57,719 nt of DNA from a virus, in the IMG/VR virus record IMGVR_UViG_3300012138_000001; one strand, given 5' to 3'. The notes beneath the pieces were generated by a model, which made no database searches, was not told the DNA's origin, and saw only the letters and a list, made by a program, of their open reading frames with translations. Positions within the stretch are counted from its first letter, which is position 1. The number at the start of each line of letters is the position of its first letter. A program made the translations under genes and the position numbers. Below, piece after piece: positions 1 through 57,719 of the stretch.

Positions 1-123
1 GATATTAAAATCATTGATCGACTCTGCATTGTCAACGAAAACCGGTGCAGTCACGCCATAGATGTCTTGCAAGGCAGCTATAATGTCCAGCCCGGCAATT
101 ACTCTATGGCCGGAATTCAAAGA
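1..123. repeat. Terminal overlap: bases 1-123 identical to 57597-57719 (circular contig closure)
   Basis: Base-for-base identity of both window ends read by eye; an ORF continues in frame across the junction. Confidence 0.95.
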
Positions 124-1854
124 TTCAAAAGGCACACCGTTGATCATGCACTCACAGGTTTCCTTGTACCCGCCATTCAGCTGATCTTCAAATAATCGGA
201 AATTAACCAGCTTGAATTTTTCATTAATCCGTGAGGACAACATGTCCATTTTGGCCCTTGTGAATTCTTCCAAGAGGAATAGCCCCTTTTCCTGGTTGGC
301 AATTTTCTGCGCCACAGATCGCTGTTCTTGCTGTAGCTCTGCAACGCGATCCTTAACCCGCTGATTATTATCCTTCCCGGCAAGAACGGCCTTGACGCTA
401 TCCAGTTCTGTCACCAAACCGGCTTTTTTCTGCCTGATCTGATCAAGATAGCCCGAACCGCTTTCCATGTCCTTGGCTCTCGCCCGTAGCTGCGTGACAT
501 CCTCCCACAGAACCAGATAATCGCCATTCGTGGTCAAATCCACTTCTTGCGGCAAGGCTCCAAGCTCTTTCATAGCTGCCGTTTTTAGAGCGTTCTGCTT
601 GATCTTGTCGGCCTTGCATTCCTCCAGTTGCCCCTGTAACTCTTTGATGTCTGATTCCAGCGTGAGGATGTCGGCAGCGACCTTTTTACCGGTATTTACG
701 GTATCATCAACGGATTTCTGTTTATTTTCGCGGAATTCCGCGACCTTTTCTTCGCGCTGATCGGCAGGGAGGGTCTGGCCGCACATGGGGCAGTTGCAAT
801 CATTGATATCCATTTCTATCGCAACGGTTTCTTTATACTTTTTGAGCAATGACTCCTTAAGTGTCTTGTATCCCTCAATGAGTTCGCTTTTGTGCTGTAT
901 ATCGTTCTCGATCTCGGTTTGGAACCTAAAGGCTCGCGTAAATACCGCCTCCGCGCCGTCTATTCGCTTTTGGACTTCTCGGCGTTGATCGATCAATGTT
1001 TCGTTTACCCGCCGCTGGAGTTCCCCTATTTCAGACTGCTTGCGGATAATGTCCCGCTGGAGGTGCTCCATGGCCTCGCCGACCTTAGACGCGTCAGCCT
1101 CCTGACTCTCCAACTCCTTGATCTGGCTTTCCAAATCTGTTTTTTTGGCTTCGCATGCCGCAAAATCAGCATCCACTAGGCCCTTGCTGGCTTCGTCGAT
1201 TCGTGCCGGCAGTTCTGCCTGTTTCTTATTCAATTCCTTTAACGCCTTTTTTGTCTTTGCGGTCAGATCGTCCACAGAGGCATCCTCCAACATCGGTGCC
1301 AACGCGGCAAACTTTTTGTCAGTTTCAACCACATCCAGATCGGTAATGTTGGAAACCAGTTTTAGCAGGATAGCCCGTTGTTCTTTCCATTTCAGGGTGG
1401 TGAACGCTTGTGGACTGGTAATCAACTTGAACAGTTCTTCGCCGATCAACTCGCTTATATACGCTTTATAGTCCTTTTCAGACTTCGGAATCTCATTGAT
1501 TTCATAGCCGTTGACATTGCCCTGAAGCTCTGCCACCTCACTGCTGCGCTTCTTTACCCAATTCTGTTCTTGGGTCTTGGTCAATATGATTTCTCGCCCA
1601 TCGACATCCAAGGAAGCCACGACCTTAATAACAACATTATTGATGACTTTGCCGTCCGTGTCGTTTGGACGGATACTAAAATCTGCCCTACCCAGACTGT
1701 CTTTGCCGAATAACAGCCACATGAAACCGTCCATAATGGTCGTTTTACCCGTGGCATTTTGACCAAAAATATATGTCCTATCCTTGAAATTCACGGTCAG
1801 TTCCCTGATGCCCTTAAAATTCTCAATGCGTATTTCTTTCAGCTTTATATTCAT
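1..1854 (-). CDS. SMC/SbcC(Rad50)-like AAA ATPase, N-terminal 618 codons; continues across the circular junction to the stop at 57528
   Basis: ATG 1854 preceded by AAGGAGGG; MNIKLKEIRIENFKGI..., Walker A GQNATGKTT, long coiled-coil middle; frame open to base 1, so absent from the ORF track. Confidence 0.85.
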   Translation of the reverse strand, partial: MNIKLKEIRIENFKGIRELTVNFKDRTYIFGQNATGKTTIMDGFMWLLFGKDSLGRADFSIRPNDTDGKVINNVVIKVVASLDVDGREIILTKTQEQNWVKKRSSEVAELQGNVNGYEINEIPKSEKDYKAYISELIGEELFKLITSPQAFTTLKWKEQRAILLKLVSNITDLDVVETDKKFAALAPMLEDASVDDLTAKTKKALKELNKKQAELPARIDEASKGLVDADFAACEAKKTDLESQIKELESQEADASKVGEAMEHLQRDIIRKQSEIGELQRRVNETLIDQRREVQKRIDGAEAVFTRAFRFQTEIENDIQHKSELIEGYKTLKESLLKKYKETVAIEMDINDCNCPMCGQTLPADQREEKVAEFRENKQKSVDDTVNTGKKVAADILTLESDIKELQGQLEECKADKIKQNALKTAAMKELGALPQEVDLTTNGDYLVLWEDVTQLRARAKDMESGSGYLDQIRQKKAGLVTELDSVKAVLAGKDNNQRVKDRVAELQQEQRSVAQKIANQEKGLFLLEEFTRAKMDMLSSRINEKFKLVNFRLFEDQLNGGYKETCECMINGVPFESLNSGHRVIAGLDIIAALQDIYGVTAPVFVDNAESINDFNI

Positions 1855-1859
1855 TTATT

Positions 1860-2057
1860 TTATCCCTCCTTATCGAAAACCACGCGCTTGGACGCGTTCA
1901 AAATTAATATAGACGCCAATTCCTTCATCGGCAGCGTTGATTCATTGTAGATGTCCACCAGCGCGTTGTATGCCTCTTCTGACACGCGGATCACCTGCTG
2001 TCCCTGTGCTGGCTCCTTTTTTCTGGCCGGAATTCTGATTACATCATCATCACGCAT
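1860..2057 (-). CDS. hypothetical protein (65 aa)
   Basis: ATG 2057 with AGGAGG 8 nt upstream; start overlaps stop of the upstream gene. Confidence 0.7.
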   Translation of the reverse strand: MRDDDVIRIPARKKEPAQGQQVIRVSEEAYNALVDIYNESTLPMKELASILILNASKRVVFDKEG

Positions 2058-2595
2058 CCTTGTTGCCTCCTACAAACAGATACCGGGTATCAAGTTTGGT
2101 TGCGATCTCCGTGTGCTCCATCTGCTCCAACTCCGAAACGTCGAAACCAATTTCTTTCAAATATGCGATAGCCCTTTTGGCGTTCGTCTTGTTTTTGACT
2201 TCTTCGAGCACCGCCGCATAGTTAGCGTTGACGCCCCTCGTCACCTCTCTGTGCCTCTTTACCAGTTTTGTCAGAACATCAGTTTCAAAATTAATACATT
2301 CGATAGTGCCCGCTTCCACTCTTCCAAGTCTATTCAGTTGTGCGCCCAGCGTCCGATAATCATTCGAATAGGACATTTCCGCAGACTTTTCAACCAACTC
2401 CGCAAGTGCAGCATGTTCCTGATGCACCTTGTTCAGCGCCCGCTCAATTCTCTGTACGCAAGCAGCAACGCCACTTTCTTCTGCAATGCGGTCTTCTTCT
2501 GCTTTTACCGCGCTTCTGTATTCCTCTTCAACGGTCTTAAGTGCCGCCGAATGCTTTTTCTCTACAAAAACTATCACATCTTTTTTTGCTACCAT
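2050..2595 (-). CDS. hypothetical coiled-coil protein (181 aa)
   Basis: Track ORF 2050..2622 trimmed to ATG 2595, which has AAGGAGG 9 nt upstream; no domain recognised. Confidence 0.75.
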   Translation of the reverse strand: MVAKKDVIVFVEKKHSAALKTVEEEYRSAVKAEEDRIAEESGVAACVQRIERALNKVHQEHAALAELVEKSAEMSYSNDYRTLGAQLNRLGRVEAGTIECINFETDVLTKLVKRHREVTRGVNANYAAVLEEVKNKTNAKRAIAYLKEIGFDVSELEQMEHTEIATKLDTRYLFVGGNKDA

Positions 2596-2643
2596 CTTGA
2601 CAATCCTCCTTAAATCCCCCATAATAGAGGGTGTATAATATAA

Positions 2644-2874
2644 TTATTTTTTCGATTCCCCGGCTGACTCCGCAGCTGGGGTTTTGCCGTTCCACCACTG
2701 CCCGTCCCAACGGTTCAGGTCAAATTGCTTTTCCGCTGGCAACTCCAGGTCGTTAAATACCTTAATCTGGTCATCCATGATGGCTACCGCCATATAACTC
2801 TGCTCGCCATGTTTGACCGCCCACTCATACAGCGATTCCGCTATGGCTTTTAATTCTTCAAATTTACCGCCCAT
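2644..2874 (-). CDS. hypothetical protein (76 aa)
   Basis: Track ORF 2644..2994 trimmed to internal ATG (MGGKFEELKAI...) to avoid a 130-nt overlap with 2864..3052. Confidence 0.6.
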   Translation of the reverse strand: MGGKFEELKAIAESLYEWAVKHGEQSYMAVAIMDDQIKVFNDLELPAEKQFDLNRWDGQWWNGKTPAAESAGESKK

Positions 2875-3052
2875 TACTTTTAGCCCTCTCCTTTTCGCGT
2901 TTCTCCAGGGCTTTCCGCAGCCGCTGTACGGCGATATAGGCCTCATATATTTCCACATCCATACCGCTTTCAATATTGCGTTGGAAGAAATCATTTGAAA
3001 TAGTTTCCATTAACTTGACTTCTGTCTTGAACACTTCTCTGCTGTGCAACAT
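2864..3052 (-). CDS. hypothetical protein (62 aa)
   Basis: Co-directional packed ORF in the early operon. Confidence 0.6.
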   Translation of the reverse strand: MLHSREVFKTEVKLMETISNDFFQRNIESGMDVEIYEAYIAVQRLRKALEKREKERAKSNGR

Positions 3053-3072
3053 ATGGCCCCCTCCTTTACTGT

Positions 3073-3258
3073 TTATCTTCCTACGCCTTTCGCTAAGTAT
3101 TCAATGATTGCCAGCAACTTGTCATTCTGGCGGCCCAATTCGTAGACTGTAGTGCTTAAGGAGCGGCTTTCATTCCTATATTCCTGAGCTTTTTCTTTCA
3201 ACTCGTGATTCTCTTTCTCTAATCGCGCAATCTTTTCTGTCACTTCTCCCCATTCCAT
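3073..3258 (-). CDS. hypothetical coiled-coil protein (61 aa)
   Basis: Track ORF 3073..3336 trimmed to MEWGEVTEKIARLEKEN... to remove overlap with 3275..3463. Confidence 0.6.
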   Translation of the reverse strand: MEWGEVTEKIARLEKENHELKEKAQEYRNESRSLSTTVYELGRQNDKLLAIIEYLAKGVGR

Positions 3259-3274
3259 ATAGATATCTCCTTTC

Positions 3275-3463
3275 TCACTGAACAAGCATCTTCCCGCATG
3301 ACTTGCAGTAAGCATGTATATGATTATTCGTGCCACCTCTGGAAAAACGCATTGTACCGCCGCAGGTGCAAACTATCTCTTCTTTGCCCTCTTTCTCTGA
3401 TTTTTCAATTAATTCAAGAAATTGATTTAATTCCCTTATCTTTAATTGGATTAATTCGTCCAC
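3275..3463 (-). CDS. small zinc-ribbon protein (62 aa)
   Basis: CTCGG...CKSCG Cys pairs; packed co-directional ORF. Confidence 0.65.
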   Translation of the reverse strand: MDELIQLKIRELNQFLELIEKSEKEGKEEIVCTCGGTMRFSRGGTNNHIHAYCKSCGKMLVQ

Positions 3464-3491
3464 GCTTTTACCTCTCTTTGCAAAAACTAAT

Positions 3492-3812
3492 TTATGCTCC
3501 TACTCCATAAGGATCATCTGGCTCCCAATCAGCCCGTAGTTGACACTTCTCACATTTAGGCTTATCCCTGCCAATACACAAGGGATAAGGATTATTCTGT
3601 TCTGGTGTATAACACTCTGGGTATTCGTATTTTTCACCCTCCTGCGCCTGTTTTACACCCGTTGCCATGTCCCGAATATATTCATGCGGCACATCACAGT
3701 TAACCGCATTCATAAGCAATTCAGATAATGTTGCCTCTTTCATCATTCTATAAAAATCCGTAAATGTAACTTCCACTCTGTCTTCTTTTGATAATGCATC
3801 TATGAAACCCAT
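3492..3812 (-). CDS. hypothetical Cys-containing protein (106 aa)
   Basis: Co-directional ORF; C-terminal CIGRDKPKCEKC cluster. Confidence 0.7.
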   Translation of the reverse strand: MGFIDALSKEDRVEVTFTDFYRMMKEATLSELLMNAVNCDVPHEYIRDMATGVKQAQEGEKYEYPECYTPEQNNPYPLCIGRDKPKCEKCQLRADWEPDDPYGVGA

Positions 3813-3830
3813 CGTTTTTCCTCCTTGACT

Positions 3831-4385
3831 TTAATTTATCTTAACAGTAACGGGCGACATTACCTCCAGCCTATCCCCTAAGTCATCCGCAGATATATCC
3901 CCATCCACAGCCACGTTATAATCCTTGATCGTGGCGGCCGAAAATGCCTTGCAGAACTGGATCAAGTGTGGCGGTAACACTCCAACGACCACCTTGCCCC
4001 TAACATCATCCGCGAATACAGAGGTCATGATAACAGGTGCGTCCGGATGCATGGCAGACAAAATATCTATAGTGGCCTTGTGCTGCGTTACTATCAATAA
4101 TTCGTCCGGGCTATATGTGTCAAGGCCCGGGGCCGGAAATACAGATACGTGATTAACATCCAAGTCAGCTTCGATAATCTCACTTGCGCTCCTGAAGATT
4201 GTGCCGCGCGGTATGATAGGAGCAAAATATTCGTCAATGCCGTAAATATGTAGCATGACCGCCGCTGGTAACGTGGATATAACAACTTGATTTCCAGCCT
4301 TATTTCCTATAATTTCCAGTCCCTTGAATGCGGGAAATCCAAATACTGTTACGTTACAAGTTCTAATAATTTCGTTAAGTTTCAT
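3831..4385 (-). CDS. hypothetical protein (184 aa); C-terminal half tentatively Csx16/VVA1548-like
   Basis: LLIVTQHKATIDIL ... VRGKVVVGVLPPHLIQFCKAF ... ISADDLGDRLE resembles the remembered Csx16 pattern FVTRHxGAxxW...GDxViGtLPvxLAaxvc...ELsaeeM; function call is low confidence. Confidence 0.7.
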   Translation of the reverse strand: MKLNEIIRTCNVTVFGFPAFKGLEIIGNKAGNQVVISTLPAAVMLHIYGIDEYFAPIIPRGTIFRSASEIIEADLDVNHVSVFPAPGLDTYSPDELLIVTQHKATIDILSAMHPDAPVIMTSVFADDVRGKVVVGVLPPHLIQFCKAFSAATIKDYNVAVDGDISADDLGDRLEVMSPVTVKIN

Positions 4386-4400
4386 TGATCTCTCTCCTTT

Positions 4401-4802
4401 TTATTTATCGTTTACTTCCGTCACGCCGGGAAGCTTCCACAATTCAATCAGCTCATGCGCTACAACCGCAATCCCTGGTAAATTGTCAAAATGCACGGCA
4501 TCCTCGATTATGTGTAGCAATATTCCTTCTAATTTTTTTTGAGCACTTACCTCGTCATCTTCTGGCACCCGTCTCTTAGCCTTTTCATCTTCCAGTGTCT
4601 TGCGTTCATCTCTTCCAAGAAGATAGTCAGTGGATACTTGAAAGAAATCTGTTAGCTTCAATAATGTGTCAGCGTCCGGCTTCGCCTTTCCGGTTTCCCA
4701 CATTCTTATTGCGCTTACAGACTTGCCCAACCTGGCCGCCAAATCAGTAGCCGAAACATTTGTCGTTGTTCTTAGTTCTCGTATTCTATCCTTAAACTCC
4801 AT
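4401..4802 (-). CDS. XRE-family helix-turn-helix regulator (133 aa), Cro/early-regulator candidate
   Basis: MEFKDRIRELRTTTNVSATDLAARLGKSVSAIRMWETGKAKPD; GAGGTG 7 nt before ATG 4802 (track ORF extends to 4937). Confidence 0.85.
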   Translation of the reverse strand: MEFKDRIRELRTTTNVSATDLAARLGKSVSAIRMWETGKAKPDADTLLKLTDFFQVSTDYLLGRDERKTLEDEKAKRRVPEDDEVSAQKKLEGILLHIIEDAVHFDNLPGIAVVAHELIELWKLPGVTEVNDK

Positions 4803-4989
4803 CGCGGCCACCTCGTTCTTTCTTATAGCGATACATATTTTCCGGCTCCCTCTCCGGCCGCACACGGGCGGGATTAGTCCGCACAATGAATGGATTAAGT
4901 GCGCCGTCATTGATGATGTGGCAGTACTCCGGATCACGGCAGTACTCCGGATCGTGTAACTGTAGTAGTGTGTTTATTGCAAAGTGCAT
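4792..4989 (-). CDS. hypothetical protein (65 aa) with tandem DPEYC(R/H) repeat
   Basis: AGAGGGAGAT before ATG 4989; an 18-bp tandem DNA repeat lies inside it. Confidence 0.55.
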   Translation of the reverse strand: MHFAINTLLQLHDPEYCRDPEYCHIINDGALNPFIVRTNPARVRPEREPENMYRYKKERGGRDGV

Positions 4990-5032
4990 ATCTCCCTCTT
5001 TCTCCAACTTTTGACAATTGGAACGTTTTGTT

Positions 5033-5758
5033 TTAAGCAATAGACATCTGATTGTTACAGTTATCAACCTGCTCTTTCAGTACTACCGGAAGCTTATATT
5101 CACCGATAATACCAATCGCCATATCGCACTGATTACGCTTGATTGCCTTATACGTGGCGATCCCGAATTCCCTTTTGATCTGGCTGTAAATGTCGGAATA
5201 TACCTTCCCCCTCAAGGATTTGTCCTGATATGCTGGAGTTTGTTTTCCACCCAAGCACTGGACGCCCTTCTTTTTGACTGCGATGGTGATCTTGTCACCT
5301 TCGATTCCCAAAATGGGCATGTCCTGTTTAAAGGTTTGCAAATCCTGATTGACGGCATCCAATTTTGTATCCACTTCTTTTATCGCTTGAAACTGTAATT
5401 CTAAAAATTCCAATGCAGTCTTTGGTTTTTGGTAAGAACCAGTTTTTCGTATTGACGGAAGCACTTCATTCGTTACCCAGCGCTTGAAACGTTTAGCGGA
5501 ATCGAGTTTGCTATTGAGTACAAGAGCATATAGCCCCGATTCGTTAATGACCGTAATTCCGCGATTGTTAAATTCGGAAGTACCGTTTTGGTAGTTCTGG
5601 CGATCCTCAATGTCTACGTGCCTGTTAATGTCTCTACTTCCGTTAGCGTATCCCAAGGCATCGGCTATATCTTTTCCGACCAACCACGGTTCACCGTCAA
5701 TTTCAACTGTCCTGACTTTTCCAAATTCTTCATTTTCAAATAATTTAATTTCGTTCAT
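5033..5758 (-). CDS. Bro-N domain / ORF6C-domain antirepressor-like protein (241 aa from internal ATG)
   Basis: MNEIKLFENEEFGKVRTVEIDGEPWLVGKDIADALGY...INESGLYALVLNSKLDSAKRFKRWVTNEVLPSIR; GGAAAGGGGAACAG before ATG 5758; frame stays open upstream (see 5759..6100). Confidence 0.85.
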   Translation of the reverse strand: MNEIKLFENEEFGKVRTVEIDGEPWLVGKDIADALGYANGSRDINRHVDIEDRQNYQNGTSEFNNRGITVINESGLYALVLNSKLDSAKRFKRWVTNEVLPSIRKTGSYQKPKTALEFLELQFQAIKEVDTKLDAVNQDLQTFKQDMPILGIEGDKITIAVKKKGVQCLGGKQTPAYQDKSLRGKVYSDIYSQIKREFGIATYKAIKRNQCDMAIGIIGEYKLPVVLKEQVDNCNNQMSIA

Positions 5759-6100
5759 CTGTTCCCCTTTCCTTTCCAATCCTAGCGATACCATCAGTGC
5801 TTCATTAACTAATTCCTGCTCCGCATCCGATATATGCCCCATATAGTTACCTAACCTTTCCACTGAGATAGAGTGTATCTGCTCGCACAATGCGGTAGAC
5901 TTGTGTCTTGCCATCACATCCACATGAGTGGGCAATCTTTTCTTTTTCGGGCTGCTGGTCAGATACACAACTTCGATAACGGGAGAATACAGGTTGCATT
6001 TTTCGTTGCTGACGATGATGGCCGGTCGATCGGCACTTTGTTCGCTGCCGCAGGATAGTTTTTCGCTGTCGTGAATATAGTAGATATCTCCGCGCTTGAT
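5759..6100 (-). CDS. PemK/MazF-family toxin domain, no canonical start and no stop before the Bro-N gene
   Basis: IKRGDIYYI..GSEQSADRPAIIVSN..LPTHVDV..ALCEQIHSISVERL..EALMVSLGLE; AAGGAGG (6110-6116) 9 nt before ATC 6100; in-frame TGA at 6134-6136. Confidence 0.75.
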
Positions 6101-6125
6101 CTTTTTAATCCTCCTTATTCCACTT

Positions 6126-6401
6126 TTAACAATTCATAATCTCATTCAGCGTCACCCGCCTACCGAGAACAATACTGGCGGCCTGCATTGGATTCATGTT
6201 CGTTTTCCGAGCCAACCGCTGTAATTCCACCAGCCGGTAGTTGTTCGGGCTGTCCTGCCGGTCATAATAAGTTTGCTGGCAGAATCCGCAGATTGTCATG
6301 ACTTGCTGTCGTGATAAATGGCTTCGGGAAATATTGGCGTTGATTTCCCCGGCGGCTATGCTTAGCGCCTGTTTTTCTTGATTTGGTTTAATTGCTGGCA
6401 T
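6126..6401 (-). CDS. small putative DNA-binding protein (91 aa), antitoxin candidate by position
   Basis: Stops about 20 nt upstream of the MazF-like frame; HTH-like NYRLVELQRLARKTNMNPMQAASIV. Confidence 0.65.
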   Translation of the reverse strand: MPAIKPNQEKQALSIAAGEINANISRSHLSRQQVMTICGFCQQTYYDRQDSPNNYRLVELQRLARKTNMNPMQAASIVLGRRVTLNEIMNC

Positions 6402-6456
6402 AATGTCACCTCCTTTTTGACAATTGTTGCATTATATTAATTACTGGTTACACTTG

Positions 6457-6485
6457 TTGCTATTTCCTCCAAATTCTCCTATAAT
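6457..6485 (+). promoter_or_regulatory. sigma-A-type promoter TTGCTA-17-TATAAT
   Basis: Hexamers at 6457-6462 and 6480-6485, 50 nt upstream of ATG 6536. Confidence 0.5.
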
Positions 6486-6535
6486 CAAAGTACAGGCACT
6501 GGCATGCCGAGTACAAAAGAAGGGAGAAAATTACG

Positions 6536-6739
6536 ATGAAATCATTTAACGATTTCCGTCAGTCAATCACCCAAGAACATCAGAATGAATGGTCGAGGGA
6601 ATTAAATGCACGGATGCTTCAAATCCAGCTACCCCTCACGGACGAAACCGTTGAGGAATTCTTGTCATTTGTATTGAATTCCAATATTGAAATGACGCTT
6701 AAGATTCTTCGGCAGTATCATGAGTGGCTTTCGGATTAA
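6536..6739 (+). CDS. hypothetical protein (67 aa), plus-strand (same orientation as repressor and integrase)
   Basis: GGGAG RBS 9 nt before ATG; own promoter. Confidence 0.65.
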   Translation: MKSFNDFRQSITQEHQNEWSRELNARMLQIQLPLTDETVEEFLSFVLNSNIEMTLKILRQYHEWLSD

Positions 6740-6854
6740 GTGAAAGCTTAAACTCCGGCGTAAATGTCTCGTAAACCGGAGCCGCCTGCCGCCCTTGTAA
6801 TTCAATTATGAGGGTGGCTATTTCTTTAGGCGTTGCTTTGATTGTTACTTTCAT
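6699..6854 (-). CDS. hypothetical small protein (51 aa)
   Basis: GGAGAAAAACC before ATG 6854 (MKVTIKATPKEIATLIIELQ...); below the track length cutoff; 41-nt convergent overlap with 6536..6739. Confidence 0.45.
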   Translation of the reverse strand: MKVTIKATPKEIATLIIELQGRQAAPVYETFTPEFKLSLNPKATHDTAEES

Positions 6855-6873
6855 GGTTTTTCTCCTTTTCTTA

Positions 6874-7032
6874 TTATCCTACTTTTTCATCACTTGCGAT
6901 GGTATGCAGATTGAATATAGTAGATATCGTTGTAAATAATATCTGCTTCTCTTTGGGGGACAATTCATCCGTCCCGTTTAAGATTTCCTCAATCTGATCA
7001 AGGCGTTCCTTCAACTTTTTGGATTTTTTCAC
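6874..7032 (-). CDS. hypothetical small protein (52 aa)
   Basis: GAGGTGAGAAA before GTG 7032 (KKSKKLKERLDQIEEILNG...); below the track cutoff. Confidence 0.55.
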   Translation of the reverse strand: MKKSKKLKERLDQIEEILNGTDELSPKEKQILFTTISTIFNLHTIASDEKVG

Positions 7033-7058
7033 TTTCTCACCTCACTTTCCGTTTATTT

Positions 7059-7808
7059 TCAGGCAATAAATTTGTTAACAAAATATTGCTGACCGTATCC
7101 TGTCACCTTAGTTGTCTTACTAATCGTTGTATGACCGTCAGAGTGAGTGATTGCAGTTTCCTTAACTTCGAATAGCTTCATTTCCATACTGCGTTGCGTA
7201 GGGGCATTGTAGTCAGTGCCCTTCCGGCGGATTAAATAACCATTATTTCTTAAATATTCAAATAACCGCTTCTCGCCGGTATCCACACCATTTTGTTTTA
7301 GAATTTTTGCCAGTTCGCCAATCAAGATTGATGTCTTGCTCGTGGCTACCGCATCGGCAAATAGTGCTTTGGGCTTCATTTCGCCAATTAGTTTGTCTTT
7401 GCCGGCAATAATGTTTTGAGCGACAACAAGCGCATTTGCTACAATCTGTTCTGGTGTCAAGTTTTCCTGATTTGCAATATACCCACCATTATTTCTAATT
7501 GATGGCAGTACTTCGCTCGTCACCCAATGCTTGAATCGTTTCGCCGACTCTAGTTTGCTGCTAAGAATAAGGGCATACATTCCGGACTCGTTTATAATTA
7601 CCGCTTTGCTTTTGTAATTCGAACCCGTACCCTGTAATAGGGTGGTGGTTTTATCATCATCATCTACGTGCTGACTTATTGCGTTTTCTGTTTTCGCATA
7701 TCCCAATGCTTTTGCGATGTCCTTTCCCACAAAATATGTTTCGTTATTCAGTTGTACTGTTCGTATTTGCCCGAACTCTTCGCTGTTAAAAATCTGTAAT
7801 TCTTTCAT
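7059..7808 (-). CDS. antirepressor: Bro-N domain + KilAC-like C-terminal domain (249 aa)
   Basis: MKELQIFNSEEFGQIRTVQLNNETYFVGKDIAKALGY...AKRFKHWVTSEVLPSIR; first gene of the leftward operon, divergent from the repressor. Confidence 0.9.
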   Translation of the reverse strand: MKELQIFNSEEFGQIRTVQLNNETYFVGKDIAKALGYAKTENAISQHVDDDDKTTTLLQGTGSNYKSKAVIINESGMYALILSSKLESAKRFKHWVTSEVLPSIRNNGGYIANQENLTPEQIVANALVVAQNIIAGKDKLIGEMKPKALFADAVATSKTSILIGELAKILKQNGVDTGEKRLFEYLRNNGYLIRRKGTDYNAPTQRSMEMKLFEVKETAITHSDGHTTISKTTKVTGYGQQYFVNKFIA

Positions 7809-7842
7809 TTATTACCTCGCTTTCTACTTGCTTTGTAAGTAT

Positions 7843-7871
7843 ATATTACCACTGCGTGAGTGAGATGTCAA
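7843..7871 (-). promoter_or_regulatory. leftward early promoter TTGACA-17-TAATAT
   Basis: Minus-strand TTGACA at 7866-7871 and TAATAT at 7843-7848. Confidence 0.6.
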
Positions 7872-7891
7872 CACTTTTTTTTATTTTTTAC

Positions 7892-7920
7892 TTGCTTAGT
7901 GAGCGTAAGTATGATATATT
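7892..7920 (+). promoter_or_regulatory. rightward repressor promoter TTGCTT-17-TATATT (TG-extended)
   Basis: Hexamers at 7892-7897 and 7915-7920; 20 bp from the divergent promoter. Confidence 0.6.
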
Positions 7921-7942
7921 ATATTTACGAGGAGGTGTTGAT

Positions 7943-8344
7943 TTGAAAGAGCGCATAAAAAAAGTAAGGGAAAGTCTTAATATGAGCCAAGCAGAATTCA
8001 GTAAGGAAATATTGGTCGGTTCGTCCACGGTAGCAATGTGGGAGCTGGGAACAAGGAGTCCCAAAGACATACACATTTCGAAAATATGCGAAAAGTTAAG
8101 TATAAGCGAAGTTTGGTTGCGAACCGGCAAGGGCAATATGAAAAAAGAGCTTTCTATAGAAGAAGAAACATATGGACGCTTCGGGAAAATAATGGAAGTG
8201 GGAAGTCCCATAAAGAAAAACATGGCCACAATGCTATTAAAGATAGTGGAAACACTTCCGGACGAACAATGGGAAAGAATCTACGGGGAATTCAAGGCCT
8301 GCATCGACAGGGTAGAAAGAGTAGAAGAAGAGAGCGAAGATTAA
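7943..8344 (+). CDS. CI-like XRE-family repressor (133 aa, TTG start)
   Basis: GGAGGTG 5 nt before TTG 7943; LNMSQAEFSKEILVGSSTVAMWELGTRSPK HTH; same strand as integrase. Confidence 0.85.
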   Translation: MKERIKKVRESLNMSQAEFSKEILVGSSTVAMWELGTRSPKDIHISKICEKLSISEVWLRTGKGNMKKELSIEEETYGRFGKIMEVGSPIKKNMATMLLKIVETLPDEQWERIYGEFKACIDRVERVEEESED

Positions 8345-8355
8345 TCCTCGCTCTC
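8330..8355. terminator. near-perfect 26-bp palindrome spanning the repressor stop codon (hairpin, weak terminator candidate)
   Basis: GAGAGCGAAGATTAATCCTCGCTCTC; no clear U-tract. Confidence 0.35.
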
Positions 8356-8678
8356 TAAGACACTCCTTATTAAACTAATGAGACTTTTCAGGAATTTTGC
8401 GCTATGTATTTTGTCAATCAATTCATGCAGTTCGCTTTTAAGACTTTCCACGTATACACACCCCTTTCACTGCCAGCAAGCCAGATATTCCTTACAGATT
8501 TGCCGATGTGTATATTATAACTGCACAACAACGTTATGTCAACAGGAAAATAGAACACAGGTTCGACTTGTTTCGACACGCAAAAGTATTTACCACAAAC
8601 CTTAAATTTGCCCCTGCTGCTAATGGAATTTTTCCGGCAAGGGTGCATTTTTATACTCAGGGTCAGGGAGGGACGATA

Positions 8679-9920
8679 ATGGCAAAAGCAAAAAAACTAC
8701 CCAGCGGCTCCTGGAGATGCCAGGCATACAGCCACAGCGAACCGGTTTACAAAAATGGCCAGCCGGTATTGGACGGGAACGGAAAGCAGAAGCAACGGCG
8801 GGTGTATGAATCCTTTACGGCTGGCAGCGCCAAAGAAGCCCAATATATGGCTGCGCAGTTTCAGATGGATAAAGACAAGGTCCCGGCAAAGAAATCGGCC
8901 GCACGCGGTGATATGACGCTTACAGAGGCGATTGATAAGTATATCGACAGCCGTGTCCCGCTGGAACGCTCCCCTACAACCATCCAAGACTATCGGTGTA
9001 TCCAAAAATGCGGCTTCCGCGATTTGATGGACATGCAGTTAAAGGATTTTGATGAAGAAATTTTACAGGAAGCAGTCAACATGGAATCGCAGCGAAAATC
9101 TATTAAAAACGGTATTAGAACTATCTCCGCAAAGCGATTAAGAAATGAGTGGGCTCTTATTGCTGCCGTTTTGAAAAAGTATCGCAAAGAGCTTGTATGT
9201 GAGGTGGAATTGCCTCCAATAAAAGAACGGGTACCGGAACTGTTGCCGGCAAAAACCGTGATAGATATCATTCGTGGTACCGAAATCGAATTAGCCGTAT
9301 TATTAGCCGCATGGTTATCATTTTCTATGTCAGAAGTGCGCGGTTTGACAAAATCAAAATCTATATCAGGGGATTGCATCAGGATCGCAGAGGTTATTGT
9401 TGATGTTTGCGGCAAGCCCATCCGCAAGGACATGGCAAAGAATCAATACCGGAATCGTACCCATCATATTCCACCTTACATTATGCAGTTGATTCATCAG
9501 GTAGATGGTGATATACTTGTACCGATGAGCGGACACACTTTGTACCGCCGGTGGATTCGATTATTGAACGACAATGGCCTACCGCATATGACCTTTCATG
9601 ATCTGCGCCACCTTAGCGCGTCTATAATGGCTCTGCTTCGAATACCCGATAAATATGCGCAAGAAAGGGGAGGTTGGAAATCTGATCAGATAATGAAACG
9701 CGTATATATGCAGACGCTTCCTGACGAACGGAGAAAAGTGGATGCCATGATTGATAATTATTTTGAAAATATAATAAAACCAGAGGTCGGCGAAGTTGAC
9801 CAAAAAAAATATCAAGCGTGGCTTGTCTTGTTTGAAAAAGAAGATTCGGAAGATTCAAAAAATGAATTTTTATTGTTCATGCAACACGAAAAACAACACG
9901 AACCGGGAAATTCAACGTAA
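8679..9920 (+). CDS. int: tyrosine recombinase / phage integrase (413 aa)
   Basis: GGGAGGG before ATG 8679 (MAKAKKLPSGSWRCQAY); C-terminal HDLRHLSAS...GGWKSDQIMKRVY catalytic region. Confidence 0.95.
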   Translation: MAKAKKLPSGSWRCQAYSHSEPVYKNGQPVLDGNGKQKQRRVYESFTAGSAKEAQYMAAQFQMDKDKVPAKKSAARGDMTLTEAIDKYIDSRVPLERSPTTIQDYRCIQKCGFRDLMDMQLKDFDEEILQEAVNMESQRKSIKNGIRTISAKRLRNEWALIAAVLKKYRKELVCEVELPPIKERVPELLPAKTVIDIIRGTEIELAVLLAAWLSFSMSEVRGLTKSKSISGDCIRIAEVIVDVCGKPIRKDMAKNQYRNRTHHIPPYIMQLIHQVDGDILVPMSGHTLYRRWIRLLNDNGLPHMTFHDLRHLSASIMALLRIPDKYAQERGGWKSDQIMKRVYMQTLPDERRKVDAMIDNYFENIIKPEVGEVDQKKYQAWLVLFEKEDSEDSKNEFLLFMQHEKQHEPGNST

Positions 9921-10234
9921 ATACGCCACTTTTAAATAACGGTATACGGGTTAAAAGCCCGTTAATTAGGAAGTTGAAAAACAAAGCAAATTCAACGAAT
10001 GCCCGTACTTAAGCGCTTTGTGGATAACAAAGTACATAATATATACCGTAAAAATAGAACAAAAAATGCATAAATGTAATGCTATGCAACACGAAATGCA
10101 ACACGATAATAGGCAGCCGGACATCTAATACGGTATAGGCGACTACAGATGGTACGCTTTATTAAAAAACCAGATTGTCAAGAGAACCCCCGCTGGAATT
10201 AAAACTGGCGGGGGTAAATTTGTAGCACAGAGTA
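9879..10234. promoter_or_regulatory. attP-like region with clustered arm-type repeats
   Basis: ATGCAACACGAAA at 9879 and 10084; CAACACGA also at 9894 and 10100; AAATTCAACG at 9908 and 9988; ACGGTATA at 9939 and 10130, inverted at 10042. Confidence 0.5.
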
Positions 10235-10783
10235 TTAATATTTGTATCCCATCTTTTCTTCTTTTTTCTCGGCTGCATCGTGATTGTTATATTCTGTCGT
10301 CTCATAGATGTAAAGATCGTGCAGGGCAGTCCCCTGTGCTTTCATGTCAGCATACCTCTTGATCTTGCGGTTCAAGTCCACAATGGCACACTTGATGCAG
10401 CTGGCGCGCTCATATAGCGGGCAAGCCAAATCTCTAAGACAGAGCGGGGCCGCAAACATATTCGCGCTCTCCGTAATCTTCCAGTACATATCCCACAGTC
10501 CATTCCGATATTCCGCCAGAAATGTTTCGACACTATTGACGTTCGGAAACGACGCATTTGATTTCTGGGGATAAATCTCAACCTCGAACAAATCGAACGC
10601 TTCTGATTGCAGGTATTTTCGAATGTTTTCATCCTTGGTGCCTTCCATGCGTGCCTCTCGTTTTTTCCCCTGGATGCCCATGGATAAGGCCTTAACAAAC
10701 GCTGTATTTTCAAATTCTTCAAATGCATACAGATAATTCACGGTATTCTGAATCTGTCTTATGCAGTCGGCTTTATTGACCAT
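10235..10783 (-). CDS. hypothetical protein (182 aa), last gene of the unknown operon
   Basis: Packed co-directional ORF; Cys cluster CLRDLACPLYERASCIKC; followed by a GC-rich hairpin at 10187-10214. Confidence 0.7.
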   Translation of the reverse strand: MVNKADCIRQIQNTVNYLYAFEEFENTAFVKALSMGIQGKKREARMEGTKDENIRKYLQSEAFDLFEVEIYPQKSNASFPNVNSVETFLAEYRNGLWDMYWKITESANMFAAPLCLRDLACPLYERASCIKCAIVDLNRKIKRYADMKAQGTALHDLYIYETTEYNNHDAAEKKEEKMGYKY

Positions 10784-10795
10784 TTTTCTACCTCC

Positions 10796-10996
10796 TTAGA
10801 AATAAGATGTTCGCGGGTTGCCGTCCATCATCTCTTTGTGCGTGCCGCTCTGCATCTCTTTCCATCTCTCGATATGCTTTCTGTTTTCCAGCAACACGTG
10901 CAGATCGTGTTCCGCCTTGGTAAGCCCCTTGGACTCTGACCTGACCAATTCGTCAATAGCCATATCTAATTTTTCGATATATTTCTGCGTGTACAT
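10796..10996 (-). CDS. hypothetical protein (66 aa)
   Basis: Packed co-directional ORF. Confidence 0.65.
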   Translation of the reverse strand: MYTQKYIEKLDMAIDELVRSESKGLTKAEHDLHVLLENRKHIERWKEMQSGTHKEMMDGNPRTSYF

Positions 10997-10999
10997 AGC

Positions 11000-11395
11000 T
11001 TACACCTCCCGGCATCTGCGCAAATGTTCCACTCCGCGAAGGTCGAAGAAATCGGCCATGTTGTTATTCAGGTACAGCGGGATTCTTGTCCGGCCGCGCT
11101 CCGGCAGATCAATCCCGAATTCCTGATCGCCGAACGTGCATTGTGCTGTTTTCCCGCAGCTTGTTGTGATCCTGCAAACAGTTTTGAGCAACGGGATGGC
11201 ATCCGTTTCCCCCGACAATAATATTGTAACTGGGAGATTTTCTCCAGCTTCCGGCAACGGCGACGTTAACACCAAGCAGTATTTTGTGCTTGGTTCCAAG
11301 GCCGTGGGGCCGGTTACAGTGATTTGTAAATTTGTACCGACTACAGCGATAGCAGTTGATACAAGTTTAGTAAAACAATTCTTGCATGCACTCAT
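11000..11395 (-). CDS. hypothetical Cys-containing protein (131 aa)
   Basis: Packed co-directional ORF; MSACKNCFTKLV... Confidence 0.7.
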   Translation of the reverse strand: MSACKNCFTKLVSTAIAVVGTNLQITVTGPTALEPSTKYCLVLTSPLPEAGENLPVTILLSGETDAIPLLKTVCRITTSCGKTAQCTFGDQEFGIDLPERGRTRIPLYLNNNMADFFDLRGVEHLRRCREV

Positions 11396-11409
11396 TTTTA
11401 AATTCTCCT

Positions 11410-11658
11410 TTAAATTTTTTGATTTATTTGTTTAAGTTGCTCGATCATTTCAGCAGTATTTGATGCATTGCGCCTGGTATTTTCCAGATTTTCTTTTGTC
11501 AATTCGAGGGTTCTCATGTTGATCAATAGATTATTCACCGCGACGGTTAGAATGGCAGCAGTCAAAAGAGATCCCCACCAAGCACCTATAGAGCTGCGTA
11601 TAGCAATCTCATTATCGGTAATCGGTTGTTTCTTCGCCTGAAACCACGGTCGGCTCAT
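11410..11658 (-). CDS. hypothetical membrane + coiled-coil protein (82 aa)
   Basis: Hydrophobic IGAWWGSLLTAAILTVAVNNLLI; ATG 11658 chosen (AAGGCGG upstream); 47-nt overlap with 11612..11809. Confidence 0.55.
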   Translation of the reverse strand: MSRPWFQAKKQPITDNEIAIRSSIGAWWGSLLTAAILTVAVNNLLINMRTLELTKENLENTRRNASNTAEMIEQLKQINQKI

Positions 11659-11809
11659 CCACAACACCGCCTTTGCCCATGAATCCATTCACGGCTTTTT
11701 CAATACTTACACTTGCGCCGTTTATGATCCCAATGAATTTCTTTCTTTTCTCCGGATTCTCAATTAGTGTCCCGGCGTATAGCAACCCTAAAACTTGAAG
11801 CAGTGGCAT
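11612..11809 (-). CDS. hypothetical protein (65 aa), hydrophobic N-terminus
   Basis: MPLLQVLGLLYAGTLI...; packed ORF. Confidence 0.55.
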   Translation of the reverse strand: MPLLQVLGLLYAGTLIENPEKRKKFIGIINGASVSIEKAVNGFMGKGGVVDEPTVVSGEETTDYR

Positions 11810-11892
11810 TTATTCACCTCCTAAAAAACAGAGCGACATTACGCCGCTCTGTGAAGCCTTTACGACGGCAAAACGAATTATTGTTTTAGATA

Positions 11893-12459
11893 TTAGCACC
11901 AGTTGCAATCATCATCCCGGCCTCTATCGCGTCCACCAAATTCACGGAAGCGATCAAAGCAGTTCATTTGTGGCTGTACGCAAGAATCGACCGTTTTTAC
12001 AAAATGCGGCACTGCGTTTGGTTTACGCTCGATCTCCTTTTCCAGACAACCGAATTTAGCGTTCAGATTCTCCTGAAGCTCTGCAAACATACCGCTTACA
12101 AACAACTGATTCTTCTGCTCCTGGATAACCATGTCTTTTTCAAGCAGCTTTCTTTCCAGATTCTTTTCGTAAATTTTGTTTTGTTCGATAATCCCGGCAT
12201 CCCTGGATGTCACAACATCCTTGTCGATCTGACAATTGCTTACGCAGCCACAGGGATTAACCAACCGGCTCCGAACTTCATCGAAGTCGCGATCATGATT
12301 ATGTCCTTCACCACAACGGCCGCCAAACAACCCGCCGCCAGAAAAACAAGCGAAAAACAGCAAAATGATGATCAGAAATCCCAGACCACCGCCGCCGCCG
12401 AGTCCCCAACCGAGGCCACCGCCGCCGATGGAATCGTTCTCAATACTATAACTTGCCAT
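11893..12459 (-). CDS. glycine-rich membrane protein with Cys-rich coiled-coil C-terminal domain (188 aa)
   Basis: GGGGLGWGLGGGGGLGFLIIILLFFACFSGGGLFGG, then 10 Cys, ending DDDCNWC. Confidence 0.75.
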   Translation of the reverse strand: MASYSIENDSIGGGGLGWGLGGGGGLGFLIIILLFFACFSGGGLFGGRCGEGHNHDRDFDEVRSRLVNPCGCVSNCQIDKDVVTSRDAGIIEQNKIYEKNLERKLLEKDMVIQEQKNQLFVSGMFAELQENLNAKFGCLEKEIERKPNAVPHFVKTVDSCVQPQMNCFDRFREFGGRDRGRDDDCNWC

Positions 12460-12517
12460 GTTTTTTATCTCCTTTCATGATTTTTATGTTAAAGGCAGAA
12501 GCCTATAAACATTGATT

Positions 12518-12922
12518 TTATTTCATCCTATCTAGCTTTTCGCGATACGAATTTACCGGAGCACCCGCCTGCCGAGTGGGGAAAGACTGGTTTGCGCTGA
12601 AATTAGATGGCGCTTGTCTATATTGCGATTCCTGGAATCGATCTTTTATCTTGTTAAGACTTAGGCCGTTGCTCGATAAAATGCCATTAACGGCTATTTT
12701 GACGGCGGGATTTCGGTCCAATATGGTCGATATCCTGTTGACCATAGGCGCACCACCAACGGCATCTATGGCCCTGTACAATCCCTCTTCGCTACTCCCG
12801 AACTGCTTTGCGCCCTGAATGGCCTGATCAAGCATCTGCTTGCTTTCGGGATTTGACTGTATCTTTGCCGCTGCGTTTTTGCTCACCTTGCTCACTGTTC
12901 TCACCAATGAATTTAGATCCAT
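12518..12922 (-). CDS. hypothetical protein (134 aa)
   Basis: GGAGG 6 nt before ATG 12922; overlaps the end of 12828..13250 by 95 nt. Confidence 0.65.
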   Translation of the reverse strand: MDLNSLVRTVSKVSKNAAAKIQSNPESKQMLDQAIQGAKQFGSSEEGLYRAIDAVGGAPMVNRISTILDRNPAVKIAVNGILSSNGLSLNKIKDRFQESQYRQAPSNFSANQSFPTRQAGAPVNSYREKLDRMK

Positions 12923-13250
12923 CTTTTTCCTCCATCTTTGTTATTTTGTCAGAAAGTTTTTGAATAGTAGCCAGAAGAGTCGCATTGATTTCCTGTTGCT
13001 GTATTGCTTGTTCTTGCAACAACTCTTCTGCTGATTTCGGCGGTATGATGTCGCCCAGCTCCACAAGACGGTTATAGAACCCCTCTGCTTTCGATATGGC
13101 TTCATTTAACGTTGATTCGAGTTCATTGCAGTACTCAAGTGTATGGCCTATCAGGACCTGCTGGTTTGATTGAAATTCCAGAATGTCCCTTCCGGCGATA
13201 ACGCGTGTTGGATAACTGTTTATGGTTCCATTTTCAAAAGAATAATTCAT
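12828..13250 (-). CDS. hypothetical coiled-coil protein (140 aa)
   Basis: ATGA start/stop overlap with the upstream small ORF. Confidence 0.7.
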   Translation of the reverse strand: MNYSFENGTINSYPTRVIAGRDILEFQSNQQVLIGHTLEYCNELESTLNEAISKAEGFYNRLVELGDIIPPKSAEELLQEQAIQQQEINATLLATIQKLSDKITKMEEKDGSKFIGENSEQGEQKRSGKDTVKSRKQADA

Positions 13251-13411
13251 TCATGCCCCTCCTGTAATCCCATAGATATTTCTCCAATCAATGCCAAAAC
13301 ATTTAGATTGTCCGCGCAATCAATAGATAAATAGAAATCAAACATATCCTCCGCCTCTGCTTCTTTGTATCCGATTCGCATCATCCGGTCAACAAACTGC
13401 TTTTCACTCAT
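13247..13411 (-). CDS. hypothetical small acidic protein (54 aa)
   Basis: MSEKQFVDRMMRIGYKEAEAEDMF...; ATGA overlaps at both ends; below the track cutoff. Confidence 0.55.
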   Translation of the reverse strand: MSEKQFVDRMMRIGYKEAEAEDMFDFYLSIDCADNLNVLALIGEISMGLQEGHE

Positions 13412-13659
13412 ATAATTTTCCGTACCTCCGCCATAAAGTCACCCAATGGCACGCCGTAGCTTCTGGCAACACTCTCGCCGCACTGAACGCCGCTTTGCAG
13501 CATTAATTTGAAGCGTTCCCGTTGTGCGTCGCCCATCCCATTTACGAAGAGCCTGGCGCAGTTCCCGGCGGTGACTGAATGGCTGTCGGCTTCTTTCTTT
13601 TTGCCGGCCGGTGCGTTCTTGGATGCCGGTGGCTGAATTAAATTACTTACCATCTCCAA
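13408..13659 (-). CDS. hypothetical protein (83 aa)
   Basis: Packed co-directional ORF. Confidence 0.65.
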   Translation of the reverse strand: MEMVSNLIQPPASKNAPAGKKKEADSHSVTAGNCARLFVNGMGDAQRERFKLMLQSGVQCGESVARSYGVPLGDFMAEVRKII

Positions 13660-13825
13660 ACCTCCCGTAGCTCATTGATAAAACAATGCACGCAGCTTCA
13701 ATAAAATCCTTGCTGAAATGCTTCTTTTCTTTGGCTTCTTTGATTGCGTCAAGCGTCATTTCTGTCAAATCTGTCAAGGCTTCGTCTAATTTATCAATCA
13801 CGCTGAAACCTCCTGTCACGTTCAT
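13643..13825 (-). CDS. hypothetical protein (60 aa), first gene after the terminator
   Basis: First ORF downstream of the 13916-13951 terminator. Confidence 0.6.
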   Translation of the reverse strand: MNVTGGFSVIDKLDEALTDLTEMTLDAIKEAKEKKHFSKDFIEAACIVLSMSYGRFGDGK

Positions 13826-13915
13826 TTCTTATATGCTAATTTTAAGGGATTTTGGGGAAAGAAAAGCATTTGAATAATGCCTATAAAACTTAGAAAAAGT
13901 GTTGGGAAAATGTAA

Positions 13916-13951
13916 TAAAAAAAGAGACTCCATATAATAAAGAAGTCTCTT
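13916..13951 (-). terminator. rho-independent terminator
   Basis: 8-bp stem (13944-13951 / 13922-13929) followed by a T run on the minus strand. Confidence 0.7.
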
Positions 13952-13961
13952 GTGTTTAAAT

Positions 13962-14306
13962 CTATCTTGAGTTTTTCTTCCCGGCACCCACCGGATACAG
14001 CACAACAGGCATACCGTCCGGCTGATTCTTGAAAAAAGCAGAATTTCGATAATCCAGGGTGTACCCCATTTCAAGAGCAAACTTGGCGCAATCGGGATAT
14101 CTTTCAACATGCGCTGTTATCTTGCCGACAAAGAGCGGATATCTGCTTTCGTCACAATCAGTATTCTTCAATTCGTCAAGACTTTCCGAAATGCAATCCA
14201 GAATATTTTTCAATACCAGATTTTCTAATTCCAATTTTTCTGTCCTTGTCATATCATTCCTTTCTGCCCCGGATACCGCCGGGGCCGGTATATGCTTTTT
14301 ATCCAA
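13962..14306 (-). CDS. hypothetical protein (114 aa)
   Basis: Overlaps the upstream ORF by 8 nt; followed by a terminator. Confidence 0.7.
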   Translation of the reverse strand: MDKKHIPAPAVSGAERNDMTRTEKLELENLVLKNILDCISESLDELKNTDCDESRYPLFVGKITAHVERYPDCAKFALEMGYTLDYRNSAFFKNQPDGMPVVLYPVGAGKKNSR

Positions 14307-14502
14307 AAATGATTAGTACTAACATGAATGTCATAACCATTCCCATCATAATCAGCGCAAACAGATAGTCACTATTAAAATGCGATTCTCGCTCGTACCG
14401 CTGTAATCTCGATGCCCTGAGGAATGCGTCTTTGTCCTTCTCTGTTCTCTTAATCGTATTCAAGTGATTGTAAAACCCTTGGCGGTTTGGATTCTTTTTC
14501 AT
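14299..14502 (-). CDS. small tail-anchored membrane protein (67 aa)
   Basis: Basic N-terminus, C-terminal YLFALIMMGMVMTFMLVLIIFG. Confidence 0.65.
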   Translation of the reverse strand: MKKNPNRQGFYNHLNTIKRTEKDKDAFLRASRLQRYERESHFNSDYLFALIMMGMVMTFMLVLIIFG

Positions 14503-14513
14503 GTGATATTCTC

Positions 14514-14627
14514 CTATTCTTCAATCAAAGTTTTTACTACTGTATAAATGCTCCGGCAATCTTTTTCGCTGTCAACTTTTTCAAGCATTTCGATGATTAA
14601 CTCCTTGTATTTCTCACGCTCTGTCAT
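14514..14627 (-). CDS. micro-protein (37 aa), MTERE paralogue 2
   Basis: MTEREKYKELIIEMLEKV...; ATGA overlap with paralogue 1. Confidence 0.5.
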   Translation of the reverse strand: MTEREKYKELIIEMLEKVDSEKDCRSIYTVVKTLIEE

Positions 14628-14755
14628 GATTTTTTACCCCTTTCACATGCGCACACGCTTTCCACAAGCGCATATACGCGTTTTATAAAAGTGTCGCTGC
14701 CTAATCTTTCCAGATAAACTACAATTGATTTGATGTATACTTCGCGTTCTGTCAT
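14624..14755 (-). CDS. micro-protein (43 aa), MTERE paralogue 1
   Basis: MTEREVYIKSIVVYLERL...; ATGA overlap with the stop of 14752..15720. Confidence 0.5.
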   Translation of the reverse strand: MTEREVYIKSIVVYLERLGSDTFIKRVYALVESVCACERGKKS

Positions 14756-15720
14756 GATAATATCTCCTTCCGGTTCTGCTTATTTGCTTTGTTAACTTTT
14801 TTCTTCGACTTCGCCTTTTTTGTTCTTTTTCTCTGGTTTGTATGGCGATCATATTTGATTATGCTCCGGCTCTGAGTAAATCCATGTGCCTTTAAATACT
14901 CGCACAGGAATACCATTCCCTCGTAAGTCCAAAACGTTAGCGTCGTAACCTGTTTTTCGCCGTCGCGCTTGCTGAAAGTGCCATCCTTAAGTATCACATA
15001 GCTTTCCTTGCCCATCTTCTTGTTGATATCCCATCCACCATTGTGTGGGCAGGTAACTCCCTGTGCGTACAAATATTTGTTAAGTATGCGCGCGCTCATT
15101 CCGAATGCTTCGGCAATGGAAGTTATTGTGTAGATATTTTTAGAGACGGAACAATTTGTTGCTTCGAGGTAATAGGCCGGGTCAGGCTCGACGATGATTT
15201 CCTTCGGCTTGCCAGTCGCAAGTTCCCTCACTTCTTTCTTCAACGCTACAATGTCACTATCGTGCTCCTGAAGCTTGTCCAGCATCAGGCGAAGTCCGTC
15301 GTATATATTGTTTGCCGGCAGCTGTGTTTGTGTTGTCGCGATTGCTGCTTGCTGTGGCTGCGGGTTAAAATAGTTGTCCACAAGCTGGCGTTGGATTTTC
15401 CATGAGAGTTCATCGGTGAAGGACTTTACTATCATGAGGTAGCCGGATTGGGTGATTAAAGTAATTCCCTTTGGTGGAATCTTAAAACCGCTTATTTCCT
15501 CATTATTTTTCAATGTACGAATTTCGTCCATTGAATTTCTTTTGATAATAAAGTAATCCAAGCCCTCCGTGAAATGCACTGTATTGGAATTGAAATTTCT
15601 TCTTGCGGTTCCTGTTTTCCTATTGTGAAATCTGTCGATATCGTTAAATGTAATAACTCTTTTTCCATTACATTCTTTTGTGGATATTTCTGCATTATTA
15701 ATTTTTACTATTCCTTGCAT
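14752..15720 (-). CDS. ORF6N-domain + KilAC-domain antirepressor-like protein (322 aa) with Lys-rich tail
   Basis: KRVITFNDIDRFHNRKTGTARRNFNSN..FTEGLDYF..ITQSGYLMIVKSF; C-terminal ITSIAEAFGMSARILNKYL...; AAAGGAG RBS. Confidence 0.85.
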   Translation of the reverse strand: MQGIVKINNAEISTKECNGKRVITFNDIDRFHNRKTGTARRNFNSNTVHFTEGLDYFIIKRNSMDEIRTLKNNEEISGFKIPPKGITLITQSGYLMIVKSFTDELSWKIQRQLVDNYFNPQPQQAAIATTQTQLPANNIYDGLRLMLDKLQEHDSDIVALKKEVRELATGKPKEIIVEPDPAYYLEATNCSVSKNIYTITSIAEAFGMSARILNKYLYAQGVTCPHNGGWDINKKMGKESYVILKDGTFSKRDGEKQVTTLTFWTYEGMVFLCEYLKAHGFTQSRSIIKYDRHTNQRKRTKKAKSKKKVNKANKQNRKEILS

Positions 15721-15746
15721 AAAAATTAACTCCTTTCAAATTGTTA

Positions 15747-15775
15747 TTGAAGGAGACTTCGCTCTGTGGTATACT
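15747..15775 (+). promoter_or_regulatory. plus-strand promoter TTGAAG-17-TATACT (TG-extended) facing a terminator about 30 nt away
   Basis: Hexamers at 15747-15752 and 15770-15775; flanked by the CTCTGT/ACAGAG inverted repeat. Confidence 0.4.
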
Positions 15776-15805
15776 AATTTTTACAGAGGAACTCCTTTGT
15801 GTCAT

Positions 15806-15848
15806 AAAACAGTCCGTTATCCGACCAAAGATAACTACGGGCTGTTTT
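15806..15848. terminator. bidirectional terminator (12-bp stem)
   Basis: AAAACAGTCCGT / ACGGGCTGTTTT with T/A runs on both sides. Confidence 0.6.
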
Positions 15849-16050
15849 ATTTTACTTCACTTTCTTCAATCCATTTTTCAATATCTGTCTTATAAAACCT
15901 CCAATCTTTTCCTAATTTAAAAGCCTTAATCTTTCCAGCTTTCACAAATCTTCTCACCGTTTGTTCACTAACTTGCAAAAATTCTGCCAATTGTTGAAGT
16001 GTAACAACGTCCGGTAAATTTTCAAGACCCAACCATATCACTCCTTTCAT
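15847..16050 (-). CDS. excisionase-family (MerR-like) HTH DNA-binding protein
   Basis: VTLQQLAEFLQVSEQTVRRFVKAGKIKAFKLGKDWRFYKTDIEKWI; true start may be TTG 16029 (AAAGGAG 9 nt upstream). Confidence 0.75.
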   Translation of the reverse strand: MKGVIWLGLENLPDVVTLQQLAEFLQVSEQTVRRFVKAGKIKAFKLGKDWRFYKTDIEKWIEESEVK

Positions 16051-16121
16051 ATTTAGATCATATCATAACTATACAATACTATTCATTCATTGTCAATACT
16101 TTTTTGAAATTATTTTTCCGA

Positions 16122-16150
16122 TTGCATTTTCCCACAATCTACCATATAAT
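16122..16150 (+). promoter_or_regulatory. promoter TTGCAT-17-TATAAT for the lipoprotein gene
   Basis: Hexamers at 16122-16127 and 16145-16150. Confidence 0.6.
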
Positions 16151-16181
16151 AATTTCATCAAAAGAAAAGGGGATATAGATC

Positions 16182-16826
16182 ATGAAGAGAGTGGGAATTA
16201 TTTTCGCATTAGCGTTGATTGCCGGAACTACTACGGCCTGCGGAGGAAGTTCTCCGGCCGCGAGTACGGCAGCGCAAACGACGACCGCAGAAACAGAAGC
16301 AGAAACAGAAATTGAGACGGAAACCGAAACAGTGGCAGAGACTACTGCGAAGCCGGAGACTACTGCGGGAAAAGATGAAGAAACATTAAAAAGTGAACAA
16401 CTGGCCATTATAACTAGCGTCGGCATTGTTGAACAGAGTACAGAGTATAAATCTCTCTACCCGGACATGGTTCAATGGATACTCGAAAACAAATCAGGAA
16501 ATGTTATTAAAAATTATACGGTTTCTGTTTTGGCCTATGATGAAAATGGATATCCGGTCAAAGTTGAGGGGCAATACGACTATAAACCCGGATTTGAAAA
16601 ATCAGTGCTCGCAGAAGCGGTAAATGTTCAGCCGGACACAACTCACGGAGATGATTATGGCTATGGCCTGGGTACGAATCATGGAATCGCTTATGCAATT
16701 GTTCTTGTGAAAGAATTGGAATTTTATGATTCCGATACTTGGAAGAACCCCTATTATGATATTTGGATTAAAAAGTATAAAGAAAAACCAATTTCGCTCG
16801 ATGATTTGAATGCTATGTATAATTAG
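16182..16826 (+). CDS. lipoprotein (214 aa) with Thr/Glu/Ala-rich linker
   Basis: MKRVGIIFALALIAGTTTAC signal + lipobox-like Cys20; own promoter and terminator. Confidence 0.85.
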   Translation: MKRVGIIFALALIAGTTTACGGSSPAASTAAQTTTAETEAETEIETETETVAETTAKPETTAGKDEETLKSEQLAIITSVGIVEQSTEYKSLYPDMVQWILENKSGNVIKNYTVSVLAYDENGYPVKVEGQYDYKPGFEKSVLAEAVNVQPDTTHGDDYGYGLGTNHGIAYAIVLVKELEFYDSDTWKNPYYDIWIKKYKEKPISLDDLNAMYN

Positions 16827-16838
16827 CACGTCTTTTTT

Positions 16839-16866
16839 AAAGCCAGTGATTAAACTCACTGGCTTT
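16839..16866. terminator. bidirectional hairpin between convergent genes
   Basis: AAAGCCAGTGA / TCACTGGCTTT, 11-bp stem. Confidence 0.65.
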
Positions 16867-16884
16867 AAATTGAGTCTTATGTTT

Positions 16885-17538
16885 CTATCGTCTGTCTAAT
16901 GACAGGGATAGTTCTGGCGTTAATGTCTGATATGTTTTCTGATATTCGACTGTTGCTAAATCCTCCAACACATAAACATCCTCGCCAGTGATATGCACAT
17001 TTGTCCAATATTCCCCTTCATAATATACAATTGTTCCATCCGATAGACCTTTTAAGAGTTTGGATAATTCAATCGATCCGCACCGATACCACGTCCCCCC
17101 ATAAGGCGGCGCGCCAACGGATGAAGCGGTTTCTGCTGGACTGGCAGTATGGGCTTTCCAATAATACCCGCCATAATAGACCACGGTTCCGTTTGCCTTT
17201 CCTTTATTTATCGCATCCTGCCCGTCAGCATTGCATATTTCCCATTTAACGCCCATTTCCGAATATAATGGCGGCGGTGTGTTCGGGTCTTTCCATACGC
17301 CGTTGCTTCCTATTTGATATTCACCAATAGTGGTATCATGCGCCATTTTTCCATCATCGTAAAAATAAAACCATCCCATCGTAAAAAGCACCCATCCCGT
17401 GAGCAATTCGCCGTCTGCATTGCGGTAATACGAATCAGAACCAATGTCCTCCCATCCGGCAAACGCATTCATAACTGGTGTTGATAATAAAACAAATGCC
17501 AAAATAAAAATAGTTCCTAATTTCTTCATACCTCGCAT
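16885..17538 (-). CDS. secreted protein with CW_binding_1-type repeats and duplicated GT(V/I)VYY(G/E)G(Y/E)YW module (217 aa)
   Basis: Signal peptide MRGMKKLGTIFILAFVLLSTPVMNAFA; YYRNADGELLTGWV..WFYFYDDGKM. Confidence 0.8.
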   Translation of the reverse strand: MRGMKKLGTIFILAFVLLSTPVMNAFAGWEDIGSDSYYRNADGELLTGWVLFTMGWFYFYDDGKMAHDTTIGEYQIGSNGVWKDPNTPPPLYSEMGVKWEICNADGQDAINKGKANGTVVYYGGYYWKAHTASPAETASSVGAPPYGGTWYRCGSIELSKLLKGLSDGTIVYYEGEYWTNVHITGEDVYVLEDLATVEYQKTYQTLTPELSLSLDRR

Positions 17539-17667
17539 TCTCCTTTTCTTTTTTTCTAATTATAACAGATTGCGGAAAAATTGTCGATAGGTGGGAGACG
17601 GGAAAGCGATCCCGTCTTTTTCTTCTTTCTCAATGCAAAAAAAGTTTAAAATATCCGTAAAAACCTC

Positions 17668-17697
17668 TTGACAAACCACCGCTATCGATGGTATAAT
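17668..17697 (+). promoter_or_regulatory. near-consensus promoter TTGACA-18-TGgTATAAT
   Basis: TTGACA 17668-17673, TATAAT 17692-17697, 33 nt upstream of ATG 17730. Confidence 0.7.
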
Positions 17698-17729
17698 AAG
17701 GTATAAGATAAAGAGCGGAGGGAACAGCG

Positions 17730-18203
17730 ATGGCAAAATATACAATCAATCACACATGTGGACATAAAAGCGAAGTTGAGCTTTTTGGAAAGAACGATGG
17801 AAGAAAAAGAAAAATTGCGTATCTGGAAACCACTACATGCGCAACGTGTCTCGCAGAAGAAAAAGCCCAGGCAATCGGCGGCTGTTGGGTAGAAATGTCT
17901 TATAAGGAATACAAAGAAAACTATAGCTATTGTGAGAAAAGGAACTACGATCCCAAAACCAAAACTATCCTGGTCTTGGTAGCTCCTAAAACAAATAAGC
18001 AACTGGCCGAAGAGGAGATGAAAGAGCTGGGCATCCCTGAAAAGACAATCGAACACGCTTTCGATACGGGAAGCGTGCAATACAAAGCTATTTTCCAAAA
18101 CGCCATGGAGAAAACAAAAGGTCAAGAGCTTCCCAAGGAACAGCAAAAGGTCAAAGAAATGGCCGAAACAATAATCAGAGTATTCGAAAAATACAACTTA
18201 TAA
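17730..18203 (+). CDS. hypothetical protein (157 aa) with N-terminal HTCGH...CATC Cys/His motif
   Basis: GGAGGGAACAGCG before ATG; first gene of the plus-strand cassette. Confidence 0.75.
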   Translation: MAKYTINHTCGHKSEVELFGKNDGRKRKIAYLETTTCATCLAEEKAQAIGGCWVEMSYKEYKENYSYCEKRNYDPKTKTILVLVAPKTNKQLAEEEMKELGIPEKTIEHAFDTGSVQYKAIFQNAMEKTKGQELPKEQQKVKEMAETIIRVFEKYNL

Positions 18204-18212
18204 GGAGGAAAG

Positions 18213-18425
18213 ATGATGAAAATAAAAAACGTATGGAACATAAAGCAGCTGCCCATGAAATACGTGGCAGAACTGGAAAATGGAGAATTGGCGATGTTTA
18301 ACATAGTTCCCTTCCGCATAGTGTCGGTTGGTGAGTTAACCCCATTCAAGGGACCACACCCAACCCGCCAGAGCAGCACCGAAATGCCGGAATATTTATA
18401 CAGATTTTACGGTTTAGAAAGATAA
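18213..18425 (+). CDS. hypothetical protein (70 aa)
   Basis: AAGGAGG 4 nt before ATG. Confidence 0.65.
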   Translation: MMKIKNVWNIKQLPMKYVAELENGELAMFNIVPFRIVSVGELTPFKGPHPTRQSSTEMPEYLYRFYGLER

Positions 18426-18471
18426 ACCCTCCCGCCCCTGCCGGGTAAAGCAGGGAGAAAAGAGGATAAAA

Positions 18472-18918
18472 ATGAAAATTGATAATTTATTAAACAGGGA
18501 AATTTATTTTAGGGAACTAGATAATATCATGCAAGAAAATGGATTTTGCTCTGAGTATGAAGAAGCAATAGAAAGAAATGTCAAAAAAGACAAGTATATA
18601 ATTTATACTGAAATCAACGAAAGTGATCATACAGTTAAAATCGATTTTGAAATCATTATTGATAATGGAATAGACGAAACAGAAGAATCATTTATACTAA
18701 AAGTAACCAAAATTGAAAAAAAACGATACAAAACATGGAGCGTGGAACTAGAAGCCAACAGCTGGGATGACGAATTGTTTAATGGGAATTACGAGGAATG
18801 CGTTGATTATTGCAAAAGACATGACTATAGGATTGACGGAAAAGAAGCAAGATTGGCACAAATTCTAGTCGAAGATGACTGTGTTATTGAAACTATCGAA
18901 ATAATAAATGAGGTGTAG
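18472..18918 (+). CDS. hypothetical acidic protein (148 aa)
   Basis: GAGAAAAGAGG upstream; very AT-rich coding region. Confidence 0.7.
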   Translation: MKIDNLLNREIYFRELDNIMQENGFCSEYEEAIERNVKKDKYIIYTEINESDHTVKIDFEIIIDNGIDETEESFILKVTKIEKKRYKTWSVELEANSWDDELFNGNYEECVDYCKRHDYRIDGKEARLAQILVEDDCVIETIEIINEV

Positions 18919-18921
18919 ATA

Positions 18922-19098
18922 ATGAGCAAAATATTATTATCGGAATGGGCACGCAAAAACGGCATCAGCGATGTCACCGCTCGGCAGAAAGCGCAAAAAG
19001 GCTTTCTGAAAACTGTCGAAAAAAGCGGTAAATTTTGGCTGATTGATGAAGATGAGCCAAATGCGGATAACCGCACGAGAAAAAGAGAAGAATCGTGA
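18922..19098 (+). CDS. small putative DNA-binding protein (58 aa)
   Basis: GAGGTG 7 nt before ATG 18922; MSKILLSEWARKNGISDVTARQKAQKGFL; below the track cutoff. Confidence 0.6.
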   Translation: MSKILLSEWARKNGISDVTARQKAQKGFLKTVEKSGKFWLIDEDEPNADNRTRKREES

Positions 19099-19104
19099 AA
19101 TTAG

Positions 19105-19133
19105 TTGACATGTGCAGATATTTGACATATGAT
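19105..19133 (+). promoter_or_regulatory. promoter TTGACA-17-TATGAT overlapping a second TTGACA and a TGACA/TGTCA inverted repeat
   Basis: Hexamers at 19105-19110 and 19128-19133; about 80 nt upstream of the terminator. Confidence 0.4.
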
Positions 19134-19210
19134 AATATTGTCATCCTCGCCGACAGGAGGGTGCGGATTGAAACACAAATAGTAAAAATGTTACAAGAAA
19201 CAGGAATGAA

Positions 19211-19248
19211 TAGCGGGAACCGGACATCTGGAACCCGCTATCTTTTTA
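19211..19248 (+). terminator. rho-independent terminator ending the plus-strand cassette
   Basis: TAGCGGG...CCCGCTA stem followed by TCTTTTT. Confidence 0.6.
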
Positions 19249-19458
19249 TAAAACTCTTATAATCTTCGATTTTACTTTTTTAGACAATATATCCGCCTTG
19301 GATTTGGATATGTTCATGGCGAAAGTGATTTCTATGATACTTTTATTCCGGCTCCGAAGGTTGAAAAACTCCATTTCCTCCGACGTGAAATTGCAAAGAG
19401 CACGGAACCGCTCAATCTCCGGCGTTGTAAAATCGCATATTTTAAGCTGCTGGGCCAT
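19246..19458 (-). CDS. small sigma-70 region-4-like / HTH protein (70 aa)
   Basis: ITFAMNISKSKADILSKKVKSKI; packed after the HNH gene. Confidence 0.6.
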   Translation of the reverse strand: MAQQLKICDFTTPEIERFRALCNFTSEEMEFFNLRSRNKSIIEITFAMNISKSKADILSKKVKSKIIRVL

Positions 19459-19512
19459 TAAATTGCTCCATTCAAAGAGGATGCCGTTATTAGCATCCCT
19501 GATTTTATTTGC

Positions 19513-20295
19513 TTATTCTGCATATTCCCAATGATATCCATATGCTGTACTTTTTGTATTTTTACAACATCTAAGTATTGATCCACCAGCACCCTTTCTA
19601 TATGAATTTGCTCGCGCCGCCTCGCATGCAGATTCGTATTTGTCAATTATATTTCCTTTTTCGTCAAGTTTATTGACTTTCTTTTTATGAGTCATTCCTT
19701 TATAATCATTTAAAACCATTTCATTATCATCATTTTCATATCTCCATATATAACCACCCGCTGTCTTTTTCTTTCCTTTGCAACATTTTGCGATATGACT
19801 ATGGTCTATATTTAATTCCCTTTCGGCAATTCTTGCTCCATCCCATTTTTTAATAAATTTTCCAGATTTATCATATTGATTTAGTTTAACTGATATTTTT
19901 AATCCGGCTTTTTTATAATCCGTATTGGAAATTACTTTTTGAATACGTGTGCCATATATATTATTATATTTAACTGTACACCATTCAAGATTAAAATCAT
20001 AATTATTTTTCTTATCTTCATTCTTATGGTTTACACATGGAAGATTATCTGGATTTGGTATAAATGAATTAGCTACTAGTCGGTGAATAGTACACGTTTT
20101 CATTTTTTTATTTTTGTATAAATTGACAGTATAATAGCCACATTTATTCAAATTCGTTTTTAATATTTTTCCTTTAATTCTTTGGCCATTGTGAGCAATC
20201 CTATCAAGACTTCTGACCCGTCCGCAATTGCTGATTTGATATAGATTATCAAAGCCTTCAATGTCTTTCCAAATTTCTTCGATATTTTTTCGCAT
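19513..20295 (-). CDS. free-standing homing endonuclease: NUMOD4 + HNH_3 + two NUMOD1-like DNA-binding repeats (260 aa)
   Basis: WKDIEGFDNLYQISNCGRVRS, VNHKNEDKKNNYDFNLEW, HIAKCCKGKKKTAGGYIWRY / ILRCCKNTKSTAYGYHWEY; very AT-rich. Confidence 0.9.
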   Translation of the reverse strand: MRKNIEEIWKDIEGFDNLYQISNCGRVRSLDRIAHNGQRIKGKILKTNLNKCGYYTVNLYKNKKMKTCTIHRLVANSFIPNPDNLPCVNHKNEDKKNNYDFNLEWCTVKYNNIYGTRIQKVISNTDYKKAGLKISVKLNQYDKSGKFIKKWDGARIAERELNIDHSHIAKCCKGKKKTAGGYIWRYENDDNEMVLNDYKGMTHKKKVNKLDEKGNIIDKYESACEAARANSYRKGAGGSILRCCKNTKSTAYGYHWEYAE

Positions 20296-20396
20296 AAAAA
20301 TAAAACCATCCTTTCGTCTTTATCCTATTATTAATGCATGGAAAGCGGTTAGGATTTACCGCCTTGTCGTGTTGCAATCACTATCCATGCATATAA

Positions 20397-20425
20397 ATTA
20401 TATCACAAAAATCATAAAATAGCAA
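20397..20425 (-). promoter_or_regulatory. promoter TTGCTA-17-TATAAT (TG-extended) for the HNH gene
   Basis: Minus-strand hexamers at 20420-20425 and 20397-20402; about 100-nt leader with a 9-bp ATGCATGGA/TCCATGCAT stem. Confidence 0.55.
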
Positions 20426-20430
20426 ATATA

Positions 20431-20454
20431 AAGGATGCCGTAAATAGCATCCTT
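20431..20454. terminator. hairpin terminator after the lysis module
   Basis: AAGGATGC/GCATCCTT stem with T-rich flanks. Confidence 0.6.
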
Positions 20455-20501
20455 GGATTTATTTCTTTTTCGTTTTTGTCCCTTTAGAATTCTTGTTCTT
20501 T

Positions 20502-20852
20502 TTAGTTCTGGTTTTTGTTATTTTCGTCGTTGCCATTTATCCACTCCATAAATGCTTTCCATTGCTCTTCGGTTATGTCACTCGTTACGATATTTCCGCT
20601 CTGATTTACCGCTGTGTATACTCCTGTGGCTTCGACAGATGATACATAATCATACGATTGCCATGCATATAGCCAAATCATATTCGAGGCGAACAGCAAT
20701 ATGGCTAATATCAATATAGTTATCCATTGCCGCCTTATGGTTTCTTTGAGCTGCGTCAATATCTCCGTGGCAAAATTAATGCCCTCTATTTGCCCCTCTA
20801 ACCTTTCAAGATCATTCTCGCTCAAGCGCCTTAATCCTCCCGTCGATATCAT
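20502..20852 (-). CDS. coiled-coil + single-TM membrane protein (116 aa; start uncertain)
   Basis: LSENDLERLEGQIEG...WITILILAILLFASNMIWLYAW; XhlA-like architecture; track ORF starts at TTG 20915. Confidence 0.55.
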   Translation of the reverse strand: MISTGGLRRLSENDLERLEGQIEGINFATEILTQLKETIRRQWITILILAILLFASNMIWLYAWQSYDYVSSVEATGVYTAVNQSGNIVTSDITEEQWKAFMEWINGNDENNKNQN

Positions 20853-21090
20853 TTTTCCAATTAAACAATGTCTTGAACCGCTCTTCTGTTTGGCTATTCG
20901 CCTTTGCATTCTCAAGATTTTGCTTCTTTATCTCTTTCACGTCAACAATAAGCCCGTCAAGTTTCTGCTCGAACCTGCCCATTTCCCTAGCCTCCGTGGT
21001 TGAGCGCGTCGAACCGCTGCGCACAAACGATGCTATAGAAATTATGGCCGAAATGAACATCCCTATCAATGATATTGTAGCTACGTCCAT
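20812..21090 (-). CDS. N-terminal TM + coiled-coil protein (92 aa)
   Basis: GGTGGTGA before ATG 21090 (MDVATISLIGMFISAIISIASF...); track ORF extends to 21132. Confidence 0.6.
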   Translation of the reverse strand: MDVATISLIGMFISAIISIASFVRSGSTRSTTEAREMGRFEQKLDGLIVDVKEIKKQNLENAKANSQTEERFKTLFNWKNDIDGRIKALERE

Positions 21091-21186
21091 GTTGTCACCA
21101 CCATTATAGTTTATTTTATCTGATATGTCCATACCATTTTGTTAATGTCAACAAAATGGTTATTTAAACCTATCGAATTCGAGAGG

Positions 21187-22575
21187 TTATCCAATGCCCG
21201 GGTATTGCAGTGCGCCGTCTTTGTCGGGTGTTAGCGTGACCGGCTCCGTTGCCATTTCACCATTTTCATTCAAATAGTACCACTTCCCGCCGATGTCCTG
21301 CAATCCTTTTAGCATGGCCCCATCTGCGCCCAAATAGTACCAATGCCCGTTATGCATGTACCAGACGTTCGTAACCATCATCCCGGCTCCATCAAACCAA
21401 TACCACTTCCCGCCGTCAAGCACCCAATCATTAGACACATAGTTGCCCGTGTCGCCATTGTAATAACGCCAGCCACCATTCTCCTCGATCCATCCGGATT
21501 TCACTGTTGCGGTAATGCCGTAGTGCATTGCTATCGCGGACGCTTCTGCCTGTGCCAGCCGATCAAGATTGTTATCATCAAGCAACCAGGCCGTTGTGGC
21601 AGTGTTAGTATGAAACGAATGCTCCAGGATTAACCCCGGCGTTCCTACTGCCGTAGCCCCTCGAAGCACAGCATAATAATCACCGTTATTGCCGCTTCTA
21701 TTTTCGATTCTGGCGGCCTGTTTGGTTCCGATGTAACTTTCCACTACTTGTGCCAGCAAAAGCCCTACAGCGTCCGCGGAGTGATTTATAGCGCAATAAG
21801 CAGCGGGATAGTCGACACTATTATTGACTGTGCTTGCTACAGCATTTGAGTGATTGGAGATGAATAGATCACAACCTTTGGATGCTGCTCCGCGATCATA
21901 CAAATCCCTGTCAGTTGCCTGATTGGCGCGCGTGGTAATGACCTCAAATCCATGTTGCTGTAAGTACTTTTTTTGTAATTCTGTCAGCTTCCATGTCATG
22001 TCTGATTCATAATACCGGATGTCCGCCGGTGACTGATTATATTTTCCGTAATGTCCTGCGTCCAGACATATTTTCATCGTTTTCCCTCCACCATATTGCG
22101 TCAGATCGTTGCTCTCAATGACTGCGCATAGCTTGTCTACGTAGGCCGTGTCAGTCGCATATCCACCGGCCTTAATGATCTGCGCTGCCGTTCGGTAATT
22201 CGTGCAGCCGGAAAGACCTGCATAGCGCAAGTTATTCCCGTTCATGGCTCCCAACAAGTAATCACTGTGATCTTTGATGGACTGCGCAAGCGATTGATAC
22301 TTGCGAAAGGCTGCCGTGATCGTGTATTCGTTGCCGGCAGAATCTTGCTCCTTGGTTTCCTTGCTGTATGTGCTGCCATCCCACTCTGATGCCCATGTAT
22401 TGCCGGACAGCACGGCTTTCATGCCAAATAGGTTGCTTGCCATGACTGCCAGTTCACTAGTTCCATATGCCGATTCCAGACAGGCCTGGGCGATTGTGAC
22501 GCTTGCAAGGATGCCGGATGTCTTCATATCAGCTTGGGCAGCTTCGGCGATTAATTTTATGAATATTTGTGACAT
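21187..22575 (-). CDS. tri-modular endolysin: glucosaminidase + Amidase_3 + CW_binding_1 repeats (462 aa)
   Basis: AQACLESAYGTSELAVMASNLFGMK; ICLDAGHYGKYN...SNHSNA; GWRYYNGDTG..GKWYWFDGAGMM..GHWYYLGADGAM..GKWYYLNENGEM. Confidence 0.95.
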   Translation of the reverse strand: MSQIFIKLIAEAAQADMKTSGILASVTIAQACLESAYGTSELAVMASNLFGMKAVLSGNTWASEWDGSTYSKETKEQDSAGNEYTITAAFRKYQSLAQSIKDHSDYLLGAMNGNNLRYAGLSGCTNYRTAAQIIKAGGYATDTAYVDKLCAVIESNDLTQYGGGKTMKICLDAGHYGKYNQSPADIRYYESDMTWKLTELQKKYLQQHGFEVITTRANQATDRDLYDRGAASKGCDLFISNHSNAVASTVNNSVDYPAAYCAINHSADAVGLLLAQVVESYIGTKQAARIENRSGNNGDYYAVLRGATAVGTPGLILEHSFHTNTATTAWLLDDNNLDRLAQAEASAIAMHYGITATVKSGWIEENGGWRYYNGDTGNYVSNDWVLDGGKWYWFDGAGMMVTNVWYMHNGHWYYLGADGAMLKGLQDIGGKWYYLNENGEMATEPVTLTPDKDGALQYPGIG

Positions 22576-22636
22576 AATCCTCCGATCAAAAAGGGCCGGA
22601 ACATTCCCGACCTAATCAGCAGTTGCGATATCGCAA

Positions 22637-22831
22637 TTATTCCGTCACTTCCGGCATGCCAGTGATTACCGATGTCATCACGGAAGCAACCGCTGCTACT
22701 GCCGAAATAGACAGCATCCCAAGCCAATCAACATCGGACACCGCCTGTCCGACTGTAATCATTGTCAAGCCAGTCTGGCAAAAGGTCTTCAATGCTCTCA
22801 CGCCCGCTGCTTTTACCCATTCTCTACTCAT
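22637..22831 (-). CDS. holin (Phage_holin_1 / phiLC3-type, 64 aa)
   Basis: MSREWVKAAGVRALKTFCQTGL...VDWLGMLSISAVAAVASVMTSV; GAGGAA before ATG 22831. Confidence 0.8.
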   Translation of the reverse strand: MSREWVKAAGVRALKTFCQTGLTMITVGQAVSDVDWLGMLSISAVAAVASVMTSVITGMPEVTE

Positions 22832-22890
22832 TCTTAATTCCTCGCTTTCGTTTTGTAAAATAAAATAACCACCCGCAGGTGGATTGTTGC

Positions 22891-23307
22891 TCATGTCAAT
22901 TTATAATGTGGCCGTTCCTGCCCGAACCACCAATACCGAAGCCAGTCATCCAATATAATCCCGATCAGTGATACCGGCATCCACAGTACCACATATTGCG
23001 GACACACTTGACCAAAAATATTCCCCCACATACCGCTGTAATCCCATATTGCCCACCCGAAGCGCAGATTAACAATACAGCCGGTCAAAAACTCCAAGGC
23101 CGTTACGATACAGGTTCCAGCCAGCACCTGCCGCCATAGTGGCATTTCCCACGGTATGATCTCATTAATCAGCCCCAGGCAGACAAAACAGATGCCGCCC
23201 AGAATAAACATAGTCCAATGGCTGTATCCGCGCCATAGTAGTTCAATTATAACGTATAAGCTGCCGCCAGTAAGTAACAGGGTTAAATGCTTGATCAATT
23301 GTTTCAT
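22891..23307 (-). CDS. polytopic membrane protein, CmpB/DUF1113-like (138 aa)
   Basis: 4 predicted TM segments; WAIWDYSGMWGNIFGQVCPQY; sits between the fibre genes and the holin. Confidence 0.7.
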   Translation of the reverse strand: MKQLIKHLTLLLTGGSLYVIIELLWRGYSHWTMFILGGICFVCLGLINEIIPWEMPLWRQVLAGTCIVTALEFLTGCIVNLRFGWAIWDYSGMWGNIFGQVCPQYVVLWMPVSLIGIILDDWLRYWWFGQERPHYKLT

Positions 23308-24008
23308 GCGTTCCCTCCGGACACCGCTGCAATAATGGCAGCCATGTTATCCGCTAAATCAGTCGGCAAGGCTACGCCGTAGCTGATCGCGTCGAGTTCT
23401 GCAAATGACTCGGCGCGCCGAATCCACGCGTTGAGGTGATTGCAATACGTTGTGTGATATAGTTTGTGTTCTGTCGCGGCCGTGCCGATACTTATGATGT
23501 CCGCTGCTTGGTATAATTTACATAGCGTGCCGTCTGCGTGATAGGGATATGCCAGTGCGCCAGCTTGCACCGCTGCCACTGCTGCGGATAGATTGATTTG
23601 ATCTGTTTCGGTCAGGCCGTAGTGCTCTGTGCTACCGTCGGACAGCTGTACATCAAAACCGGCTACAATAGCTGTTGAGCAAGCCACTGCTATCTCTTGT
23701 AACTTGGATAGTCGCCGTTCCGGTAGGCTTGGCGTATATGGTTCCGGTGGTTCCTGCGGCATACCGGTAGACCCTTGATATGTACTGCCGTCATTGCTAA
23801 GATATACCGTTCGGCCTTCATCTCGATACACCGTTTCGTATCCGGTTATGGTGGTTGCCTCTTCGCCGCCGGATGTGTACAATGTGATTTCTCCCCATTC
23901 TACCGGAACCTCGTCAACAAAGACAATTTGCATAACAGCTGGTGTTTGTGAACGAATACTCTCAATATTATATAATTTCTTATTGTTTCCAATTTTAATT
24001 GCTTCCAT
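23304..24008 (-). CDS. tail-fibre-associated protein (234 aa)
   Basis: Position after the fibre gene; ATGA-type overlap downstream. Confidence 0.7.
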   Translation of the reverse strand: MEAIKIGNNKKLYNIESIRSQTPAVMQIVFVDEVPVEWGEITLYTSGGEEATTITGYETVYRDEGRTVYLSNDGSTYQGSTGMPQEPPEPYTPSLPERRLSKLQEIAVACSTAIVAGFDVQLSDGSTEHYGLTETDQINLSAAVAAVQAGALAYPYHADGTLCKLYQAADIISIGTAATEHKLYHTTYCNHLNAWIRRAESFAELDAISYGVALPTDLADNMAAIIAAVSGGNA

Positions 24009-24085
24009 TTTCGCGCTCCTTTTTCTTGATTTCCATACTTTATAATTTAATTGCGCAAATCATTTTTGCTCAATTAAACAATCGT

Positions 24086-24835
24086 TTAACCGATTGTTGT
24101 CGTGTCGATATCAAAGTCTACAATTATATATTGTGACGTAGATACGTCGCCGCGTGGAAATAATTGTACAACACCATTTGTAGGTATATTCATTTGCTGT
24201 ATATGAGTTGCCGCGGAACCATATCTACATATGGCCACTATACGAGGTTTCGCGGGTACTGACCAGGTTGCGTTTGCTAAATGCAAAACCGTAAACGGGG
24301 AAGTTGCGCCGACAACATTGTCATTAAGTTTTAAAAGCGCACTTACACGTAGGCGCTTCGCAATTTTATAGCAGCTATATAATGTGTACAATGTGACATT
24401 ATCGGAAAACAGCACAGCCTCAAATCCAGAAGCGTAGTCTACAACTGTAGTTAAATCACTATTTATTTTAGTGACTTGATCTTGTAACACTTTGGCTACC
24501 GCTGCCGAAACCGGCAATTGCGAGTTATTAGTGACGGCATTATTAACCAGCATGCCCACTGTGAGGATGCCGGTTTTGAAGTTATTAAAATCCTGAAAAA
24601 ACTTTCGAATTTTGCCAGCGACTGTCCTTGTCGTTTCGCCCGCTGCTGGTACGGGAAATTCTCCGGTGATTGTGTCAAATGTCGTTATTTGCGTATTGGA
24701 AATATCACCGGTTCTCAGTACTCTATCTTTCAATTCTGCATCAATGATATCGGCATTGTCGTTGAAATCACCGATGTTGTAAATATCCTCCTGGTTTGGT
24801 TTAATTAAATTGTAATTTTCTGTAAAGCTCGCCAT
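24086..24835 (-). CDS. tail fibre / receptor-binding protein (249 aa)
   Basis: N-terminal YNLIKPNQEDIYNIGDFNDNADIID motif common to Gram-positive phage fibres; follows the baseplate genes. Confidence 0.75.
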   Translation of the reverse strand: MASFTENYNLIKPNQEDIYNIGDFNDNADIIDAELKDRVLRTGDISNTQITTFDTITGEFPVPAAGETTRTVAGKIRKFFQDFNNFKTGILTVGMLVNNAVTNNSQLPVSAAVAKVLQDQVTKINSDLTTVVDYASGFEAVLFSDNVTLYTLYSCYKIAKRLRVSALLKLNDNVVGATSPFTVLHLANATWSVPAKPRIVAICRYGSAATHIQQMNIPTNGVVQLFPRGDVSTSQYIIVDFDIDTTTIG

Positions 24836-25371
24836 TACCCCAAGTCCTCCTCTCTGATTTTAAGATGCGTGAATTGCCCTAAAAACCCATGCGTGTAATC
24901 GCTTAGCGCTTGGTGCTGGTTGTATCTGATAGTGAGTGTATACACCAGATTTGCCGGAATAATCTTATCAAGCGTTATTTTTACTTCATTTACCCAGTTT
25001 TTTCCGTGTCGTAAACTGGCGATATTCAACGTGTAAGCGCGGTAATTCAATTCATAAGACCAGCCATCGGAACCCATAATGTTGTTCATAATGTTTTTCA
25101 ATGCTGTTTCTGTATATGGAATATCACTTATTAGCCTGTTTATTATCCGGCCACGCCTAAAATCAAGCGTTTCGGTCAATGGATCGGAAATTATACTTAG
25201 GGCGTTTTCCCACTGCAAAACCCCCCGTTCCGTAGCTATTACCGGAAACGCATCACGGAATGAATTTTCCGCAGATTCTGCCAATATATCCAATTCTGGC
25301 TGAATCGCGTTTATGATTTCCTGCACATCGATATTGTCGTCATAGATGCGATTATAAAAATCTCTTAACAT
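24835..25371 (-). CDS. baseplate protein, XkdU/YmfQ (DUF2313)-like
   Basis: Position after baseplate J; start overlaps stop. Confidence 0.8.
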   Translation of the reverse strand: MLRDFYNRIYDDNIDVQEIINAIQPELDILAESAENSFRDAFPVIATERGVLQWENALSIISDPLTETLDFRRGRIINRLISDIPYTETALKNIMNNIMGSDGWSYELNYRAYTLNIASLRHGKNWVNEVKITLDKIIPANLVYTLTIRYNQHQALSDYTHGFLGQFTHLKIREEDLG

Positions 25372-26465
25372 TAATTAATCACCACGCTTTCGAGTACCGG
25401 CAGGTGTTGGGACAAGGGCGATTGCTGAATATTTAAATCCGTCGGCGAACCATTAATTAATACATTTGTGACATTGTTGATTCCCGGCAGACTGATTATA
25501 GCAGATGTTATACGTGCGACAAATATTGACAAGCCATCAGAATCAGACCACTGTTTTCGCACTTCCAATATGTATTCAAGCAAAGCATCTTCGATCAATG
25601 ATTGTAACTGGCCAATCGTGTAGCCGCTTTGCAAATTAATAGAAGCCGTTATATTAATACTTAATTTGTCGGGCGTTACAACCGTCACCCGATGCCCAAT
25701 TGGAGCTATTCCAAGCCCTTCTCCGCTGTTCGGAATGGGATCTATTGCGGTCTGCACAACGCTAATAAACTCGCTTGTGGCAGGGTTATATTCTGCATCA
25801 ATAATGGATACCATCACCGTGCCGCCGCCATCCCAGACCGGAAACACCTTGGCTGCCCCGACACCCGGGATAGCCGTTGTAAACTGCTTGTAATCGGAAA
25901 CATTGCCGCCAAATGCGCGATTGTTAATTCTCTCAATTATGCGCTTTCTTAGTTCTTCGTCGGTTTCCGTGTCTTCCCCCGGTGTATATGTTCCAGTGAT
26001 GGCAGCGGAACCCAAGTTGTTGATGGTGAACAGCGGCAAAACGGGGCCGAGGTATGTATTTCCGACAGTGCCGGCAGTTTCGCATTCCAAAAGGCAGCGG
26101 CCGGTGACTTCGAATCTCTCGGTTAACACAAAAATCTGCCCGCCGGAAAGCGCAGGGACAGAAAAACGGCTCCCTGTGGCCAGATCAATAGGATTACCGT
26201 CCGTATCGGCCATTTCGCCGATCCTGATTGCCCTGGTAGCCTGATTCCTTGTGATGCCATGATTGGCGGCCAGATTTTCCAAGTTGATGCCGACAGCGGA
26301 CAATATTGACACCTGCTCTTGAAAAATCGTCGCCACGATGCTCTGCTGCGCTAATTCCGCAGCCACTGGCGCAAGAGTGTCATATATGATCGATCCCTGC
26401 CTCTTGTCCCGTGTCGTGGACACTCTCGCAAGCATTCGTGTCAATATTTCGTCAAATGATGCCAT
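25371..26465 (-). CDS. baseplate J-like protein (XkdT-like, 364 aa)
   Basis: Size, position and N-terminal MASFDEILTRMLARV...GSIIYD pattern. Confidence 0.9.
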   Translation of the reverse strand: MASFDEILTRMLARVSTTRDKRQGSIIYDTLAPVAAELAQQSIVATIFQEQVSILSAVGINLENLAANHGITRNQATRAIRIGEMADTDGNPIDLATGSRFSVPALSGGQIFVLTERFEVTGRCLLECETAGTVGNTYLGPVLPLFTINNLGSAAITGTYTPGEDTETDEELRKRIIERINNRAFGGNVSDYKQFTTAIPGVGAAKVFPVWDGGGTVMVSIIDAEYNPATSEFISVVQTAIDPIPNSGEGLGIAPIGHRVTVVTPDKLSINITASINLQSGYTIGQLQSLIEDALLEYILEVRKQWSDSDGLSIFVARITSAIISLPGINNVTNVLINGSPTDLNIQQSPLSQHLPVLESVVIN

Positions 26466-26856
26466 TTACTGTCACCTCGCTTCCAAATGTACCTCTATCG
26501 CTTGTTACTTTAAATTCGATTAGTGCCCCGTCTCTTGATGCCCGGCTTACATTTATGACCGAAACCGCCGTAATCCGATCATCCTGCAAAAGCGCGTCTC
26601 TTAGTGTTTTTTGAATCGTATCGCGCAAAAATGAGAACGGCCTGCCGATATATTTTTTAAATTCAACCCCGCGATTATCGCTGTAAATCGGATACGCATA
26701 ACGCTCCGTTGATAGAATATGGTATACCGCCTGTTGTATCGCTTCAATTCCGTCCACGTTGCCGGAAATTTGATTATCAGTGATGCGATACGTAAATGTC
26801 GGATATTGAACTACGTTGATTTGATCTATTGTAACTCCACTTACCTGCGGTATCAT
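26452..26856 (-). CDS. baseplate wedge protein, XkdS/gp25-like (DUF2634)
   Basis: Position; YAYPIYSDNRGVEF motif. Confidence 0.8.
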   Translation of the reverse strand: MIPQVSGVTIDQINVVQYPTFTYRITDNQISGNVDGIEAIQQAVYHILSTERYAYPIYSDNRGVEFKKYIGRPFSFLRDTIQKTLRDALLQDDRITAVSVINVSRASRDGALIEFKVTSDRGTFGSEVTVNGII

Positions 26857-27179
26857 TTCAATGCACTCCTTTCGACAAAATAACGCTGGCTAGCATTAAA
26901 TGACATCAGAGTCACCTTTTCCCCGACCGCAAGATCGCCCCACAACCGAACAGTTTCCCCGGCGACCGTGATTGTTTTCGCCTTGCAAAGTGGAGACAGG
27001 ACAAGTGCACCCGCCGGTAATGGCAATTCTCGGCTTTCAGATGCCATGATCAGTATTTGCAGTGGTGATACACTGGCAACGGTCCCGTCGAATATCTCCG
27101 ACCGTATCACGCTTGCGCTGTCATTGCCTATTTTGGTCACTACTCCGGCCAACCTGTTAGCTGATATTCCCATATACAC
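26853..27179 (-). CDS. XkdR-like (DUF2577) baseplate/spike protein
   Basis: Position between the XkdQ- and XkdS-like genes. Confidence 0.7.
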   Translation of the reverse strand: MYMGISANRLAGVVTKIGNDSASVIRSEIFDGTVASVSPLQILIMASESRELPLPAGALVLSPLCKAKTITVAGETVRLWGDLAVGEKVTLMSFNASQRYFVERSALK

Positions 27180-28173
27180 CTCCCATGATAGATACTTCCA
27201 GTTGCATTGTGTGTAGCCCCTGCTGGTAGTTGTGTGATGCCGATACTATCCACATATCCTGTTTGATGCCCAGCTTAGCGATTGACAGTGTAAATCCGCT
27301 ACCGGCAATCAGTTCCGGTATGCCGAGCGCATTCAGTTTCAAGGTCTGCGCTTCCCTGTTGTATCTTTTCAGATACTTGGCGGCCAAATCCGTCATTTGC
27401 TCGACAGTCATTGGTGTGTCAATTTCTTCGACCATCTGTAATACACCCCATTGTTTCTGTGATTCCGCGTAGGGCGATACGTGGGAGATTATCCTCCCCG
27501 CCGCTTCGTCTGTCCGTGTTATCTTGATCCGGTTGTAGACGTCCTTGTCGATGCTGAGCTTGTACGTGTAGTCCGTCAATAGTGATCCATCGCCAATAAT
27601 ATAATTCGTCTTGCACTGCGCCAGCTCTGTAAATTCGAGCGTGCCGAAATTATCGCGGATAAAATAATACTTCCCGGCCTCATGAACGATTGACTGCTCA
27701 ATACCGTACTGAATAACCTCGTACAGCGTGCCATTATGTATCTTGTATTCCGGCACCCACACCGACGGCGTAACGACCTTATACTGCGAATCGGTTTTCC
27801 GTCCGGCAGATTCACCGAAGTTCTCACTGCAAACCAACTCAAATATTTGGCTGGCGGTCACGCCCTCGGTAACATAGACTTCCTTGTTTTGCAGGTACCG
27901 AATCTGATCATAGGCTGTTATTTTGTTGTCGCCATCTCTGGATGTTTCCATCGAGAATACATAGCCGTAGAAAATACCGCGTCCGTTGACGGAAAACTTG
28001 ATGATGCTGCCATTGACGATTTGCAGCCGGTTGCCCGGATCGTCGCGTACTGTAAATGTGCATTTGCCCGGCTGCCCGCTGATAAAAGTATCGTGCGTTA
28101 TGGAATCCACCAAAGTGGTAATATCGTACATCGTGCCGGTCAATGTGTTCTGGCATTGAATAGTGTATTGCAT
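27157..28173 (-). CDS. XkdQ / late-control-D-like baseplate hub protein
   Basis: ATG 28173 (TAATG overlap with the LysM gene stop, AAGGGTGGGTGA upstream); size and position. Confidence 0.8.
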   Translation of the reverse strand: MQYTIQCQNTLTGTMYDITTLVDSITHDTFISGQPGKCTFTVRDDPGNRLQIVNGSIIKFSVNGRGIFYGYVFSMETSRDGDNKITAYDQIRYLQNKEVYVTEGVTASQIFELVCSENFGESAGRKTDSQYKVVTPSVWVPEYKIHNGTLYEVIQYGIEQSIVHEAGKYYFIRDNFGTLEFTELAQCKTNYIIGDGSLLTDYTYKLSIDKDVYNRIKITRTDEAAGRIISHVSPYAESQKQWGVLQMVEEIDTPMTVEQMTDLAAKYLKRYNREAQTLKLNALGIPELIAGSGFTLSIAKLGIKQDMWIVSASHNYQQGLHTMQLEVSIMGGVYGNIS

Positions 28174-28802
28174 TAAGTCACCCACCCTTGCGGAATCACG
28201 TAGACCTGGCCGGGATAAATAAGATTCGGATTACTACCAACCACTGCCTTATTTGCCGCGTATAGCTCCGGCCAGTTCGCACCGTTCCCGGACAGCCGCC
28301 TTGTGATTGCCCATAAATTATCGCCGCTCTTGACCGTGTAGGTCTGCGGTACCGACTCAGAGTTGTCTTTTCTCGGTTCTTCCGGCACCGTCGCGCTGGC
28401 AGTCTCTTCCACCGCTTGTACGACGATAATTTTGGCACCATAAGGGCGGTATTCCGACAGCGAAAGGGTGTAATATACTCTGTGCTCTTCTCCCGCCTTA
28501 CGAGCATGCTTAAAGTCATCGACAACCACATCCATGTTAATATCAATGTCACTCGCCGTGAATTCTCCGGCCCGCTCGGAATTCCGCCAGTCTTCGATAA
28601 ATTCAATAAACTCGTCGCCATCGTCTTCGATAAAGCTTTCAATTACGAAAGTGGCAAGGCCCGGCTTGCGCGGAATTACAACTTCGCCGGTTCCGATAAT
28701 ATTAACTGTCTCGTTGTTCCCAGGTATTGATATTTCAATTTCCTCCGGCGCGATCGGCAACTCGTAATCACCGTCGCTTGTCTCAATAATGATATCTATC
28801 AT
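28173..28802 (-). CDS. LysM-domain tail protein (XkdP-like)
   Basis: C-terminal YTVKSGDNLWAITRRLSGNGANWPELYAANK...IYPGQVYVIP. Confidence 0.9.
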   Translation of the reverse strand: MIDIIIETSDGDYELPIAPEEIEISIPGNNETVNIIGTGEVVIPRKPGLATFVIESFIEDDGDEFIEFIEDWRNSERAGEFTASDIDINMDVVVDDFKHARKAGEEHRVYYTLSLSEYRPYGAKIIVVQAVEETASATVPEEPRKDNSESVPQTYTVKSGDNLWAITRRLSGNGANWPELYAANKAVVGSNPNLIYPGQVYVIPQGWVT

Positions 28803-30844
28803 GTCAGCACCACCCTCGAATCCGCAGCTTCTTCAAGCACTGCCGCTATCTCTTCGACAACGTAGTCAACATCTACAGTTTCCCGGACCGTACCAATAGT
28901 CACAGTCATTTGCGGTTTCAGTGTTTGAAAGGTCACTTGATAATCAATAGTTGCCAAGTCCATCAGCAGCTTAATGTCTTCGCCGGAAATCTTGACTTCG
29001 CCAGTAGTCTTTAATGCTTTTCCGCCGCCTGGGCCCGCAGCGGTGTATTTGCTTAAATCAAAATTGGTAAGTTTATCCCCGATGCCGCCCAGCTTGTCGC
29101 CGATACCTGCAAATTTTTCGGAAAATTCATTCATTGTATCACTGATGTCTTTGTATTCTCTGGGAGCAACAAACTCTTCCCAGCCCATGGCTTCTTTTGC
29201 CGCATCACGGGCAGCACCAAGTTCCTCTATCTTGCTCTCAAGATACCCGGATACCCCAGAGCCAATATCGCTACTAACGCCTGGTATTATGCTTATAAGG
29301 TCTATAATAGCCTTAACCATACCGTCAACAACCTCAAGGACTCCTATTGACATATCGTAGAACAAAACCTTTACGGCCCCTATGGGGTCTTTGAATGCAT
29401 TACCAATAAAATTCACAAAGGACGCTATTGCATTCCATGCCAATGTTACAACATTATCTACAACGGCGTATAGCGCCCCAAACCCCGCACCCGCAACACT
29501 CAAAACATCCGTTACCGTTACCCCGGCATCAACCAGCGCGGAGGATACGGCTACTATCAATCCGATAATCAGAAGCAACGGCAGGTTTGCGAGCGCCCAC
29601 GATACGGCCCATATTGCCGCAGCCGCCAACACAACCACGCTAAGTATCGTTAATCCCATCACAACTTTATCAATGTTTTCATTAATCCAGGTAACGGCAG
29701 TTACAGCTTTCTGCGCCATCCAGTCAAATGCATTCGCCGCCATTTCTGATCCTATCGCCATGAGTGGGAGAAGCTGGTCACCAATCGCCTTTTGTGATTT
29801 TTCGATTGATTTGTTAAATTTGTTCATGACCGTCGCCGTTCCGTCAGTGGTCGTCCCCCATTTTCCAGTGGCGTCAAGAACTGAAACAACGGAACCCTTG
29901 ATAGTGTTGGTTATCCGGTTGATCAGGCGCATGGTGCTATATACTCCGGCAGCTTTCGATAGCCAACCGCCGAACGGATTTGCTGCTCCTTTTATTTTTT
30001 GCGCAATTCCAGAAAGTCCGTCTTGTATCTTTGCAAGCTGGCGTTCCGACTTGAGCATTTCCTTGTTCCATTCTTCGGCTTCTTTGCTTCCTGACATTTC
30101 CTTTATTTTTTGCTCCAGTTGCTCAACCTTACTTTTTTGTTGTCCATAGGCCGCATTTGCTTTCATTAATGCAACCTCTGTCCTTCCGTAGGTTCCGTTA
30201 AGCTTATCTTGTGCCGCTATGAGTTTGTCTATCACGGATTGCCGTTTTTCCGAATACGCGAGTTCCTGTGCTGCATTTAATTCGTGTATCTTTGCTTCAT
30301 TTCTATCCATGGCCTCCGTGATCCTATCCAATTCACTCTGGTAATTGGCCGCGCTCTGCGAAGCGATATTCATGGCATCATAAGCTTTTTGAAGTGCATT
30401 TTCCACCGCTAATATTGATGATGATGTTGATTGCATAGCTGCGGATGTATTTGTTGTTGCTTGATTTATTACTTGCAATGCGTCTTCTGTATCTGTTATT
30501 GATTCGGTCGCTGATTGTGCAGACGAAGATACATCATCAACGGCCTGGCTTGTTGTATTTATTGCAGCTTCGGCCGCCGACATACTATCAACTACGGCAT
30601 CAATAGGATCAGCAGCATCTTGTGCGACAACTGATGTGTCCGCCAAGCTCTGATTCATTTGATCTACAGCATCTCCTGCTGTTTCTGCATCAGTTGCTAC
30701 CGGGGAAAAAACCGAACTTAATTGTTCAATTTTTTGAACAAGGTCATTCGTTGCTGATGTAGTGCCTGTCATCGCATTAGTAATACTAGCAAGGACGGCG
30801 CTCATTTGATCCTCAAGCGCCAATGTGCTACTGATCGTACTCAT
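28799..30844 (-). CDS. tape measure protein (681 aa)
   Basis: Ala/Ser/Thr-rich coiled-coil N-terminus, central hydrophobic block, position after the chaperone. Confidence 0.9.
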   Translation of the reverse strand: MSTISSTLALEDQMSAVLASITNAMTGTTSATNDLVQKIEQLSSVFSPVATDAETAGDAVDQMNQSLADTSVVAQDAADPIDAVVDSMSAAEAAINTTSQAVDDVSSSAQSATESITDTEDALQVINQATTNTSAAMQSTSSSILAVENALQKAYDAMNIASQSAANYQSELDRITEAMDRNEAKIHELNAAQELAYSEKRQSVIDKLIAAQDKLNGTYGRTEVALMKANAAYGQQKSKVEQLEQKIKEMSGSKEAEEWNKEMLKSERQLAKIQDGLSGIAQKIKGAANPFGGWLSKAAGVYSTMRLINRITNTIKGSVVSVLDATGKWGTTTDGTATVMNKFNKSIEKSQKAIGDQLLPLMAIGSEMAANAFDWMAQKAVTAVTWINENIDKVVMGLTILSVVVLAAAAIWAVSWALANLPLLLIIGLIVAVSSALVDAGVTVTDVLSVAGAGFGALYAVVDNVVTLAWNAIASFVNFIGNAFKDPIGAVKVLFYDMSIGVLEVVDGMVKAIIDLISIIPGVSSDIGSGVSGYLESKIEELGAARDAAKEAMGWEEFVAPREYKDISDTMNEFSEKFAGIGDKLGGIGDKLTNFDLSKYTAAGPGGGKALKTTGEVKISGEDIKLLMDLATIDYQVTFQTLKPQMTVTIGTVRETVDVDYVVEEIAAVLEEAADSRVVLT

Positions 30845-30854
30845 GATATAATGT

Positions 30855-31076
30855 TCACCTGCCCCCCTTCCTTATCCTCGGCTTTGTTTGTACTTCTTTT
30901 TGCCGACGTTTTGCATCATCTATTTTATTTCCTATACAAGCAATTACAAAAGCCTCTTCTTTTCGCGGATCGATGCATTCTTTGGAAAGTCCGACAAACT
31001 CATGCGGCTTATAGCCCATGTTAAGGACGGCATATTGGCAATATGCCGCCTCGCCGTCGGACGCTATAAGTTTTTT
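30855..31076 (-). CDS. -1 frameshift extension of the tail assembly chaperone (71 extra codons)
   Basis: A_AAA_AAC heptamer at 31070-31076, two codons before the zero-frame TAG; the -1 frame is open to TGA 30855-30857, 10 nt before the tape measure ATG. Confidence 0.65.
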   Translation of the reverse strand, partial: KKLIASDGEAAYCQYAVLNMGYKPHEFVGLSKECIDPRKEEAFVIACIGNKIDDAKRRQKEVQTKPRIRKGGR

Positions 31077-31441
31077 GCTTCTTCTATATCCTTGTCAATA
31101 TCGCTCAAATCGCTTATTTCCATGATTTTATTGACAATCCTTGCGGTCGTTCCGGCAGTAAATTTCCTGTTAATAAAATCCGCAACGGTATCGCACTTTG
31201 CTTTTTCCAAAAAATCCGCATCCTTAAGATTTGGATCTATTACATGATTTTCAATAACCAAGCAATTTAACTTATTAACATCAATATCGTTATCTTTTTT
31301 TTTGCTCCGTATACGATATCCTTGCAACTGCTTCTCGGTTAATGGTTCAACCACAAACGAACCAAGTTGTTTGCTAATATATATATCTTTTTTGATTTCT
31401 GACACGTCCGGCAATAACAATAAATCCTGTAATCTACTCAT
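31064..31441 (-). CDS. tail assembly chaperone, XkdN-like (125 aa)
   Basis: Position between tube and tape measure; VIDPNLKDADF motif. Confidence 0.8.
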   Translation of the reverse strand: MSRLQDLLLLPDVSEIKKDIYISKQLGSFVVEPLTEKQLQGYRIRSKKKDNDIDVNKLNCLVIENHVIDPNLKDADFLEKAKCDTVADFINRKFTAGTTARIVNKIMEISDLSDIDKDIEEAKNL

Positions 31442-31453
31442 GAAAAATCCTCC

Positions 31454-31912
31454 TTAAACTGGTGTATTAAAATACTCCAGGCCATCTACTTCGCTGAACG
31501 TAAAATCAAAACTTCCTTCCAACGATTCACTGTCCACGTCAAGCTGAACGATATCGCCACCATTAATACTTACCTGCCCCAACTTTATAGTTTGCCGTCC
31601 TGCGGAACTGGCCGGATCGTCGTTGGTGGCGGTAATTGTGAAAAACGGCATAACTCCCGTCTTCGCCCCTCTGATAATCATTGCGGTAAAAACCGGCGAC
31701 AGCCAGTGATAGGTGCATGATCCCGTTCCTGTCCATCCTGCATACTTGTGTCTTGTTGCTCTGTCCCCGAGCACATTGTACTCGCTTTTATTAAATTCTA
31801 TAGAACCGGTTAAAGTCTTAATCTCGCCCAATGTTACAACGTTTCCGCTGATAACTGCGGTAACTGTTCCTTCTCTTCCATGGACGGGAACTGCATCAAA
31901 TGCTAATGCCAT
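31454..31912 (-). CDS. tail tube protein (XkdM-like)
   Basis: Follows the sheath gene; 152 aa. Confidence 0.9.
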   Translation of the reverse strand: MALAFDAVPVHGREGTVTAVISGNVVTLGEIKTLTGSIEFNKSEYNVLGDRATRHKYAGWTGTGSCTYHWLSPVFTAMIIRGAKTGVMPFFTITATNDDPASSAGRQTIKLGQVSINGGDIVQLDVDSESLEGSFDFTFSEVDGLEYFNTPV

Positions 31913-31927
31913 CTATAGTCCTCCTTT

Positions 31928-33253
31928 CTATATTACGTACACAAGAGCATACAGAGTGTCCATTGCGGCGATTGGATTAAGTCTATTAATCGTAAGCATG
32001 ACAGACGTTTTCTCTTTCCCTGCTGATATCTCAATATCGTCTGCACCCTCAAAATTATCTATGGCTCCAATTCTTTGCAGCTCGTTAAGATATGTCAAAA
32101 CATCGGACTTGAAAACGTTACGTCCATTTTCGTTGTTTTGGATTTTGTCTCTGTAGCTTCGTTCCCAAGTATCGGTAAGCCTTGTTCCGACCTCATCGAG
32201 CACGCGGATGACTTGATTCAATCTGAAATCTTTTGAAAGCTTGCTTGTAAATGTATGCAGGCTATTTATGTCTTTTTCTGGTACGATTTGTCCGTCAATA
32301 TTCGTCCTGAGTACAAACATCCCGTGCTGTAGAGCTTCTTCGTATTCGGAATTGGTACGTGTATTTAAAATTCGTGTTGCACCTGCAAACGCTTGTGAAC
32401 CTGCCGATTCAGTCACGGATGCCCCAGCGGTAATTCCGGCAACCCACGCAGTAGCCTCTTCGGCAGTTACCTCGATGTCGCCCATCATTACACCGCAATC
32501 CGAATTGATAACCCCGTGGTAATCGGCTGCGTCGTAATTTGCAACAACAATCTGGACGTACTTGCCCTCTGTGTCGCGCATTTCCTCTGCAAACTTGGCG
32601 AACTGCGCGGCGAAAGTATCATTATTCTGTGTCAGCGCCATTGTCTGCCAACGTGCCTTGCGTGCTAATGCCAGGTATGCCGGGTAAGCCGTCGCTGGTG
32701 TTACTGTGCCGTTCGTTCCGCCAGTCAGAGTAATGCCGGCGTTTATAGCCAATGCACCGAATCCGCTAAACTCTACATAATCATTGTTTGCAAGCTCCTG
32801 CACCGTGGATGCTGGTTGTGCGTCCCTGCTTACGCCATCAACGTAGGTTGTGACTGTAAAAAGACCATCGGATTCGGTTATGACTATAGTAATCATATTA
32901 CCTTTGGTTCCGGGATATTTCGCTATTGCCGTCAAGCTACCCTGTGTTGCTGTTGCCCTCACGCCGCCGCTGTCGAGCCTGTAGACAAGCGCCTTGTAAC
33001 AGCCAGACAACATAAGGTTGAGCAGCTTGGCTTCTGCATCAAAAGCCGTGAAGCCTACTTTTGACAGGCTACTGCCGTCTGTGAGGTCAGTGCTGTACAC
33101 TTCTATGAGAGTATTTTCCGGCCCCCACGAAAGCGGTATGGCCAATGTGCCTATTCCTCTATCCCCAACCTGCATAGTCGGGGCTGAAACGGCGGTGAAA
33201 TTGATATAAACGCCTGGACGGGTCTTGTTCTGTGAGATCCATCTTCCACCCAT
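31928..33253 (-). CDS. contractile tail sheath protein (441 aa)
   Basis: MGGRWISQNKTRPGVYINF... N-terminus typical of XkdK-type sheaths. Confidence 0.95.
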   Translation of the reverse strand: MGGRWISQNKTRPGVYINFTAVSAPTMQVGDRGIGTLAIPLSWGPENTLIEVYSTDLTDGSSLSKVGFTAFDAEAKLLNLMLSGCYKALVYRLDSGGVRATATQGSLTAIAKYPGTKGNMITIVITESDGLFTVTTYVDGVSRDAQPASTVQELANNDYVEFSGFGALAINAGITLTGGTNGTVTPATAYPAYLALARKARWQTMALTQNNDTFAAQFAKFAEEMRDTEGKYVQIVVANYDAADYHGVINSDCGVMMGDIEVTAEEATAWVAGITAGASVTESAGSQAFAGATRILNTRTNSEYEEALQHGMFVLRTNIDGQIVPEKDINSLHTFTSKLSKDFRLNQVIRVLDEVGTRLTDTWERSYRDKIQNNENGRNVFKSDVLTYLNELQRIGAIDNFEGADDIEISAGKEKTSVMLTINRLNPIAAMDTLYALVYVI

Positions 33254-33311
33254 GTATTACCTCCTTAATGTTTACATAATAAATGCGCCCGCCTAAATTG
33301 GCAGACGCGCA

Positions 33312-33764
33312 CTAAATCGTGATATTTGATTCAATCTGTTCCTGCAATGGCCCGATTTCAACCGGCTTCGTTGCCATGACGGATACATTGCAGAAAAAGT
33401 GAAGTACACCGTCAACCTTTTCCGTCCTCCGGCCAGTCAATCGCACCGGCATGCCGTTCCATGTAATATATTCCAAATCCGATAGTAACCGAATGCTTAT
33501 ATCGTCAAGTTGCTGCTGTAAAAGGTTGACGCTACTTGGATCGGCAGCGACATGATAACGAATTGTCACAAAATAAGAAACCATCCAGTGATTTTGTCGC
33601 TCCGCTTGTATATCAAGCGTGAGTTGCTGAATGAAAAAATGCGGGTATACAAGCAGCTGAACCGGCGCTGTTTCCCGAAATCGCATTGCTCCCGGGAATG
33701 CTTCACCCAGGGCTATTACAAGGCCGCTGGTGACGCTGGTAGATACAATCTCGTACAATGTCAC
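33312..33764 (-). CDS. head-tail joining / tail completion protein (150 aa)
   Basis: Position between the connector genes and the sheath. Confidence 0.65.
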   Translation of the reverse strand: MTLYEIVSTSVTSGLVIALGEAFPGAMRFRETAPVQLLVYPHFFIQQLTLDIQAERQNHWMVSYFVTIRYHVAADPSSVNLLQQQLDDISIRLLSDLEYITWNGMPVRLTGRRTEKVDGVLHFFCNVSVMATKPVEIGPLQEQIESNITI

Positions 33765-34156
33765 ACCCCCTGCCTGACGCTCATTGTCGCCTCTTGTCGC
33801 GATTGATTGACCACGGGCGCGCCGATAACACCCTCGTAGGTTTCAAGCACTGCGCCGTCAAACGCCAGTTTTCGCGCTACAATTCTGTCAGCGTTTTGCA
33901 GGTCGATTCCCACGGCACAATTAATGCGCAAAGCGTGGATAATAGGCACAGCACCCACCGCTACGGGATCGGGATTATCAACGTCTGAAAAAGATATGTG
34001 AACCTTGATACCGGAATAGAATGGCACATTCGGATCGCTCGGGGCAAATGAGCCGTCGGGCAACTCAATCAATGATGCCCTGTAAATGTCTATCTCGTCG
34101 CTATCCATATAATCGCCAATAATGCCGCCTATCTGCCCAAAGTCAAAACCAGCCAT
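33761..34156 (-). CDS. head closure / head-tail adaptor protein (131 aa)
   Basis: Position; ATGA overlap downstream. Confidence 0.65.
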   Translation of the reverse strand: MAGFDFGQIGGIIGDYMDSDEIDIYRASLIELPDGSFAPSDPNVPFYSGIKVHISFSDVDNPDPVAVGAVPIIHALRINCAVGIDLQNADRIVARKLAFDGAVLETYEGVIGAPVVNQSRQEATMSVRQGV

Positions 34157-34160
34157 ACCA

Positions 34161-34511
34161 TCACCTTCCTTCCGTTATCCTATATGGCAATCGAAAACTA
34201 AGTATCTGCGCCTCTCGCTGCTTCAAGCGATTCTCCGCCCACAACTGCGCTTGTGATGTATCAAAACTCACGCTACTTCCGGCCTCGCTGATTGAGGTTG
34301 CTTTCCCTGTCGTGCCGCTTGCATTGGACAGCTCATTATACATGTCCATGACCATCATGGCGGCCTCACCTTCGAGCGCTGCGGGCAGTTCTTGGCGATT
34401 GGTGGTATTTAGTATGTTTTGCGTTACAATGCCGATATACAGCGTCAGAATCGCGTCCTTTGAAGTGTCCGTGATACCCAGCAGGGTTTTGACTATACTA
34501 AGCAGGTTCAC
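34161..34511 (-). CDS. gp6-like head-tail connector protein
   Basis: MNLLSIVKTLLGITDTSKDAILTLYIG... typical N-terminus. Confidence 0.8.
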   Translation of the reverse strand: MNLLSIVKTLLGITDTSKDAILTLYIGIVTQNILNTTNRQELPAALEGEAAMMVMDMYNELSNASGTTGKATSISEAGSSVSFDTSQAQLWAENRLKQREAQILSFRLPYRITEGR

Positions 34512-34914
34512 GAGTCACCACCTCCACATCGTTATTACATGTCGGACATTTCGCAATCAAAGCTACGGAACCGCCGATGATAGATAATTGCCGGCATTCC
34601 CTGGCTTCGCGTTTGAATATACAGCCGCAGTCGCAACATTCGAAGCGGTATGTGGGAAATACTCTTGCCCTGTCACCCTCTTTGATTATTCCATCCGTCG
34701 CCGCCTCTGTCGTCAATTTTCTGCCGCATATAGGACAGTAATTGATTTCAAAATATCCGTTTGCCATGTTATCCTTAAGCAGAACAATGCCTGGTGTATC
34801 ATTTTTTGACTGATGAATCACTGCGACTTGTGGATAGTTACCGTCCGCTGCGCCTTTATTAATTTCAATACCCACGCCAATGCCAATTGATTTTGAACAA
34901 TATTTACAATTCAT
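34498..34914 (-). CDS. multi-zinc-ribbon protein (138 aa, four CxxC pairs)
   Basis: CKYC, CPICGRK, CCDCGC, CPTCNN. Confidence 0.7.
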   Translation of the reverse strand: MNCKYCSKSIGIGVGIEINKGAADGNYPQVAVIHQSKNDTPGIVLLKDNMANGYFEINYCPICGRKLTTEAATDGIIKEGDRARVFPTYRFECCDCGCIFKREARECRQLSIIGGSVALIAKCPTCNNDVEVVTREPA

Positions 34915-35053
34915 CCGTTACCGCCTCGCTTTCCGGCGCAAATATGCTTTCTTTCTTCGACTTTTTCGCAGCCGTTTTTTCAGGCTCGGCTTTCTTTTCT
35001 GTCCGTTCCTGTCGCTTTTGAATTATCTGTCTGCGGCTCAACTCACTTAGCAT
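34904..35053 (-). CDS. small basic protein (49 aa)
   Basis: AGGTG 8 nt before ATG 35053; stop overlaps the next start; track ORF 34904..35230 trimmed. Confidence 0.5.
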   Translation of the reverse strand: MLSELSRRQIIQKRQERTEKKAEPEKTAAKKSKKESIFAPESEAVTDEL

Positions 35054-35363
35054 AATCAACACCTGCCTTTTTAAGCAAATTCTCCACCTGCCGGCGGGAC
35101 TTGCCGGAAATGTCGATACCGTTCGCGGCGGCAAGGGCGGCAAGTTGCTCTTCGTATACGTCATTATCGCTGGTGGATTCTTCTGAAACAGCAGGAGCAA
35201 GGGTTTCCCCCTGCTCCGTTTCAATGTCAATTATTTCAGCGACGTGGGCATTGAGCAATTTTATCGCCCGTTCTTTCGATACGGCGAGTTCCTCGCCTTT
35301 ACTGACCCATCCGTCAAGCTCCGCATCATTGTAGCCTTGCGTAACCTTTACTCTAAAAATCAT
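35043..35363 (-). CDS. hypothetical head-associated protein with C-terminal SAP/Rho-N-like helix pair (106 aa)
   Basis: Directly after the capsid gene; LAALAAANGIDISGKSRRQVENLLKKAG. Confidence 0.7.
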   Translation of the reverse strand: MIFRVKVTQGYNDAELDGWVSKGEELAVSKERAIKLLNAHVAEIIDIETEQGETLAPAVSEESTSDNDVYEEQLAALAAANGIDISGKSRRQVENLLKKAGVDYAK

Positions 35364-35374
35364 ACGCGGCCTCC

Positions 35375-36250
35375 TTAGATGGATCCCTTGTTATGCGTAT
35401 ACACGCCCGTAAGCTTGTTGTCATAAACAAAGCAATCATGGTACAGCCGGAACTGGTATTTCCATTCATCCATATCCTGATTCACATCAGGATTAAACAG
35501 CTTCGGAACGGCCAGTTTTACAGCCTGTACAATCGCATTCGGCTGGATGATCATGAAATTTATAGGGCTTCCGCTAGGAACAAATCCCCAGTCATCCGTT
35601 CCCGTGCCGGGTTTCAAGTTAATGGCCATATAAAATCTTGCGGGCGGCACATAGGTAATCGGCATACCATTATACTGATTTGCGATAGTGTTAATGGTTG
35701 TGTCGCTCCCCCAGCGTCTGTCAAGGGCCTGATTCAGTGCGGGCTGCAAATCTGAATTAATGAACAGCCGTCTGCCCTCGGCGGTTACTTCCCCAGCGTT
35801 CATACTTCTGGTTCCTTCGTCGATTGCGTCAACGATGTTGTCACGATCGAGCACGCCGGCCACGCTCCCCGCGCCTTTTGCGGCATATTTCGCAAAGCGG
35901 TATGCATCTAATTCCGGAATCATGTGTTCGCGGGTGAAATTACCGATCAAGGTGCCGAATGTCAAGTTGAGGGTTTCCTCGTTGTCCATCCGGTCTACTC
36001 CAAGCTCGACACCGCGCTCGATTTCAAGCAGGAAATTTTTCCATACAGCTTTTGCTGATCCTCTCGGATAGCCGTTTTCTCTGTTGTAATCTCCGAATCC
36101 TTTTGTCGACACCTGTAAGTATTTAACCTCCGGCGTGTTGGTGAAATCGGGCTGAATAGCCGCATCCATTCCGGCGGTCATACTGTCGGCCTTGTAAATA
36201 AGGTCAACTATTGCTTGATATTTTGTTACTAATTCGATTGTGTTTGCCAT
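35375..36250 (-). CDS. major capsid protein (291 aa)
   Basis: Follows the scaffold gene; size and position; MANTIELVTKYQAIVDLIYK... Confidence 0.85.
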   Translation of the reverse strand: MANTIELVTKYQAIVDLIYKADSMTAGMDAAIQPDFTNTPEVKYLQVSTKGFGDYNRENGYPRGSAKAVWKNFLLEIERGVELGVDRMDNEETLNLTFGTLIGNFTREHMIPELDAYRFAKYAAKGAGSVAGVLDRDNIVDAIDEGTRSMNAGEVTAEGRRLFINSDLQPALNQALDRRWGSDTTINTIANQYNGMPITYVPPARFYMAINLKPGTGTDDWGFVPSGSPINFMIIQPNAIVQAVKLAVPKLFNPDVNQDMDEWKYQFRLYHDCFVYDNKLTGVYTHNKGSI

Positions 36251-36265
36251 TTGTAATCACTCCTG

Positions 36266-36901
36266 TTATTTTATTTTTGCTACGTCAATTCCTGCGCCCT
36301 TTGCAAACGCGGCGAGATTAGGGTCTACCGCCGTGCTACCGCTCTTACTTCCGTCTTGCTGGAAGATCGACACGCCTACGGGAAGTTGTGGAGCTGGTGT
36401 TGGTGCTGGGGTGTTCTGTGTTTGAATTGGAAAATCCACTAAAGCCGCATCAAGTGCCTTTTCAAAGTCACCATCTTTATCCAGATAGCTTTCGGCCAGC
36501 TTTAAATATTTTGGGGCCTTGTCGGCAGGGATGCCCTTACTAATCGCCGCTATCTGGCGCTGCAAGTCCTGTACCTGTCCGGTAAGCGTCTGATTTGTTC
36601 CGGTTAATTCCTGCATGGCCTGCTCTGGGGTCTGCTGCTTGGATTTCCATTCGGCTGTCATTTTGCTGATTGAATCAGCATCCATTCCGTTTTGCTGGAG
36701 CATAGATTTAAAAACAGCTTCCATCTTCTTCTCTGCGGCCTCTGTGGCTTTTGCGGCTGCCTGTGATGTAAGTTGTTCGATATCCACCGTTGCCGCGGTG
36801 GCGGGCGTTGTGGCTGCCTGTGTGGGCATAGTGACCGGCGCTGGAGCCGTTGGTGTTGCTGGTACTGCTGGCGTTGCTGATGCCTGTGCCTGTTCGCTCA
36901 T
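36266..36901 (-). CDS. scaffolding protein
   Basis: Ala/Thr/Pro-rich N-terminus then helical region; AAAGGA 8 nt before ATG 36901 (track ORF to 36925). Confidence 0.8.
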   Translation of the reverse strand: MSEQAQASATPAVPATPTAPAPVTMPTQAATTPATAATVDIEQLTSQAAAKATEAAEKKMEAVFKSMLQQNGMDADSISKMTAEWKSKQQTPEQAMQELTGTNQTLTGQVQDLQRQIAAISKGIPADKAPKYLKLAESYLDKDGDFEKALDAALVDFPIQTQNTPAPTPAPQLPVGVSIFQQDGSKSGSTAVDPNLAAFAKGAGIDVAKIK

Positions 36902-37022
36902 AATAAATCCTTTCATCCGCTTCAAAAGCGTTACCGTTTATGGGCCGTCGCCCGTATTTTTGCAATAAAAAATGCCACCCACCTCCGATTAGGAAATGAA
37001 TGGCTCTATGGCTCTAATTATT

Positions 37023-37310
37023 TTATTGTTTTGCATAGTCTAGCTTTATTTCATAATACGCTGATACCGATGCGTTTAAAAAGTAATCATTTTGATGCTC
37101 TGTCAAACATTCGTATGAGCAAAAATCAAGATTCTTTATGCTTTCGTGGCTACTATTTCCCCAATCATTGTGACCGGTGATTACTTCGTAATATCTTTTT
37201 CCCGCCTGCCCGCATTGTTCCATTCCTATCGTTTTGCCGCATTTGTCGCAATAGATTCCAGATGGAATATCTTTGAATACGACTTGCTCAACTCTTTTAT
37301 ACTCTTTCAT
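37023..37310 (-). CDS. zinc-finger protein (95 aa)
   Basis: CDKCGK...CSYEC. Confidence 0.7.
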   Translation of the reverse strand: MKEYKRVEQVVFKDIPSGIYCDKCGKTIGMEQCGQAGKRYYEVITGHNDWGNSSHESIKNLDFCSYECLTEHQNDYFLNASVSAYYEIKLDYAKQ

Positions 37311-37455
37311 CTTTTCGGCTCTCCTTTCGGCTCACTATAACCTCTTTCTCGCCCCGACACGATTTGCACCAGCAGAAAACACCTTCGCTCTCGGCATCAC
37401 CGCTGTATGTCGCTATTCGTTTCCCGCAATCGGGGCATAGGTAGTCATGTTTCAT
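37297..37455 (-). CDS. small zinc-ribbon protein (52 aa)
   Basis: MKHDYLCPDCGKRI...CWCKSCRG; GGCGGTGA before ATG 37455; below the track cutoff. Confidence 0.5.
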   Translation of the reverse strand: MKHDYLCPDCGKRIATYSGDAESEGVFCWCKSCRGEKEVIVSRKESRKDERV

Positions 37456-37862
37456 TTGTCACCGCCTTTATGAAACGCCCATGCATAGCCCAAACACAAG
37501 CCGTCATTGTCTTTTTCTACTTGCTTGCGGTCAACAGGCTTGCTAATGATCGAACAAAGCATAATTCCCGCATCATACTCCTGTCTTGTAAATTTTCGAG
37601 ACATTATTTCGGGGTCACTGCGGTCAAATCCATCTGGATCATAGATTATTAATCCGTCAATGTCGGCCCATTCTTGCAAGGTTTTAGTTTCCATCGCAAA
37701 ATCCTCCGAGCATAGTGTAAATACAAATTCAGAAGCGACATCCGTGTTGGTTTCTGTGAGAAAATCAACGTCTATCATTATTGGTTCGCATGATTGTTCG
37801 CCGTACATATTTGCTTTGATGCGATCAGCCCATCTATTCATTACCTTCTCAAATGATTGCAT
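37452..37862 (-). CDS. hypothetical protein (136 aa)
   Basis: Packed co-directional ORF. Confidence 0.7.
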   Translation of the reverse strand: MQSFEKVMNRWADRIKANMYGEQSCEPIMIDVDFLTETNTDVASEFVFTLCSEDFAMETKTLQEWADIDGLIIYDPDGFDRSDPEIMSRKFTRQEYDAGIMLCSIISKPVDRKQVEKDNDGLCLGYAWAFHKGGDK

Positions 37863-37877
37863 TTATTATCGCCTCCC

Positions 37878-38189
37878 TCAAATTATGCACGATGTCACGC
37901 CACAAGGCCATTCAGCCGGTTCGTATGTTTTGGCAAAAATGTCAGGCTTACAGGGATAAAGTTCACCATCTATGCCTTGGATAATATAATCATTAACAGA
38001 AGCATGTAATTCACCTTCGAGCGTTTTGATGTACAATTCTCCGGCATCTTTAAAATACATGGTTTCGTCTTCCAGGGCCTTAAATATCCATTCTGGTGCT
38101 TCATACGGAGTTCCGTCACTATAGGTAAAGTCTCCATCATACTGAAATGCCTCAATAACAACTGGTTTTTTTCGATATCTCATATTCAT
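37878..38189 (-). CDS. conserved phage protein (103 aa), RKKPV..EAFQ / YPCKPDIF motif family
   Basis: MRYRKKPVVIEAFQYDG...GELYPCKPDIFAKTYE. Confidence 0.75.
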   Translation of the reverse strand: MNMRYRKKPVVIEAFQYDGDFTYSDGTPYEAPEWIFKALEDETMYFKDAGELYIKTLEGELHASVNDYIIQGIDGELYPCKPDIFAKTYEPAEWPCGVTSCII

Positions 38190-38228
38190 TCTCCTTATTC
38201 AAATTGCGCGCAATGATGAAGCGCGGGG

Positions 38229-38417
38229 TTATTCCTCGATTTCACATTTGCATTTGCATTCAGTTGCGTACACGGTGTTTATTAAATGCAAATATAACTC
38301 TTTCGGGTCAAACTCCAGATTATTGCCCTTCGCCAACTCAAAAAGCTTTTTCACATCATCAGCCTTTGGCGTATATACGTAATTATCCCAGCCACCAACG
38401 GGTTCAAGTATTGCCAT
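38229..38417 (-). CDS. hypothetical protein (62 aa)
   Basis: Packed co-directional ORF. Confidence 0.6.
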   Translation of the reverse strand: MAILEPVGGWDNYVYTPKADDVKKLFELAKGNNLEFDPKELYLHLINTVYATECKCKCEIEE

Positions 38418-38473
38418 TATTTACTCCTCTCTTTCAAGATATTTTATTGAGCGCATAACGCCGCGCCGCAAGA

Positions 38474-38671
38474 TTAGGTTACACCCTTGCAAATATCCAC
38501 AAAGTCAGGCCTTGCCCGCTCTCTTATTTGCTCCATCATTGCGTTGTCCGCCATCTCATGCGTCCATACAGGCCGCCCCATTATGCGCTCGATATATTTG
38601 TGCATATCGGCAAAATCGCACATCAGAACACCTGTATATGCCGAAATAACAATAGCCTCTTGTTTTGTCAT
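38474..38671 (-). CDS. hypothetical protein (65 aa)
   Basis: Track ORF trimmed to MTKQEAIVISAYTGVLMCDF... Confidence 0.65.
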   Translation of the reverse strand: MTKQEAIVISAYTGVLMCDFADMHKYIERIMGRPVWTHEMADNAMMEQIRERARPDFVDICKGVT

Positions 38672-38672
38672 T

Positions 38673-39140
38673 TTACGCGGCTCCCTTGCTCTGTAAATAG
38701 GCCTTAAATGCCTTGTTCCAGCGGGCCGGAATCTGTTTTTGCACTTGGTCAATTCCGATTGTCATCATAAATCGGCCATCTTTCCACCTTCCGTTGCGAA
38801 GTCTATAGCCAAATTCAACAAAAGAAGCATAATTCATCAAGTTAAATATGGTTATTTCGAATGAATCCCCGACCACTTCCACGCTTTCAATTGTGGCGGC
38901 CTGCTCAAATGCGGACGGGGCTTGTTCTTTCGTTCTGCCGACTTGGAGCGCCTGATTTCCAACCCCCCATGAGTTGCGCAGTGCGCCGGTATCCTCCGGT
39001 GTATTTCCTACTATCTTGGCAACTGCCCGCAAGGCCATTTCCAAGAGAAACTTTCTCAAGAAATCGTCGAAATCATTATAGGCATCCGTCCAATTCTCTA
39101 AAAACTTCTCCAACTCTCTGAAATCAGCTTCTTTCGCCAT
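38673..39140 (-). CDS. HK97 gp10-family protein (155 aa)
   Basis: TPEDTGALRNSW and NYASFVEFG motifs. Confidence 0.8.
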   Translation of the reverse strand: MAKEADFRELEKFLENWTDAYNDFDDFLRKFLLEMALRAVAKIVGNTPEDTGALRNSWGVGNQALQVGRTKEQAPSAFEQAATIESVEVVGDSFEITIFNLMNYASFVEFGYRLRNGRWKDGRFMMTIGIDQVQKQIPARWNKAFKAYLQSKGAA

Positions 39141-39143
39141 TAA

Positions 39144-40550
39144 TCATCCCTGCGCTTTCTTCTTTTCAAGTTCTTCTTTCCACCAGCTGCCGGTCAATTG
39201 CTTCCTGTTATCTTTAATGATTTCCCACCTCTTTGAATCTAAGTATTTCATTTCTTGGAATTCAGCAATGGTTGTCGGCATTCCCTCAAACAAGCCAGAT
39301 ACGAGATCGCTGCCGTGCTCTTTTTTGGCAGCTGCGATAAATCGTTTATAGCTTGCCAGCTGCTCCTTGTCGTTCTCGTAATACTTTTCGCGCTTTTGGG
39401 TGGACAAAAATTCTTTCCCTTGATCTTCCGTCAAACTCGCACGCCATTCTTTGTAGGACATATCCGCGGGGACATAATAATTCTTGCCAGTGAGGGGATC
39501 GCGGGCAATTCGTGTTGCCACATCATCAAACATAGCATCGATCTCGTCCGGCGGGAAATAGGCTGTTGTGGTGCTTCTGCATGGGTGTGGTGGGGATGAA
39601 ATCGGCGGGTAATTTATTCCCTCCATTTTTTCGGATAGCTTAAATATCTTCAAATCTAATTCTTGGCATGAATCCGTTGTGCGGTGGTCAAGCGTGGCTA
39701 AAAATTGATATCGATCCACTACGCCACTTTCAACATAAGTATCCCATGTGGCGCTATTTGCTATATGGTTAAATTCCGTTCTGGCCAGACTGATGCTGCG
39801 CCATAGCATGCCACCGTGGCCTTTTGCCGCACCCTGTCCGAACATCCGATCATGTATAGCCGCGCCGATAATATTAGGATTATGTCCGAGTGCTACGCCT
39901 TGCGGAATCTCTCGTTGGAGTATTAACGTGAGCTTATCCTTATTGGTCCAAATGCGGTCTGAATAATTTTCACCGTCCCATTTTTCAGATATGGCTTTTT
40001 CAATAATTTTTGTATTTAATGAAGAAAACGGGGAGCCGAACCCCACCCCCTGTTGGAGATTGAACGTCGCTCTGTAATAGCTTTCCTCGTATGCACTGCT
40101 CAACCCTTCTCTAAACACATCCTGCTCTTGTGCATACAATTTCTCAATCTGGAATTGGCAATCTGCTTGCAGGGCTTCCAGACGGCTCACGGCTGATTTT
40201 AAAGACGTTCGCCGACTTAGTTTTTGGCGATAGGCCGGATCGAACGCATAGCCAGTTTTTTTAATCTCTTCGTAATAGGCCTCAGTTTGTTCTTTATAGG
40301 ATTTTAATTCGGCCTTGCTTAAGTCTTTTTTGGCATCCGCAAGGGATACTTTGGCGTCTCTTGCATAGCGGCCATAGAACGCCTCTATTTCGCGCTGTAT
40401 GGCCTTTTGAGTTTCCCTGTATAACCCAGCAAGATCATCGTTCATTTCCTCGGCGGTTTTTTCGCTGGATAGTATTAATCTTTCGGCCCTATTCTGCCAA
40501 TACTTTTCTTGTTGCTCTTTACTCTTTCTCAAAACACTAATCAGCTTCAC
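39144..40550 (-). CDS. head morphogenesis / minor capsid protein, SPP1 gp7 (Mu F)-like (468 aa)
   Basis: ATLDHRTTDSCQELDLKIF core motif; located near the portal. Confidence 0.9.
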   Translation of the reverse strand: MKLISVLRKSKEQQEKYWQNRAERLILSSEKTAEEMNDDLAGLYRETQKAIQREIEAFYGRYARDAKVSLADAKKDLSKAELKSYKEQTEAYYEEIKKTGYAFDPAYRQKLSRRTSLKSAVSRLEALQADCQFQIEKLYAQEQDVFREGLSSAYEESYYRATFNLQQGVGFGSPFSSLNTKIIEKAISEKWDGENYSDRIWTNKDKLTLILQREIPQGVALGHNPNIIGAAIHDRMFGQGAAKGHGGMLWRSISLARTEFNHIANSATWDTYVESGVVDRYQFLATLDHRTTDSCQELDLKIFKLSEKMEGINYPPISSPPHPCRSTTTAYFPPDEIDAMFDDVATRIARDPLTGKNYYVPADMSYKEWRASLTEDQGKEFLSTQKREKYYENDKEQLASYKRFIAAAKKEHGSDLVSGLFEGMPTTIAEFQEMKYLDSKRWEIIKDNRKQLTGSWWKEELEKKKAQG

Positions 40551-40611
40551 CGCCTTTCGGAATAAAGGAAAAACGCCTATTATTGAGCGGGCGCTATTAT
40601 TTCATTGTGAA

Positions 40612-40833
40612 TCAACGATTAATCGTGCAACGTTTTTCGCATTCATCTTTTGTGTTAAATACCGCAATTCCGATGTCTCTTTCAGTAAAATAAGCCAGTA
40701 CGGGGCCGTTGGTATAATAGGTGATTTCGTTTTCGCTTATGCTTATCCGTTGTATCTTGGCTTTTACAGGCACCCTGTATGTAGGTATATACACATAGTC
40801 TCCAATATTGAAAAACACTTCAATATTCTTCAT
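40612..40833 (-). CDS. hypothetical protein (73 aa)
   Basis: GAAAGGCGG RBS context repeated from 40550. Confidence 0.65.
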   Translation of the reverse strand: MKNIEVFFNIGDYVYIPTYRVPVKAKIQRISISENEITYYTNGPVLAYFTERDIGIAVFNTKDECEKRCTINR

Positions 40834-40891
40834 AACATTACCGCCTTTCGGGACATGAGGAAAGCGCCCTATTTAAAACAGTTTTGATATT

Positions 40892-41158
40892 TTATTTTAA
40901 TTCATAACCAACTACATTTGTTATTTCTTTGGGAATCATTTCTTTTTCGGTATATCCGTGGCCATCACAAATATCGCAATCTCTATTTTCGTATTCGTCT
41001 TCCGAATAACCATATGAACCATATCTTGTAATAACCTTTTCCAATCCTTTTCCGCTGCATTTGGGGCAAATATATTTTCTGTTTAATATAGCTATTACTT
41101 TATCCAGCGTTATGTTCCCGTATTGTTTTTGCAGTGCGATAATTTGATGTGTTTTCAT
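40892..41158 (-). CDS. DnaJ-type zinc-finger protein (88 aa)
   Basis: CPKCSGKG...CDICDGHG. Confidence 0.7.
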   Translation of the reverse strand: MKTHQIIALQKQYGNITLDKVIAILNRKYICPKCSGKGLEKVITRYGSYGYSEDEYENRDCDICDGHGYTEKEMIPKEITNVVGYELK

Positions 41159-41179
41159 TTTCCCTCCGAATGATGAGTA

Positions 41180-41356
41180 TTAAAGTGCTTCATCTGGTTG
41201 AGTTGGGCCATCCCGTTCGGTCAATTTTGCGTTTATTGTATAAATACCACGATCACCTTCTGCGATAATTTTTATATTTAATTCTGAAATATCCTTGATT
41301 TTATCAACGGAATTTAAAATATCTTGTATGTCCATTATTACTTTATTGCGCGTCAT
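41180..41356 (-). CDS. hypothetical small protein (58 aa)
   Basis: ATGA overlap with the YopX stop; below the track cutoff. Confidence 0.5.
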   Translation of the reverse strand: MTRNKVIMDIQDILNSVDKIKDISELNIKIIAEGDRGIYTINAKLTERDGPTQPDEAL

Positions 41357-41787
41357 AGATTATTCCCTCCTACCTTTCTTTTCCTTTCAATCTCCTCAAG
41401 CAATCCTGGATTTTCGTATATGTTTCCGATAATTTCAAGTTCACCCAGCCACGCATAAATTTCTCTGCCAAACCCTTCGGAATCCCACTCTATGAAAAAT
41501 CCACAACAAGAAAAAACGACTACCCCTGTGCAGAACTGCCGCCATGAGACGATATCACCCTCATATATTAAGTTTCCGCTTTTACTCTTCCGGTCGACAC
41601 ACTGCATGAATTCCAATTCTTCCATCAAAAACGGGTAAAATACACCTTTGCGCGTTACAGCTTCGTTGCCGACAAGACTAGTCATGTTTTTTAATGCTTC
41701 GAAGCTGATCATCTTCTCGGCCTCTTTGTCCCACGCCCTAAATTTAAATCTATCCATTCTCCCCATCCTTTCAAACTCATGCCGCAT
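41353..41787 (-). CDS. YopX-family protein
   Basis: FKFRAWDKE...IIGNIYENPGLLE; start may be ATG 41757. Confidence 0.85.
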   Translation of the reverse strand: MRHEFERMGRMDRFKFRAWDKEAEKMISFEALKNMTSLVGNEAVTRKGVFYPFLMEELEFMQCVDRKSKSGNLIYEGDIVSWRQFCTGVVVFSCCGFFIEWDSEGFGREIYAWLGELEIIGNIYENPGLLEEIERKRKVGGNNL

Positions 41788-42016
41788 TAAAGCTTGCGCA
41801 AATTACACCTTTTTCCATATTCTCCGCAGCTTCTCCGATATATTTGCATTGGACTTCATCCGGCATATTACACCATACAGAAACACAACATATAACCCCG
41901 CCCTCACTTTCCGGGTGCATCATTTTTGCTTCTTCTTCGTTTTCTGCGGCTACAACACAGGAATCGTATGTATCGTAATCGTCATTTACATCCTGAGATA
42001 ATAGATATAGTTTCAC
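41777..42016 (-). CDS. hypothetical protein (79 aa)
   Basis: Packed co-directional ORF. Confidence 0.6.
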   Translation of the reverse strand: MKLYLLSQDVNDDYDTYDSCVVAAENEEEAKMMHPESEGGVICCVSVWCNMPDEVQCKYIGEAAENMEKGVICASFNAA

Positions 42017-42212
42017 TCTCCCTACCCTCCCGCTCTAAAGGCTCAAACCCTATCGAGCCGCATATTTTACATGGCGCGGGATTTTCTATCGCGTGTTCGT
42101 GCTTAACAATATCACCGCACAAACTACACTTCCATTTCTTTGCCACCCATGGAGGCTGGTTTATTGCGTCCGGGAATCTCCCCATAAATCTGATCAAGTC
42201 ATGCTCATTCAT
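41982..42212 (-). CDS. small zinc-ribbon protein (76 aa)
   Basis: CSLCGD...CKICGS; trimmed to ATG 42212, an 8-nt overlap with the portal stop. Confidence 0.6.
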   Translation of the reverse strand: MNEHDLIRFMGRFPDAINQPPWVAKKWKCSLCGDIVKHEHAIENPAPCKICGSIGFEPLEREGRESETISIISGCK

Positions 42213-43770
42213 CGTTATCGCCCTCCCGCGCCAACCTCTCGTTTTCTTCCCGCAGCCTTGCAAGTTCCCGTTCTGCGCTCATGTCGGACATGGCTGCCTT
42301 GGCCTCACGTTCACGCCGCTGCTGCTCGATCTCGTGTGATTCTGTCGCCGGATTCCAGTTGTCAAGCGTCTCCTGAGATACACCGGTTGCCGCAAGTTTG
42401 ACCGTATCCTCAATGGCTTCTGATTCATTCACCATCATATCGCGATTGAGCGTGGCAATTAACTTGTACTGCGCCCACTGCTTGGCTGTACCAACACCCT
42501 TAAATTCTAACCAGATATCAAAAAAGTACTTGAGCTGCTGCATGAATACTTCAAATTCCGCTTCTAATCCGTCCGTGTAAGTGTCAAGCCCCTGGAATCG
42601 AAACTTAAGCGCGATTCCCGATGTGTCACTTGATGTATCGCTGTCGGTTGTCATGATCATCTGCGCAGCCTTGCGGATGTTTTTTTCTATGATCTTCAAT
42701 GCGGTTTCTGTGGCAATAATCTCCGGGCTGGCCTGCACATAATAAGCCTTACCGCCGGTTCCGATCGCAACAATGCGTGAGTTCTGCATAATGGCCCGTT
42801 GCGAGATCAGGGTGCCCAGCTCCGGTGAATAACCCTCAAGTGCAAGCACCGGCTCCAGGGCATCCATGATGGAATCCACCATCTTGCTCTGTAGCTTGTC
42901 ATAACTGTCTACAAGCTCCCTGATTGGATTAAGCGCCGGTAATTCATCCTCATTGCCCTTGAACGCAATGAACGGGGCTTTCCCCCATGATATCCCTATA
43001 CCTTCTTGATCCATGTGCGCCGTCGGTCCGGGACTGTCCGGGTCCGGTATTAACGCGCCCTGTCCCTTGTCAATATATCGCTCAACGATTTCCCTGTCCC
43101 AAAACTCAACCTTATTGACATCCTCCCGGTTTCCGTTGATGTAATGGACTTCAATGTAATCTCTGACCATTACATCAAGTATAGTATGCTCATTGTCCGA
43201 CCACTCCGGATACATCTGTTCAGATTCCATGTGCTGTATGGCAAGATCGCCAGTCTGGTCGATGGAGACATAGGCAAATCCAATGCCTTTATTGATGGCT
43301 CCCTGTTTACCTATTCTTCTGATTGTTTTTCTGCGCTCGGAAGTGAGATACTTTGTCCATTCTTCCTGGTAGATTGCTGCTTGGGGATCTTCAATCGGAT
43401 TACCGTTTTCGTCGGTAGTTTCCGGCAACGGGCTTTCTACGCTGATGGCGAACGGTTTTCCTAACGCGTAATTACTTTTTTCAGTAACGCTCTCATTCAA
43501 GAATGCCGATGGTATTTTAGCGTTCGACAGGGTTTTATTCTCGCCGTATCCCGGCAGGTCGCGCCGCTTCATGGCTATGGTTGTGTTCTCGACAAGGAAG
43601 TACTTTTCCGCATCAAGCATGTCCTTGATGGTCTGTGCGTCTTCGCCGTTGCGCCATTCGTTTAGGATAATGCGCGTGATATCTTTATTTGTCCGGCCGC
43701 GTCCGTAGAAGCGAATCCTTGCGTTTATCAAATCTGTTTCGGTCAATGTATCACCCCTTTCGCCCGTCAT
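42205..43770 (-). CDS. portal protein, SPP1 gp6-like (521 aa)
   Basis: Size, position after TerL, acidic C-terminal tail. Confidence 0.9.
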   Translation of the reverse strand: MTGERGDTLTETDLINARIRFYGRGRTNKDITRIILNEWRNGEDAQTIKDMLDAEKYFLVENTTIAMKRRDLPGYGENKTLSNAKIPSAFLNESVTEKSNYALGKPFAISVESPLPETTDENGNPIEDPQAAIYQEEWTKYLTSERRKTIRRIGKQGAINKGIGFAYVSIDQTGDLAIQHMESEQMYPEWSDNEHTILDVMVRDYIEVHYINGNREDVNKVEFWDREIVERYIDKGQGALIPDPDSPGPTAHMDQEGIGISWGKAPFIAFKGNEDELPALNPIRELVDSYDKLQSKMVDSIMDALEPVLALEGYSPELGTLISQRAIMQNSRIVAIGTGGKAYYVQASPEIIATETALKIIEKNIRKAAQMIMTTDSDTSSDTSGIALKFRFQGLDTYTDGLEAEFEVFMQQLKYFFDIWLEFKGVGTAKQWAQYKLIATLNRDMMVNESEAIEDTVKLAATGVSQETLDNWNPATESHEIEQQRREREAKAAMSDMSAERELARLREENERLAREGDNDE

Positions 43771-43881
43771 TTGTTAATAGTTCACAAAACCAAAAAGTGT
43801 TTTGCCGTGTTTTTTGATACCGGCACTGGCAAGATGCACAATTTTTCTACTTTGCTTTTTGCCGAAAATTCCTCGTGCGCG

Positions 43882-45075
43882 TTACGCGCTGTGCCATTGC
43901 TTGGCCTTATCCAATATTGTCTTACAAAAATATCGCGTATCATCCATATGATGATCGTTTTCTTTCACAGGAACATCTTCGTCTTGAATTTTTTCGTTCC
44001 ATGTGTATAGCCCAAATTCCCTTATCGTTTCCTTGCAACAATCGCATATTTTAATTTTGCCGGATTCCAGCAAGCTTCCGGTAAGTCGAATTCCATCAAG
44101 CACTGAATTGTCAGCGGGAATCACCGGTACATATCGCTGCCTTAGCTCTGCAATAAACGAAGCTGCTGACGGATCGACAATCATGGCTGTTATGGGCAGG
44201 TCGCCAACGAATTTTATATAGTCATCCGCAAACTGCCTGTCTGTGCGCTGTTTGCTTTGCTCCCGCCCCGAATAGTGGTACTCTTTAATTTTATACCAAA
44301 TTGCATTGTGAAGCCCCCACAACCCAAATGTTGTAGGGTTTTGAGTGCCGTAATCGCAGCTTACATAATATCTTGTGTATGCACGCTGCTCTGATGGGAC
44401 AACATTAATTTTCTCGTTGAACATATCGTATATTCTTCCGGTTGCCTGAACCCAAAGTCCCTTGATGAATCTATCATGAAAAACACCGAGATATTCCTTG
44501 CTTACCTGATCTATGTATTCCTGTGTCAAAGAAGGATTATCTTTCATGTCGAATTTAATATTTTTCAGACCGAGTTCATCTTTGCGATCAAGATAATCTG
44601 ATTTTACAAAATTCATAGGCGAATCAGGGTTAGTGGTGCCCAGGAAGCAGGCGTTCGGTGTTCTTAAACTTCCCATGCAGCGCACAAGGAATGGCCGGTT
44701 CCACAGTGTTAATTCGTCGCCGTAGATAAACTCTGCCGTGCTCCCTCGTATCTTTGCCTCTGCCGATATGTCATTACATCCCTCAAGCTCGATGCGTATT
44801 CCGCAAATACTGGCCTTCTTCTGGTTTAGGCTATACTTGAAATCCCTCCCGTATTGCAGTGCCAACGGTTCGAGCACATTGCGCTCCAGTGTTGTCAGAG
44901 TGCGTCCAACAAAGAATATAAGCCCTTGGTTAGTGTAATTATTTACAATATGTTCAATGGCTTTGTGATTGCATATAAATGTTTTCCCGGATGAAATAGC
45001 GCCCTCGCATATCGTCATTCTTGGCAATGGGGATATCATGAATTCAGCCTGTTTTTTACTTATCGAAATTATCAC
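43882..45075 (-). CDS. terL: terminase large subunit (PBSX/Terminase_3-like, 397 aa)
   Basis: Walker A-like EGAISSGKTF; overlaps the TerS stop by 20 nt. Confidence 0.9.
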   Translation of the reverse strand: MIISISKKQAEFMISPLPRMTICEGAISSGKTFICNHKAIEHIVNNYTNQGLIFFVGRTLTTLERNVLEPLALQYGRDFKYSLNQKKASICGIRIELEGCNDISAEAKIRGSTAEFIYGDELTLWNRPFLVRCMGSLRTPNACFLGTTNPDSPMNFVKSDYLDRKDELGLKNIKFDMKDNPSLTQEYIDQVSKEYLGVFHDRFIKGLWVQATGRIYDMFNEKINVVPSEQRAYTRYYVSCDYGTQNPTTFGLWGLHNAIWYKIKEYHYSGREQSKQRTDRQFADDYIKFVGDLPITAMIVDPSAASFIAELRQRYVPVIPADNSVLDGIRLTGSLLESGKIKICDCCKETIREFGLYTWNEKIQDEDVPVKENDHHMDDTRYFCKTILDKAKQWHSA

Positions 45076-45637
45076 TCACCACCTTAAACGTTTCCCTTAG
45101 AGCCTCTAAGCGGGAATTATCTTTATCCTGTTCGCGCTCTGCTAATCCTAAGATATCAGCCAGTTTATACAGGGCCGTATCCCGGCAATAGGTTTTGAAC
45201 TTGAATTGTCCGTTTGCTCCGATGGATACCTCTGAAACATTTTTCGTCTTTATTGTCCTGCTGTCTTTTAGCTCTACGATTGGTGCGTATCCTATTATTG
45301 GTTCTCCGGTTTCCCGGTCGATCCCTACTTGCGTTTTCTCTGTTCTGAAATCAAGATAATTTGATATATCGTCTTTTGCAATTGAGACAATCTCCGCAAG
45401 TACTTCTTTCGCTGTGATAATAGTATCGTTTTCGGCTTCCTGAATCAGCCTATCACGTAATTCATTATACCTTGTCCGTACCTTGTCTATCTTAAACAGT
45501 TTACACGCTTTTGCGTCAACCGCTGCATCAGGGGCCTTGCAAGAAGGATATGCAGCGCGGTATGCTTCACGCTGGCTTTTGCCCTCTATTAATCCAAGCA
45601 CAAATTTTTCTTGCTTTTCGGTTAAGTTTTTGGCCAA
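45056..45637 (-). CDS. terS: terminase small subunit (Terminase_2-like, TTG start)
   Basis: LTEKQEKFVLGLIEGKSQREAYRAAYPS; GGTGGTGAG before TTG 45637. Confidence 0.85.
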   Translation of the reverse strand: MAKNLTEKQEKFVLGLIEGKSQREAYRAAYPSCKAPDAAVDAKACKLFKIDKVRTRYNELRDRLIQEAENDTIITAKEVLAEIVSIAKDDISNYLDFRTEKTQVGIDRETGEPIIGYAPIVELKDSRTIKTKNVSEVSIGANGQFKFKTYCRDTALYKLADILGLAEREQDKDNSRLEALRETFKVVSDNFDK

Positions 45638-45771
45638 AATATCTCACCACCGTTTCGTATTTCAAATGCCATCTATTCGGATGCCTAAACCATATACTCA
45701 ATAAATCATTTGCGCTTGCCTCTTGCGCCGCTTGCCTACCTCATAAGAGGATACCCACCTATTTTCCCTCG

Positions 45772-45811
45772 CAAAAAGAGACACCTGCCGCGCTAAGCAA
45801 CAAATGTCTCT
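45772..45811 (-). terminator. rho-independent terminator inside the TerS-upstream gap
   Basis: AGAGACA/TGTCTCT stem (45777-45811) followed by TTTTT on the minus strand. Confidence 0.6.
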
Positions 45812-46075
45812 TCCAAAGGAGAGCGTCATAAAACAATCGGAACATCCGGACTTGAACCGGAATCCTGCAACCGCACCCGGTTGCTGTTCAACCGCTGTAT
45901 CTTTGTCGAACTATATTCACCCAGCGTAGTTTTTCCCTTGTTTTTGCACAAGGTCGGGTTGCGCTACCACCTGTCGTAAGCATCCTATTTATTCCTTTTG
46001 CGAAGACGTGGACAATAGGTTAAGAACATCGTCTTCTAATCAGCGACCGGGCTTTGACACCCGGAAGCCGTATAT
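45812..46075 (-). ncRNA. candidate structured RNA with a canonical tRNA-type T-arm (class unknown)
   Basis: No ORF; stacked hairpins at 46047-46064, 46003-46036, 45936-45953, 45867-45884; T-arm TCCGG-TTCAAGT-CCGGA at 45845-45861; terminator follows. Confidence 0.3.
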
Positions 46076-46156
46076 AAAATTGGAGAGGAGGGACCGGGAA
46101 TTTAGGAACATTATCAGGGAGTTAATATTGTTCCCATTATCGCTAATACAGTTATA

Positions 46157-46591
46157 TCACACTATGTCGCTCAATTTGAACCCATTTTTCAAAAGATGCA
46201 AATTAAAGTAAAATAATCGGCGATATCCGTTAAAATCCGTCTTCCCCACCGGTATGCGTCCGTAATCCTGATCGTATTCAACCATTTCATACGGTATGTT
46301 CTTGGTCACGCTCCTCAATATGTGTCTGTATATGCTTGGGTTTGCACGGATCGCCGCCTCTTCTATCAGCTGGCAGTCTCTTCGCAGTTCCTCGTTTTGG
46401 ATGGCTGCCCCTTCCGTCTGGTTGCTCACACCGGTTCCGCGCGGCATCCCGTCAAACTTCACGGCGGGTAGTCCGTATTTTATCTTTTTCTTCTTTTCCT
46501 CATACTGGCGGCAGAATGCTCGAAGTTCATCGTATCTGTCTTTTGAGATGCCATAGTCATCCCAATTAAGGTCGCGTACTCTTTTGTTCAT
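46157..46591 (-). CDS. hypothetical protein in the position of a late-gene activator (RinA/ArpU-type slot), 144 aa
   Basis: GGAGGTG 7 nt before ATG 46591; last gene before the packaging module; function inferred from position only. Confidence 0.65.
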   Translation of the reverse strand: MNKRVRDLNWDDYGISKDRYDELRAFCRQYEEKKKKIKYGLPAVKFDGMPRGTGVSNQTEGAAIQNEELRRDCQLIEEAAIRANPSIYRHILRSVTKNIPYEMVEYDQDYGRIPVGKTDFNGYRRLFYFNLHLLKNGFKLSDIV

Positions 46592-46596
46592 TGGCA

Positions 46597-46788
46597 TCAC
46601 CTCCCATCATGCTCTCCGCTCCACGCCCTCTTTTCTGCATCCACCGCAAGCAGTATCGCTGTGTTTGCGCGCTCTTCCGACATCCCGAAATCTTCTGTCA
46701 ATATAGCCCTTGTCCCTGCTATCATGGTTGTCAGAGCGAAAAGTATGCTTCTGGGTGTAGATTCTGTCATGCAATTATTCATCATCAT
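46597..46788 (-). CDS. hypothetical protein (about 61 aa)
   Basis: GAGGAGGG before the ATGATGATG start cluster. Confidence 0.55.
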   Translation of the reverse strand: MMMNNCMTESTPRSILFALTTMIAGTRAILTEDFGMSEERANTAILLAVDAEKRAWSGEHDGR

Positions 46789-46948
46789 CCCTCCTCGTAA
46801 TCACTTCCCCATACAATTTTCCGCCCAGCCGATACCGCCGATCCGGACACAACTCCGTGAAACAATACGGCGGCCATGTCTTCACCGGCGACCTCTCAAG
46901 CATGTCCATATATCCGGATCGGCGGGCGCTTCCGTCTTTCTTGTCCAT
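46781..46948 (-). CDS. hypothetical small protein (55 aa)
   Basis: AGGAGGGAACCCAAA before ATG 46948; below the track cutoff. Confidence 0.5.
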
Positions 46949-47005
46949 TTTGGGTTCCCTCCTGTGTCAATTTTTATTTTACCAATCAAGTTCCTGCCCG
47001 CAATT

Positions 47006-47233
47006 CTAGCAATGTATAATCTCTTCGTCGTTACCCACGCCGCCCATTAAGTCATAATCGCAGCTAGGGCAGTGTATTATCTCTCTATTGCAAGTATATA
47101 CAGGCTTTTGGGGTATCTGTTTTTCCATCGCCCTGACAGCTATTTGTTTCGCCTCTTTGGCTTCGCTGTAGTTTTTTGCATTAGTCCCGTCCCTCATAAT
47201 AGCTATGGCTTTTTTCGTGTTCATAATCATCAC
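47006..47233 (-). CDS. hypothetical Cys-containing protein (75 aa)
   Basis: CPSCDYD motif; ATGA overlap upstream. Confidence 0.65.
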   Translation of the reverse strand: MMIMNTKKAIAIMRDGTNAKNYSEAKEAKQIAVRAMEKQIPQKPVYTCNREIIHCPSCDYDLMGGVGNDEEIIHC

Positions 47234-47529
47234 TCCCTCCCGCTCTGGTATCCTTCTACAATCGCCACCAGCTCCTCAAATTCATCGTCTGCGCTTGAAA
47301 ATATGCCGTCACTGCAATACTCGCATATTGGGCATACATGACAGCCGGTATCCCTGCATATCTTTTTCGCTTTTCTGAAAAACTCCCTTGCTTCCATCTT
47401 CTTTGGTATCTGTCTTTTCAAGGCTTCTGCCGCCATATCAAATGCTTCTACAATATCATCAAAGCTTTCTCCTTGTTCCGGGATTGATGTTTTCCGGTTT
47501 ATTATCTCGATTGCCTTTTCTATCTTCAT
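47230..47529 (-). CDS. hypothetical Cys-cluster protein (99 aa)
   Basis: CRDTGCHVCPICEYC. Confidence 0.65.
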   Translation of the reverse strand: MKIEKAIEIINRKTSIPEQGESFDDIVEAFDMAAEALKRQIPKKMEAREFFRKAKKICRDTGCHVCPICEYCSDGIFSSADDEFEELVAIVEGYQSGRE

Positions 47530-47572
47530 ATCTTCCCTTCTTTCTCAAAAATATTAACCCAAGTTGATCTAA

Positions 47573-47827
47573 TTACAAACAATCCGATTGAATAAGTTCT
47601 AATAATGGGGCTTTTATATAATCGACCAGGTCAACATGTCCAACAACAACAAATTTGTCAGGCTCCTTTTTTATATGATCGCTATAATATTGGGCTTTAC
47701 GAAGTCTCTTTCCGTCAAAGCTGATCGCACTCGTATATTTACCCTCATTTTTGAGATAGACAAAATATCGTGTCGGATTTTCATCCCCCGCCCAATAGTT
47801 TCTGACAATATCGCCACACTTCATCAT
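47573..47827 (-). CDS. hypothetical protein (84 aa)
   Basis: AAGGTGGTG RBS. Confidence 0.65.
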   Translation of the reverse strand: MMKCGDIVRNYWAGDENPTRYFVYLKNEGKYTSAISFDGKRLRKAQYYSDHIKKEPDKFVVVGHVDLVDYIKAPLLELIQSDCL

Positions 47828-47853
47828 TTTTCACCACCTTCATCAAATTAAAT

Positions 47854-48294
47854 TTACTTGCCTTTCCTACGCCGCAATTCTTCCTTGAGCTGCTGGGTAG
47901 TATATTTATCCAGACCATTGAAACACGGGCGCTTAGCTGCCTTAGTGTCCTTTTTGGCCAGTTCTTTGTCAAAAGCTTGGTATAATGCATCTTTCTGCAT
48001 CTTTTCCAGCTTTTCCATCATGCTAGCCACGGTCTCTTGTCTTACCTGTTCTAATTTATTATGTTCTGCCTCATTTCTCGCAGCCGGCAAGAACTGAAAA
48101 CGCCACGCTTCGTCATGAATTACGATTATATTGCCATCCTCATTTATCGCCAGAACTTCCAAAAACCTCGGCTTTATCACACTGGTTTTAAGCGGAAAGT
48201 CCGTTCCTTCCGGCAGTTGTATGCACTGCAATGTAACCGCGTTTAATACTTTGTCGCCATGAATCACTTTGAATCTGCTTAGGTCAATGCCCAT
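47854..48294 (-). CDS. hypothetical protein (146 aa)
   Basis: AGGAGG RBS. Confidence 0.7.
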   Translation of the reverse strand: MGIDLSRFKVIHGDKVLNAVTLQCIQLPEGTDFPLKTSVIKPRFLEVLAINEDGNIIVIHDEAWRFQFLPAARNEAEHNKLEQVRQETVASMMEKLEKMQKDALYQAFDKELAKKDTKAAKRPCFNGLDKYTTQQLKEELRRRKGK

Positions 48295-48312
48295 TTTTCA
48301 TTCCTCCTAAAA

Positions 48313-48570
48313 TTAATTTTGTGCTACCGTATAACCATCAGACAATGCCGTTTCGTACAGCTTGATTACGTTATCATTTTTATCGGAATACCAAGGCCGC
48401 CCGAAAAGACTGTTTTCCGTTGATTCTGTCCCGAAAACCTTTTTGTACATTTCCGGGAAGGAGCTTGGTGCATTGTGGATATTGGCTATTTCCAGATCGC
48501 CGCCAAAATGCTGTCGCCTTTTGCGAAAGCGCTCCAGCTCCTCTGCTTCTTTTTCTGTTAGGAAAACCAT
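48313..48570 (-). CDS. hypothetical protein (85 aa)
   Basis: AGGAGGTG RBS. Confidence 0.65.
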   Translation of the reverse strand: MVFLTEKEAEELERFRKRRQHFGGDLEIANIHNAPSSFPEMYKKVFGTESTENSLFGRPWYSDKNDNVIKLYETALSDGYTVAQN

Positions 48571-48593
48571 TTTTCACACCTCCTAAATTTATT

Positions 48594-48785
48594 TTATTGC
48601 CCCGCCGGCACCACCCAGAATTCCCAACTATACCCGTCGCTGGTCCACGCCTGGAAGAACTCCTGATAAGGATCATACCGCACGTGGTCGATCTGGCGGG
48701 AACTGATCACGATGTCACGGTATAGCTCAGAGCTGATGGTGTGGTTGTTGCAGTCAAGCAGTGCTTGTATTTCGTGTGAGTACAT
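48594..48785 (-). CDS. hypothetical protein (63 aa)
   Basis: Trimmed to ATG 48785 (AAGGTG 7 nt upstream). Confidence 0.6.
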   Translation of the reverse strand: MYSHEIQALLDCNNHTISSELYRDIVISSRQIDHVRYDPYQEFFQAWTSDGYSWEFWVVPAGQ

Positions 48786-49386
48786 TTTTTTCACCTTCTG
48801 ACTGCTTCGCTTTGGTTTTTTCAAACACCCACAAATAACTATGGTTTTTCCGTGCATGCTTTTGATTGTGATGCACTTTCGGCGTTTTGGTATTTACGAG
48901 AACGAGCATGTCTTTTGCGTATAATCCCAAGTCTTCCGCCATGTCCTTGATCTCGATGTGGCTCCAATGCTGCTTACCTCCGTACACTTCGTCTTGACAT
49001 TTGACAAGGATGTAGCCGCCCGGCTTGATAACCCTGTAAAGCTCTTTCAAGCCGCCTCTGTACAAATCCATAATCCCGGCGTGGCTGCTGCTCTTTGATG
49101 TGTTATAACATTTAACCATATCGCCCAGCTCGGTCCTGGCGTAAGGTGGGTCTGAAACCCCGTGATCAAATATCTCATTTTCGTAAGGCAGATACCGGAA
49201 ATCGGTTCCTGTTTTTATATCGGTTCCCACAATTGTATATTTGCCCTGGTCAACTTCCCTCCAAAATGCCCCTCTACCGTATGTGACGTCTGCCACTGTA
49301 TCCCCGGCCCTGAAATAGAGATCAACCACCCTTGATAGCAGACCGGCATTATTCCCGGTATGTACTGTATATATTGCATCGTTCAT
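48754..49386 (-). CDS. small orphan DNA methyltransferase (N6-adenine/N4-cytosine type, 210 aa)
   Basis: Motif I-like VADVTYGRGAFW followed by motif IV SDPPY; no adjacent endonuclease. Confidence 0.85.
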   Translation of the reverse strand: MNDAIYTVHTGNNAGLLSRVVDLYFRAGDTVADVTYGRGAFWREVDQGKYTIVGTDIKTGTDFRYLPYENEIFDHGVSDPPYARTELGDMVKCYNTSKSSSHAGIMDLYRGGLKELYRVIKPGGYILVKCQDEVYGGKQHWSHIEIKDMAEDLGLYAKDMLVLVNTKTPKVHHNQKHARKNHSYLWVFEKTKAKQSEGEKNVLTRNTSTA

Positions 49387-49454
49387 TTTTCGTCAGGAGT
49401 AAAGAACGTTCTTTCCGCTGGCCAGCAAACCTCTTTTCCCCTTTTCTTTATTTG

Positions 49455-50615
49455 TTAAAAATCAAATATGCTTAATTGTTCTGGTTGGTTCTCTTTTTCT
49501 CTAAGAGCGCATTCTCTTTCTCTTTTGAGTTCCGCCAGGCGCTCTTTTGTGATCCATTTGTCCGCATGGACTTTGTCTAAACTGTAGCCGTCCATATTTT
49601 CATAGCCCACCTCAACGATTTTCTTTTCCAGTCTTGCAATCTTGGCATCCTGAGCCTTTTGTCTGCGCTCTCTTTTTCGTTCCTTTTTCTCCTTTTCGCC
49701 ATCCGCTGAAAAGCTTACGGTAATCCCGGCATTAAGGTCCTGTAGGTCACTCATTAGGTCCCTGCTCGGCCTTGACTCTGCGCGGATGTTTAGTATTTCT
49801 GCCGTATATGTCTTATCAAATATATCGCCGCCTTGAAGCTTCACAAAGGCTTCGCAAATATCTATGTTGACAGGGTGATCAAAGTAGCGAATACCCTTTG
49901 TTATGTGAGTAATAACCTCGCCGTCAAATAGGGTGCCGTCACGGCGCACATAGCTTGTTTTAAGGTCATAATACACATTCCCGCGCTTTTTGCTTAATTC
50001 CCGACCACGTATCGGGCAATAACCGCCCAGACCGGCCGGACACCATTGGGCGCATCGGGATGGATAGTAATGTTGTACCCAATCGTTGATTGACTCCTTA
50101 TAGCGCATATGACTTTGGCAAACTCTCCCATTGTGTGAAGAAACATAATCGTTGTATTTTCTTTTCTTCTCCGCCTGACGATCTGCCTTTGCTTTTTCAA
50201 GACTTGTTTCGTAATCGTAGGCTTCATCTGTCCTATGACACACACACCAACACTGGAAGCAGTAATCGTTTCCGCATCTGCCGTACAGTAACGGATCGTT
50301 GTCAGGACACTGGGGTTTGTCGTGTGGGCATCTGATAACCGGACAGTCGTTTTCGTGAGACCAATTAATACCCATGTAACTCATATCACTCATTGCATTT
50401 TCGCCTTTTACATACATCCCGCAACCGGTTTTGTATGTAATCCCCGCAATGTAGGATCTTTTGTAGACAAAACCGCCGCCCATATTATTCAGCGGATCAC
50501 TCCCGGGAAGTCGGCTACTATTTATTTGCATGTAATCCGGGAAGTGGTCTACTGTGTAGCCTTGTGACAGAAGTTCTTTTGTAAGTTTGTTGTACTCTTT
50601 CTTGTATTCTTCCAT
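49455..50615 (-). CDS. large Cys-rich hypothetical protein (386 aa) with Lys/Glu/Arg-rich C-terminal helix
   Basis: AAGGGG RBS; many CxxC/CP motifs (CPVIRCPHDKPQCPDN, CFQCWCVCH). Confidence 0.8.
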   Translation of the reverse strand: MEEYKKEYNKLTKELLSQGYTVDHFPDYMQINSSRLPGSDPLNNMGGGFVYKRSYIAGITYKTGCGMYVKGENAMSDMSYMGINWSHENDCPVIRCPHDKPQCPDNDPLLYGRCGNDYCFQCWCVCHRTDEAYDYETSLEKAKADRQAEKKRKYNDYVSSHNGRVCQSHMRYKESINDWVQHYYPSRCAQWCPAGLGGYCPIRGRELSKKRGNVYYDLKTSYVRRDGTLFDGEVITHITKGIRYFDHPVNIDICEAFVKLQGGDIFDKTYTAEILNIRAESRPSRDLMSDLQDLNAGITVSFSADGEKEKKERKRERRQKAQDAKIARLEKKIVEVGYENMDGYSLDKVHADKWITKERLAELKRERECALREKENQPEQLSIFDF

Positions 50616-50617
50616 GG

Positions 50618-50809
50618 CTATATCCCCTTACATGGCCTTAAGCCTAGATAATCCTCCATCCTTGCCCGGAAAGCGTCCTTGCTCATATCGTAAATCTGGC
50701 AAAAACAATTTTCGCAGGTGTTGTAAACCTTAAATGTCTTCGTCAATCGCATGTCCCAAGTATTCATTTGCCGGCCGCACGAACGGCAGCATTCGTTTGT
50801 CTTTGCCAT
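50618..50809 (-). CDS. small zinc-ribbon protein (63 aa)
   Basis: CCRSCGR...CENCFC; GGTGAGGA before ATG 50809. Confidence 0.65.
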   Translation of the reverse strand: MAKTNECCRSCGRQMNTWDMRLTKTFKVYNTCENCFCQIYDMSKDAFRARMEDYLGLRPCKGI

Positions 50810-50846
50810 GCTTGATATCCTCACCACCTTTCTGATCAATCTCACT

Positions 50847-51194
50847 TTAATTGTCCTTAATTACTTTTTCATATATCTTCTCATGAATAATGTGCTGCCT
50901 CTCCCATTCTTTGGTTCCTGGAATATTTTGCAATCCCAACCACTTCTCCGGATCTTTCTTAATCGCTTTCCAGTACCACGACGGCATCCCTAATTCCTGC
51001 GAAGATGTTTCGGGATCAGAATACTCCATTTTCTTTTTAAAATCCGCAGCATGGCCACCTTTTAAAAGCACTTTTACATCCTGTTTAAAAAAGAAAATAA
51101 TCGATGACTGAACCAAGCAAGCCAGTTTAAGCTCCTCATAGGGAACTTCTTTTCCGTCCTCCAAATCCGCAATTATTTCACACGTTTGTCTCAT
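50847..51194 (-). CDS. hypothetical protein (115 aa)
   Basis: Packed co-directional ORF. Confidence 0.7.
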   Translation of the reverse strand: MRQTCEIIADLEDGKEVPYEELKLACLVQSSIIFFFKQDVKVLLKGGHAADFKKKMEYSDPETSSQELGMPSWYWKAIKKDPEKWLGLQNIPGTKEWERQHIIHEKIYEKVIKDN

Positions 51195-51221
51195 GTCACA
51201 CCTTCCTTCTCAAATTTTAAT

Positions 51222-51440
51222 TCACCCGAACATTTCAATCTGCCCGTCACACTGCCGCTGCTTCACTTCCCGCGGCTTATATGTCTTATCCAGATCAAAC
51301 GCATCCATTGGATTAAGGTCAAATAACTTACAGCGATTGACTGACTTCGCGCTTGCCTCGCTCATTGTCTTTTTCTTTTCGTTGCAATAGATACCGTTCC
51401 CCGTGGTAAGGAATGAACAGTACCGGCAATATTGTCTCAT
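51222..51440 (-). CDS. small Cys protein (72 aa)
   Basis: AAAGGAGG 8 nt before ATG 51440; MRQYCRYCSF...YCNE. Confidence 0.65.
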   Translation of the reverse strand: MRQYCRYCSFLTTGNGIYCNEKKKTMSEASAKSVNRCKLFDLNPMDAFDLDKTYKPREVKQRQCDGQIEMFG

Positions 51441-51454
51441 TTCCCCGCCTCCTT

Positions 51455-51787
51455 TCATCTTTCACCATCTTTTCGAATGGATAAAACATAATATTCTACA
51501 CCTTGCTCCGCTCCCCACTCTTCCCTGCCTGTTTTTATAGCCAAGGAACAATCAGCTATGATATAAGGCGATTCTTTGGAATATCCATTACGAAACTTGA
51601 TTCTATGATTTTTTAAAGTCTCCTGTTTTCTAAGCAATTCTTTAACGTCTTCTGCTTCTCTCCTGTGAAAGCCTAGCCAGGTCATAAACCGGGTATCATA
51701 GTACGGCTTGATCTCTCTGTATTCCTCTGTCTTTTCGCCAGAAAGAATCATGTCAAACCATTTCTTTTTAATTGTCAATGTCAGCAT
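51455..51787 (-). CDS. ASCH-domain protein (110 aa)
   Basis: IKKKWFDMILSGEKTEEYREIKPYY. Confidence 0.8.
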   Translation of the reverse strand: MLTLTIKKKWFDMILSGEKTEEYREIKPYYDTRFMTWLGFHRREAEDVKELLRKQETLKNHRIKFRNGYSKESPYIIADCSLAIKTGREEWGAEQGVEYYVLSIRKDGER

Positions 51788-52247
51788 TCTCTACCTCGCT
51801 TTCTTCCGGCGGTTGGTACGGTTCCGGCAGCGGCCGCCATGCCACAACAAAATCACCTATAACCGCAAATTCCTCCGCGTAAGTAGCAGCTTCGTACCAT
51901 CCTTGCGGAACCTTCCCGTCTCCGCGTTTTTCGTCGTAATCACCTAAATCATCCCAATGATACAGACTGTTTTCCGACCAAATGTTCCCATCTTCGTATA
52001 TGGCCCGGCAGGTAAATCTTCGCGTGCCATTTTCCAAGCGGCGTTCGATGCTAACCTCAACCTCTTTTTCGTTTTCCGGCAACCGCTCCCCAACTGGTAT
52101 CCATTCGCCTGCTGGTGGAAATGTGTCGATCTCATACATTATCCATTTCATTATGCAGTCCATCAGTGTTCCCCTTTCAAAATATTTCATATCAGCCAAA
52201 AAGGCTTCTTTTAATTTGTCTGCATCAATTAAAATTAATTTACCCAT
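51768..52247 (-). CDS. DUF551-like protein (159 aa)
   Basis: EWIPVGERLPENEKEVEVS...VVAWRPLPEPY. Confidence 0.7.
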   Translation of the reverse strand: MGKLILIDADKLKEAFLADMKYFERGTLMDCIMKWIMYEIDTFPPAGEWIPVGERLPENEKEVEVSIERRLENGTRRFTCRAIYEDGNIWSENSLYHWDDLGDYDEKRGDGKVPQGWYEAATYAEEFAVIGDFVVAWRPLPEPYQPPEESEVENADIDN

Positions 52248-52274
52248 CTATTTTTCCTCCGTAAAATTAATTAT

Positions 52275-52520
52275 CTAAGTCGGCGGCCTGTGGTAATCGC
52301 CGGAAATCCTTCCCCTACCTCTGGCCCGCTCAATAATTTCGGATGTCATCCGACTGATCGCTTCTTCCATCAGTGGATACTTCTTTTTCATGTTGGTAGA
52401 TTCCTCGTGGAGTGCTTCCCATATTTTAGCGTAATCATCTTTTGATGAAAGGTCTTTGTACTTGTTCCAAAAATTCAACCAGACATCATTGAAGCTGTTT
52501 TGAGCCTCTTTATCCGTCAT
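52275..52520 (-). CDS. hypothetical protein (81 aa)
   Basis: AAAGGAGG 5 nt before ATG. Confidence 0.65.
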   Translation of the reverse strand: MTDKEAQNSFNDVWLNFWNKYKDLSSKDDYAKIWEALHEESTNMKKKYPLMEEAISRMTSEIIERARGRGRISGDYHRPPT

Positions 52521-52533
52521 GCTACCTCCTTTC

Positions 52534-52822
52534 CGTTACAGAGGGTTACAACTGTCTGTAACCGTAAAACCCTTGATTTTACTGGCTTTGCAGGGTGCGG
52601 TTACAGGGTTACAGGGTTACAACGTTTTTCTCTCACGTGCGCGGGGTGTATGTAAAACATGTTTTTTTTCTCTCGCAGTGTGTCCCCCCCCTATAAGCTT
52701 ATAAAAAGTCTGTAACTTCTGTAACCCTGTAACCATGCCCCTCAAACCCGCATAAATGCTACATTCTTCGGTTACAGAACTACTAAAAATCCCGTAACTT
52801 TTTGCGTTTTTCCTGTAACGGT
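52534..52822. repeat. iteron array (GTTACA core, at least 10 copies in both orientations) flanking an AT-rich/T8 spacer: candidate replication origin
   Basis: GGTTACAG x3 in tandem at 52598-52624; CTGTAAC x3 at 52709-52733; further copies at 52534, 52545, 52556, 52770, 52812. Confidence 0.6.
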
Positions 52823-52825
52823 CGC

Positions 52826-54661
52826 CTATTTAAACGGCAAATCCGTGTTTCCGACCGGATCAAACTCTATTTGTAGGGACTCCGCCATGTTAATACAAGC
52901 GCAGCGAGTAGCAGTCCCGTTGATCTTGGTCGACTTGTACAGACTGTCTTTTCCCTTGTCCAATCTGCCCGCCTGATCAAGCCATGACAGAAGCGCCTTG
53001 GGATTATACCCGCCCTCTTCGCACACCTGTTCGAAATTACGCTTGATGAACCGCAATTCGTCACCCATGACAGTACCGAAACAGGGATCGAAATCGGCTT
53101 CGAATTTGGCTGAGTTGCTCACGTAGTATTCTTGTATGTATTCGTACCCTCGAAGCCCAGCATCTACGTTATCCTTGCTGTGCAGGTATTTTTCAATATC
53201 CTCTACTGTAAGCCCTCTACCGTCGCAAAACAGCCATTCCGTGGCCAGAGCGTCCGCCGTAAGGATGGCAGCCGCCGCCATGGTCTGTTTTTCCGTGCTG
53301 GCCGTACCAAGGTCTTGATAATAGCTCTTGTACAGCCCCACCGCCTTTTCTCTCGCCGCCTCTGTAGTCATGAAACCCATAAACAGCTTTCCGGCGTGCC
53401 CGTAGTTGTGCCGGATACCATCCAGCAGCGTCGGTGCATCCGCAAACAGGCTTTCCCGACATTCGATCTCTATAATCCGATTAACTGCCCCCCCACCGGA
53501 TGCCGAATGAGTAATAGGGCTTTCTCCTGATGTGATTATGCAATTCTTCCATGTAGGTGTTTTCTGTAGCCCGCCGGTCTTAGCTCCCCTTGTCTTGCCC
53601 ACCCCCTCGCACAGCATATAGACGGCTTGTTCAAAGGATTTTTTGTCTTTTACCAGCTGGAATTCGTCCAGAACCAGCGGCAGGTTGTTGACGAAACTCG
53701 CTTGCTGCTCCAGTCCCACAAGGGTCCCGTTAAAAGTCTGCATATAGCCCGCGCCGTCGCCGGGGTCTGCCCACACGGACACGGCAAGCAGCTGGGCGAC
53801 TGTTTTACCAGTTCCCGATCCACCCCAAAAGTGAACCATAAAATTCAGTTTTCCGATCGTCTTAAGAATCACCGACGCAAAACTCGAAGCCAGAGCAATC
53901 CGGGCCGGCGAGTTGGTCTTTCGCACGTCTCTCGCGATCTCAAGCCATTCCTCAAACGTTCCGTTCGTTCGGACGGCCTGAAATATACTGCGGAAATTGT
54001 CCAACCCATCAAATTCCAGATTCTTCATGTATGGGCTAAACATCCCGTTAGATGTCCATCCAAGGTGACTTACTGACTGCACCTCGGGGATTGTGTTGTG
54101 ATTCAGATCGTCGATATCTTGGAGATATTCAACCAAATATGATGCGTTCTTGTCTGATACTGATACGTCCCTGTCTGCCAACTTTTTTACCTCCCTCGCA
54201 CTGAATAGCATGCTTTTGTCAGCTACTACCTCTTTCCAATCCCTAAAATCACGGCGAAACATCAATTTCAAGCGCACGGTCCCATCGTCGATATTGACCA
54301 ACCGCTGCACCGGCAGGATCGGATGGATACAGGCCACGTCCATGCCTTGGTTATCGTTTCGACGGACAATGCCATGATCATCTGCCATCCAGTCTCCGGT
54401 AAAAAGTTCGATTGGTTGATCTCGGAAGTTGGTCAGATTGTTGACAACGCTGTTTATGCCGCCTTTTCGTTCCTCATGCTGGGCAAAGTAAGCCTTAACC
54501 ATTGTTCCGAAACGCTTAAATCCTGCCCGCTCGGCGTTGGCTGACAACGCATTGAATAGCTGCATGTAGGCAAAACCATCATCCTTGTGACTGAACAAGA
54601 GGGAGTAGGGCGCTTCCGCATTAAATTCGTCTTTTGTAAATTCTTTCCACGGCTCATTCAT
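52826..54661 (-). CDS. DUF927-type replicative helicase / primase-associated P-loop NTPase (611 aa)
   Basis: Walker A FWGGSGTGKTV, Walker B LVLDEFQ; follows the CHC2 primase-like gene. Confidence 0.9.
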   Translation of the reverse strand: MNEPWKEFTKDEFNAEAPYSLLFSHKDDGFAYMQLFNALSANAERAGFKRFGTMVKAYFAQHEERKGGINSVVNNLTNFRDQPIELFTGDWMADDHGIVRRNDNQGMDVACIHPILPVQRLVNIDDGTVRLKLMFRRDFRDWKEVVADKSMLFSAREVKKLADRDVSVSDKNASYLVEYLQDIDDLNHNTIPEVQSVSHLGWTSNGMFSPYMKNLEFDGLDNFRSIFQAVRTNGTFEEWLEIARDVRKTNSPARIALASSFASVILKTIGKLNFMVHFWGGSGTGKTVAQLLAVSVWADPGDGAGYMQTFNGTLVGLEQQASFVNNLPLVLDEFQLVKDKKSFEQAVYMLCEGVGKTRGAKTGGLQKTPTWKNCIITSGESPITHSASGGGAVNRIIEIECRESLFADAPTLLDGIRHNYGHAGKLFMGFMTTEAAREKAVGLYKSYYQDLGTASTEKQTMAAAAILTADALATEWLFCDGRGLTVEDIEKYLHSKDNVDAGLRGYEYIQEYYVSNSAKFEADFDPCFGTVMGDELRFIKRNFEQVCEEGGYNPKALLSWLDQAGRLDKGKDSLYKSTKINGTATRCACINMAESLQIEFDPVGNTDLPFK

Positions 54662-55187
54662 CCTGTCGTCTCATTTCCTCCTGTTCCTCCCTTGTCCCGC
54701 TTGCAAGGACTTGGTATTTGTATTCATTTTTGATCTTCATTTCGACGGCCGCACACCACTCCGTTGTATATGGATCATATTGAGGGATCAGCTGATCCAG
54801 CCATTGCAACAATTTGCACACCTGATAAAATCGTTCTTTCCACCAAATCATGAATGACTTGTTTTCTGCCTCAATCCGGGCGCGTTTCCGTTTGAATTCT
54901 GCCCTTCTGATAGCCGCCGTTTTCCGGTCTGTCTCCTCGTAAACCCCACCAAGTAGCAAGAAGGCCTCCTTAAAGTCCACGTCATCCATCAGCTGAATGA
55001 AGGTGAATATGTCACCATTTGCCCCGCATGCGTGGCAGTGGAAATCTTTGGCGTACACCTTAAGTGAGGCCTGTCGATCTCCTTGGTGGAACGGGCATGA
55101 TATAAATCCTTTACGGTCCGGAATGAAGCCGTAGCGGCCCACTATATCCCGCATGGAATAACTATCTTTGATTTCCTCGCTGGTCAA
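54654..55187 (-). CDS. CHC2 zinc-finger (DnaG-type) primase-like protein, no Toprim domain (177 aa)
   Basis: CPFHQGDRQASLKVYAKDFHCHACGANGDIFTF. Confidence 0.85.
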   Translation of the reverse strand: MTSEEIKDSYSMRDIVGRYGFIPDRKGFISCPFHQGDRQASLKVYAKDFHCHACGANGDIFTFIQLMDDVDFKEAFLLLGGVYEETDRKTAAIRRAEFKRKRARIEAENKSFMIWWKERFYQVCKLLQWLDQLIPQYDPYTTEWCAAVEMKIKNEYKYQVLASGTREEQEEMRRQDE

Positions 55188-55651
55188 GTTGCCCCACGCC
55201 CTTCCAATATTTCAATTATCCGCGTCCCCGTGTGTAGCTTGTCACAGAACAGAAATTCCGTGTTATACTTCCGTTCCATGGTTTTCAGTATCTTTTCCAG
55301 TTTCTCGCCGGTGACGGCTTTAGGGGATGATTTTAGGCGGGGATTAGTCCATTTGTGCACATCATCAATGCTCTTGATCTGATTGCTATGTTCAACCAAA
55401 ACAATCACCTTTACCCCGATTTCCTGCGCCCTCCGTAGTTCGTCCGTGAATCGCCTGTGGCCTTGGCAGACGTTGCTTGTCAGTTCCGTCAGATTTTGTT
55501 TGCGGTCAATAATCAGCCGGGGATTGTCAAAATTCATGTAATCGCCAACATGGAGTTTGCTTATAAAGTGTTTAACCCCCTGCTGATCAAATGTTTCTAC
55601 GATCTTGCGGATTGCGCGGGCCTTTTCGCGCGAATCAATTTGTATTACCAT
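55184..55651 (-). CDS. ERCC4-type (Mus81/Hef-like) nuclease (155 aa)
   Basis: IQIDSRE...VGDY...IIDRKQNLTEL (ERK motif). Confidence 0.8.
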   Translation of the reverse strand: MVIQIDSREKARAIRKIVETFDQQGVKHFISKLHVGDYMNFDNPRLIIDRKQNLTELTSNVCQGHRRFTDELRRAQEIGVKVIVLVEHSNQIKSIDDVHKWTNPRLKSSPKAVTGEKLEKILKTMERKYNTEFLFCDKLHTGTRIIEILEGRGAT

Positions 55652-55663
55652 CTGCTGACCTCC

Positions 55664-56101
55664 TTAGTTAAATGGCAGGGCGTCGTCCTCAACCCCATCC
55701 GGGATATTCATAAATCCGTCACCGATCGTGCTTGCCGGAACTGGTCGGCTGGTTGGCTGATATTCGCCTCCGTTATTGGCAGAAGGGGCTTTGCTTTCAC
55801 CAAATTCCACCTGATCAACAATTACATCCGTGGTATAAACCTTCTGCCCGTCCTTGTTCGTGTAAGAGCTGGTTTGCAATCTTCCTTCAAGCACGATCCG
55901 GTTTCCCTTTCTGAAATATTTTTCGATAAATTCAGCCGTCTTTCCAAATGCTACTATGCGGGGAAAGTCTGCGCTCTGCTCCCCATCCTTTTTATACCTG
56001 CGGTCAACTGCTACGCTGAATTTAGCTACCGTGGTACCCGAATCCGAATAACGCACGTCCGGTTCATCTGTTAAGCGCCCGATTAAAATTACTTTATTCA
56101 T
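55664..56101 (-). CDS. ssb: single-stranded DNA-binding protein
   Basis: MNKVILIGRLTDEPDVRYS...RIVLEGRLQTSSY..., acidic tail DDALPFN. Confidence 0.95.
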   Translation of the reverse strand: MNKVILIGRLTDEPDVRYSDSGTTVAKFSVAVDRRYKKDGEQSADFPRIVAFGKTAEFIEKYFRKGNRIVLEGRLQTSSYTNKDGQKVYTTDVIVDQVEFGESKAPSANNGGEYQPTSRPVPASTIGDGFMNIPDGVEDDALPFN

Positions 56102-56112
56102 TTGTTCTCTCC

Positions 56113-56790
56113 TTATAATTCATATTCCAATCCCTTATCCGCTACGTAGACCGGACACGCCACCAATTCCTCTATCTCTCGCCGGAATCCTCCTTCGTCG
56201 CTGGTCTGGTCCGACAGGTGCATCAGGCAGACCGATTTCAAGTCATTGCTCTGATTGGCTCGGATGAAGTCTTTACATGTCTCTAACTCCATGTGGGTCA
56301 TTCGGACACGATCCCGCAAACCCTCATGGTAGGCGCTCCGTAGTAGGCGCACACTGTAGTTACACTCAATCATGATGTGGTTCAAGCTTTTGAACCGATA
56401 CTTTACGTACTCGGTATCGGTTGCAAAAAGCAGCCGCCCCATTTCTCTGTGGGAAATCAAGAACCCATAACAGGGAACGTCATGCACCTGATCAAATACT
56501 TTAACCGTAAACGGTAAGAAAGCCGTAAGTGGATATGAGAATGCGCCCACGCCGGACTCATGCCACGGCCTCAAAACCGGTATACCCGCTTGTAAGTATT
56601 GATTGATATACGCGGCGTGATCTCCGTGTTCGTGGGTCACTATCACGCCGTGAATTTTGTCAATATTGAAGTTCAGCGCCTTTTTCACTTCTTTGAACGG
56701 TACCCCGGCCTCTATGACCAAACACTCTGTCTCATTGTGGAGCAGATAGCAGTTACCTGCTGATCCGCTCCCTAAACATGTCACTTTCAT
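56113..56790 (-). CDS. MBL-fold metallo-hydrolase (RecT-associated nuclease candidate)
   Basis: VTHEHGDHAAY (HxHxDH). Confidence 0.9.
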   Translation of the reverse strand: MKVTCLGSGSAGNCYLLHNETECLVIEAGVPFKEVKKALNFNIDKIHGVIVTHEHGDHAAYINQYLQAGIPVLRPWHESGVGAFSYPLTAFLPFTVKVFDQVHDVPCYGFLISHREMGRLLFATDTEYVKYRFKSLNHIMIECNYSVRLLRSAYHEGLRDRVRMTHMELETCKDFIRANQSNDLKSVCLMHLSDQTSDEGGFRREIEELVACPVYVADKGLEYEL

Positions 56791-56799
56791 GCGCTCTCC

Positions 56800-57525
56800 T
56801 TAAAACGGGTCTTTTTCCTCGGTCACTTCTTCGGCTGGCTCCGGTGTCTCTGGTGTCGTTGGTGTCGTATCCGCTGCCGGTGTCTGATCATCCTCGACAA
56901 AATCAACGCTGTTTGCACTATTTTTAATGTCGTTCTTAACCTGTTCTTCTGTGTCTTGGACTATGTAACTATCCGCAACTATCTCCACAACCTCTTCCCT
57001 GGTATAGATTCCCATTGTCAACTCCGGACAGTTCATCCGGCCAAAGAAACTGGCGGCACGGTATCGCAGCATCATCTGTGGCATGGTCTGCCACTTGCTT
57101 CCGTTCTTTCCGAGCCAGCCCTCGGCCTTAGCCATGTCTATGTCGATAACCGGACCAGTAACCTTTCGACCTTGACGCTCCGTCCAGCATTGGCAGGAAA
57201 ACGGCTTACCGTCCTTATCCGTCTTTTCGTCATATTGTAGTTCCATATCATACTTTCCGGAACCGTTAATCATTGCGATTACATACTGAGCCGACCAACT
57301 TGGCCGACCGTATACAACATATAGGTTCTGCATAACTGCCAGCGGACTCGTCTGTAACCTGGATGCCAGGTCAATCGCAATCAGGGTATTATTTGCATTC
57401 TGCTGGAAATCCTTTGGCACGATCGTGCTCTGTGCCAGACTGGTCGCCATTTTTGTCGCCAGCCCCCAAGCGTCTGCGTTGGAAAAAATACTTACATTGT
57501 TTTTCAATGCCACTTCATTTGCCAT
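56800..57525 (-). CDS. recT: RecT-family single-strand annealing protein
   Basis: N-terminal region typical of Firmicute-phage RecT; acidic Pro/Thr/Glu tail; context ATPase-RecT-MBL-SSB. Confidence 0.85.
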   Translation of the reverse strand: MANEVALKNNVSIFSNADAWGLATKMATSLAQSTIVPKDFQQNANNTLIAIDLASRLQTSPLAVMQNLYVVYGRPSWSAQYVIAMINGSGKYDMELQYDEKTDKDGKPFSCQCWTERQGRKVTGPVIDIDMAKAEGWLGKNGSKWQTMPQMMLRYRAASFFGRMNCPELTMGIYTREEVVEIVADSYIVQDTEEQVKNDIKNSANSVDFVEDDQTPAADTTPTTPETPEPAEEVTEEKDPF

Positions 57526-57527
57526 TT

Positions 57528-57719
57528 TTACACCTCAACTTTCAATTTTTCATCTTCTGACACTATCAACAAAATTAACTGACCGGCCACATCCGGGATA
57601 TTAAAATCATTGATCGACTCTGCATTGTCAACGAAAACCGGTGCAGTCACGCCATAGATGTCTTGCAAGGCAGCTATAATGTCCAGCCCGGCAATTACTC
57701 TATGGCCGGAATTCAAAGA
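57528..57719 (-). CDS. C-terminal end of the SMC-like ATPase (same gene as 1..1854)
   Basis: Frame at 57596 is continuous with base 1; ...VFVDNAESIND (Walker B/D-loop-like) ...KLKVEV*. Confidence 0.8.
   Translation of the reverse strand, partial: SLNSGHRVIAGLDIIAALQDIYGVTAPVFVDNAESINDFNIPDVAGQLILLIVSEDEKLKVEV
57597..57719. repeat. second copy of the 123-bp terminal overlap
   Basis: Identical to 1-123. Confidence 0.95.

Follow-up and report, generated by a model that had tools for sequence, protein, structure and literature searches.

MazF is usually regarded as the toxin of a two-gene toxin-antitoxin module. Another layout is that of CapRel(SJ46), in which a single chain begins with the toxin and ends with a regulatory or sensor moiety, and no further gene encodes an antitoxin. 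Phage genes can also yield a long and a short protein with a common C-terminus from one frame with two starts, as in the S105/S107 holin-antiholin of lambda, gene 4A/4B of T7 and A/A* of phiX174, the strength of the start sites setting the ratio of long to short form. Among Bro proteins, pairs with Xre genes have been described (Makarova 2009, PMC2701414), and the pneumococcal Bro inhibits growth without being neutralised by XreB (PMC4257102). A fusion of MazF/PemK to Bro-N, ORF6C or an antirepressor was not described in the literature searched.

Such a fusion is encoded in the window analysed here, a stretch of 57,719 nucleotides of viral DNA (IMGVR_UViG_3300012138_000001). On the minus strand, translation of the frame 6133..5036 gave a MazF/PemK domain followed by Bro-N and ORF6C without an intervening stop. 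The frame is bounded by an in-frame TGA at 6136-6134 and has 366 open codons up to the TAA at 5035-5033, of which 355 are counted from the ATC at 6100. The continuity of this frame had been proposed in the first-pass annotation and agrees with the translation, but its limit, which had been set at 6100, lies at 6133. The features of the locus are as follows.

5033..6100, minus strand: long frame MazF-linker-Bro-N-ORF6C, candidate rare long isoform (translation; three domains found by Pfam; full-length homologues P0123, P0124, P0125 and P0392/L016)
5773..6100, minus strand: MazF/PemK domain, putative endoribonuclease (Pfam, structure alignment, Foldseek, dN/dS)
5756..5772, minus strand: linker or junction encoding ERKGEQ, which doubles as internal ribosome-binding site (AAAGGGG, 5 nt, ATG at 5758-5756)
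5033..5758, minus strand: short product, 241-aa Bro-N plus ORF6C antirepressor (homologues begin at the same point; PHROG match)
6098..6116, minus strand: orphan ribosome-binding site (AAGGAGG at 6116-6110, abutting ATT at 6109-6107, ATC at 6100-6098 after a 9-nt spacer)
6103..6125, minus strand: mosaic joint (three-way alignment and L014 sequence)
6126..6401, minus strand: 91-aa orphan gene, first of a small operon (no Pfam or PHROG match; occurs elsewhere without MazF)
6402..6500, minus strand: upstream region of the operon with ribosome-binding site, containing TATAAT, putative promoter (near-identical in L001, L016 and L014)

The three domains were detected by Pfam far beyond chance (PemK_toxin, E 4.2e-20; Bro-N, E 1.8e-26; ORF6C, E 9.1e-35), whereas an Rfam scan of 3500-8500 gave no matches. 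The PF02452 search, which had been suggested as a check on the toxin domain, returned 72.4 bits against a cut-off of 23.1 and covered positions 1-108 of the 109 of the profile. The domain aligned end-to-end with MazF of S. aureus, B. cereus and B. subtilis (PDB phmmer, E 5e-16), with Arg25 (CGA at 6028-6026) and Thr48 (ACC at 5959-5957) matched to R25 and T48 of 7BXY and 4MDX, and Foldseek gave a TM of about 0.8 to 4MZP, 1NE8 and 4MDX. Both residues, invariant in the alignment of the fusions, were shown to be catalytic in Bacillus-type MazF (PMC7354611). Compared to the Firmicutes MazF/EndoA proteins (B. subtilis EndoA/YdcE, S. aureus MazF, B. cereus BC0266), the domain has the same fold and full length at about 37% identity, and includes Arg25, Thr48 and the motifs GSEQ..RP, LPTHV and (L)CEQI, so the likeness to the EndoA motif layout noted at first reading was borne out and the domain is a genuine and complete MazF/PemK. 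We regard it as a putative RNase. In contrast to its Firmicutes counterparts, it is phage-borne, has neither a MazE-type antitoxin gene nor an autoregulated two-gene operon, lacks a canonical start in the studied phage and runs on into the antirepressor without a stop.

Closer relatives are the phage "MazF-like growth inhibitors" of PHROG 1936, which belong to the same MazF subfamily (E 3e-29, 42-57% identity) and include gp83 of Faecalibacterium phage FP_Brigit and proteins of the Lactobacillus myophages Bacchae and Semele. These are encoded in early or replication regions of phages of gut Clostridia and Lactobacillus, without a recognisable antitoxin, but unlike the present gene product they stand alone, measure 110-200 aa, have a short and variable tail at the C-terminus and mostly start at a normal ATG with a Shine-Dalgarno (SD) sequence. 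The specificity of the domain was also sought in motif avoidance, an approach that was rejected: UACAU occurred 51 times on the phage sense strand compared to 62 expected (z -1.8, not significant), and the 1.37-kb operon had none, a stretch in which no more than about one would be expected.

The 241 C-terminal residues form a typical protein of the Bro-N/ORF6C antirepressor-like family, with 60-68% identity to Blautia prophage proteins and a match to the anti-repressor family phrog_463 (E 2.4e-82). Its role in repressor inactivation is predicted from the context, as the gene lies close to a CI-like XRE repressor and to the early region. As in the Bro-Xre pairs, including the Bro-XreB of pneumococcal prophage MM1, an XRE-type HTH gene is located one small ORF downstream (about 4404-4805), whereas known members of the family have no in-frame nuclease domain ahead. 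A further XRE repressor of the phage lies at 7856-8344. The Bro-N protein has its own ribosome-binding site and ATG at 5758, as originally proposed, and stand-alone homologues of 237-246 aa (P0126 and others) start exactly at this position. The 241-aa short form is probably the main product.

Nine distinct MazF-antirepressor fusions were found, in at least three MazF clades and several of them in gut phages; one clade of the MazF tree contains five fusion lineages at 31-36% distance. The frame is open in P0123 (66% identity), P0124 (61%) and L016 (95%), and likewise in P0125 and P0242, where an ORF6N replaces Bro-N, in P0262 and P0290, which have an EndoA-like MazF, and in P0359, which carries AntA plus HTH_3. 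Comparison with related phages, the test put forward in the first-pass annotation for distinguishing a fusion from a missed stop, thus showed the junction to be open in nine lineages, and this recurrence strengthens the reading as a toxin-effector fusion. In all nine, an internal SD and a start codon are found at the first antirepressor residue, which varies (Met, Val or Leu) but is always encoded by ATG, GTG or TTG; the linker peptides differ, and their coding DNA stays purine-rich. This conserved second in-frame start with SD resembles the dual-start phage genes, although here the long form would add a whole enzymatic toxin domain and the use of both starts is suggested by conservation.

At the 5' end the opposite tendency was observed. 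An ATG with an SD 4-10 nt upstream opens the toxin in only one of the nine fusions, compared to 45 of 52 stand-alone phage MazF homologues (Fisher p 1.7e-5; the nine lineages lack phylogenetic independence, and the SD was scored by simple motifs). The weaknesses differ: TTG in two, ATG or GTG abutting the SD in three, an SD 15 nt away in one, and no start at all in the studied phage. The query used to collect the fusions contained the antirepressor, which biases any estimate of how common they are compared to other MazF fusions. Unbiased MazF searches returned L016 as the only antirepressor carrier, genomes and MAGs of gut Clostridia yielded 42 MazF loci without a single antirepressor fusion, and none of 50,697 GenBank phage records contained the fusion. 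A metagenome scan by junction alignment, with Bro-N patterns only, yielded ordinary antirepressors in its top 80 loci, which says nothing on fusion frequency; seemingly long matches, L133 among them, proved to be spurious. The fusion is real, and its gene family is conserved, neither decaying nor organised as a toxin-antitoxin pair.

In the studied phage, the codons 6133-6101 read ATT GTT AAA AGT GGA ATA AGG AGG ATT AAA AAG, without any ATG, GTG or TTG, and none of these three occurs in any frame within 20 nt 3' of the AAGGAGG. The lack of a canonical start before the toxin domain and the strong AAGGAGG (6116-6110) 9 nt ahead of ATC 6100, both pointed out previously, were therefore upheld. The 19-mer GGAATAAGGAGGATTAAAA of this orphan site recurs in three unrelated phage genes with an ATG 6-7 nt downstream, and the exact 24-mer of the startless joint had no match in IMG/VR. 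Similarity to L014, which carries the 91-aa gene, stops just past the TAA at 6126, and similarity to the MazF of L016 starts at AAAGATCA, about 6104; the approximately 20 nt in between contain the SD but not the start codon. In the sister phage L016 this gene begins with an ATG and its frame is uninterrupted. The studied phage has lost the L016-type ATG at a mosaic recombination joint, its upstream gene deriving from an L014-like phage. Another sister phage, L001, has a 4-nt frameshift inside the MazF domain, differing from L016 by an indel in a microrepeat (CCGA slippage).

Three near-identical natural alleles are hence available, with ATG (L016), frameshifted (L001) and startless (studied phage), which are well suited to studying how near-cognate initiation may dose a toxic protein. 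Initiation at ATC 6100 is suggested by its spacing from the SD. Masking of the start by RNA structure was rejected, as the fold of 6180-6040 was not better than shuffled sequences (z 0.84). The MazF frame is +1 relative to the 91-aa gene; entry by a +1 frameshift from that gene was also rejected, since the sequence UGU UAA A would offer no slippery re-pairing and has no upstream SD.

The explanation that we consider fairly probable is that of a two-product gene, with an abundant antirepressor and a rare MazF-antirepressor, the long form being throttled here to a near-cognate start or silenced. The locus belongs to a family of phage early genes, small but conserved, whose members join MazF to an antirepressor-type protein by a linker that is short and flexible. 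The linker DNA serves as SD site and start codon as well, so that the antirepressor would be made alone, probably in bulk (241 aa, ATG 5758); the full chain would rely on a deliberately poor 5' initiation site and should be rare. Without a partner antitoxin gene, the RNase would be restrained by low synthesis, and possibly also by tethering to, or co-assembly with, the antirepressor. In the studied phage, recombination has swapped the upstream gene and deleted the ATG retained by L016. With only the near-cognate ATC nine bases on from the AAGGAGG, the long form would be expected at about the per-cent level of an ATG start or below, or not at all, leaving antirepressor output unaffected. The early suggestion of a toxin throttled by a non-canonical start is thus viable, and is strengthened by the weak 5' starts of the relatives.

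Silencing could also be complete, in such a way that 6100-5773 would be a dead remnant, untranslated here and not yet decayed, and the 241-aa antirepressor the sole product. We regard this as possible but doubtful. The absence of any ATG, GTG or TTG would fit with it, the SD being left over from the recombination joint, as would the independent frameshift of L001 in the same domain and the fact that the domain is missed by gene callers. Different disabling lesions in two of three near-identical sister phages fit a long form that is selected against, or of no consequence, in this lineage. Nevertheless, the perfect 7-nt SD is ideally spaced from a near-cognate AUC, a codon class with measurable initiation (AUC, AUU and AUA initiate at 0.02-3% of the AUG level in E. 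coli; 10.1101/063800), 122 codons are free of stops and indels, and the catalytic residues are intact. Selective constraint can be read in both directions: dN/dS of the MazF part relative to L016 was 0.13 (11 synonymous and 6 conservative non-synonymous changes), significantly below neutrality, although this low value could predate the start loss entirely or stem from the L016 branch, whereas the constraint on the antirepressor part was much tighter (0.017). Finally, the family as a whole has retained its starts in a weak form instead of losing them, and selection may thus have favoured very low expression.

Should the long form of the two-product gene be synthesised, it would represent a naturally occurring case of a nuclease tethered to a regulator of lysis and lysogeny. 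Such a link is of interest because, in arbitrium phages, an input of host MazF into the choice between lysis and lysogeny has already been established (10.1101/2025.11.27.690993). The phage lineage retains an RNase-type domain without an antitoxin gene, welded to an antirepressor, and the MazF dose is apparently set by start-codon and SD quality plus internal restart. A more speculative proposal, to which we give little weight, is that both isoforms form a self-contained single-gene switch coupling repressor inactivation at the protein level to RNA cleavage in the lysis-lysogeny decision. Either the antirepressor would deliver trace MazF to the repressor/operator complex or to nascent mRNA, or the short isoform, present in excess, would titrate the RNase and keep it silent. 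Start strength would then be an evolutionary tuning knob, which would account for the repeated, differing crippled 5' starts.

The layout of N-terminal toxin and variable C-terminal partner in one chain, with no separate conserved antitoxin, also recalls CapRel(SJ46). Following that model, the antirepressor would mask MazF within the chain and free it on binding a trigger, for instance a repressor or a component of an invading phage. The partner modules are exchangeable (Bro-N, ORF6N, AntA), and stand-alone family members are also tailed C-terminally (40-90 aa, variable), both in line with such a cis-neutralised toxin. However, the toxin family is another one, and the partner has a known independent family and a conserved internal start that argues for a life of its own. 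In addition, the fusion genes are located in the early lytic region by the immunity module and not in a defence island. The AlphaFold2 monomer (pTM 0.34) showed independent domains joined by a disordered linker (residues 112-122, pLDDT below 50), with no confident inter-domain packing and hence no sign of intramolecular inhibition or support for a tether regulating the RNase, although a monomer cannot exclude contacts in an oligomer. We regard cis-neutralisation as improbable.

An antitoxin encoded separately would be expected next to the toxin, and the 91-aa ORF (6126..6401), first described as being in the antitoxin position, indeed directly precedes the toxin domain in the same operon, with its end 25 nt from ATC 6100. 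Its proposed HTH-like nature was not confirmed, with no Pfam match even at E 10 and no PHROG match, and no AbrB, RHH, MazE or other family signal was detected in these two collections. The protein forms only 3 clusters among 5.8 billion proteins. Copies of the gene exist in L014 and L015 (98% identity) and in L225 (66%), in all three without a downstream MazF, and in L001 and L016, which carry the same MazF, a 75-aa HTH_23 gene occupies its place behind the same upstream region (6402..6500), which is conserved regardless of which first gene follows. A consensus scan called no sigma-70 site in this region. The five closest fusion loci have five different upstream neighbours, across the fusion loci other than that of the studied phage the upstream gene is unrelated or lacking, and a search for a hidden antitoxin among ORFs beside the fusions gave only generic XRE repressor similarities. 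Neither a co-occurring adjacent antitoxin gene nor a separately translated small toxin was found, as the toxin domain has no canonical start of its own in the studied phage and no stop precedes the antirepressor there or in the relatives. A classical type II pair with the 91-aa product as MazE-like antitoxin is thus already contradicted by the co-occurrence pattern and very improbable, and the gene is interchangeable orphan cargo rather than a dedicated antitoxin. As for a decaying toxin-antitoxin locus, the last option of the first-pass annotation, the decay is apparent in the start lost at the joint and in the frameshift of L001, but the family is conserved and there is no such pair.

That a missed base conceals a junction stop or a 5' start is hardly credible: the sequence is metagenome-derived and L001 differs from L016 by a 4-nt microrepeat indel, but nine independent lineages, which come from different samples and assemblers, all have an open junction, the startless end is explained not by an indel but by a mosaic joint with about 20 nt of unrelated sequence, and the startless version is found in both the JGI and the Logan/ENA assemblies with identical protein ends. 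Gene callers do not recover the MazF domain in the startless version. They systematically mis-annotate the fusion genes by placing the start inside the toxin domain, so that the MazF-antirepressor architecture is invisible in current annotations.

The fusion gene of the window lies in a minus-strand frame of 366 open codons, running from an in-frame TGA at 6136-6134, upstream of the MazF frame, to a TAA at 5035-5033. Its first 11 codons (ATT GTT AAA AGT GGA ATA AGG AGG ATT AAA AAG) include no ATG, GTG or TTG, and no canonical start follows the ribosome-binding motif (SD) in any frame. The features concerned are the following:

6116-6110, minus strand: SD, AAGGAGG
6109-6107, minus strand: ATT abutting the SD
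6100-6098, minus strand: ATC, separated from the SD by a 9-nt spacer
6028-6026, minus strand: CGA, codon of Arg25, aligned with a catalytic residue
5959-5957, minus strand: ACC, codon of Thr48, aligned with a catalytic residue
5758-5756, minus strand: internal ATG, 5 nt behind AAAGGGG

The first-pass annotation had described a MazF/PemK domain without a canonical start, with AAGGAGG 9 nt ahead of an ATC, continuous over 355 codons from that ATC into a Bro-N protein with its own RBS and ATG at 5758; re-reading of the sequence upheld this, and a PF02452-type profile match revealed the toxin domain to be complete (PemK_toxin, Pfam E 4.2e-20, profile positions 1-108 of 109), followed by Bro-N (E 1.8e-26) and ORF6C (E 9.1e-35). 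The MazF proteins of S. aureus, B. cereus and B. subtilis align end to end with the MazF part (E 5e-16), and its AlphaFold model superposes on their structures with a TM of about 0.8. The catalytic role of the residues matching Arg25 and Thr48 was established by mutagenesis (PMC7354611). From the internal ATG a protein of 241 aa is encoded, with the same N-terminus as stand-alone antirepressor homologues of 237-246 aa. Both public gene calls, that of JGI (GTG at 5968, 311 aa) and that of Logan/ENA (ATG at 5842, 269 aa), lack an SD, begin within the MazF domain, miss the start at 5758 and thus conceal the toxin domain.

The 355-aa frame, used as query in a word-indexed search, retrieved the full-length fusions P0123 (376 aa, 66% identity), P0124 (362 aa, 61%) and P0125 (367 aa, 52%), the last with ORF6N in place of Bro-N, and a fusion with a truncated gene call (P0122). 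Four further ones came from an exhaustive HMMER search of 1.84 billion representatives: MazF with ORF6N and ORF6C (P0242), an EndoA-like MazF with one or two Bro-N and ORF6C (P0262 and P0290) and MazF with AntA and HTH_3 (P0359). Scanning viral contigs with an alignment of MazF alone detected the sister phage L016, 95% identical to the window, whose fusion starts with ATG and is uninterrupted for 359 codons. In a neighbour-joining tree of the short MazF domain, built without bootstrap, the window, L016 and its sister phage L001, and loci L002/3/5, L004 and L098 formed one clade, with a tail-less stand-alone MazF (L009) as its sister, and L096 and the EndoA-like pair L097/L099 fell outside. As this tree groups lineages 31-36% apart in the MazF domain, the frame has been kept open across diverged phages, and also despite swaps of the middle module; the architecture is likely to have more than one origin. 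Thus, the fusion without a stop recurs in related phages, which strengthens the earlier idea of a toxin-effector fusion. It was present in 0 of 50,697 GenBank phage records, full-text literature searches found no description of it, and the architecture is new to the literature and phage records searched. The L009 gene is preceded by a perfect TTGACA-17-TATAAT promoter (about 3930-4000) and its start is again a weak one, nothing more than a GTG directly against the SD.

The 5' starts of the fusions differed from one another:

5' starts of the fusion genes
L004, L096: TTG, good SD
L016, L098: ATG immediately next to the SD
L002/3/5: GTG overlapping AAGGAGG, then ATA 8 nt after
L097: ATG, SD at a distance of 15 nt
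L099: ATG, weak SD (AAAGGA)
Window: no canonical codon

An ATG with an SD 4-10 nt upstream was found in 45 of 52 stand-alone homologues with distinct upstream regions and in 1 of 9 fusions (Fisher p 1.7e-5, in a comparison of few, non-independent lineages). All the 5' defects differ, as would be expected if low output had been selected for repeatedly, and the suggestion of a throttled start gained strength. In E. coli, initiation at the near-cognate codons AUC, AUU and AUA reaches 0.02-3% of that at AUG (10.1101/063800).

The internal start was, by contrast in its signal, regular in each of the nine distinct fusions: purine-rich DNA encodes the linker of 5-9 residues that follows MazF, and contains GGAGG, AGGAG or AGGGG 4-11 nt before an in-frame start codon (five ATG, two GTG, two TTG), which is the first antirepressor residue in every case. 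The linker peptides vary (ERKGEQ, EDRGGKQ, EKGDSNN, NNEGEN, EESEEIK and others), while a Val or Leu at that residue is invariably encoded by a start-capable codon, a pattern suggestive of selection at the level of the nucleotide signal. No regular SD and start of that sort was seen in stand-alone MazF genes whose products have a C-terminal tail.

The missing start of the window was explained by a three-way alignment with L001 and L016, which revealed a mosaic. The upstream non-coding region is common to the three and the first gene is swapped; similarity with L016 sets in again at AAAGATCA (about 6104), after the first five codons of the L016 MazF (MANVK|IRRGD), the Bro-N module is swapped again with saturated divergence, and ORF6C is near-identical. 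The approximately 20 nt between the stop of the 91-aa gene upstream and the resumed similarity carry a generic strong RBS that precedes an ATG by 6-7 nt in three unrelated phage genes. On this alignment, the joint left the RBS of the window without a start codon, L016 retaining its ATG, and the start loss is a recombination scar. L001 differs from L016 in a single respect: a (CCGA)3 run within the MazF domain (about 5928-5940) is shorter by one CCGA unit, which frameshifts MazF. This change looks like slippage and is present in both the JGI and the Logan/ENA assemblies. Each of the three alleles was found in two assemblies, which excludes a fault peculiar to one assembler; as the two, JGI and Logan/ENA, probably derive from the same samples, this does not amount to independent replication. 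The small ORF that immediately follows the fusion gene in the window contains an 18-nt tandem duplication (4918-4953, minus strand; GATCCGGAGTACTGCC(GT/AC)), giving DPEYCRDPEYCH, present as a single copy in L001 and L016.

A narrower reading, to which we give a lower probability, is that in this phage the MazF stretch is nothing more than a dead remnant. Between the window and L016, the MazF part differs by 11 synonymous and 6 conservative non-synonymous changes (dN/dS 0.13) and ORF6C by 25 and 2 (0.017); by this ratio, the MazF domain has been under purifying selection for most of their divergence, although the ratio gives no date for the start loss.

The 91-aa gene had been proposed as an HTH-like antitoxin. 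The label fell away, as neither Pfam (even at E 10) nor PHROG gave a match, and relatives formed only three clusters among 5.8 billion proteins. The role was rejected: the protein occurs without MazF in the related contigs L014 and L015 (98% identity), followed by a G+A-rich stretch of roughly 550 bp and an unrelated 213-aa gene, and in L225 (66%), followed by three tiny ORFs. In L001 and L016, with the same upstream non-coding region and RBS, it is replaced by a 75-aa gene (HTH_23, phrog_989), and at the remaining fusion loci the upstream genes are unrelated or absent. All-against-all comparison within 1.8 kb of nine fusion genes revealed no conserved neighbour ORF, the sole similarity being that of generic XRE repressors. 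An adjacent antitoxin gene that co-occurs with the toxin is among the defining features of type II MazEF modules, and the fusion locus lacks it. The stretch that replaces the MazF-antirepressor gene in L014 (3280-3830; IMGVR_UViG_3300012148_000005) has a GC of 0.57-0.62 and a GC skew of +0.3 to +0.4, is populated by degenerate GGCAAAGG-like words and contains no convincing ORF on the gene strand.

We regard as fairly probable a two-isoform model for the family, with a trace or no long form in the window. The gene would be an early one with two products: the internal start would supply abundant free antirepressor, and the crippled 5' start very small amounts of MazF-antirepressor. No antitoxin gene would be involved. 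In the window, the long form would depend on an AUC ideally spaced from a perfect SD, possibly aided by ribosomes terminating 25 nt upstream; it may just as well be silent. The tether may target the RNase, or the RNase may be titrated by the short isoform; intramolecular masking was not supported by the AlphaFold model (pTM 0.34), in which the domains are independent and the linker is disordered. The gene joins known kinds (MazF RNase, antirepressor, dual-start gene), its functional steps being predicted ones. A host MazF acts, with an antirepressor, in the lysis-lysogeny decision of arbitrium phages (10.1101/2025.11.27.690993). Bro-N/ORF6C genes followed by an XRE gene have been listed as TA-like pairs (Makarova et al., PMC2701414), and pneumococcal Bro inhibits growth without being neutralised by XreB (PMC4257102); in the window, one small ORF separates the fusion gene from a downstream XRE gene (about 4404-4805). 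A second antirepressor (Bro-N plus KilAC/ANT; 7059-7808, minus strand), in the same early direction, adjoins a divergent CI-like XRE gene (7856-8344).

The MazF subfamily corresponds to PHROG 1936 ('MazF-like growth inhibitor'). Members were detected in 97 phage records of GenBank, those of Faecalibacterium phages and virulent Lactobacillus myophages among them, as well as in hundreds of viral contigs from the gut and in genomes and MAGs of Clostridia. They typically lie within early/replication regions, without a recognisable antitoxin, and typically extend at the C-terminus into a variable tail of 40-90 aa. A Bro-N gene is the neighbour of only 2 of about 85 stand-alone loci, so the fusion does not simply reflect a common adjacency. 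Many tails of stand-alone phage MazF proteins (for example P0002, P0006, P0012, P0086, L084 and L210) are acidic or coiled-coil, several sharing the C-terminal motif (A)ERD.YK.(L/M)Y..LL.K, and may serve in auto-inhibition or oligomerisation. P0329 (287 aa) has two MazF domains in tandem, possibly a single-chain dimer, the second having lost GSEQ (GNKR). Further MazF fusions without a stop were found in Lachnospiraceae MAGs, with a 185-aa Cys-rich (zinc-ribbon-like) partner with its own internal SD and ATG (L208, 2947-3879) and a 173-aa partner with an HTH-like segment at its end (L197, 2944-3840).

What the first reader, a model, noticed from the sequence alone, without database searches (positions are those of the whole stretch)
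10235..13825. About 3.6 kb operon of around 12 uncharacterised small proteins wedged against attP: best candidate for a novel lysogen-expressed system
The unit starts after a clean terminator (13916-13951) and runs to a GC-rich hairpin at 10187-10214. It holds about 12 tightly packed minus-strand ORFs of 54-188 aa.

Several pairs are translationally coupled by ATGA overlaps (13408/13411, 13247/13250). Two pairs have unusually long overlaps (12828-12922 and 11612-11658).

The products include:
- predicted membrane proteins (11410..11658, 11612..11809, 11893..12459);
- coiled-coil proteins (12828..13250);
- Cys-rich proteins (11000..11395, the C-terminus of 11893..12459, and 10235..10783).

I recognise no structural, lysis, replication or regulatory motif in any of them. 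The location, between the lysis/moron island and attP-int, is the classic hotspot for defence, superinfection-exclusion or host-conversion cargo in temperate phages.
Basis: inference. Interest (0 to 1): 0.7.

Follow-up and report, generated by a model that had tools for sequence, protein, structure and literature searches.

The report
Mobile phage gene cassette, function unknown
This is a real, strongly conserved block of eleven small phage genes with no match in the Pfam, PHROGs, NCBIfam or PADLOC libraries, which moves as a unit between very different phages of Clostridia-type bacteria, including a tiny phage of the phi29 type (whose known members are strictly lytic), so it is a new accessory module but not specifically a "lysogen" system.

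Summary
Eleven tightly packed minus-strand genes (A–K, 13801→10235) lie between two terminator hairpins. All are under strong purifying selection (dN/dS 0–0.2). None matches Pfam, PHROGs, NCBIfam or PADLOC.

The core D-E-F-G-H-I-(J)-K is collinear in at least 10 phage backbones:
- after the lysis genes;
- next to three kinds of integrase;
- inside a head-gene module;
- between holin and endolysin of a complete 17.4-kb phi29-like podovirus.

In a near-isogenic relative, D–I is replaced as one unit by a divergent allele, while the flanks A–C and J–K stay. (J)K swaps independently. A hairpin between F and G is conserved everywhere.

In five or more backbones, a small LuxR/sigma-region-4-like HTH gene, a terminator and an extended −10 precede the block. 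The window's copy of that gene lies 5.4 kb away.

F and G are predicted N-out/C-in membrane anchors. The rest lack signal peptides. K has a ferritin-like fold without ExxH iron ligands; K occurs alone in C. perfringens phages. The type-2 allele carries a BclA-CTD-like protein in place of I.

Verdict: a new, mobile, co-adapted accessory cassette. Function is unknown. My best guess is a membrane-anchored phage-conflict (exclusion-type) complex; the main rival is lysis control. "Lysogen-expressed" is only partly supported.

The parts
13915..13951 (-). Intrinsic-terminator hairpin (10-bp stem, U7) that insulates the block from the upstream HTH_17/anti-repressor operon
   Evidence: dG -12.7, z -3.5; sequence. 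The equivalent terminator sits directly upstream of the block in L010, L012, L015, L020, L055, L066 and L073.
13962..14306 (-). u1, a small ORF of unknown function. The DNA conserved with relatives runs from the K stop codon up to 14264, inside this ORF.
   Evidence: q10235-14264 is contiguous in L002, L003 and L006; dN/dS 0.10-0.16
13643..13801 (-). A, 52 aa, soluble. Present only in the window-type backbone and L010.
   Evidence: dN/dS 0-0.08
13408..13653 (-). B, 81 aa, soluble. Present only in the window-type backbone and L010.
   Evidence: dN/dS 0.07-0.18
13247..13411 (-). C, 54 aa, acidic. ATGA overlaps on both sides.
   Evidence: dN/dS 0.05-0.22
12828..13250 (-). D, 140 aa. First gene of the conserved core: YPTRVISG N-terminal motif, a helical middle and a low-complexity tail.
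   Evidence: Present in every backbone where this part of the block is on the contig.
12518..12922 (-). E, 134 aa, basic. Overlaps D by 95 nt. Not called by the gene caller in L001, but real.
   Evidence: omega about 0-0.02 in the overlap
11893..12459 (-). F, 188 aa. Gly-rich N-terminus, one strong transmembrane helix, a coiled-coil-like region and a Cys-rich C-terminus. Predicted N-out/C-in.
11828..11852 (-). Terminator/attenuator-like hairpin between F and G, conserved in position in five backbones with different stem sequences
   Evidence: z -3.6 to -4.8 in all five
11612..11809 (-). G, 65 aa. 15-residue N-terminal hydrophobic anchor followed by a basic cluster.
11410..11658 (-). H, 82 aa. 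One moderate transmembrane segment and a C-terminal helical region. Overlaps G by 47 nt.
11000..11395 (-). I, 131 aa, beta-rich, with conserved Cys (C4, C7, C40, C128). The most constrained member: 91% amino-acid identity but 74.5% nucleotide identity to the podovirus copy.
10796..10996 (-). J, 66 aa, helical. Travels with K1 (window-type backbone, L007, L015).
   Evidence: dN = 0 in five comparisons
10235..10783 (-). K, 182 aa. Ferritin-like four-helix-bundle fold without ExxH di-iron ligands. The family also occurs alone in C. perfringens phages.
10186..10215 (-). G+C-rich terminator-like hairpin closing the block
   Evidence: dG -16.2, z -3.0
19246..19458 (-). 70-aa LuxR/sigma-70-region-4-like HTH gene. 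Its homologs lie directly upstream of the block in L010, L015, L020, L055 and L073. Candidate regulator of the block (inference).
   Evidence: (L020 copy: GerE E = 7.9e-10)
9880..10110 (.). Candidate attP region: three exact TCGTGTTGCA copies next to the integrase 3' end (integrase 8679-9920, + strand)
   Evidence: Inference only; no attB was available.

Best explanation
**Shown.** The region is one mobile, co-adapted accessory cassette of Clostridia-type phages.
- The core is D-E-F | hairpin | G-H-I, followed by an exchangeable 3' part: J-K1 or K2.
- It is usually preceded by a small LuxR/sigma-r4-like HTH gene, a terminator and an extended -10 element.
- It is maintained by strong purifying selection.
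- It moves between unrelated phage backbones and exists in at least two allelic types that are swapped as whole units.

**Inferred anatomy.**
- F and G are anchored in the cytoplasmic membrane, N-out/C-in. H is a third membrane component.
- D, E, I, J and K have no signal peptides and would assemble on the cytoplasmic face.
- The F-G hairpin would give more D-E-F than G-K product.

**Inferred function (weakest step).** The complex acts at the membrane of infected cells, and in temperate phages probably also of lysogenic cells, as a phage-conflict device. The most likely form is a superinfection-exclusion-type block on competing phages. It is not part of virion assembly or basic lysis.
For: **One unit, not a random string of ORFs**
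- The core is collinear in at least 10 backbones.
- The D/E and G/H gene overlaps and the F-G hairpin recur across the backbones examined.

**Co-adaptation**
- L007 has A/B 92-100% and J/K 95-100% identical to the window. It carries a divergent D-E-F-G-H-I allele: F2 of 226 aa and a BclA-CTD-like I2.
- L055 combines type-1 D-I with K2.

**Constraint**
- dN/dS is 0-0.2.

**Autonomy**
- There is a terminator upstream and one downstream. TGnTATAAT-like elements follow the terminator T-run in L012, L020, L055, L066 and L015.
- The HTH gene is adjacent in five backbones.

**Accessory, conflict-type setting**
- The insertion sites vary.
- Weak defence-like neighbours occur: FRG, Abi_alpha-like (weak) and a PH-glycine-zipper protein.

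**Membrane topology**
- No K/R precedes the F and G hydrophobic segments; 1-4 K/R follow them, in all homologs.
Against: - There is no expression or phenotype data of any kind.
- No PADLOC model matches, and no enzymatic or effector domain is present.
- In the phi29-like podovirus the block has no regulator and no promoter of its own. It lies between holin and endolysin at the head of what looks like the late operon. That timing suits lysis control better than exclusion.
- In about half of the backbones the block directly follows the lysis genes.
- The window's own upstream region has no convincing sigma-70 promoter.
- Allele swapping is also typical of lysis and receptor-binding modules.
Confidence: 0.33

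Rival explanations
1. Lysis or egress control. F, G and H are holin-, antiholin- or XhlA/BhlA-like membrane proteins, and the soluble partners tune the timing or extent of holin-dependent membrane damage at the end of infection.
For: - The block lies between the r1t-type holin and the NlpC/P60 endolysin in the podovirus.
- It directly follows the holin and endolysin genes in L010, L015, L019, L020 and L073.
- H has the BhlA-like layout of a transmembrane segment plus a charged helical tail. F has the layout of a transmembrane segment plus a coiled coil.
- The function would be useful to lytic and temperate phages alike.
Against: - There are no holin, XhlA or BhlA Pfam or PHROG hits at E <= 0.01.
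- In the window the block is 7 kb from the lysis genes and terminator-insulated.
- In L055 it lies in the head module, and in L063 it is far from the lysis genes.
- Its own regulator and promoter are unusual for lysis genes.
- Five soluble proteins, some Cys-rich, have no precedent in lysis of Gram-positive hosts.
Confidence: 0.22
2. Lysogenic conversion of the spore or cell surface. The cassette supplies coat- or exosporium-like proteins (Cys-rich proteins, BclA-CTD/C1q-like trimers, a ferritin-fold protein) under a GerE-like regulator in sporulating lysogens.
For: - I2 matches BclA_C (Pfam E = 3.5e-5) and the F-BclA C-terminal domain 9H38 (E = 1.1e-6).
- L020 carries an extra C1q-domain protein after K (26.2 bits, above the cut-off).
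- The L020 regulator matches GerE (E = 7.9e-10).
- None of the soluble proteins has a signal peptide, as is true of coat and exosporium proteins made in the mother cell.
- The hosts are Clostridia-like.
Against: - The GerE Pfam family is the general LuxR-type HTH. BclA-CTD-like domains are equally typical of phage fibre tips (phrog_30509).
- The window's own I protein shows no homology to I2 (hhalign probability 0.1).
- Presence in a phi29-type podovirus with no integrase fits poorly.
- No sporulation-sigma promoter was recognised by eye; no formal scan was run.
Confidence: 0.1
3. Virion-associated accessory proteins, such as decoration proteins, fibres or ejection proteins, plus their assembly factors.
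For: - The cassette sits within late or structural operons in L013 and L055.
- TNF/C1q-like I2 resembles fibre tips.
- The best fold hit for I, though very weak, is a phage capsid spike (E = 0.085).
- Allelic swapping is typical of receptor-binding modules.
Against: - One module is unlikely to dock onto podovirus, siphovirus and myovirus particles alike.
- F, G and H are membrane-anchored.
- In temperate phages the block is terminator-insulated from the structural operon and lies next to attP.
- All the proteins are small.
Confidence: 0.07

Closest known systems
Morons of temperate phages (lambda bor/lom, HK97-type morons; the P22 immI/sieA region)
   Same: - An autonomous transcription unit with a terminator on each side and, in most backbones, its own -10 element.
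- Inserted between otherwise conserved phage modules.
- In the window and three other temperate backbones it lies between the late genes and attP-int.
   Different: - 7-11 genes rather than 1-2.
- It has a linked regulator and an internal attenuator.
- The six-gene core is swapped as a co-adapted allele.
- It also occurs in a phi29-type podovirus that has no integrase.
- No sequence relation to any described moron.
Superinfection-exclusion membrane proteins (T4 Imm/Sp, P22 SieA, lactococcal Sie2009, S. thermophilus Ltp)
   Same: Small phage-encoded membrane-anchored proteins encoded outside the essential modules, with a postulated action at the cytoplasmic membrane.
   Different: - The known examples are one- or two-protein systems; here there are seven collinear partners, most of them cytoplasmic.
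- No homology.
- No functional test. The comparison rests on my own knowledge of those systems.
Lysis-cassette accessory proteins (PBSX XhlA/XhlB, BhlA/UviB holin-like peptides, Rz/Rz1 spanins)
   Same: - Adjacency to holin and endolysin in many backbones.
- The architecture of an N-terminal transmembrane segment plus a coiled coil (F, H).
   Different: - No profile match.
- G carries no consistent lipobox (inspected in G only).
- The endolysins carry choline-binding/CW_binding-type domains, typical of monoderm hosts.
- The block can sit far from the lysis genes.
Ferritin/bacterioferritin/Dps superfamily (for K only)
   Same: - Four-helix bundle with a long B-C crossover.
- All top-50 Foldseek PDB hits are ferritin, Bfr or Dps (TM-score 0.43-0.67).
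- The BFVD hits include phage Dps-like proteins.
   Different: - There is no ExxH motif anywhere in K.
- The residues conserved across the family are K41, R42, D64, R139 and H168, not di-iron ligands.
- No sequence-level match to Pfam or PDB.
BclA C-terminal domain / C1q-TNF-like trimers (exosporium nap, the F-BclA tip of F-ENA, collagen-like phage fibre tips)
   Same: The type-2 allele (L007, L015) carries a stand-alone BclA-CTD-like protein in the I position. L020 adds a C1q-domain protein after K.
   Different: - The window's I protein is not detectably related to it.
- There is no collagen stalk and no signal peptide or targeting region.
phi29 p16.7 and p1 (membrane organisers of phage DNA replication)
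   Same: F shares the layout of a transmembrane segment, a coiled coil and a C-terminal domain, and occurs in a phi29-like genome.
   Different: - No sequence similarity.
- The cassette also occurs in phages that do not use protein-primed replication.
- The resemblance is from memory only.

Membership tests
Known anti-phage defence systems (PADLOC-DB v2) | At least one protein matches a defence-system profile | tested here: not met
   there are no hits except a spurious Cas13b match at E = 0.013 on the coiled-coil-like part of D.
Moron / lysogenic-conversion cassette | A self-contained transcription unit (own promoter and terminator) inserted between conserved phage modules | tested here: met
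   - Terminators lie on both sides.
- Extended -10 elements directly follow the upstream terminator in L012, L020, L055, L066 and L015. The window's own promoter is unclear.
- Insertion sites vary.
Moron / lysogenic-conversion cassette | Expressed from the repressed prophage and confers a phenotype on the lysogen | not testable with these tools
   No transcriptome, proteome or strain is available. Presence in a phi29-type podovirus without an integrase shows that lysogeny is not required for the module to be kept.
Holin / lysis-cassette membrane proteins | Profile match to a holin, XhlA or BhlA family | tested here: not met
   The only hit is one member against a PHROG holin family at E = 0.049.
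Holin / lysis-cassette membrane proteins | Encoded next to the endolysin and co-transcribed with it | tested here: inconclusive
   Adjacent to the lysis genes in L010, L013, L015, L019, L020 and L073. Not adjacent in the window (7 kb away, terminator-insulated), L055 (head module) or L063.
Spanins (Rz/Rz1 type) | An inner-membrane coiled-coil protein plus an outer-membrane lipoprotein partner, in a diderm host | tested here: not met
   - G carries no consistent lipobox (inspection).
- The endolysins carry choline-binding or CW_binding repeats, typical of monoderm Firmicutes.
Ferritin-like di-iron proteins (for K) | Four-helix-bundle ferritin topology | tested here: met
   The AF2 model has pLDDT 80.7. 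The top 50 Foldseek PDB hits are all ferritin, Bfr or Dps (E about 1e-2, TM-score 0.43-0.67). The BFVD top hit has E = 5e-5.
Ferritin-like di-iron proteins (for K) | E / ExxH / E / ExxH metal ligands | tested here: not met
   There is no ExxH in the K sequence. The invariant residues across 39 family members are K41, R42 and R139, with D64 and H168 nearly so.
BclA-CTD / C1q-like domain (for the I position) | Profile match to BclA_C or C1q | tested here: inconclusive
   - Met for the type-2 allele: Pfam BclA_C E = 3.5e-5 (below the gathering score), PDB 9H38 E = 1.1e-6, phrog_30509 E = 2.8e-7.
- Not met for the window's I: no Pfam or PDB hit, and hhalign against I2 gives probability 0.1.

The most novel reading that the evidence does not exclude
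D-K, with its linked HTH regulator, is a previously undescribed kind of multi-protein phage system. It would be a membrane-anchored complex built from six co-adapted small proteins plus a ferritin-fold partner. It exists in interchangeable specificity alleles and is carried by temperate phages and by a phi29-type podovirus lacking any integrase. It would mediate a new mechanism of phage-phage exclusion, or of control over the host membrane at the end of infection.
Probability: 0.4. Interest if true: 0.75.

Novelty: new variant of a known kind. Interest (0 to 1): 0.58.

Why it matters
Multi-gene cargo made entirely of unknown small proteins is usually dismissed as 'hypothetical'. Here the comparative evidence shows one functional unit:
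- strict collinearity in at least 10 backbones;
- whole-cassette allele replacement;
- conserved overlaps and a conserved internal hairpin;
- a linked regulator.

A 17-kb podovirus spends 15% of its genome on it. That makes it a well-defined target for discovering a new phage function in Clostridia-type hosts, whether exclusion, lysis control or host conversion. It also adds several new protein families, including a metal-site-less ferritin-fold family shared with cultivable C. perfringens phages, in which it could be tested genetically.

Tried and rejected
**Searches that found nothing**
- Pfam, PHROGs, PADLOC and NCBIfam on all window ORFs and on 39 orthologs: nothing usable.
- megablast of the region and tblastn of F, I, K and K2 against GenBank phages: no match.
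- Pattern scans of 185,579 GTDB species genomes with the K and I profiles: no relatives. The host therefore stays unidentified. Endolysin and K relatives point to Clostridia.
- Profile searches of D, I and K against PDB sequences: nothing.
- Foldseek on the I model (pLDDT 69): no credible match.
- Rfam on 9800-16200: nothing.

**Ideas rejected**
- K as a true ferritin or Dps: rejected, because it has no ExxH ligands.
- Spanin idea: rejected, because G carries no consistent lipobox and the lysins are of the monoderm type.
- I1 and I2 as homologs: not supported.
- D-I in phiCP26F: absent; only K is there.

**Retraction**
- I first read L033 as a close relative lacking the block. This was wrong. 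The same 21,033-bp contig carries it further downstream (L063). I therefore have no presence/absence polymorphism and cannot claim the block is dispensable.

**Other**
- The integrase query found only the same two relatives.
- A possible D-to-E frameshift was noted but not pursued. E is in the +1 frame relative to D in all five backbones, which is within what chance allows.

Full report
**What the window is**

The window carries a 123-bp direct repeat at its two ends, so it is a circularly assembled, complete phage genome of about 57.6 kb. It matches the Logan contig SRR6448558_5990.

Genes run mostly on the minus strand. Along the window (the minus-strand genes are read from high to low coordinates) they are:
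- the structural genes and the lysis genes, with the endolysin at 21187-22575 (Glucosaminidase + Amidase_3 + choline-binding repeats);
- a NUMOD4 homing endonuclease (19513-20295);
- a 70-aa HTH gene (19246-19458);
- a plus-strand moron island (about 16.2-18.9 kb);
- an HTH_17 gene behind a near-consensus promoter (16096-16068);
- an ORF6N+ANT anti-repressor (14752-15720);
- small ORFs, and then the block in question.

A tyrosine integrase (8679-9920, + strand) and an XRE repressor (7943-8344, + strand) converge on the block from the other side. The early genes continue on the minus strand below 7808. Endolysin and portal relatives are phages of Firmicutes; the best endolysin match is 60% identical, to a Ruminococcus phage.

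**Check of the observation**

I name the genes A-K.
- The gene caller used for L001, and the homologs elsewhere, indicate shorter starts for A (GTG 13801, GGAGG Shine-Dalgarno (ribosome-binding) site), B (13653) and H (11658).
- The caller skipped E, but E is real. It has orthologs in all backbones with a conserved C-terminal S-Y-[KR]-x-[KR]-L motif. Its frame is under purifying selection even inside the 95-nt overlap with D.
- Against five relatives of 76-99% nucleotide identity, every ORF has dN/dS of 0.00-0.22 at dS of 0.03-1.3. These are eleven real, constrained genes.
- A third, terminator-like hairpin lies between F and G (11852-11828).
- In relatives, homology runs unbroken from the K stop codon (10232-10235) to 14264. 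The integrase module between about 8575 and 10232 is replaced in L002, L003 and L006.
- Three exact TCGTGTTGCA copies at 9880-10106 add to this. An attP between the integrase and the block is therefore plausible, though not demonstrated.

**No known family**

None of the eleven proteins gives a significant hit in Pfam, PHROGs, PADLOC or NCBIfam. The same holds for 39 orthologs scanned one by one, apart from the type-2 I protein discussed below.
- F has 30 relatives among 5.8 billion protein clusters, I has 19 and K has 42. All are from metagenomes and carry no functional name (two are labelled only 'hypothetical protein').
- GenBank phages have no F, I or K1.
- Pattern scans of GTDB species genomes found nothing.

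**The decisive evidence is comparative**

The order D-E-F-G-H-I-(J)-K recurs in at least ten different backbones:
- L010/L011: a 55-kb temperate phage with contractile-tail baseplate genes. The block follows Amidase_2 and lies upstream of a different tyrosine integrase.
- L012: at a prophage end, next to host glycosidase genes.
- L013/L014: a 17.4-kb phi29-like podovirus with protein-primed DNA polymerase B, Gp16 ATPase, phi29 major capsid protein and connector, and imperfect inverted terminal repeats. The block lies between the r1t-type holin and the NlpC/P60 endolysin.
- L015/L016: after the holin and a PG_binding_1 lysin.
- L019: after a holin.
- L020: an SPP1-like siphovirus, after a Peptidase_M23 lysin and a holin.
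- L021/L068 and L066/L067: next to large serine recombinases.
- L055: inside a head module, between the MuF-like minor capsid protein and the scaffold.
- L063: a relative of the window phage with a different arrangement.

The D/E overlap (4 of the 5 backbones examined; L010 has a 37-nt gap), the G/H overlap (all 5) and the F-G hairpin recur across these backbones. The hairpin stems differ in sequence but fold equally well, with z from -3.6 to -4.8.

**Co-adapted alleles**

L007 belongs to the window's own phage group: A and B are 92-100% identical and J and K are 95-100% identical. Between those flanks it carries a divergent D-E-F-G-H-I set like that of L015. F2 is 226 aa, and I is replaced by a 138-aa BclA-CTD-like protein.

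Conversely, L055 combines a type-1 D-I (88-99% identical to the window) with K2 instead of J-K1. K1 and K2 belong to one family.

Within type 1, I is exceptionally constrained: 91% amino-acid identity at 74.5% nucleotide identity between the window and the podovirus, where D is 48% and F 59% identical.

Whole-unit replacement indicates that D-I work together, probably in physical contact. (J)K is a separable partner.

**A linked regulator and its own signals**

In L010, L015, L020, L055 and L073 a 70-84-aa LuxR/sigma-70-region-4-like HTH gene lies immediately upstream. It is followed by a terminator, and its T-run abuts an (extended) -10 element:
- TGCTATAAT in L012;
- TGCTACAAT in L020;
- TGTGATAAT in L055;
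- TGTTATAAT in L066.

The L020 copy matches GerE at E = 7.9e-10, and the L010 copy matches Sigma70_r4 at E = 3e-5.

The window has the same gene at 19246-19458, now separated from the block by the moron island and the HTH_17/ANT operon. In the window itself I see no convincing sigma-70 promoter between the terminator and A. In the podovirus, D follows the holin stop codon directly, with neither regulator nor terminator.

**What the proteins look like**

- F has a strong transmembrane helix preceded by a Gly-rich segment with no K/R and followed directly by R/K. G has a 15-residue N-terminal hydrophobic stretch followed by a basic cluster. By the positive-inside rule, both are N-out/C-in (inference). 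H has one moderate transmembrane segment.
- None of the soluble proteins has a signal peptide (by inspection).
- The F C-terminus and I carry conserved cysteines.
- K folds with confidence (pLDDT 80.7) into a ferritin-like bundle. It has no ExxH motif. The family invariants are K41, R42 and R139, plus D64 and H168.
- The K family is rare: 43 clusters among 1.84 billion representatives. It does include gp37 of the cultivated C. perfringens siphophages phiCP26F and phiCP39-O and their relatives. There it stands without D-I, in the region between an anti-repressor gene and the Erf/SSB/primase genes. An Anaerofustis protein is also a member.
- The type-2 I protein matches the F-BclA C-terminal domain (PDB 9H38; identified in PMC12357932) at E = 1.1e-6, and collagen-like tail-fibre tips. 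It is not detectably related to the window's I.

**Interpretation**

Solid conclusions:
- This is a single, mobile, co-adapted accessory cassette with new protein families.
- Several of its products are membrane-anchored.
- It is not tied to lysogeny.

Not solid: what it does.

I favour a conflict-type function at the membrane, exclusion of competing phages (confidence about 0.33). The grounds are the autonomous, regulated, terminator-bounded architecture, the variable insertion sites, the neighbouring defence-like cargo and the allele swapping.

The main rival is control of lysis (0.22). It is favoured by the position inside or right after lysis cassettes, and especially by the podovirus. It is disfavoured by the head-module and attP-side locations and by the insulation from late transcription.

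Spore-surface conversion (0.10) and a virion-accessory role (0.07) are not excluded.

The specific 'lysogen-expressed defence' reading is untested, and it cannot be the whole story.

Noticed in passing
window 1-123 and 57597-57719: A 123-bp direct terminal repeat. The window is a circular assembly of a complete phage genome of about 57.6 kb.
   Followed up: yes
window 19246-19458 (-): A 70-aa LuxR/sigma-r4-like HTH gene right after the lysis genes and the homing endonuclease. Its homologs directly precede the D-K cassette in five other backbones, so it may be the cassette's displaced regulator.
   Followed up: partly
window 19513-20295 (-): A NUMOD4/NUMOD1 (I-HmuI-like) homing endonuclease gene inserted between the lysis genes and the HTH gene.
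   Followed up: no
window 16182-18918 (+) and 16885-17538 (-): An island of opposite-strand genes between the late genes and the HTH_17/ANT operon. It holds a DUF5780 protein, three or four unknown ORFs and a choline-binding-repeat protein, and looks like separate moron cargo.
   Followed up: no
window 7059-7808 (-) and 14752-15720 (-): Two different anti-repressor-type genes in one phage (Bro-N+ANT and ORF6N+ANT), on either side of the integrase/repressor module. The second sits behind a near-consensus promoter at 16096-16068 and an HTH_17 gene.
   Followed up: no
window 9880-10106: Three exact copies of TCGTGTTGCA on the minus strand within 227 bp at the integrase 3' end (five exact copies in the whole window). 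These are candidate arm-type integrase sites of attP.
   Followed up: partly
window about 8575-10232, compared with L002, L003 and L006: The integrase module is exchanged among 88-91% identical relatives, with one breakpoint exactly at the K stop codon.
   Followed up: partly
L010 9171-9261; L073 5496-5586; L066 2452-2536; L019 6008-6085; L020 5510-5595: A structured leader of about 80-90 nt upstream of D. It contains a hairpin (10 of 17 pairs show compensatory changes) and a CACACC/CACCCC element complementary to D's GGGTGTG-type Shine-Dalgarno sequence. It may control D translation. It is absent in the window, where C precedes D.
   Followed up: partly
L055 3994-11055: The whole unit (HTH gene, terminator, D-I, K2) is inserted in a head-morphogenesis operon, between Phage_min_cap2 and the scaffold protein. 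A terminator therefore sits in the middle of the structural genes.
   Followed up: partly
L017 (phiCP26F) 7742-8498; L018 (CS266P1) 5787-6594: In cultivated Clostridium phages the K-family gene stands alone. In both it is preceded by a gene of about 75 aa that overlaps its start by 8 nt. This resembles the J-K pairing in the window, though no J homology is detectable.
   Followed up: partly
window 12828-12922 and the equivalents in L010, L012, L013 and L015: E lies in the +1 frame relative to D in all five backbones examined and overlaps D's low-complexity tail in four of them. This could be translational coupling or a frameshift product.
   Followed up: no
L020 8958-9530; L012 6506-7579; L010 12072-12470; L021 2790-4034: The genes just downstream of the cassette differ in every backbone: a C1q-domain protein, an FRG-domain protein, a PH-glycine-zipper protein and a Cu_amine_oxidN1 protein. 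The same insertion site appears to collect other cargo.
   Followed up: no

Follow-up and report, generated by a model that had tools for sequence, protein, structure and literature searches.

The late leader of phage lambda runs from pR′ through the 6S RNA to tR′ and is subject to Q antitermination, and in the Shiga-toxin phages tRNA genes are located downstream of pR′. The tRNAs carried by phages are usually explained by codon supply, and tRNA-like structures are also known as processing signals, as in the plant-mitochondrial t-elements and the MALAT1 mascRNA. In phages with Ltr-type regulators, the regulator gene lies directly upstream of terS, and a terminator in the intergenic region has been demonstrated (PMC3753634).

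The window analysed here, a viral DNA of 57,719 nt, contains a 519-nt gap (45638-46156) that extends from the stop codon of a 147-aa ORF (46157-46600, minus strand) to the TTG start of terS; all features described below in this region are on the minus strand. An earlier note had described the gap as free of ORFs and its structure as belonging to the minus strand, and both statements are borne out: only short ORFs are present, their frames being broken by indels among relatives so that none is conserved, and the minus strand folds with z = −2.8 as against −0.7 for the plus strand. No match to the gap was returned by blastn from 50,697 phage records. In minus-strand order, the region comprises a strongly conserved block of 113 nt (an inverted-repeat hairpin, a CU-rich tract, a −10-like TATATA and a leader hairpin), an optional cassette of 203 nt, an intrinsic terminator with an 18-bp stem, and about 135 nt with two GGCAAGCG repeats and the ribosome-binding site of terS. 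Very probably, this stretch from a late-gene regulator to terS constitutes a control region and leader, and the T-arm element in its cassette is a non-decoding descendant of a tRNA. When this identity is combined with the working proposed below, the complete account is still, on balance, a probable one.

The 147-aa ORF (likely start the ATG at 46591) encodes a candidate late-gene regulator, and terS is located immediately 3′ of it, as in the Ltr-type arrangement. The protein matches phrog_11237 (E 6e-17) and, weakly, phrog_248 ('transcriptional activator'), while no family was found in Pfam or NCBIfam, no sequence match in the PDB, and nothing by Foldseek against the PDB at E ⩽ 0.001. In its AF2 model (pLDDT 79.7), residues 64-139 show a weak likeness to sigma region 4 domains (best match: Z 5.3, rmsd 2.7 Å over 67 residues), which is no more than suggestive; such domains account for about half of the best 50 VIA structure matches, with Z at most 5.3. 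At most five amino-acid changes are seen among five regulator alleles, and the divergence at third codon positions is 11-30% among ten. Synonymous changes are lacking from the final 50-90 nt of the ORF, as would be expected if a promoter overlaps there.

The first feature of the conserved block is the inverted repeat UGGGAACA..UGUUCCUA, which forms a hairpin with an inner 5-bp helix (46104-46136). Of its 13 pairs, three vary on one side only, 97.7% of the cells are paired in 10 sequences, and the hairpin is kept in every cassette-less relative. It contains the GGAACA that had been placed at 46123-46128 and regarded as the only complement to the TGTTCC after the T-arm, about 290 nt away, so as to close the whole region like an acceptor stem. 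This closure has to be abandoned: GGAACA actually lies at 46129-46134, within its own conserved local hairpin, where it faces a TGTTCC at 46105-46110, and since this hairpin is present also in phages without the T-arm, GGAACA cannot be a sole complement that closes the region. Further along, the CU-rich tract and TATATA (46076-46071) together occupy 46068-46089, a few bases upstream of the second hairpin; they are invariant in 10 related leaders and would form a candidate promoter of the leader RNA, which was not reported by the consensus promoter scan. The order CCTCY, short gap, TAT(A/T)TT and hairpin recurs in phages that have a real tRNA after the hairpin, and the corresponding site of phage locus L037 reads TTGTTA-17 nt-TATATT. 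The second hairpin, CCGGGU-GUCAAA-GCCCGG (46047-46064), has an invariant stem in 10 leaders and aligns with the hairpin CUGCCGGG..CCYGGCAG, which in many phages directly precedes bona fide tRNAs; one pair occurs as G-C (12), G-U (7) or A-U (4), with zero mismatches in 23 sequences.

At the other end of the leader, the intrinsic terminator (45773-45814) consists of an 18-bp stem (45814-45797 with 45791-45774), a UUAGC loop and a T5 run. The terminator recognised in the earlier note is thus real, but the stem described there was too short. In 10 sequences, 98.9% of its cells are paired, and seven pairs vary on one side only with pairing kept. The consensus terminator scan missed 45773-45814 because it limits stem and loop length. 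Between the terminator and terS there are two direct repeats of GGCAAGCG (45736-45729 and 45720-45713, together spanning 45713-45736), which we consider candidate regulator-binding repeats. They are conserved along with the regulator across phages whose terS differs, and the homology to other terS types stops at about 45705. The terS gene itself (45056-45637; PF03592, E 1e-12; phrog_51), the first gene after the gap, had no relative in the genome_contigs collection (one genome per species).

The 203-nt cassette (45841-46043) is bordered by the direct repeats CTGATT (46043-46038) and CCGATT (45840-45835), both fitting CYGATT. Its 5′ 123 nt form two hairpins, GAAGACG/CGTCTTC (46036-46002, ending one position beyond the 46003 noted before, the stem itself being present) and CCTTGT/ACAAGG (45953-45936). 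The positions assigned earlier to the latter, as well as to the CCGGG/CCCGG stem of the leader hairpin at 46047-46064, to GCAACCG-GGTG-CGGTTGC at 45867-45884 and to the T-arm at 45845-45861, are exact. Five of the 11 related leaders carry the cassette with an identical junction (the window, L123, L038, L086 and L098), and six do not (L003/L119, L004/L125, L120, L121, L122 and L124), so that any function it has is not essential. Two ORFs that span the insertion site, of 49 aa in L003 and 40 aa in L004, were considered and rejected as non-coding, given their unequal lengths and a 1-nt indel in the window. The window holds no second copy of the cassette, a 15-nt match at 10365-10379 being inside a coding ORF.

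Two allelic types of the cassette can be distinguished, W (window and L123) and L (L038, L086 and L098). Within a type, the cassettes diverge by 7% (window-L123) or 2-4% (L038-L098), compared with 30% and 16% at the third codon positions of the adjacent gene in the same pairs, and all window-L123 changes within stems keep the pairing. Between types, the divergence of 16-22% compares with 21-26% at third codon positions. The cassette has probably been reshuffled between phages via homologous recombination in the near-identical flanks, and the low non-coding divergence could be due in part to recent recombination and not to selection.

The 3′ part of the cassette is an 84-nt element (45837-45920) that is recognised by a tRNA covariance model. 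This model, R1, was built from 34 real phage tRNAs with the element excluded, and matches it over its full length (model positions 1-73) with 29.9 bits and E 3.8e-5, or 1.5e-5 when the whole 57.7-kb window is searched with filters off; it is the only strong match in the window, the next scoring 17.7 bits. The acceptor 5′ strand GUGAAUA (45920-45914), in which pairs 1-72 and 2-71 are lost, is followed by U8 and A9, by a D-arm that has become a 7-bp hairpin without G18G19 (45911-45905 with 45892-45886), by a 7-bp stem with a GGUG loop in place of the anticodon arm (45884-45867), and by the variable loop AGGAU. The T-arm (45861-45845) has the 5-bp stem and UUCRANY loop of a canonical one (UCCGG-UUCAAGU-CCGGA, as had been recognised from the start) and is stacked directly on the acceptor 3′ strand UGUUCCG (45844-45838) and the discriminator A (45837). 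Taken alone, the window element has z = −3.2 and folds as three hairpins without acceptor closure.

At the same site after the same regulator, L038, L086 and L098 carry a version of 80 nt that takes the form of a cloverleaf in its minimum-energy fold. This type L copy has a perfect 7-bp acceptor (7/7 pairs, versus 5/7 in the window and L123, where 1-72 and 2-71 are broken), a D-stem and a T-arm, and its 17-nt anticodon arm has G32, G33 and U37, with no 7-nt loop containing U33. With the anticodon loop gone and, in the window allele, the top two acceptor pairs lost as well, the element cannot decode. Between the two types, the T-arm and acceptor 3′ strand (45861-45837) are invariant except for one T-loop base in L038/L086, and the 5′ 59 nt of the element differ by about 34%. 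A C-G to U-A change in the D-stem is compensatory; the covariation is thin, amounting to one compensatory event in four distinct sequences, and shuffled controls added no information on it.

Standard tools gave little for this element. ARAGORN called no gene in the window with default or -ps settings, apart from a poor 'tRNA-Cys(aca)' at -ps90, and Rfam at its gathering scores, tRNA RF00005 included, had no match in it; the E-value mode of Rfam added only chance-level hits (RsmY inside the regulator ORF, a snoRNA and a tmRNA of 8.6 bits). ARAGORN on nine terS relatives found nothing and Rfam on L038, L086 and L098 nothing relevant; the better copy of L038/L098 is uncalled by both programs. In an exact scan of viral contigs, the T-arm 23-mer and GGTGGTAGCGCAACCCGAC were absent, and the sole match of CAGCAACCGGGTGCGGTTGC, in a coding region of L035, was set aside as chance. 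The 21-mer GGATTCCGGTTCAAGTCCGGA had 23 metagenome matches, namely the T-arms of tRNA-Arg(CCT) and tRNA-Lys(UUU), two copies beside a tRNA-Gln, and REP-like palindromes, none of them in the cassette context.

The origin of the element is indicated by real tRNAs with the acceptor CGGAACA/UGUUCCG, mostly tRNA-Ile(UAU), at loci L036-L115. In nine of 10 sampled loci, these tRNAs are flanked by a regulator (phrog_36/248/11237) on one side and by terS or an HNH gene on the other. Of 59 contexts, 44 show stable folding (−8 kcal/mol or lower) immediately before the tRNA, often in the form of the CUGCCGGG..CCYGGCAG hairpin, and 39 have a terminator 3′. The element shares with them the acceptor 3′ strand, the discriminator A, U8 and A9, the D-stem register and the T-arm geometry, together with the genomic slot and the same hairpin directly 5′. 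It differs in having no 7-nt anticodon loop, in its oversized D region, in the broken pairs 1-72 and 2-71 of the window copy, and in being called by neither ARAGORN nor Rfam. As judged from this comparison of sequences, the element is a descendant of the tRNAs that many related phages carry in the same slot.

This descent also bears on the identities proposed previously. The tRNA-like reading of the earlier note stands in so far as the T-arm does derive from that of a tRNA, but neither of the two identities it attached to this, a degenerate tmRNA-like RNA (which it favoured) and a captured host tRNA/ssrA 3′ end, can be kept. As in a tmRNA, the T-arm is preceded by GGAU and the discriminator is A; Rfam aligns RF00023 with 45844-45988 (8.6 bits, E 0.53), ARAGORN reports a 'permuted tmRNA' at -ps80 only, and AAAACTACGCT is identical to the ENYA codons of the E. 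coli ssrA tag. However, the gathering score of RF00023 is 47, and its alignment leaves the acceptor out. The QGKNYAG frame with AAAACTACGCT is indeed in the sequence but is not conserved in L123 or L038/L098, the tag-like bases becoming AAAAATACGCT and AAAATACACT in the sister copies and type L having ACG for the ATG of the frame, which is also shifted. The G3-U70 pair is absent, G3-C70 being found in every register examined, just as the earlier note had anticipated, and the true 5′ partner by homology is 76 nt upstream of the T-arm, which makes an 80-84-nt, tRNA-sized unit. A mini-tmRNA closed by GGAAUA (45995-45990) lost out to this homology-defined local 5′ strand; a distal pairing of the same GGAAUA in type W is possible, since L123 has GGAACA there. 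The tmRNA reading, refuted by the sister-phage alignment, is scarcely credible. It is also very improbable that the cassette is a captured tRNA or ssrA end acting as a second attP core. The cassette does end in a T-arm and acceptor 3′ strand, and the flanking CCGATT overlaps that 3′ end, but the element also retains the 5′ tRNA half, five phages have it at one and the same position between regulator and terS, the 20-mer GGTTCAAGTCCGGATGTTCC occurs in no GTDB species genome (genome_contigs, one genome per species, among which the host itself may not be included), and the tyrosine integrase is encoded at 8508-9920, 36 kb away. A tiny protein-coding moron, in the form of a 31-aa ORF (45888-45983) whose ATG follows an AAGGA ribosome-binding site by 9 nt and which is intact in the window and L123, is hardly more plausible: all five window-L123 differences inside it change an amino acid, type L has ACG for the ATG and a frameshifting 2-nt deletion, the ORF overlaps into the tRNA-derived element, and the exact peptide is absent from a collection of 15 billion proteins.

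How the leader works can be proposed only tentatively. Transcription would start at the end of the regulator gene and yield a leader RNA that either ends as a short transcript at the terminator or extends beyond it into terS. Enzymes that process tRNA ends (RNase P, RNase Z) may still recognise the invariant T-arm and acceptor 3′ strand and would then cleave the leader ahead of the terminator; the sites at which transcription starts and the RNA is processed, as well as terminator read-through, are all predicted. The late promoter could instead lie after the terminator, near the GGCAAGCG repeats, which would place the cassette in the 3′ UTR of the early operon and not in the late leader. Rather doubtful, in our view, is a neutral relic, that is, a decaying tRNA pseudogene in a junk cassette that sits in a tolerant spot of the leader and has no function of its own. 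The absence of the cassette from six of 11 related leaders would fit such a relic, as would the eroded acceptor, the missing anticodon loop and G18G19, the failure of ARAGORN and Rfam to call either the window copy or the better L038/L098 copy, and a between-type divergence near the third-codon-position level. Within a type, however, the cassette has changed about fourfold more slowly than third codon positions, the substitutions spare stems or keep pairing, the two types hardly differ in T-arm and acceptor 3′ strand, and type L keeps a perfect 7-bp acceptor, D-stem and T-arm. We think it unlikely that the stretch from the −10-like box to the terminator is a stand-alone, trans-acting sRNA gene (about 95 nt without and 300 nt with the cassette) and that, jointly with this, terS has its own promoter after the terminator. 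sRNA genes are usually built in this way, with a −10-like box, a 5′-end hairpin, a linker and a strong terminator; the segment from the terminator to terS has an AT-rich stretch besides the two GGCAAGCG repeats, and a terminator ahead of the terS promoter has been described (PMC3753634). Yet in L037 and L051, which have the same hairpin and layout, the next gene starts about 35-45 nt past the terminator and leaves no room for a separate promoter, and the consensus scan gave no convincing sigma-70-type promoter after the terminator. The sRNA reading and the account preferred here do not exclude each other.

Although the tRNA here has lost its anticodon loop, the T-arm and the 3′ strand of the acceptor are invariant, and the element occupies the slot between late regulator and terS, before a terminator, where real tRNAs stand behind the same hairpin in many phages. 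Together, these two features suggest that the shape of the tRNA as such has a role when the late transcript is made or processed. It may even be, though we think it unlikely, that phages of Clostridia-type bacteria keep a family of non-decoding tRNA-shaped RNAs under purifying selection in a fixed late-leader slot (in the order promoter, conserved 5′ hairpin, tRNA or tRNA-like element, terminator). The invariant T-arm/acceptor minihelix would then be a signal for cutting or loading, through which enzymes of tRNA processing, or else an antitermination factor, are linked to the late switch. This phage and its 54-kb sister provide a natural presence/absence pair for the cassette. For annotation, it is of consequence that elements of this kind escape the usual tRNA and Rfam tools.

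Like the lambda-type leader, the locus has a candidate promoter where the regulator gene ends, followed by a short, structured leader with a strong terminator that late transcripts would have to pass, and tRNAs occur in the leader in both. In contrast, the regulator has no homology to Q and a poor structural match to it (Z 4.8, rmsd 8.6 Å), the passenger is a non-decoding tRNA derivative, and antitermination would here be conjectural. With the t-elements and mascRNA, the element has in common that only the acceptor/T-arm part of a tRNA is under constraint within a longer transcript; it differs in belonging to a bacterial virus, with processing as a proposal. Relative to the Ltr-type late control regions (RinA, ArpU, LtrA-C; PMC3152322, PMC3753634), the regulator matches no described Ltr Pfam family, and the hosts there are Staphylococcus, Enterococcus and Streptococcus, as against a Clostridia-type bacterium here. 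Neither paper mentions a tRNA or tRNA-like element in these regions ('tRNA' occurs 0 times in each). A sigma-region-4-like C-terminal half may link the regulator to theirs (weak likeness here, Z at most 5.3). In both, a small regulator precedes terS, the intergenic region has repeats and a terminator (experimental in PMC3753634, predicted here), and the regulator keeps its adjoining DNA when one terS module is exchanged for another.

The gap at 45638-46156 is bordered on one side by the stop codon of a 147-aa candidate regulator ORF (46157-46600, minus strand) and on the other by terS (45056-45637, minus strand, TTG start; PF03592, phrog_51). Its structure is strand-specific, with a fold z-score of -2.8 for the minus strand versus -0.7 for the plus strand. 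The hairpins listed for it in the earlier note were all found at the coordinates claimed or at most one base off, except for GGAACA, which had been placed at 46123-46128 as the distant closure of the whole region; it actually lies at 46129-46134, and a TGTTCC that can pair with it is close by, at 46105-46110. The first hairpin of the leader, at 46104-46136 (minus strand), holds the 6-bp helix GGAACA/UGUUCC, which also occurs in the acceptor stem of the tRNAs described below; it scored 9 bits with R1, a covariance model built from 34 distinct real phage tRNAs only, and could be the gutted relic of a second tRNA, unless the likeness is a coincidence. The claimed terminator (AGAGACA/TGTCTCT plus T5) is also present, although with a longer stem than had been read, namely 18 bp (45814-45797 with 45791-45774, minus strand) around a UUAGC loop and followed by the T5 run. 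Just 5′ of it, CUCUCC (45817-45826, minus strand) can pair with GGAAGAG (45808-45814), the 5′ strand of the terminator stem, and this pairing, invariant across 11/11 leaders, is a possible antiterminator alternative. Two direct repeats of GGCAAGCG (45713-45736, minus strand), 16 nt from start to start with 8 nt between them, lie 3′ of the terminator and 5′ of terS; they are conserved together with the regulator and might serve as binding repeats.

In two close relatives found via terS (L003, a record of 54 kb, and L004), the gap is ~93-95% identical to that of the window, and both lack the 203 nt matching window 46043-45841. The missing piece, or cassette, contains the T-arm together with the hairpins GAAGACG, CCTTGT and GCAACCG, and has CTGATT at its left border and CCGATT at its right; L038 has an 8-bp flanking repeat (TTCCGATT). 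A scan for an invariant leader 20-mer collected ten related loci. The cassette is carried by the window, L123, L038, L086 and L098 and is absent from L119 (same record as L003), L125 (same record as L004), L120, L121, L122 and L124, with an identical junction in every case; it is dispensable. Since carriers and non-carriers are interleaved in regulator-gene divergence, the presence and absence alleles appear to have been reshuffled, the simplest route being homologous recombination within flanks that are almost identical; the flanking repeats may also have led to repeated deletion. Three different terS types stand behind the same regulator, leader and terminator (window ~45705, minus strand; L038, L120, L121, L122 and L124), and homology among leaders with different terS stops just after GCGCAAATAATT, a break that marks a sharp module-exchange junction. 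The terS cluster (P0123 and P0124 included) divides sister phages of 57,719 and 57,737 bp from those of 54,002 and 54,084 bp, a difference of ~3.7 kb that is more than the cassette accounts for.

Directly after the window's T-arm comes TGTTCCG, the 3′ strand of a CGGAACA/TGTTCCG acceptor stem. When viral contigs were scanned with a pattern for tRNA-like elements having this acceptor, 83 stretches matched; most of the 80 listed (L036-L115) are real tRNAs of 69-74 nt, and ARAGORN, run on part of the matches, called tRNA-Ile(UAU) for most. An aberrant 80-nt form is carried by L038, L086 and L098 (type L), which share with the window the regulator gene, the leader and the entire cassette, in the same place, and have a different terS. 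Window 45920-45837 (84 nt, minus strand; type W, shared with L123) can be aligned with this 80-mer end to end, part by part: the acceptor 5′ strand is GUGAAUA in the window and CGGAACA in type L, the D-stem GUUC/GAAC and GCUC/GAGC, respectively, while both have U8 A9, a hairpin as anticodon arm, the T-arm UCCGG-UUCAAGU-CCGGA (with G for A in the T-loop of L038/L086), and UGUUCCG followed by the discriminator A. R1 matched the window at 45837-45920 (29.9 bits, E 3.8e-5, model positions 1-73), L123 at 33 bits and L038/L098 at 55 bits, and gave no match on the cassette-less loci. Over the whole window with filters off, only 45837-45920 was strong (E 1.5e-5); the runner-up, at 35645-35706 on the plus strand (the genes near the gap use the minus strand), reached 17.7 bits (E 0.02). 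Folded in isolation, type L forms a cloverleaf and type W three hairpins with the 5′ strand unpaired. By this full-length alignment, the R1 matches and the folds, the element derives from a tRNA. A 7-nt anticodon loop is missing, the D region is oversized, and acceptor pairs 1-72 and 2-71 are gone in the window.

The earlier suggestion of a tmRNA-like RNA did not hold up. ARAGORN found neither tRNA nor tmRNA in the whole window, and Rfam gave nothing at gathering score; in E-value mode the tmRNA model reached 8.6 bits (gathering score 47, E 0.53) with the T-arm alone, leaving the acceptor unaligned. The ENYA-like AAAACTACGCT is not kept among sisters, reading AAAAATACGCT in L123 and AAAATACACT in type L. 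Lowering the thresholds made ARAGORN report a poor 'tRNA-Cys(aca)' at 45921-45838, and lowering them further a 'permuted tmRNA'. A captured host tRNA/ssrA 3′ end serving as attP was likewise rejected: a 20-mer over the T-loop and acceptor occurs in no species genome of genome_contigs, the tyrosine integrase lies at 8508-9920, and the 5′ half of the tRNA is also present. The 31-aa ORF at 45888-45983 is not retained as a gene, all five of its changes relative to L123 being non-synonymous and both ATG and frame being lost in type L. Separately, a 24- to 26-nt palindrome, GGATTCCGGTTCAAGTCCGGAATGAC (7-bp stem, T-loop-like loop), is identical in eleven metagenome contigs (L018, L019, L021, L023, L024, L026 and L028-L032); the flanks are unrelated and no tRNA is present, and the palindrome has the look of a REP-type repeat or of one that marks the end of an element.

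We have also sampled the neighbour genes at ten loci with real tRNAs of this acceptor stem. The upstream ORF is a transcription regulator at nine of them (phrog_36, 248 or 11237, the last being the family of the window's own regulator), and the ORF that follows is terS at five and codes for an HNH endonuclease at two. In 44/59 distinct contexts the sequence directly 5′ of the tRNA folds stably (-8 kcal/mol or lower), and in 39/59 a terminator lies within 250 nt 3′ of the tRNA. In many contexts the 5′ structure is a hairpin, CUGCCGGG..CCYGGCAG, that aligns with the window stem at 46047-46064; one of its pairs is G-C, G-U or A-U with no mismatch (n=23 sequences), and a -10-like TAT(A/T)TT box always lies 5′ of it. 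At L037 and L051, two of the acceptor-pattern matches, the next gene begins 35-45 nt past the terminator, and late genes there must therefore be read through it.

Among relatives, the regulator protein is nearly unchanged while third codon positions differ by 11-30%. Divergence is 1-9% in the 113-nt leader block and 0-10% in the terminator region, where seven one-sided changes keep the pairing. For the cassette it is 7% between the window and L123 (third positions 30%), 2-4% between L038 and L098 (third positions 16%), and 16-22% between types W and L. None of the 15 differences between the window and L123 breaks a pair: they lie in loops or linkers, or replace one pair by another (G-U by A-U in the D hairpin, G-C by G-U in the hairpin of the anticodon arm). 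Between the types, a single T-loop base is all that varies in the T-arm and acceptor 3′ strand (45861-45837), versus ~34% difference in the 5′ 59 nt of the element. Pairing holds in 98% of cells versus 41-49% with partners slid, at a variation too low for a shuffle control, and one compensatory pair, in the D-stem, was seen. In the window family, synonymous differences are almost absent from the final 50-90 nt of the regulator ORF (window 46160-46250). An overlapping signal is likely there, and a promoter that extends into the 3′ end of the gene would fit; a candidate is TTCAAA followed, after 18 nt, by TGATATAAC across the stop codon.

To the anatomy, tRNA descent, dispensability and conservation pattern shown here, the best explanation adds a leader RNA that would start near 46066 and either end at 45773 or read through into terS, and whose conserved T-arm/acceptor part may give RNase P or RNase Z a handle. 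It has two main rivals. That the element is a functionless relic, a reading to be set beside both the lost acceptor pairs and the invariant 3′ part, strikes us as rather doubtful. We consider it unlikely that the region forms a small-RNA unit of its own and that terS has its promoter 3′ of the terminator, where the GGCAAGCG repeats lie and where, at L037 and L051, little room is left; such a unit is compatible with the leader-RNA explanation, and the two are not exclusive.

Pfam, NCBIfam and PDB sequence searches gave no match for the regulator. Its homologues fall into 190 unnamed clusters (E <= 0.001; window protein and P0127-P0246) with no Pfam domain, one member coming from an Oliverpabstia MAG. 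In its AF2 model (pLDDT 79.7), residues 64-139 give weak, consistent matches to sigma region 4 domains, the best with Z 5.3 and an rmsd of 2.7 Å over 67 residues. Phage-genome tRNAs and pseudo-tRNAs are already known, as are Ltr control regions and terminated leaders of the lambda type; what the literature searched apparently does not describe is a non-decoding tRNA derivative in a fixed, optional late-leader cassette behind a hairpin common to real-tRNA leaders. The Ltr superfamily has been described, and a terminator demonstrated in the ltr-terS intergenic region (PMC3753634). A terminator lies between regulator and terS in the present region too, and the weak sigma-region-4 matches make the regulator compatible with, if not proven to belong to, the Ltr superfamily.
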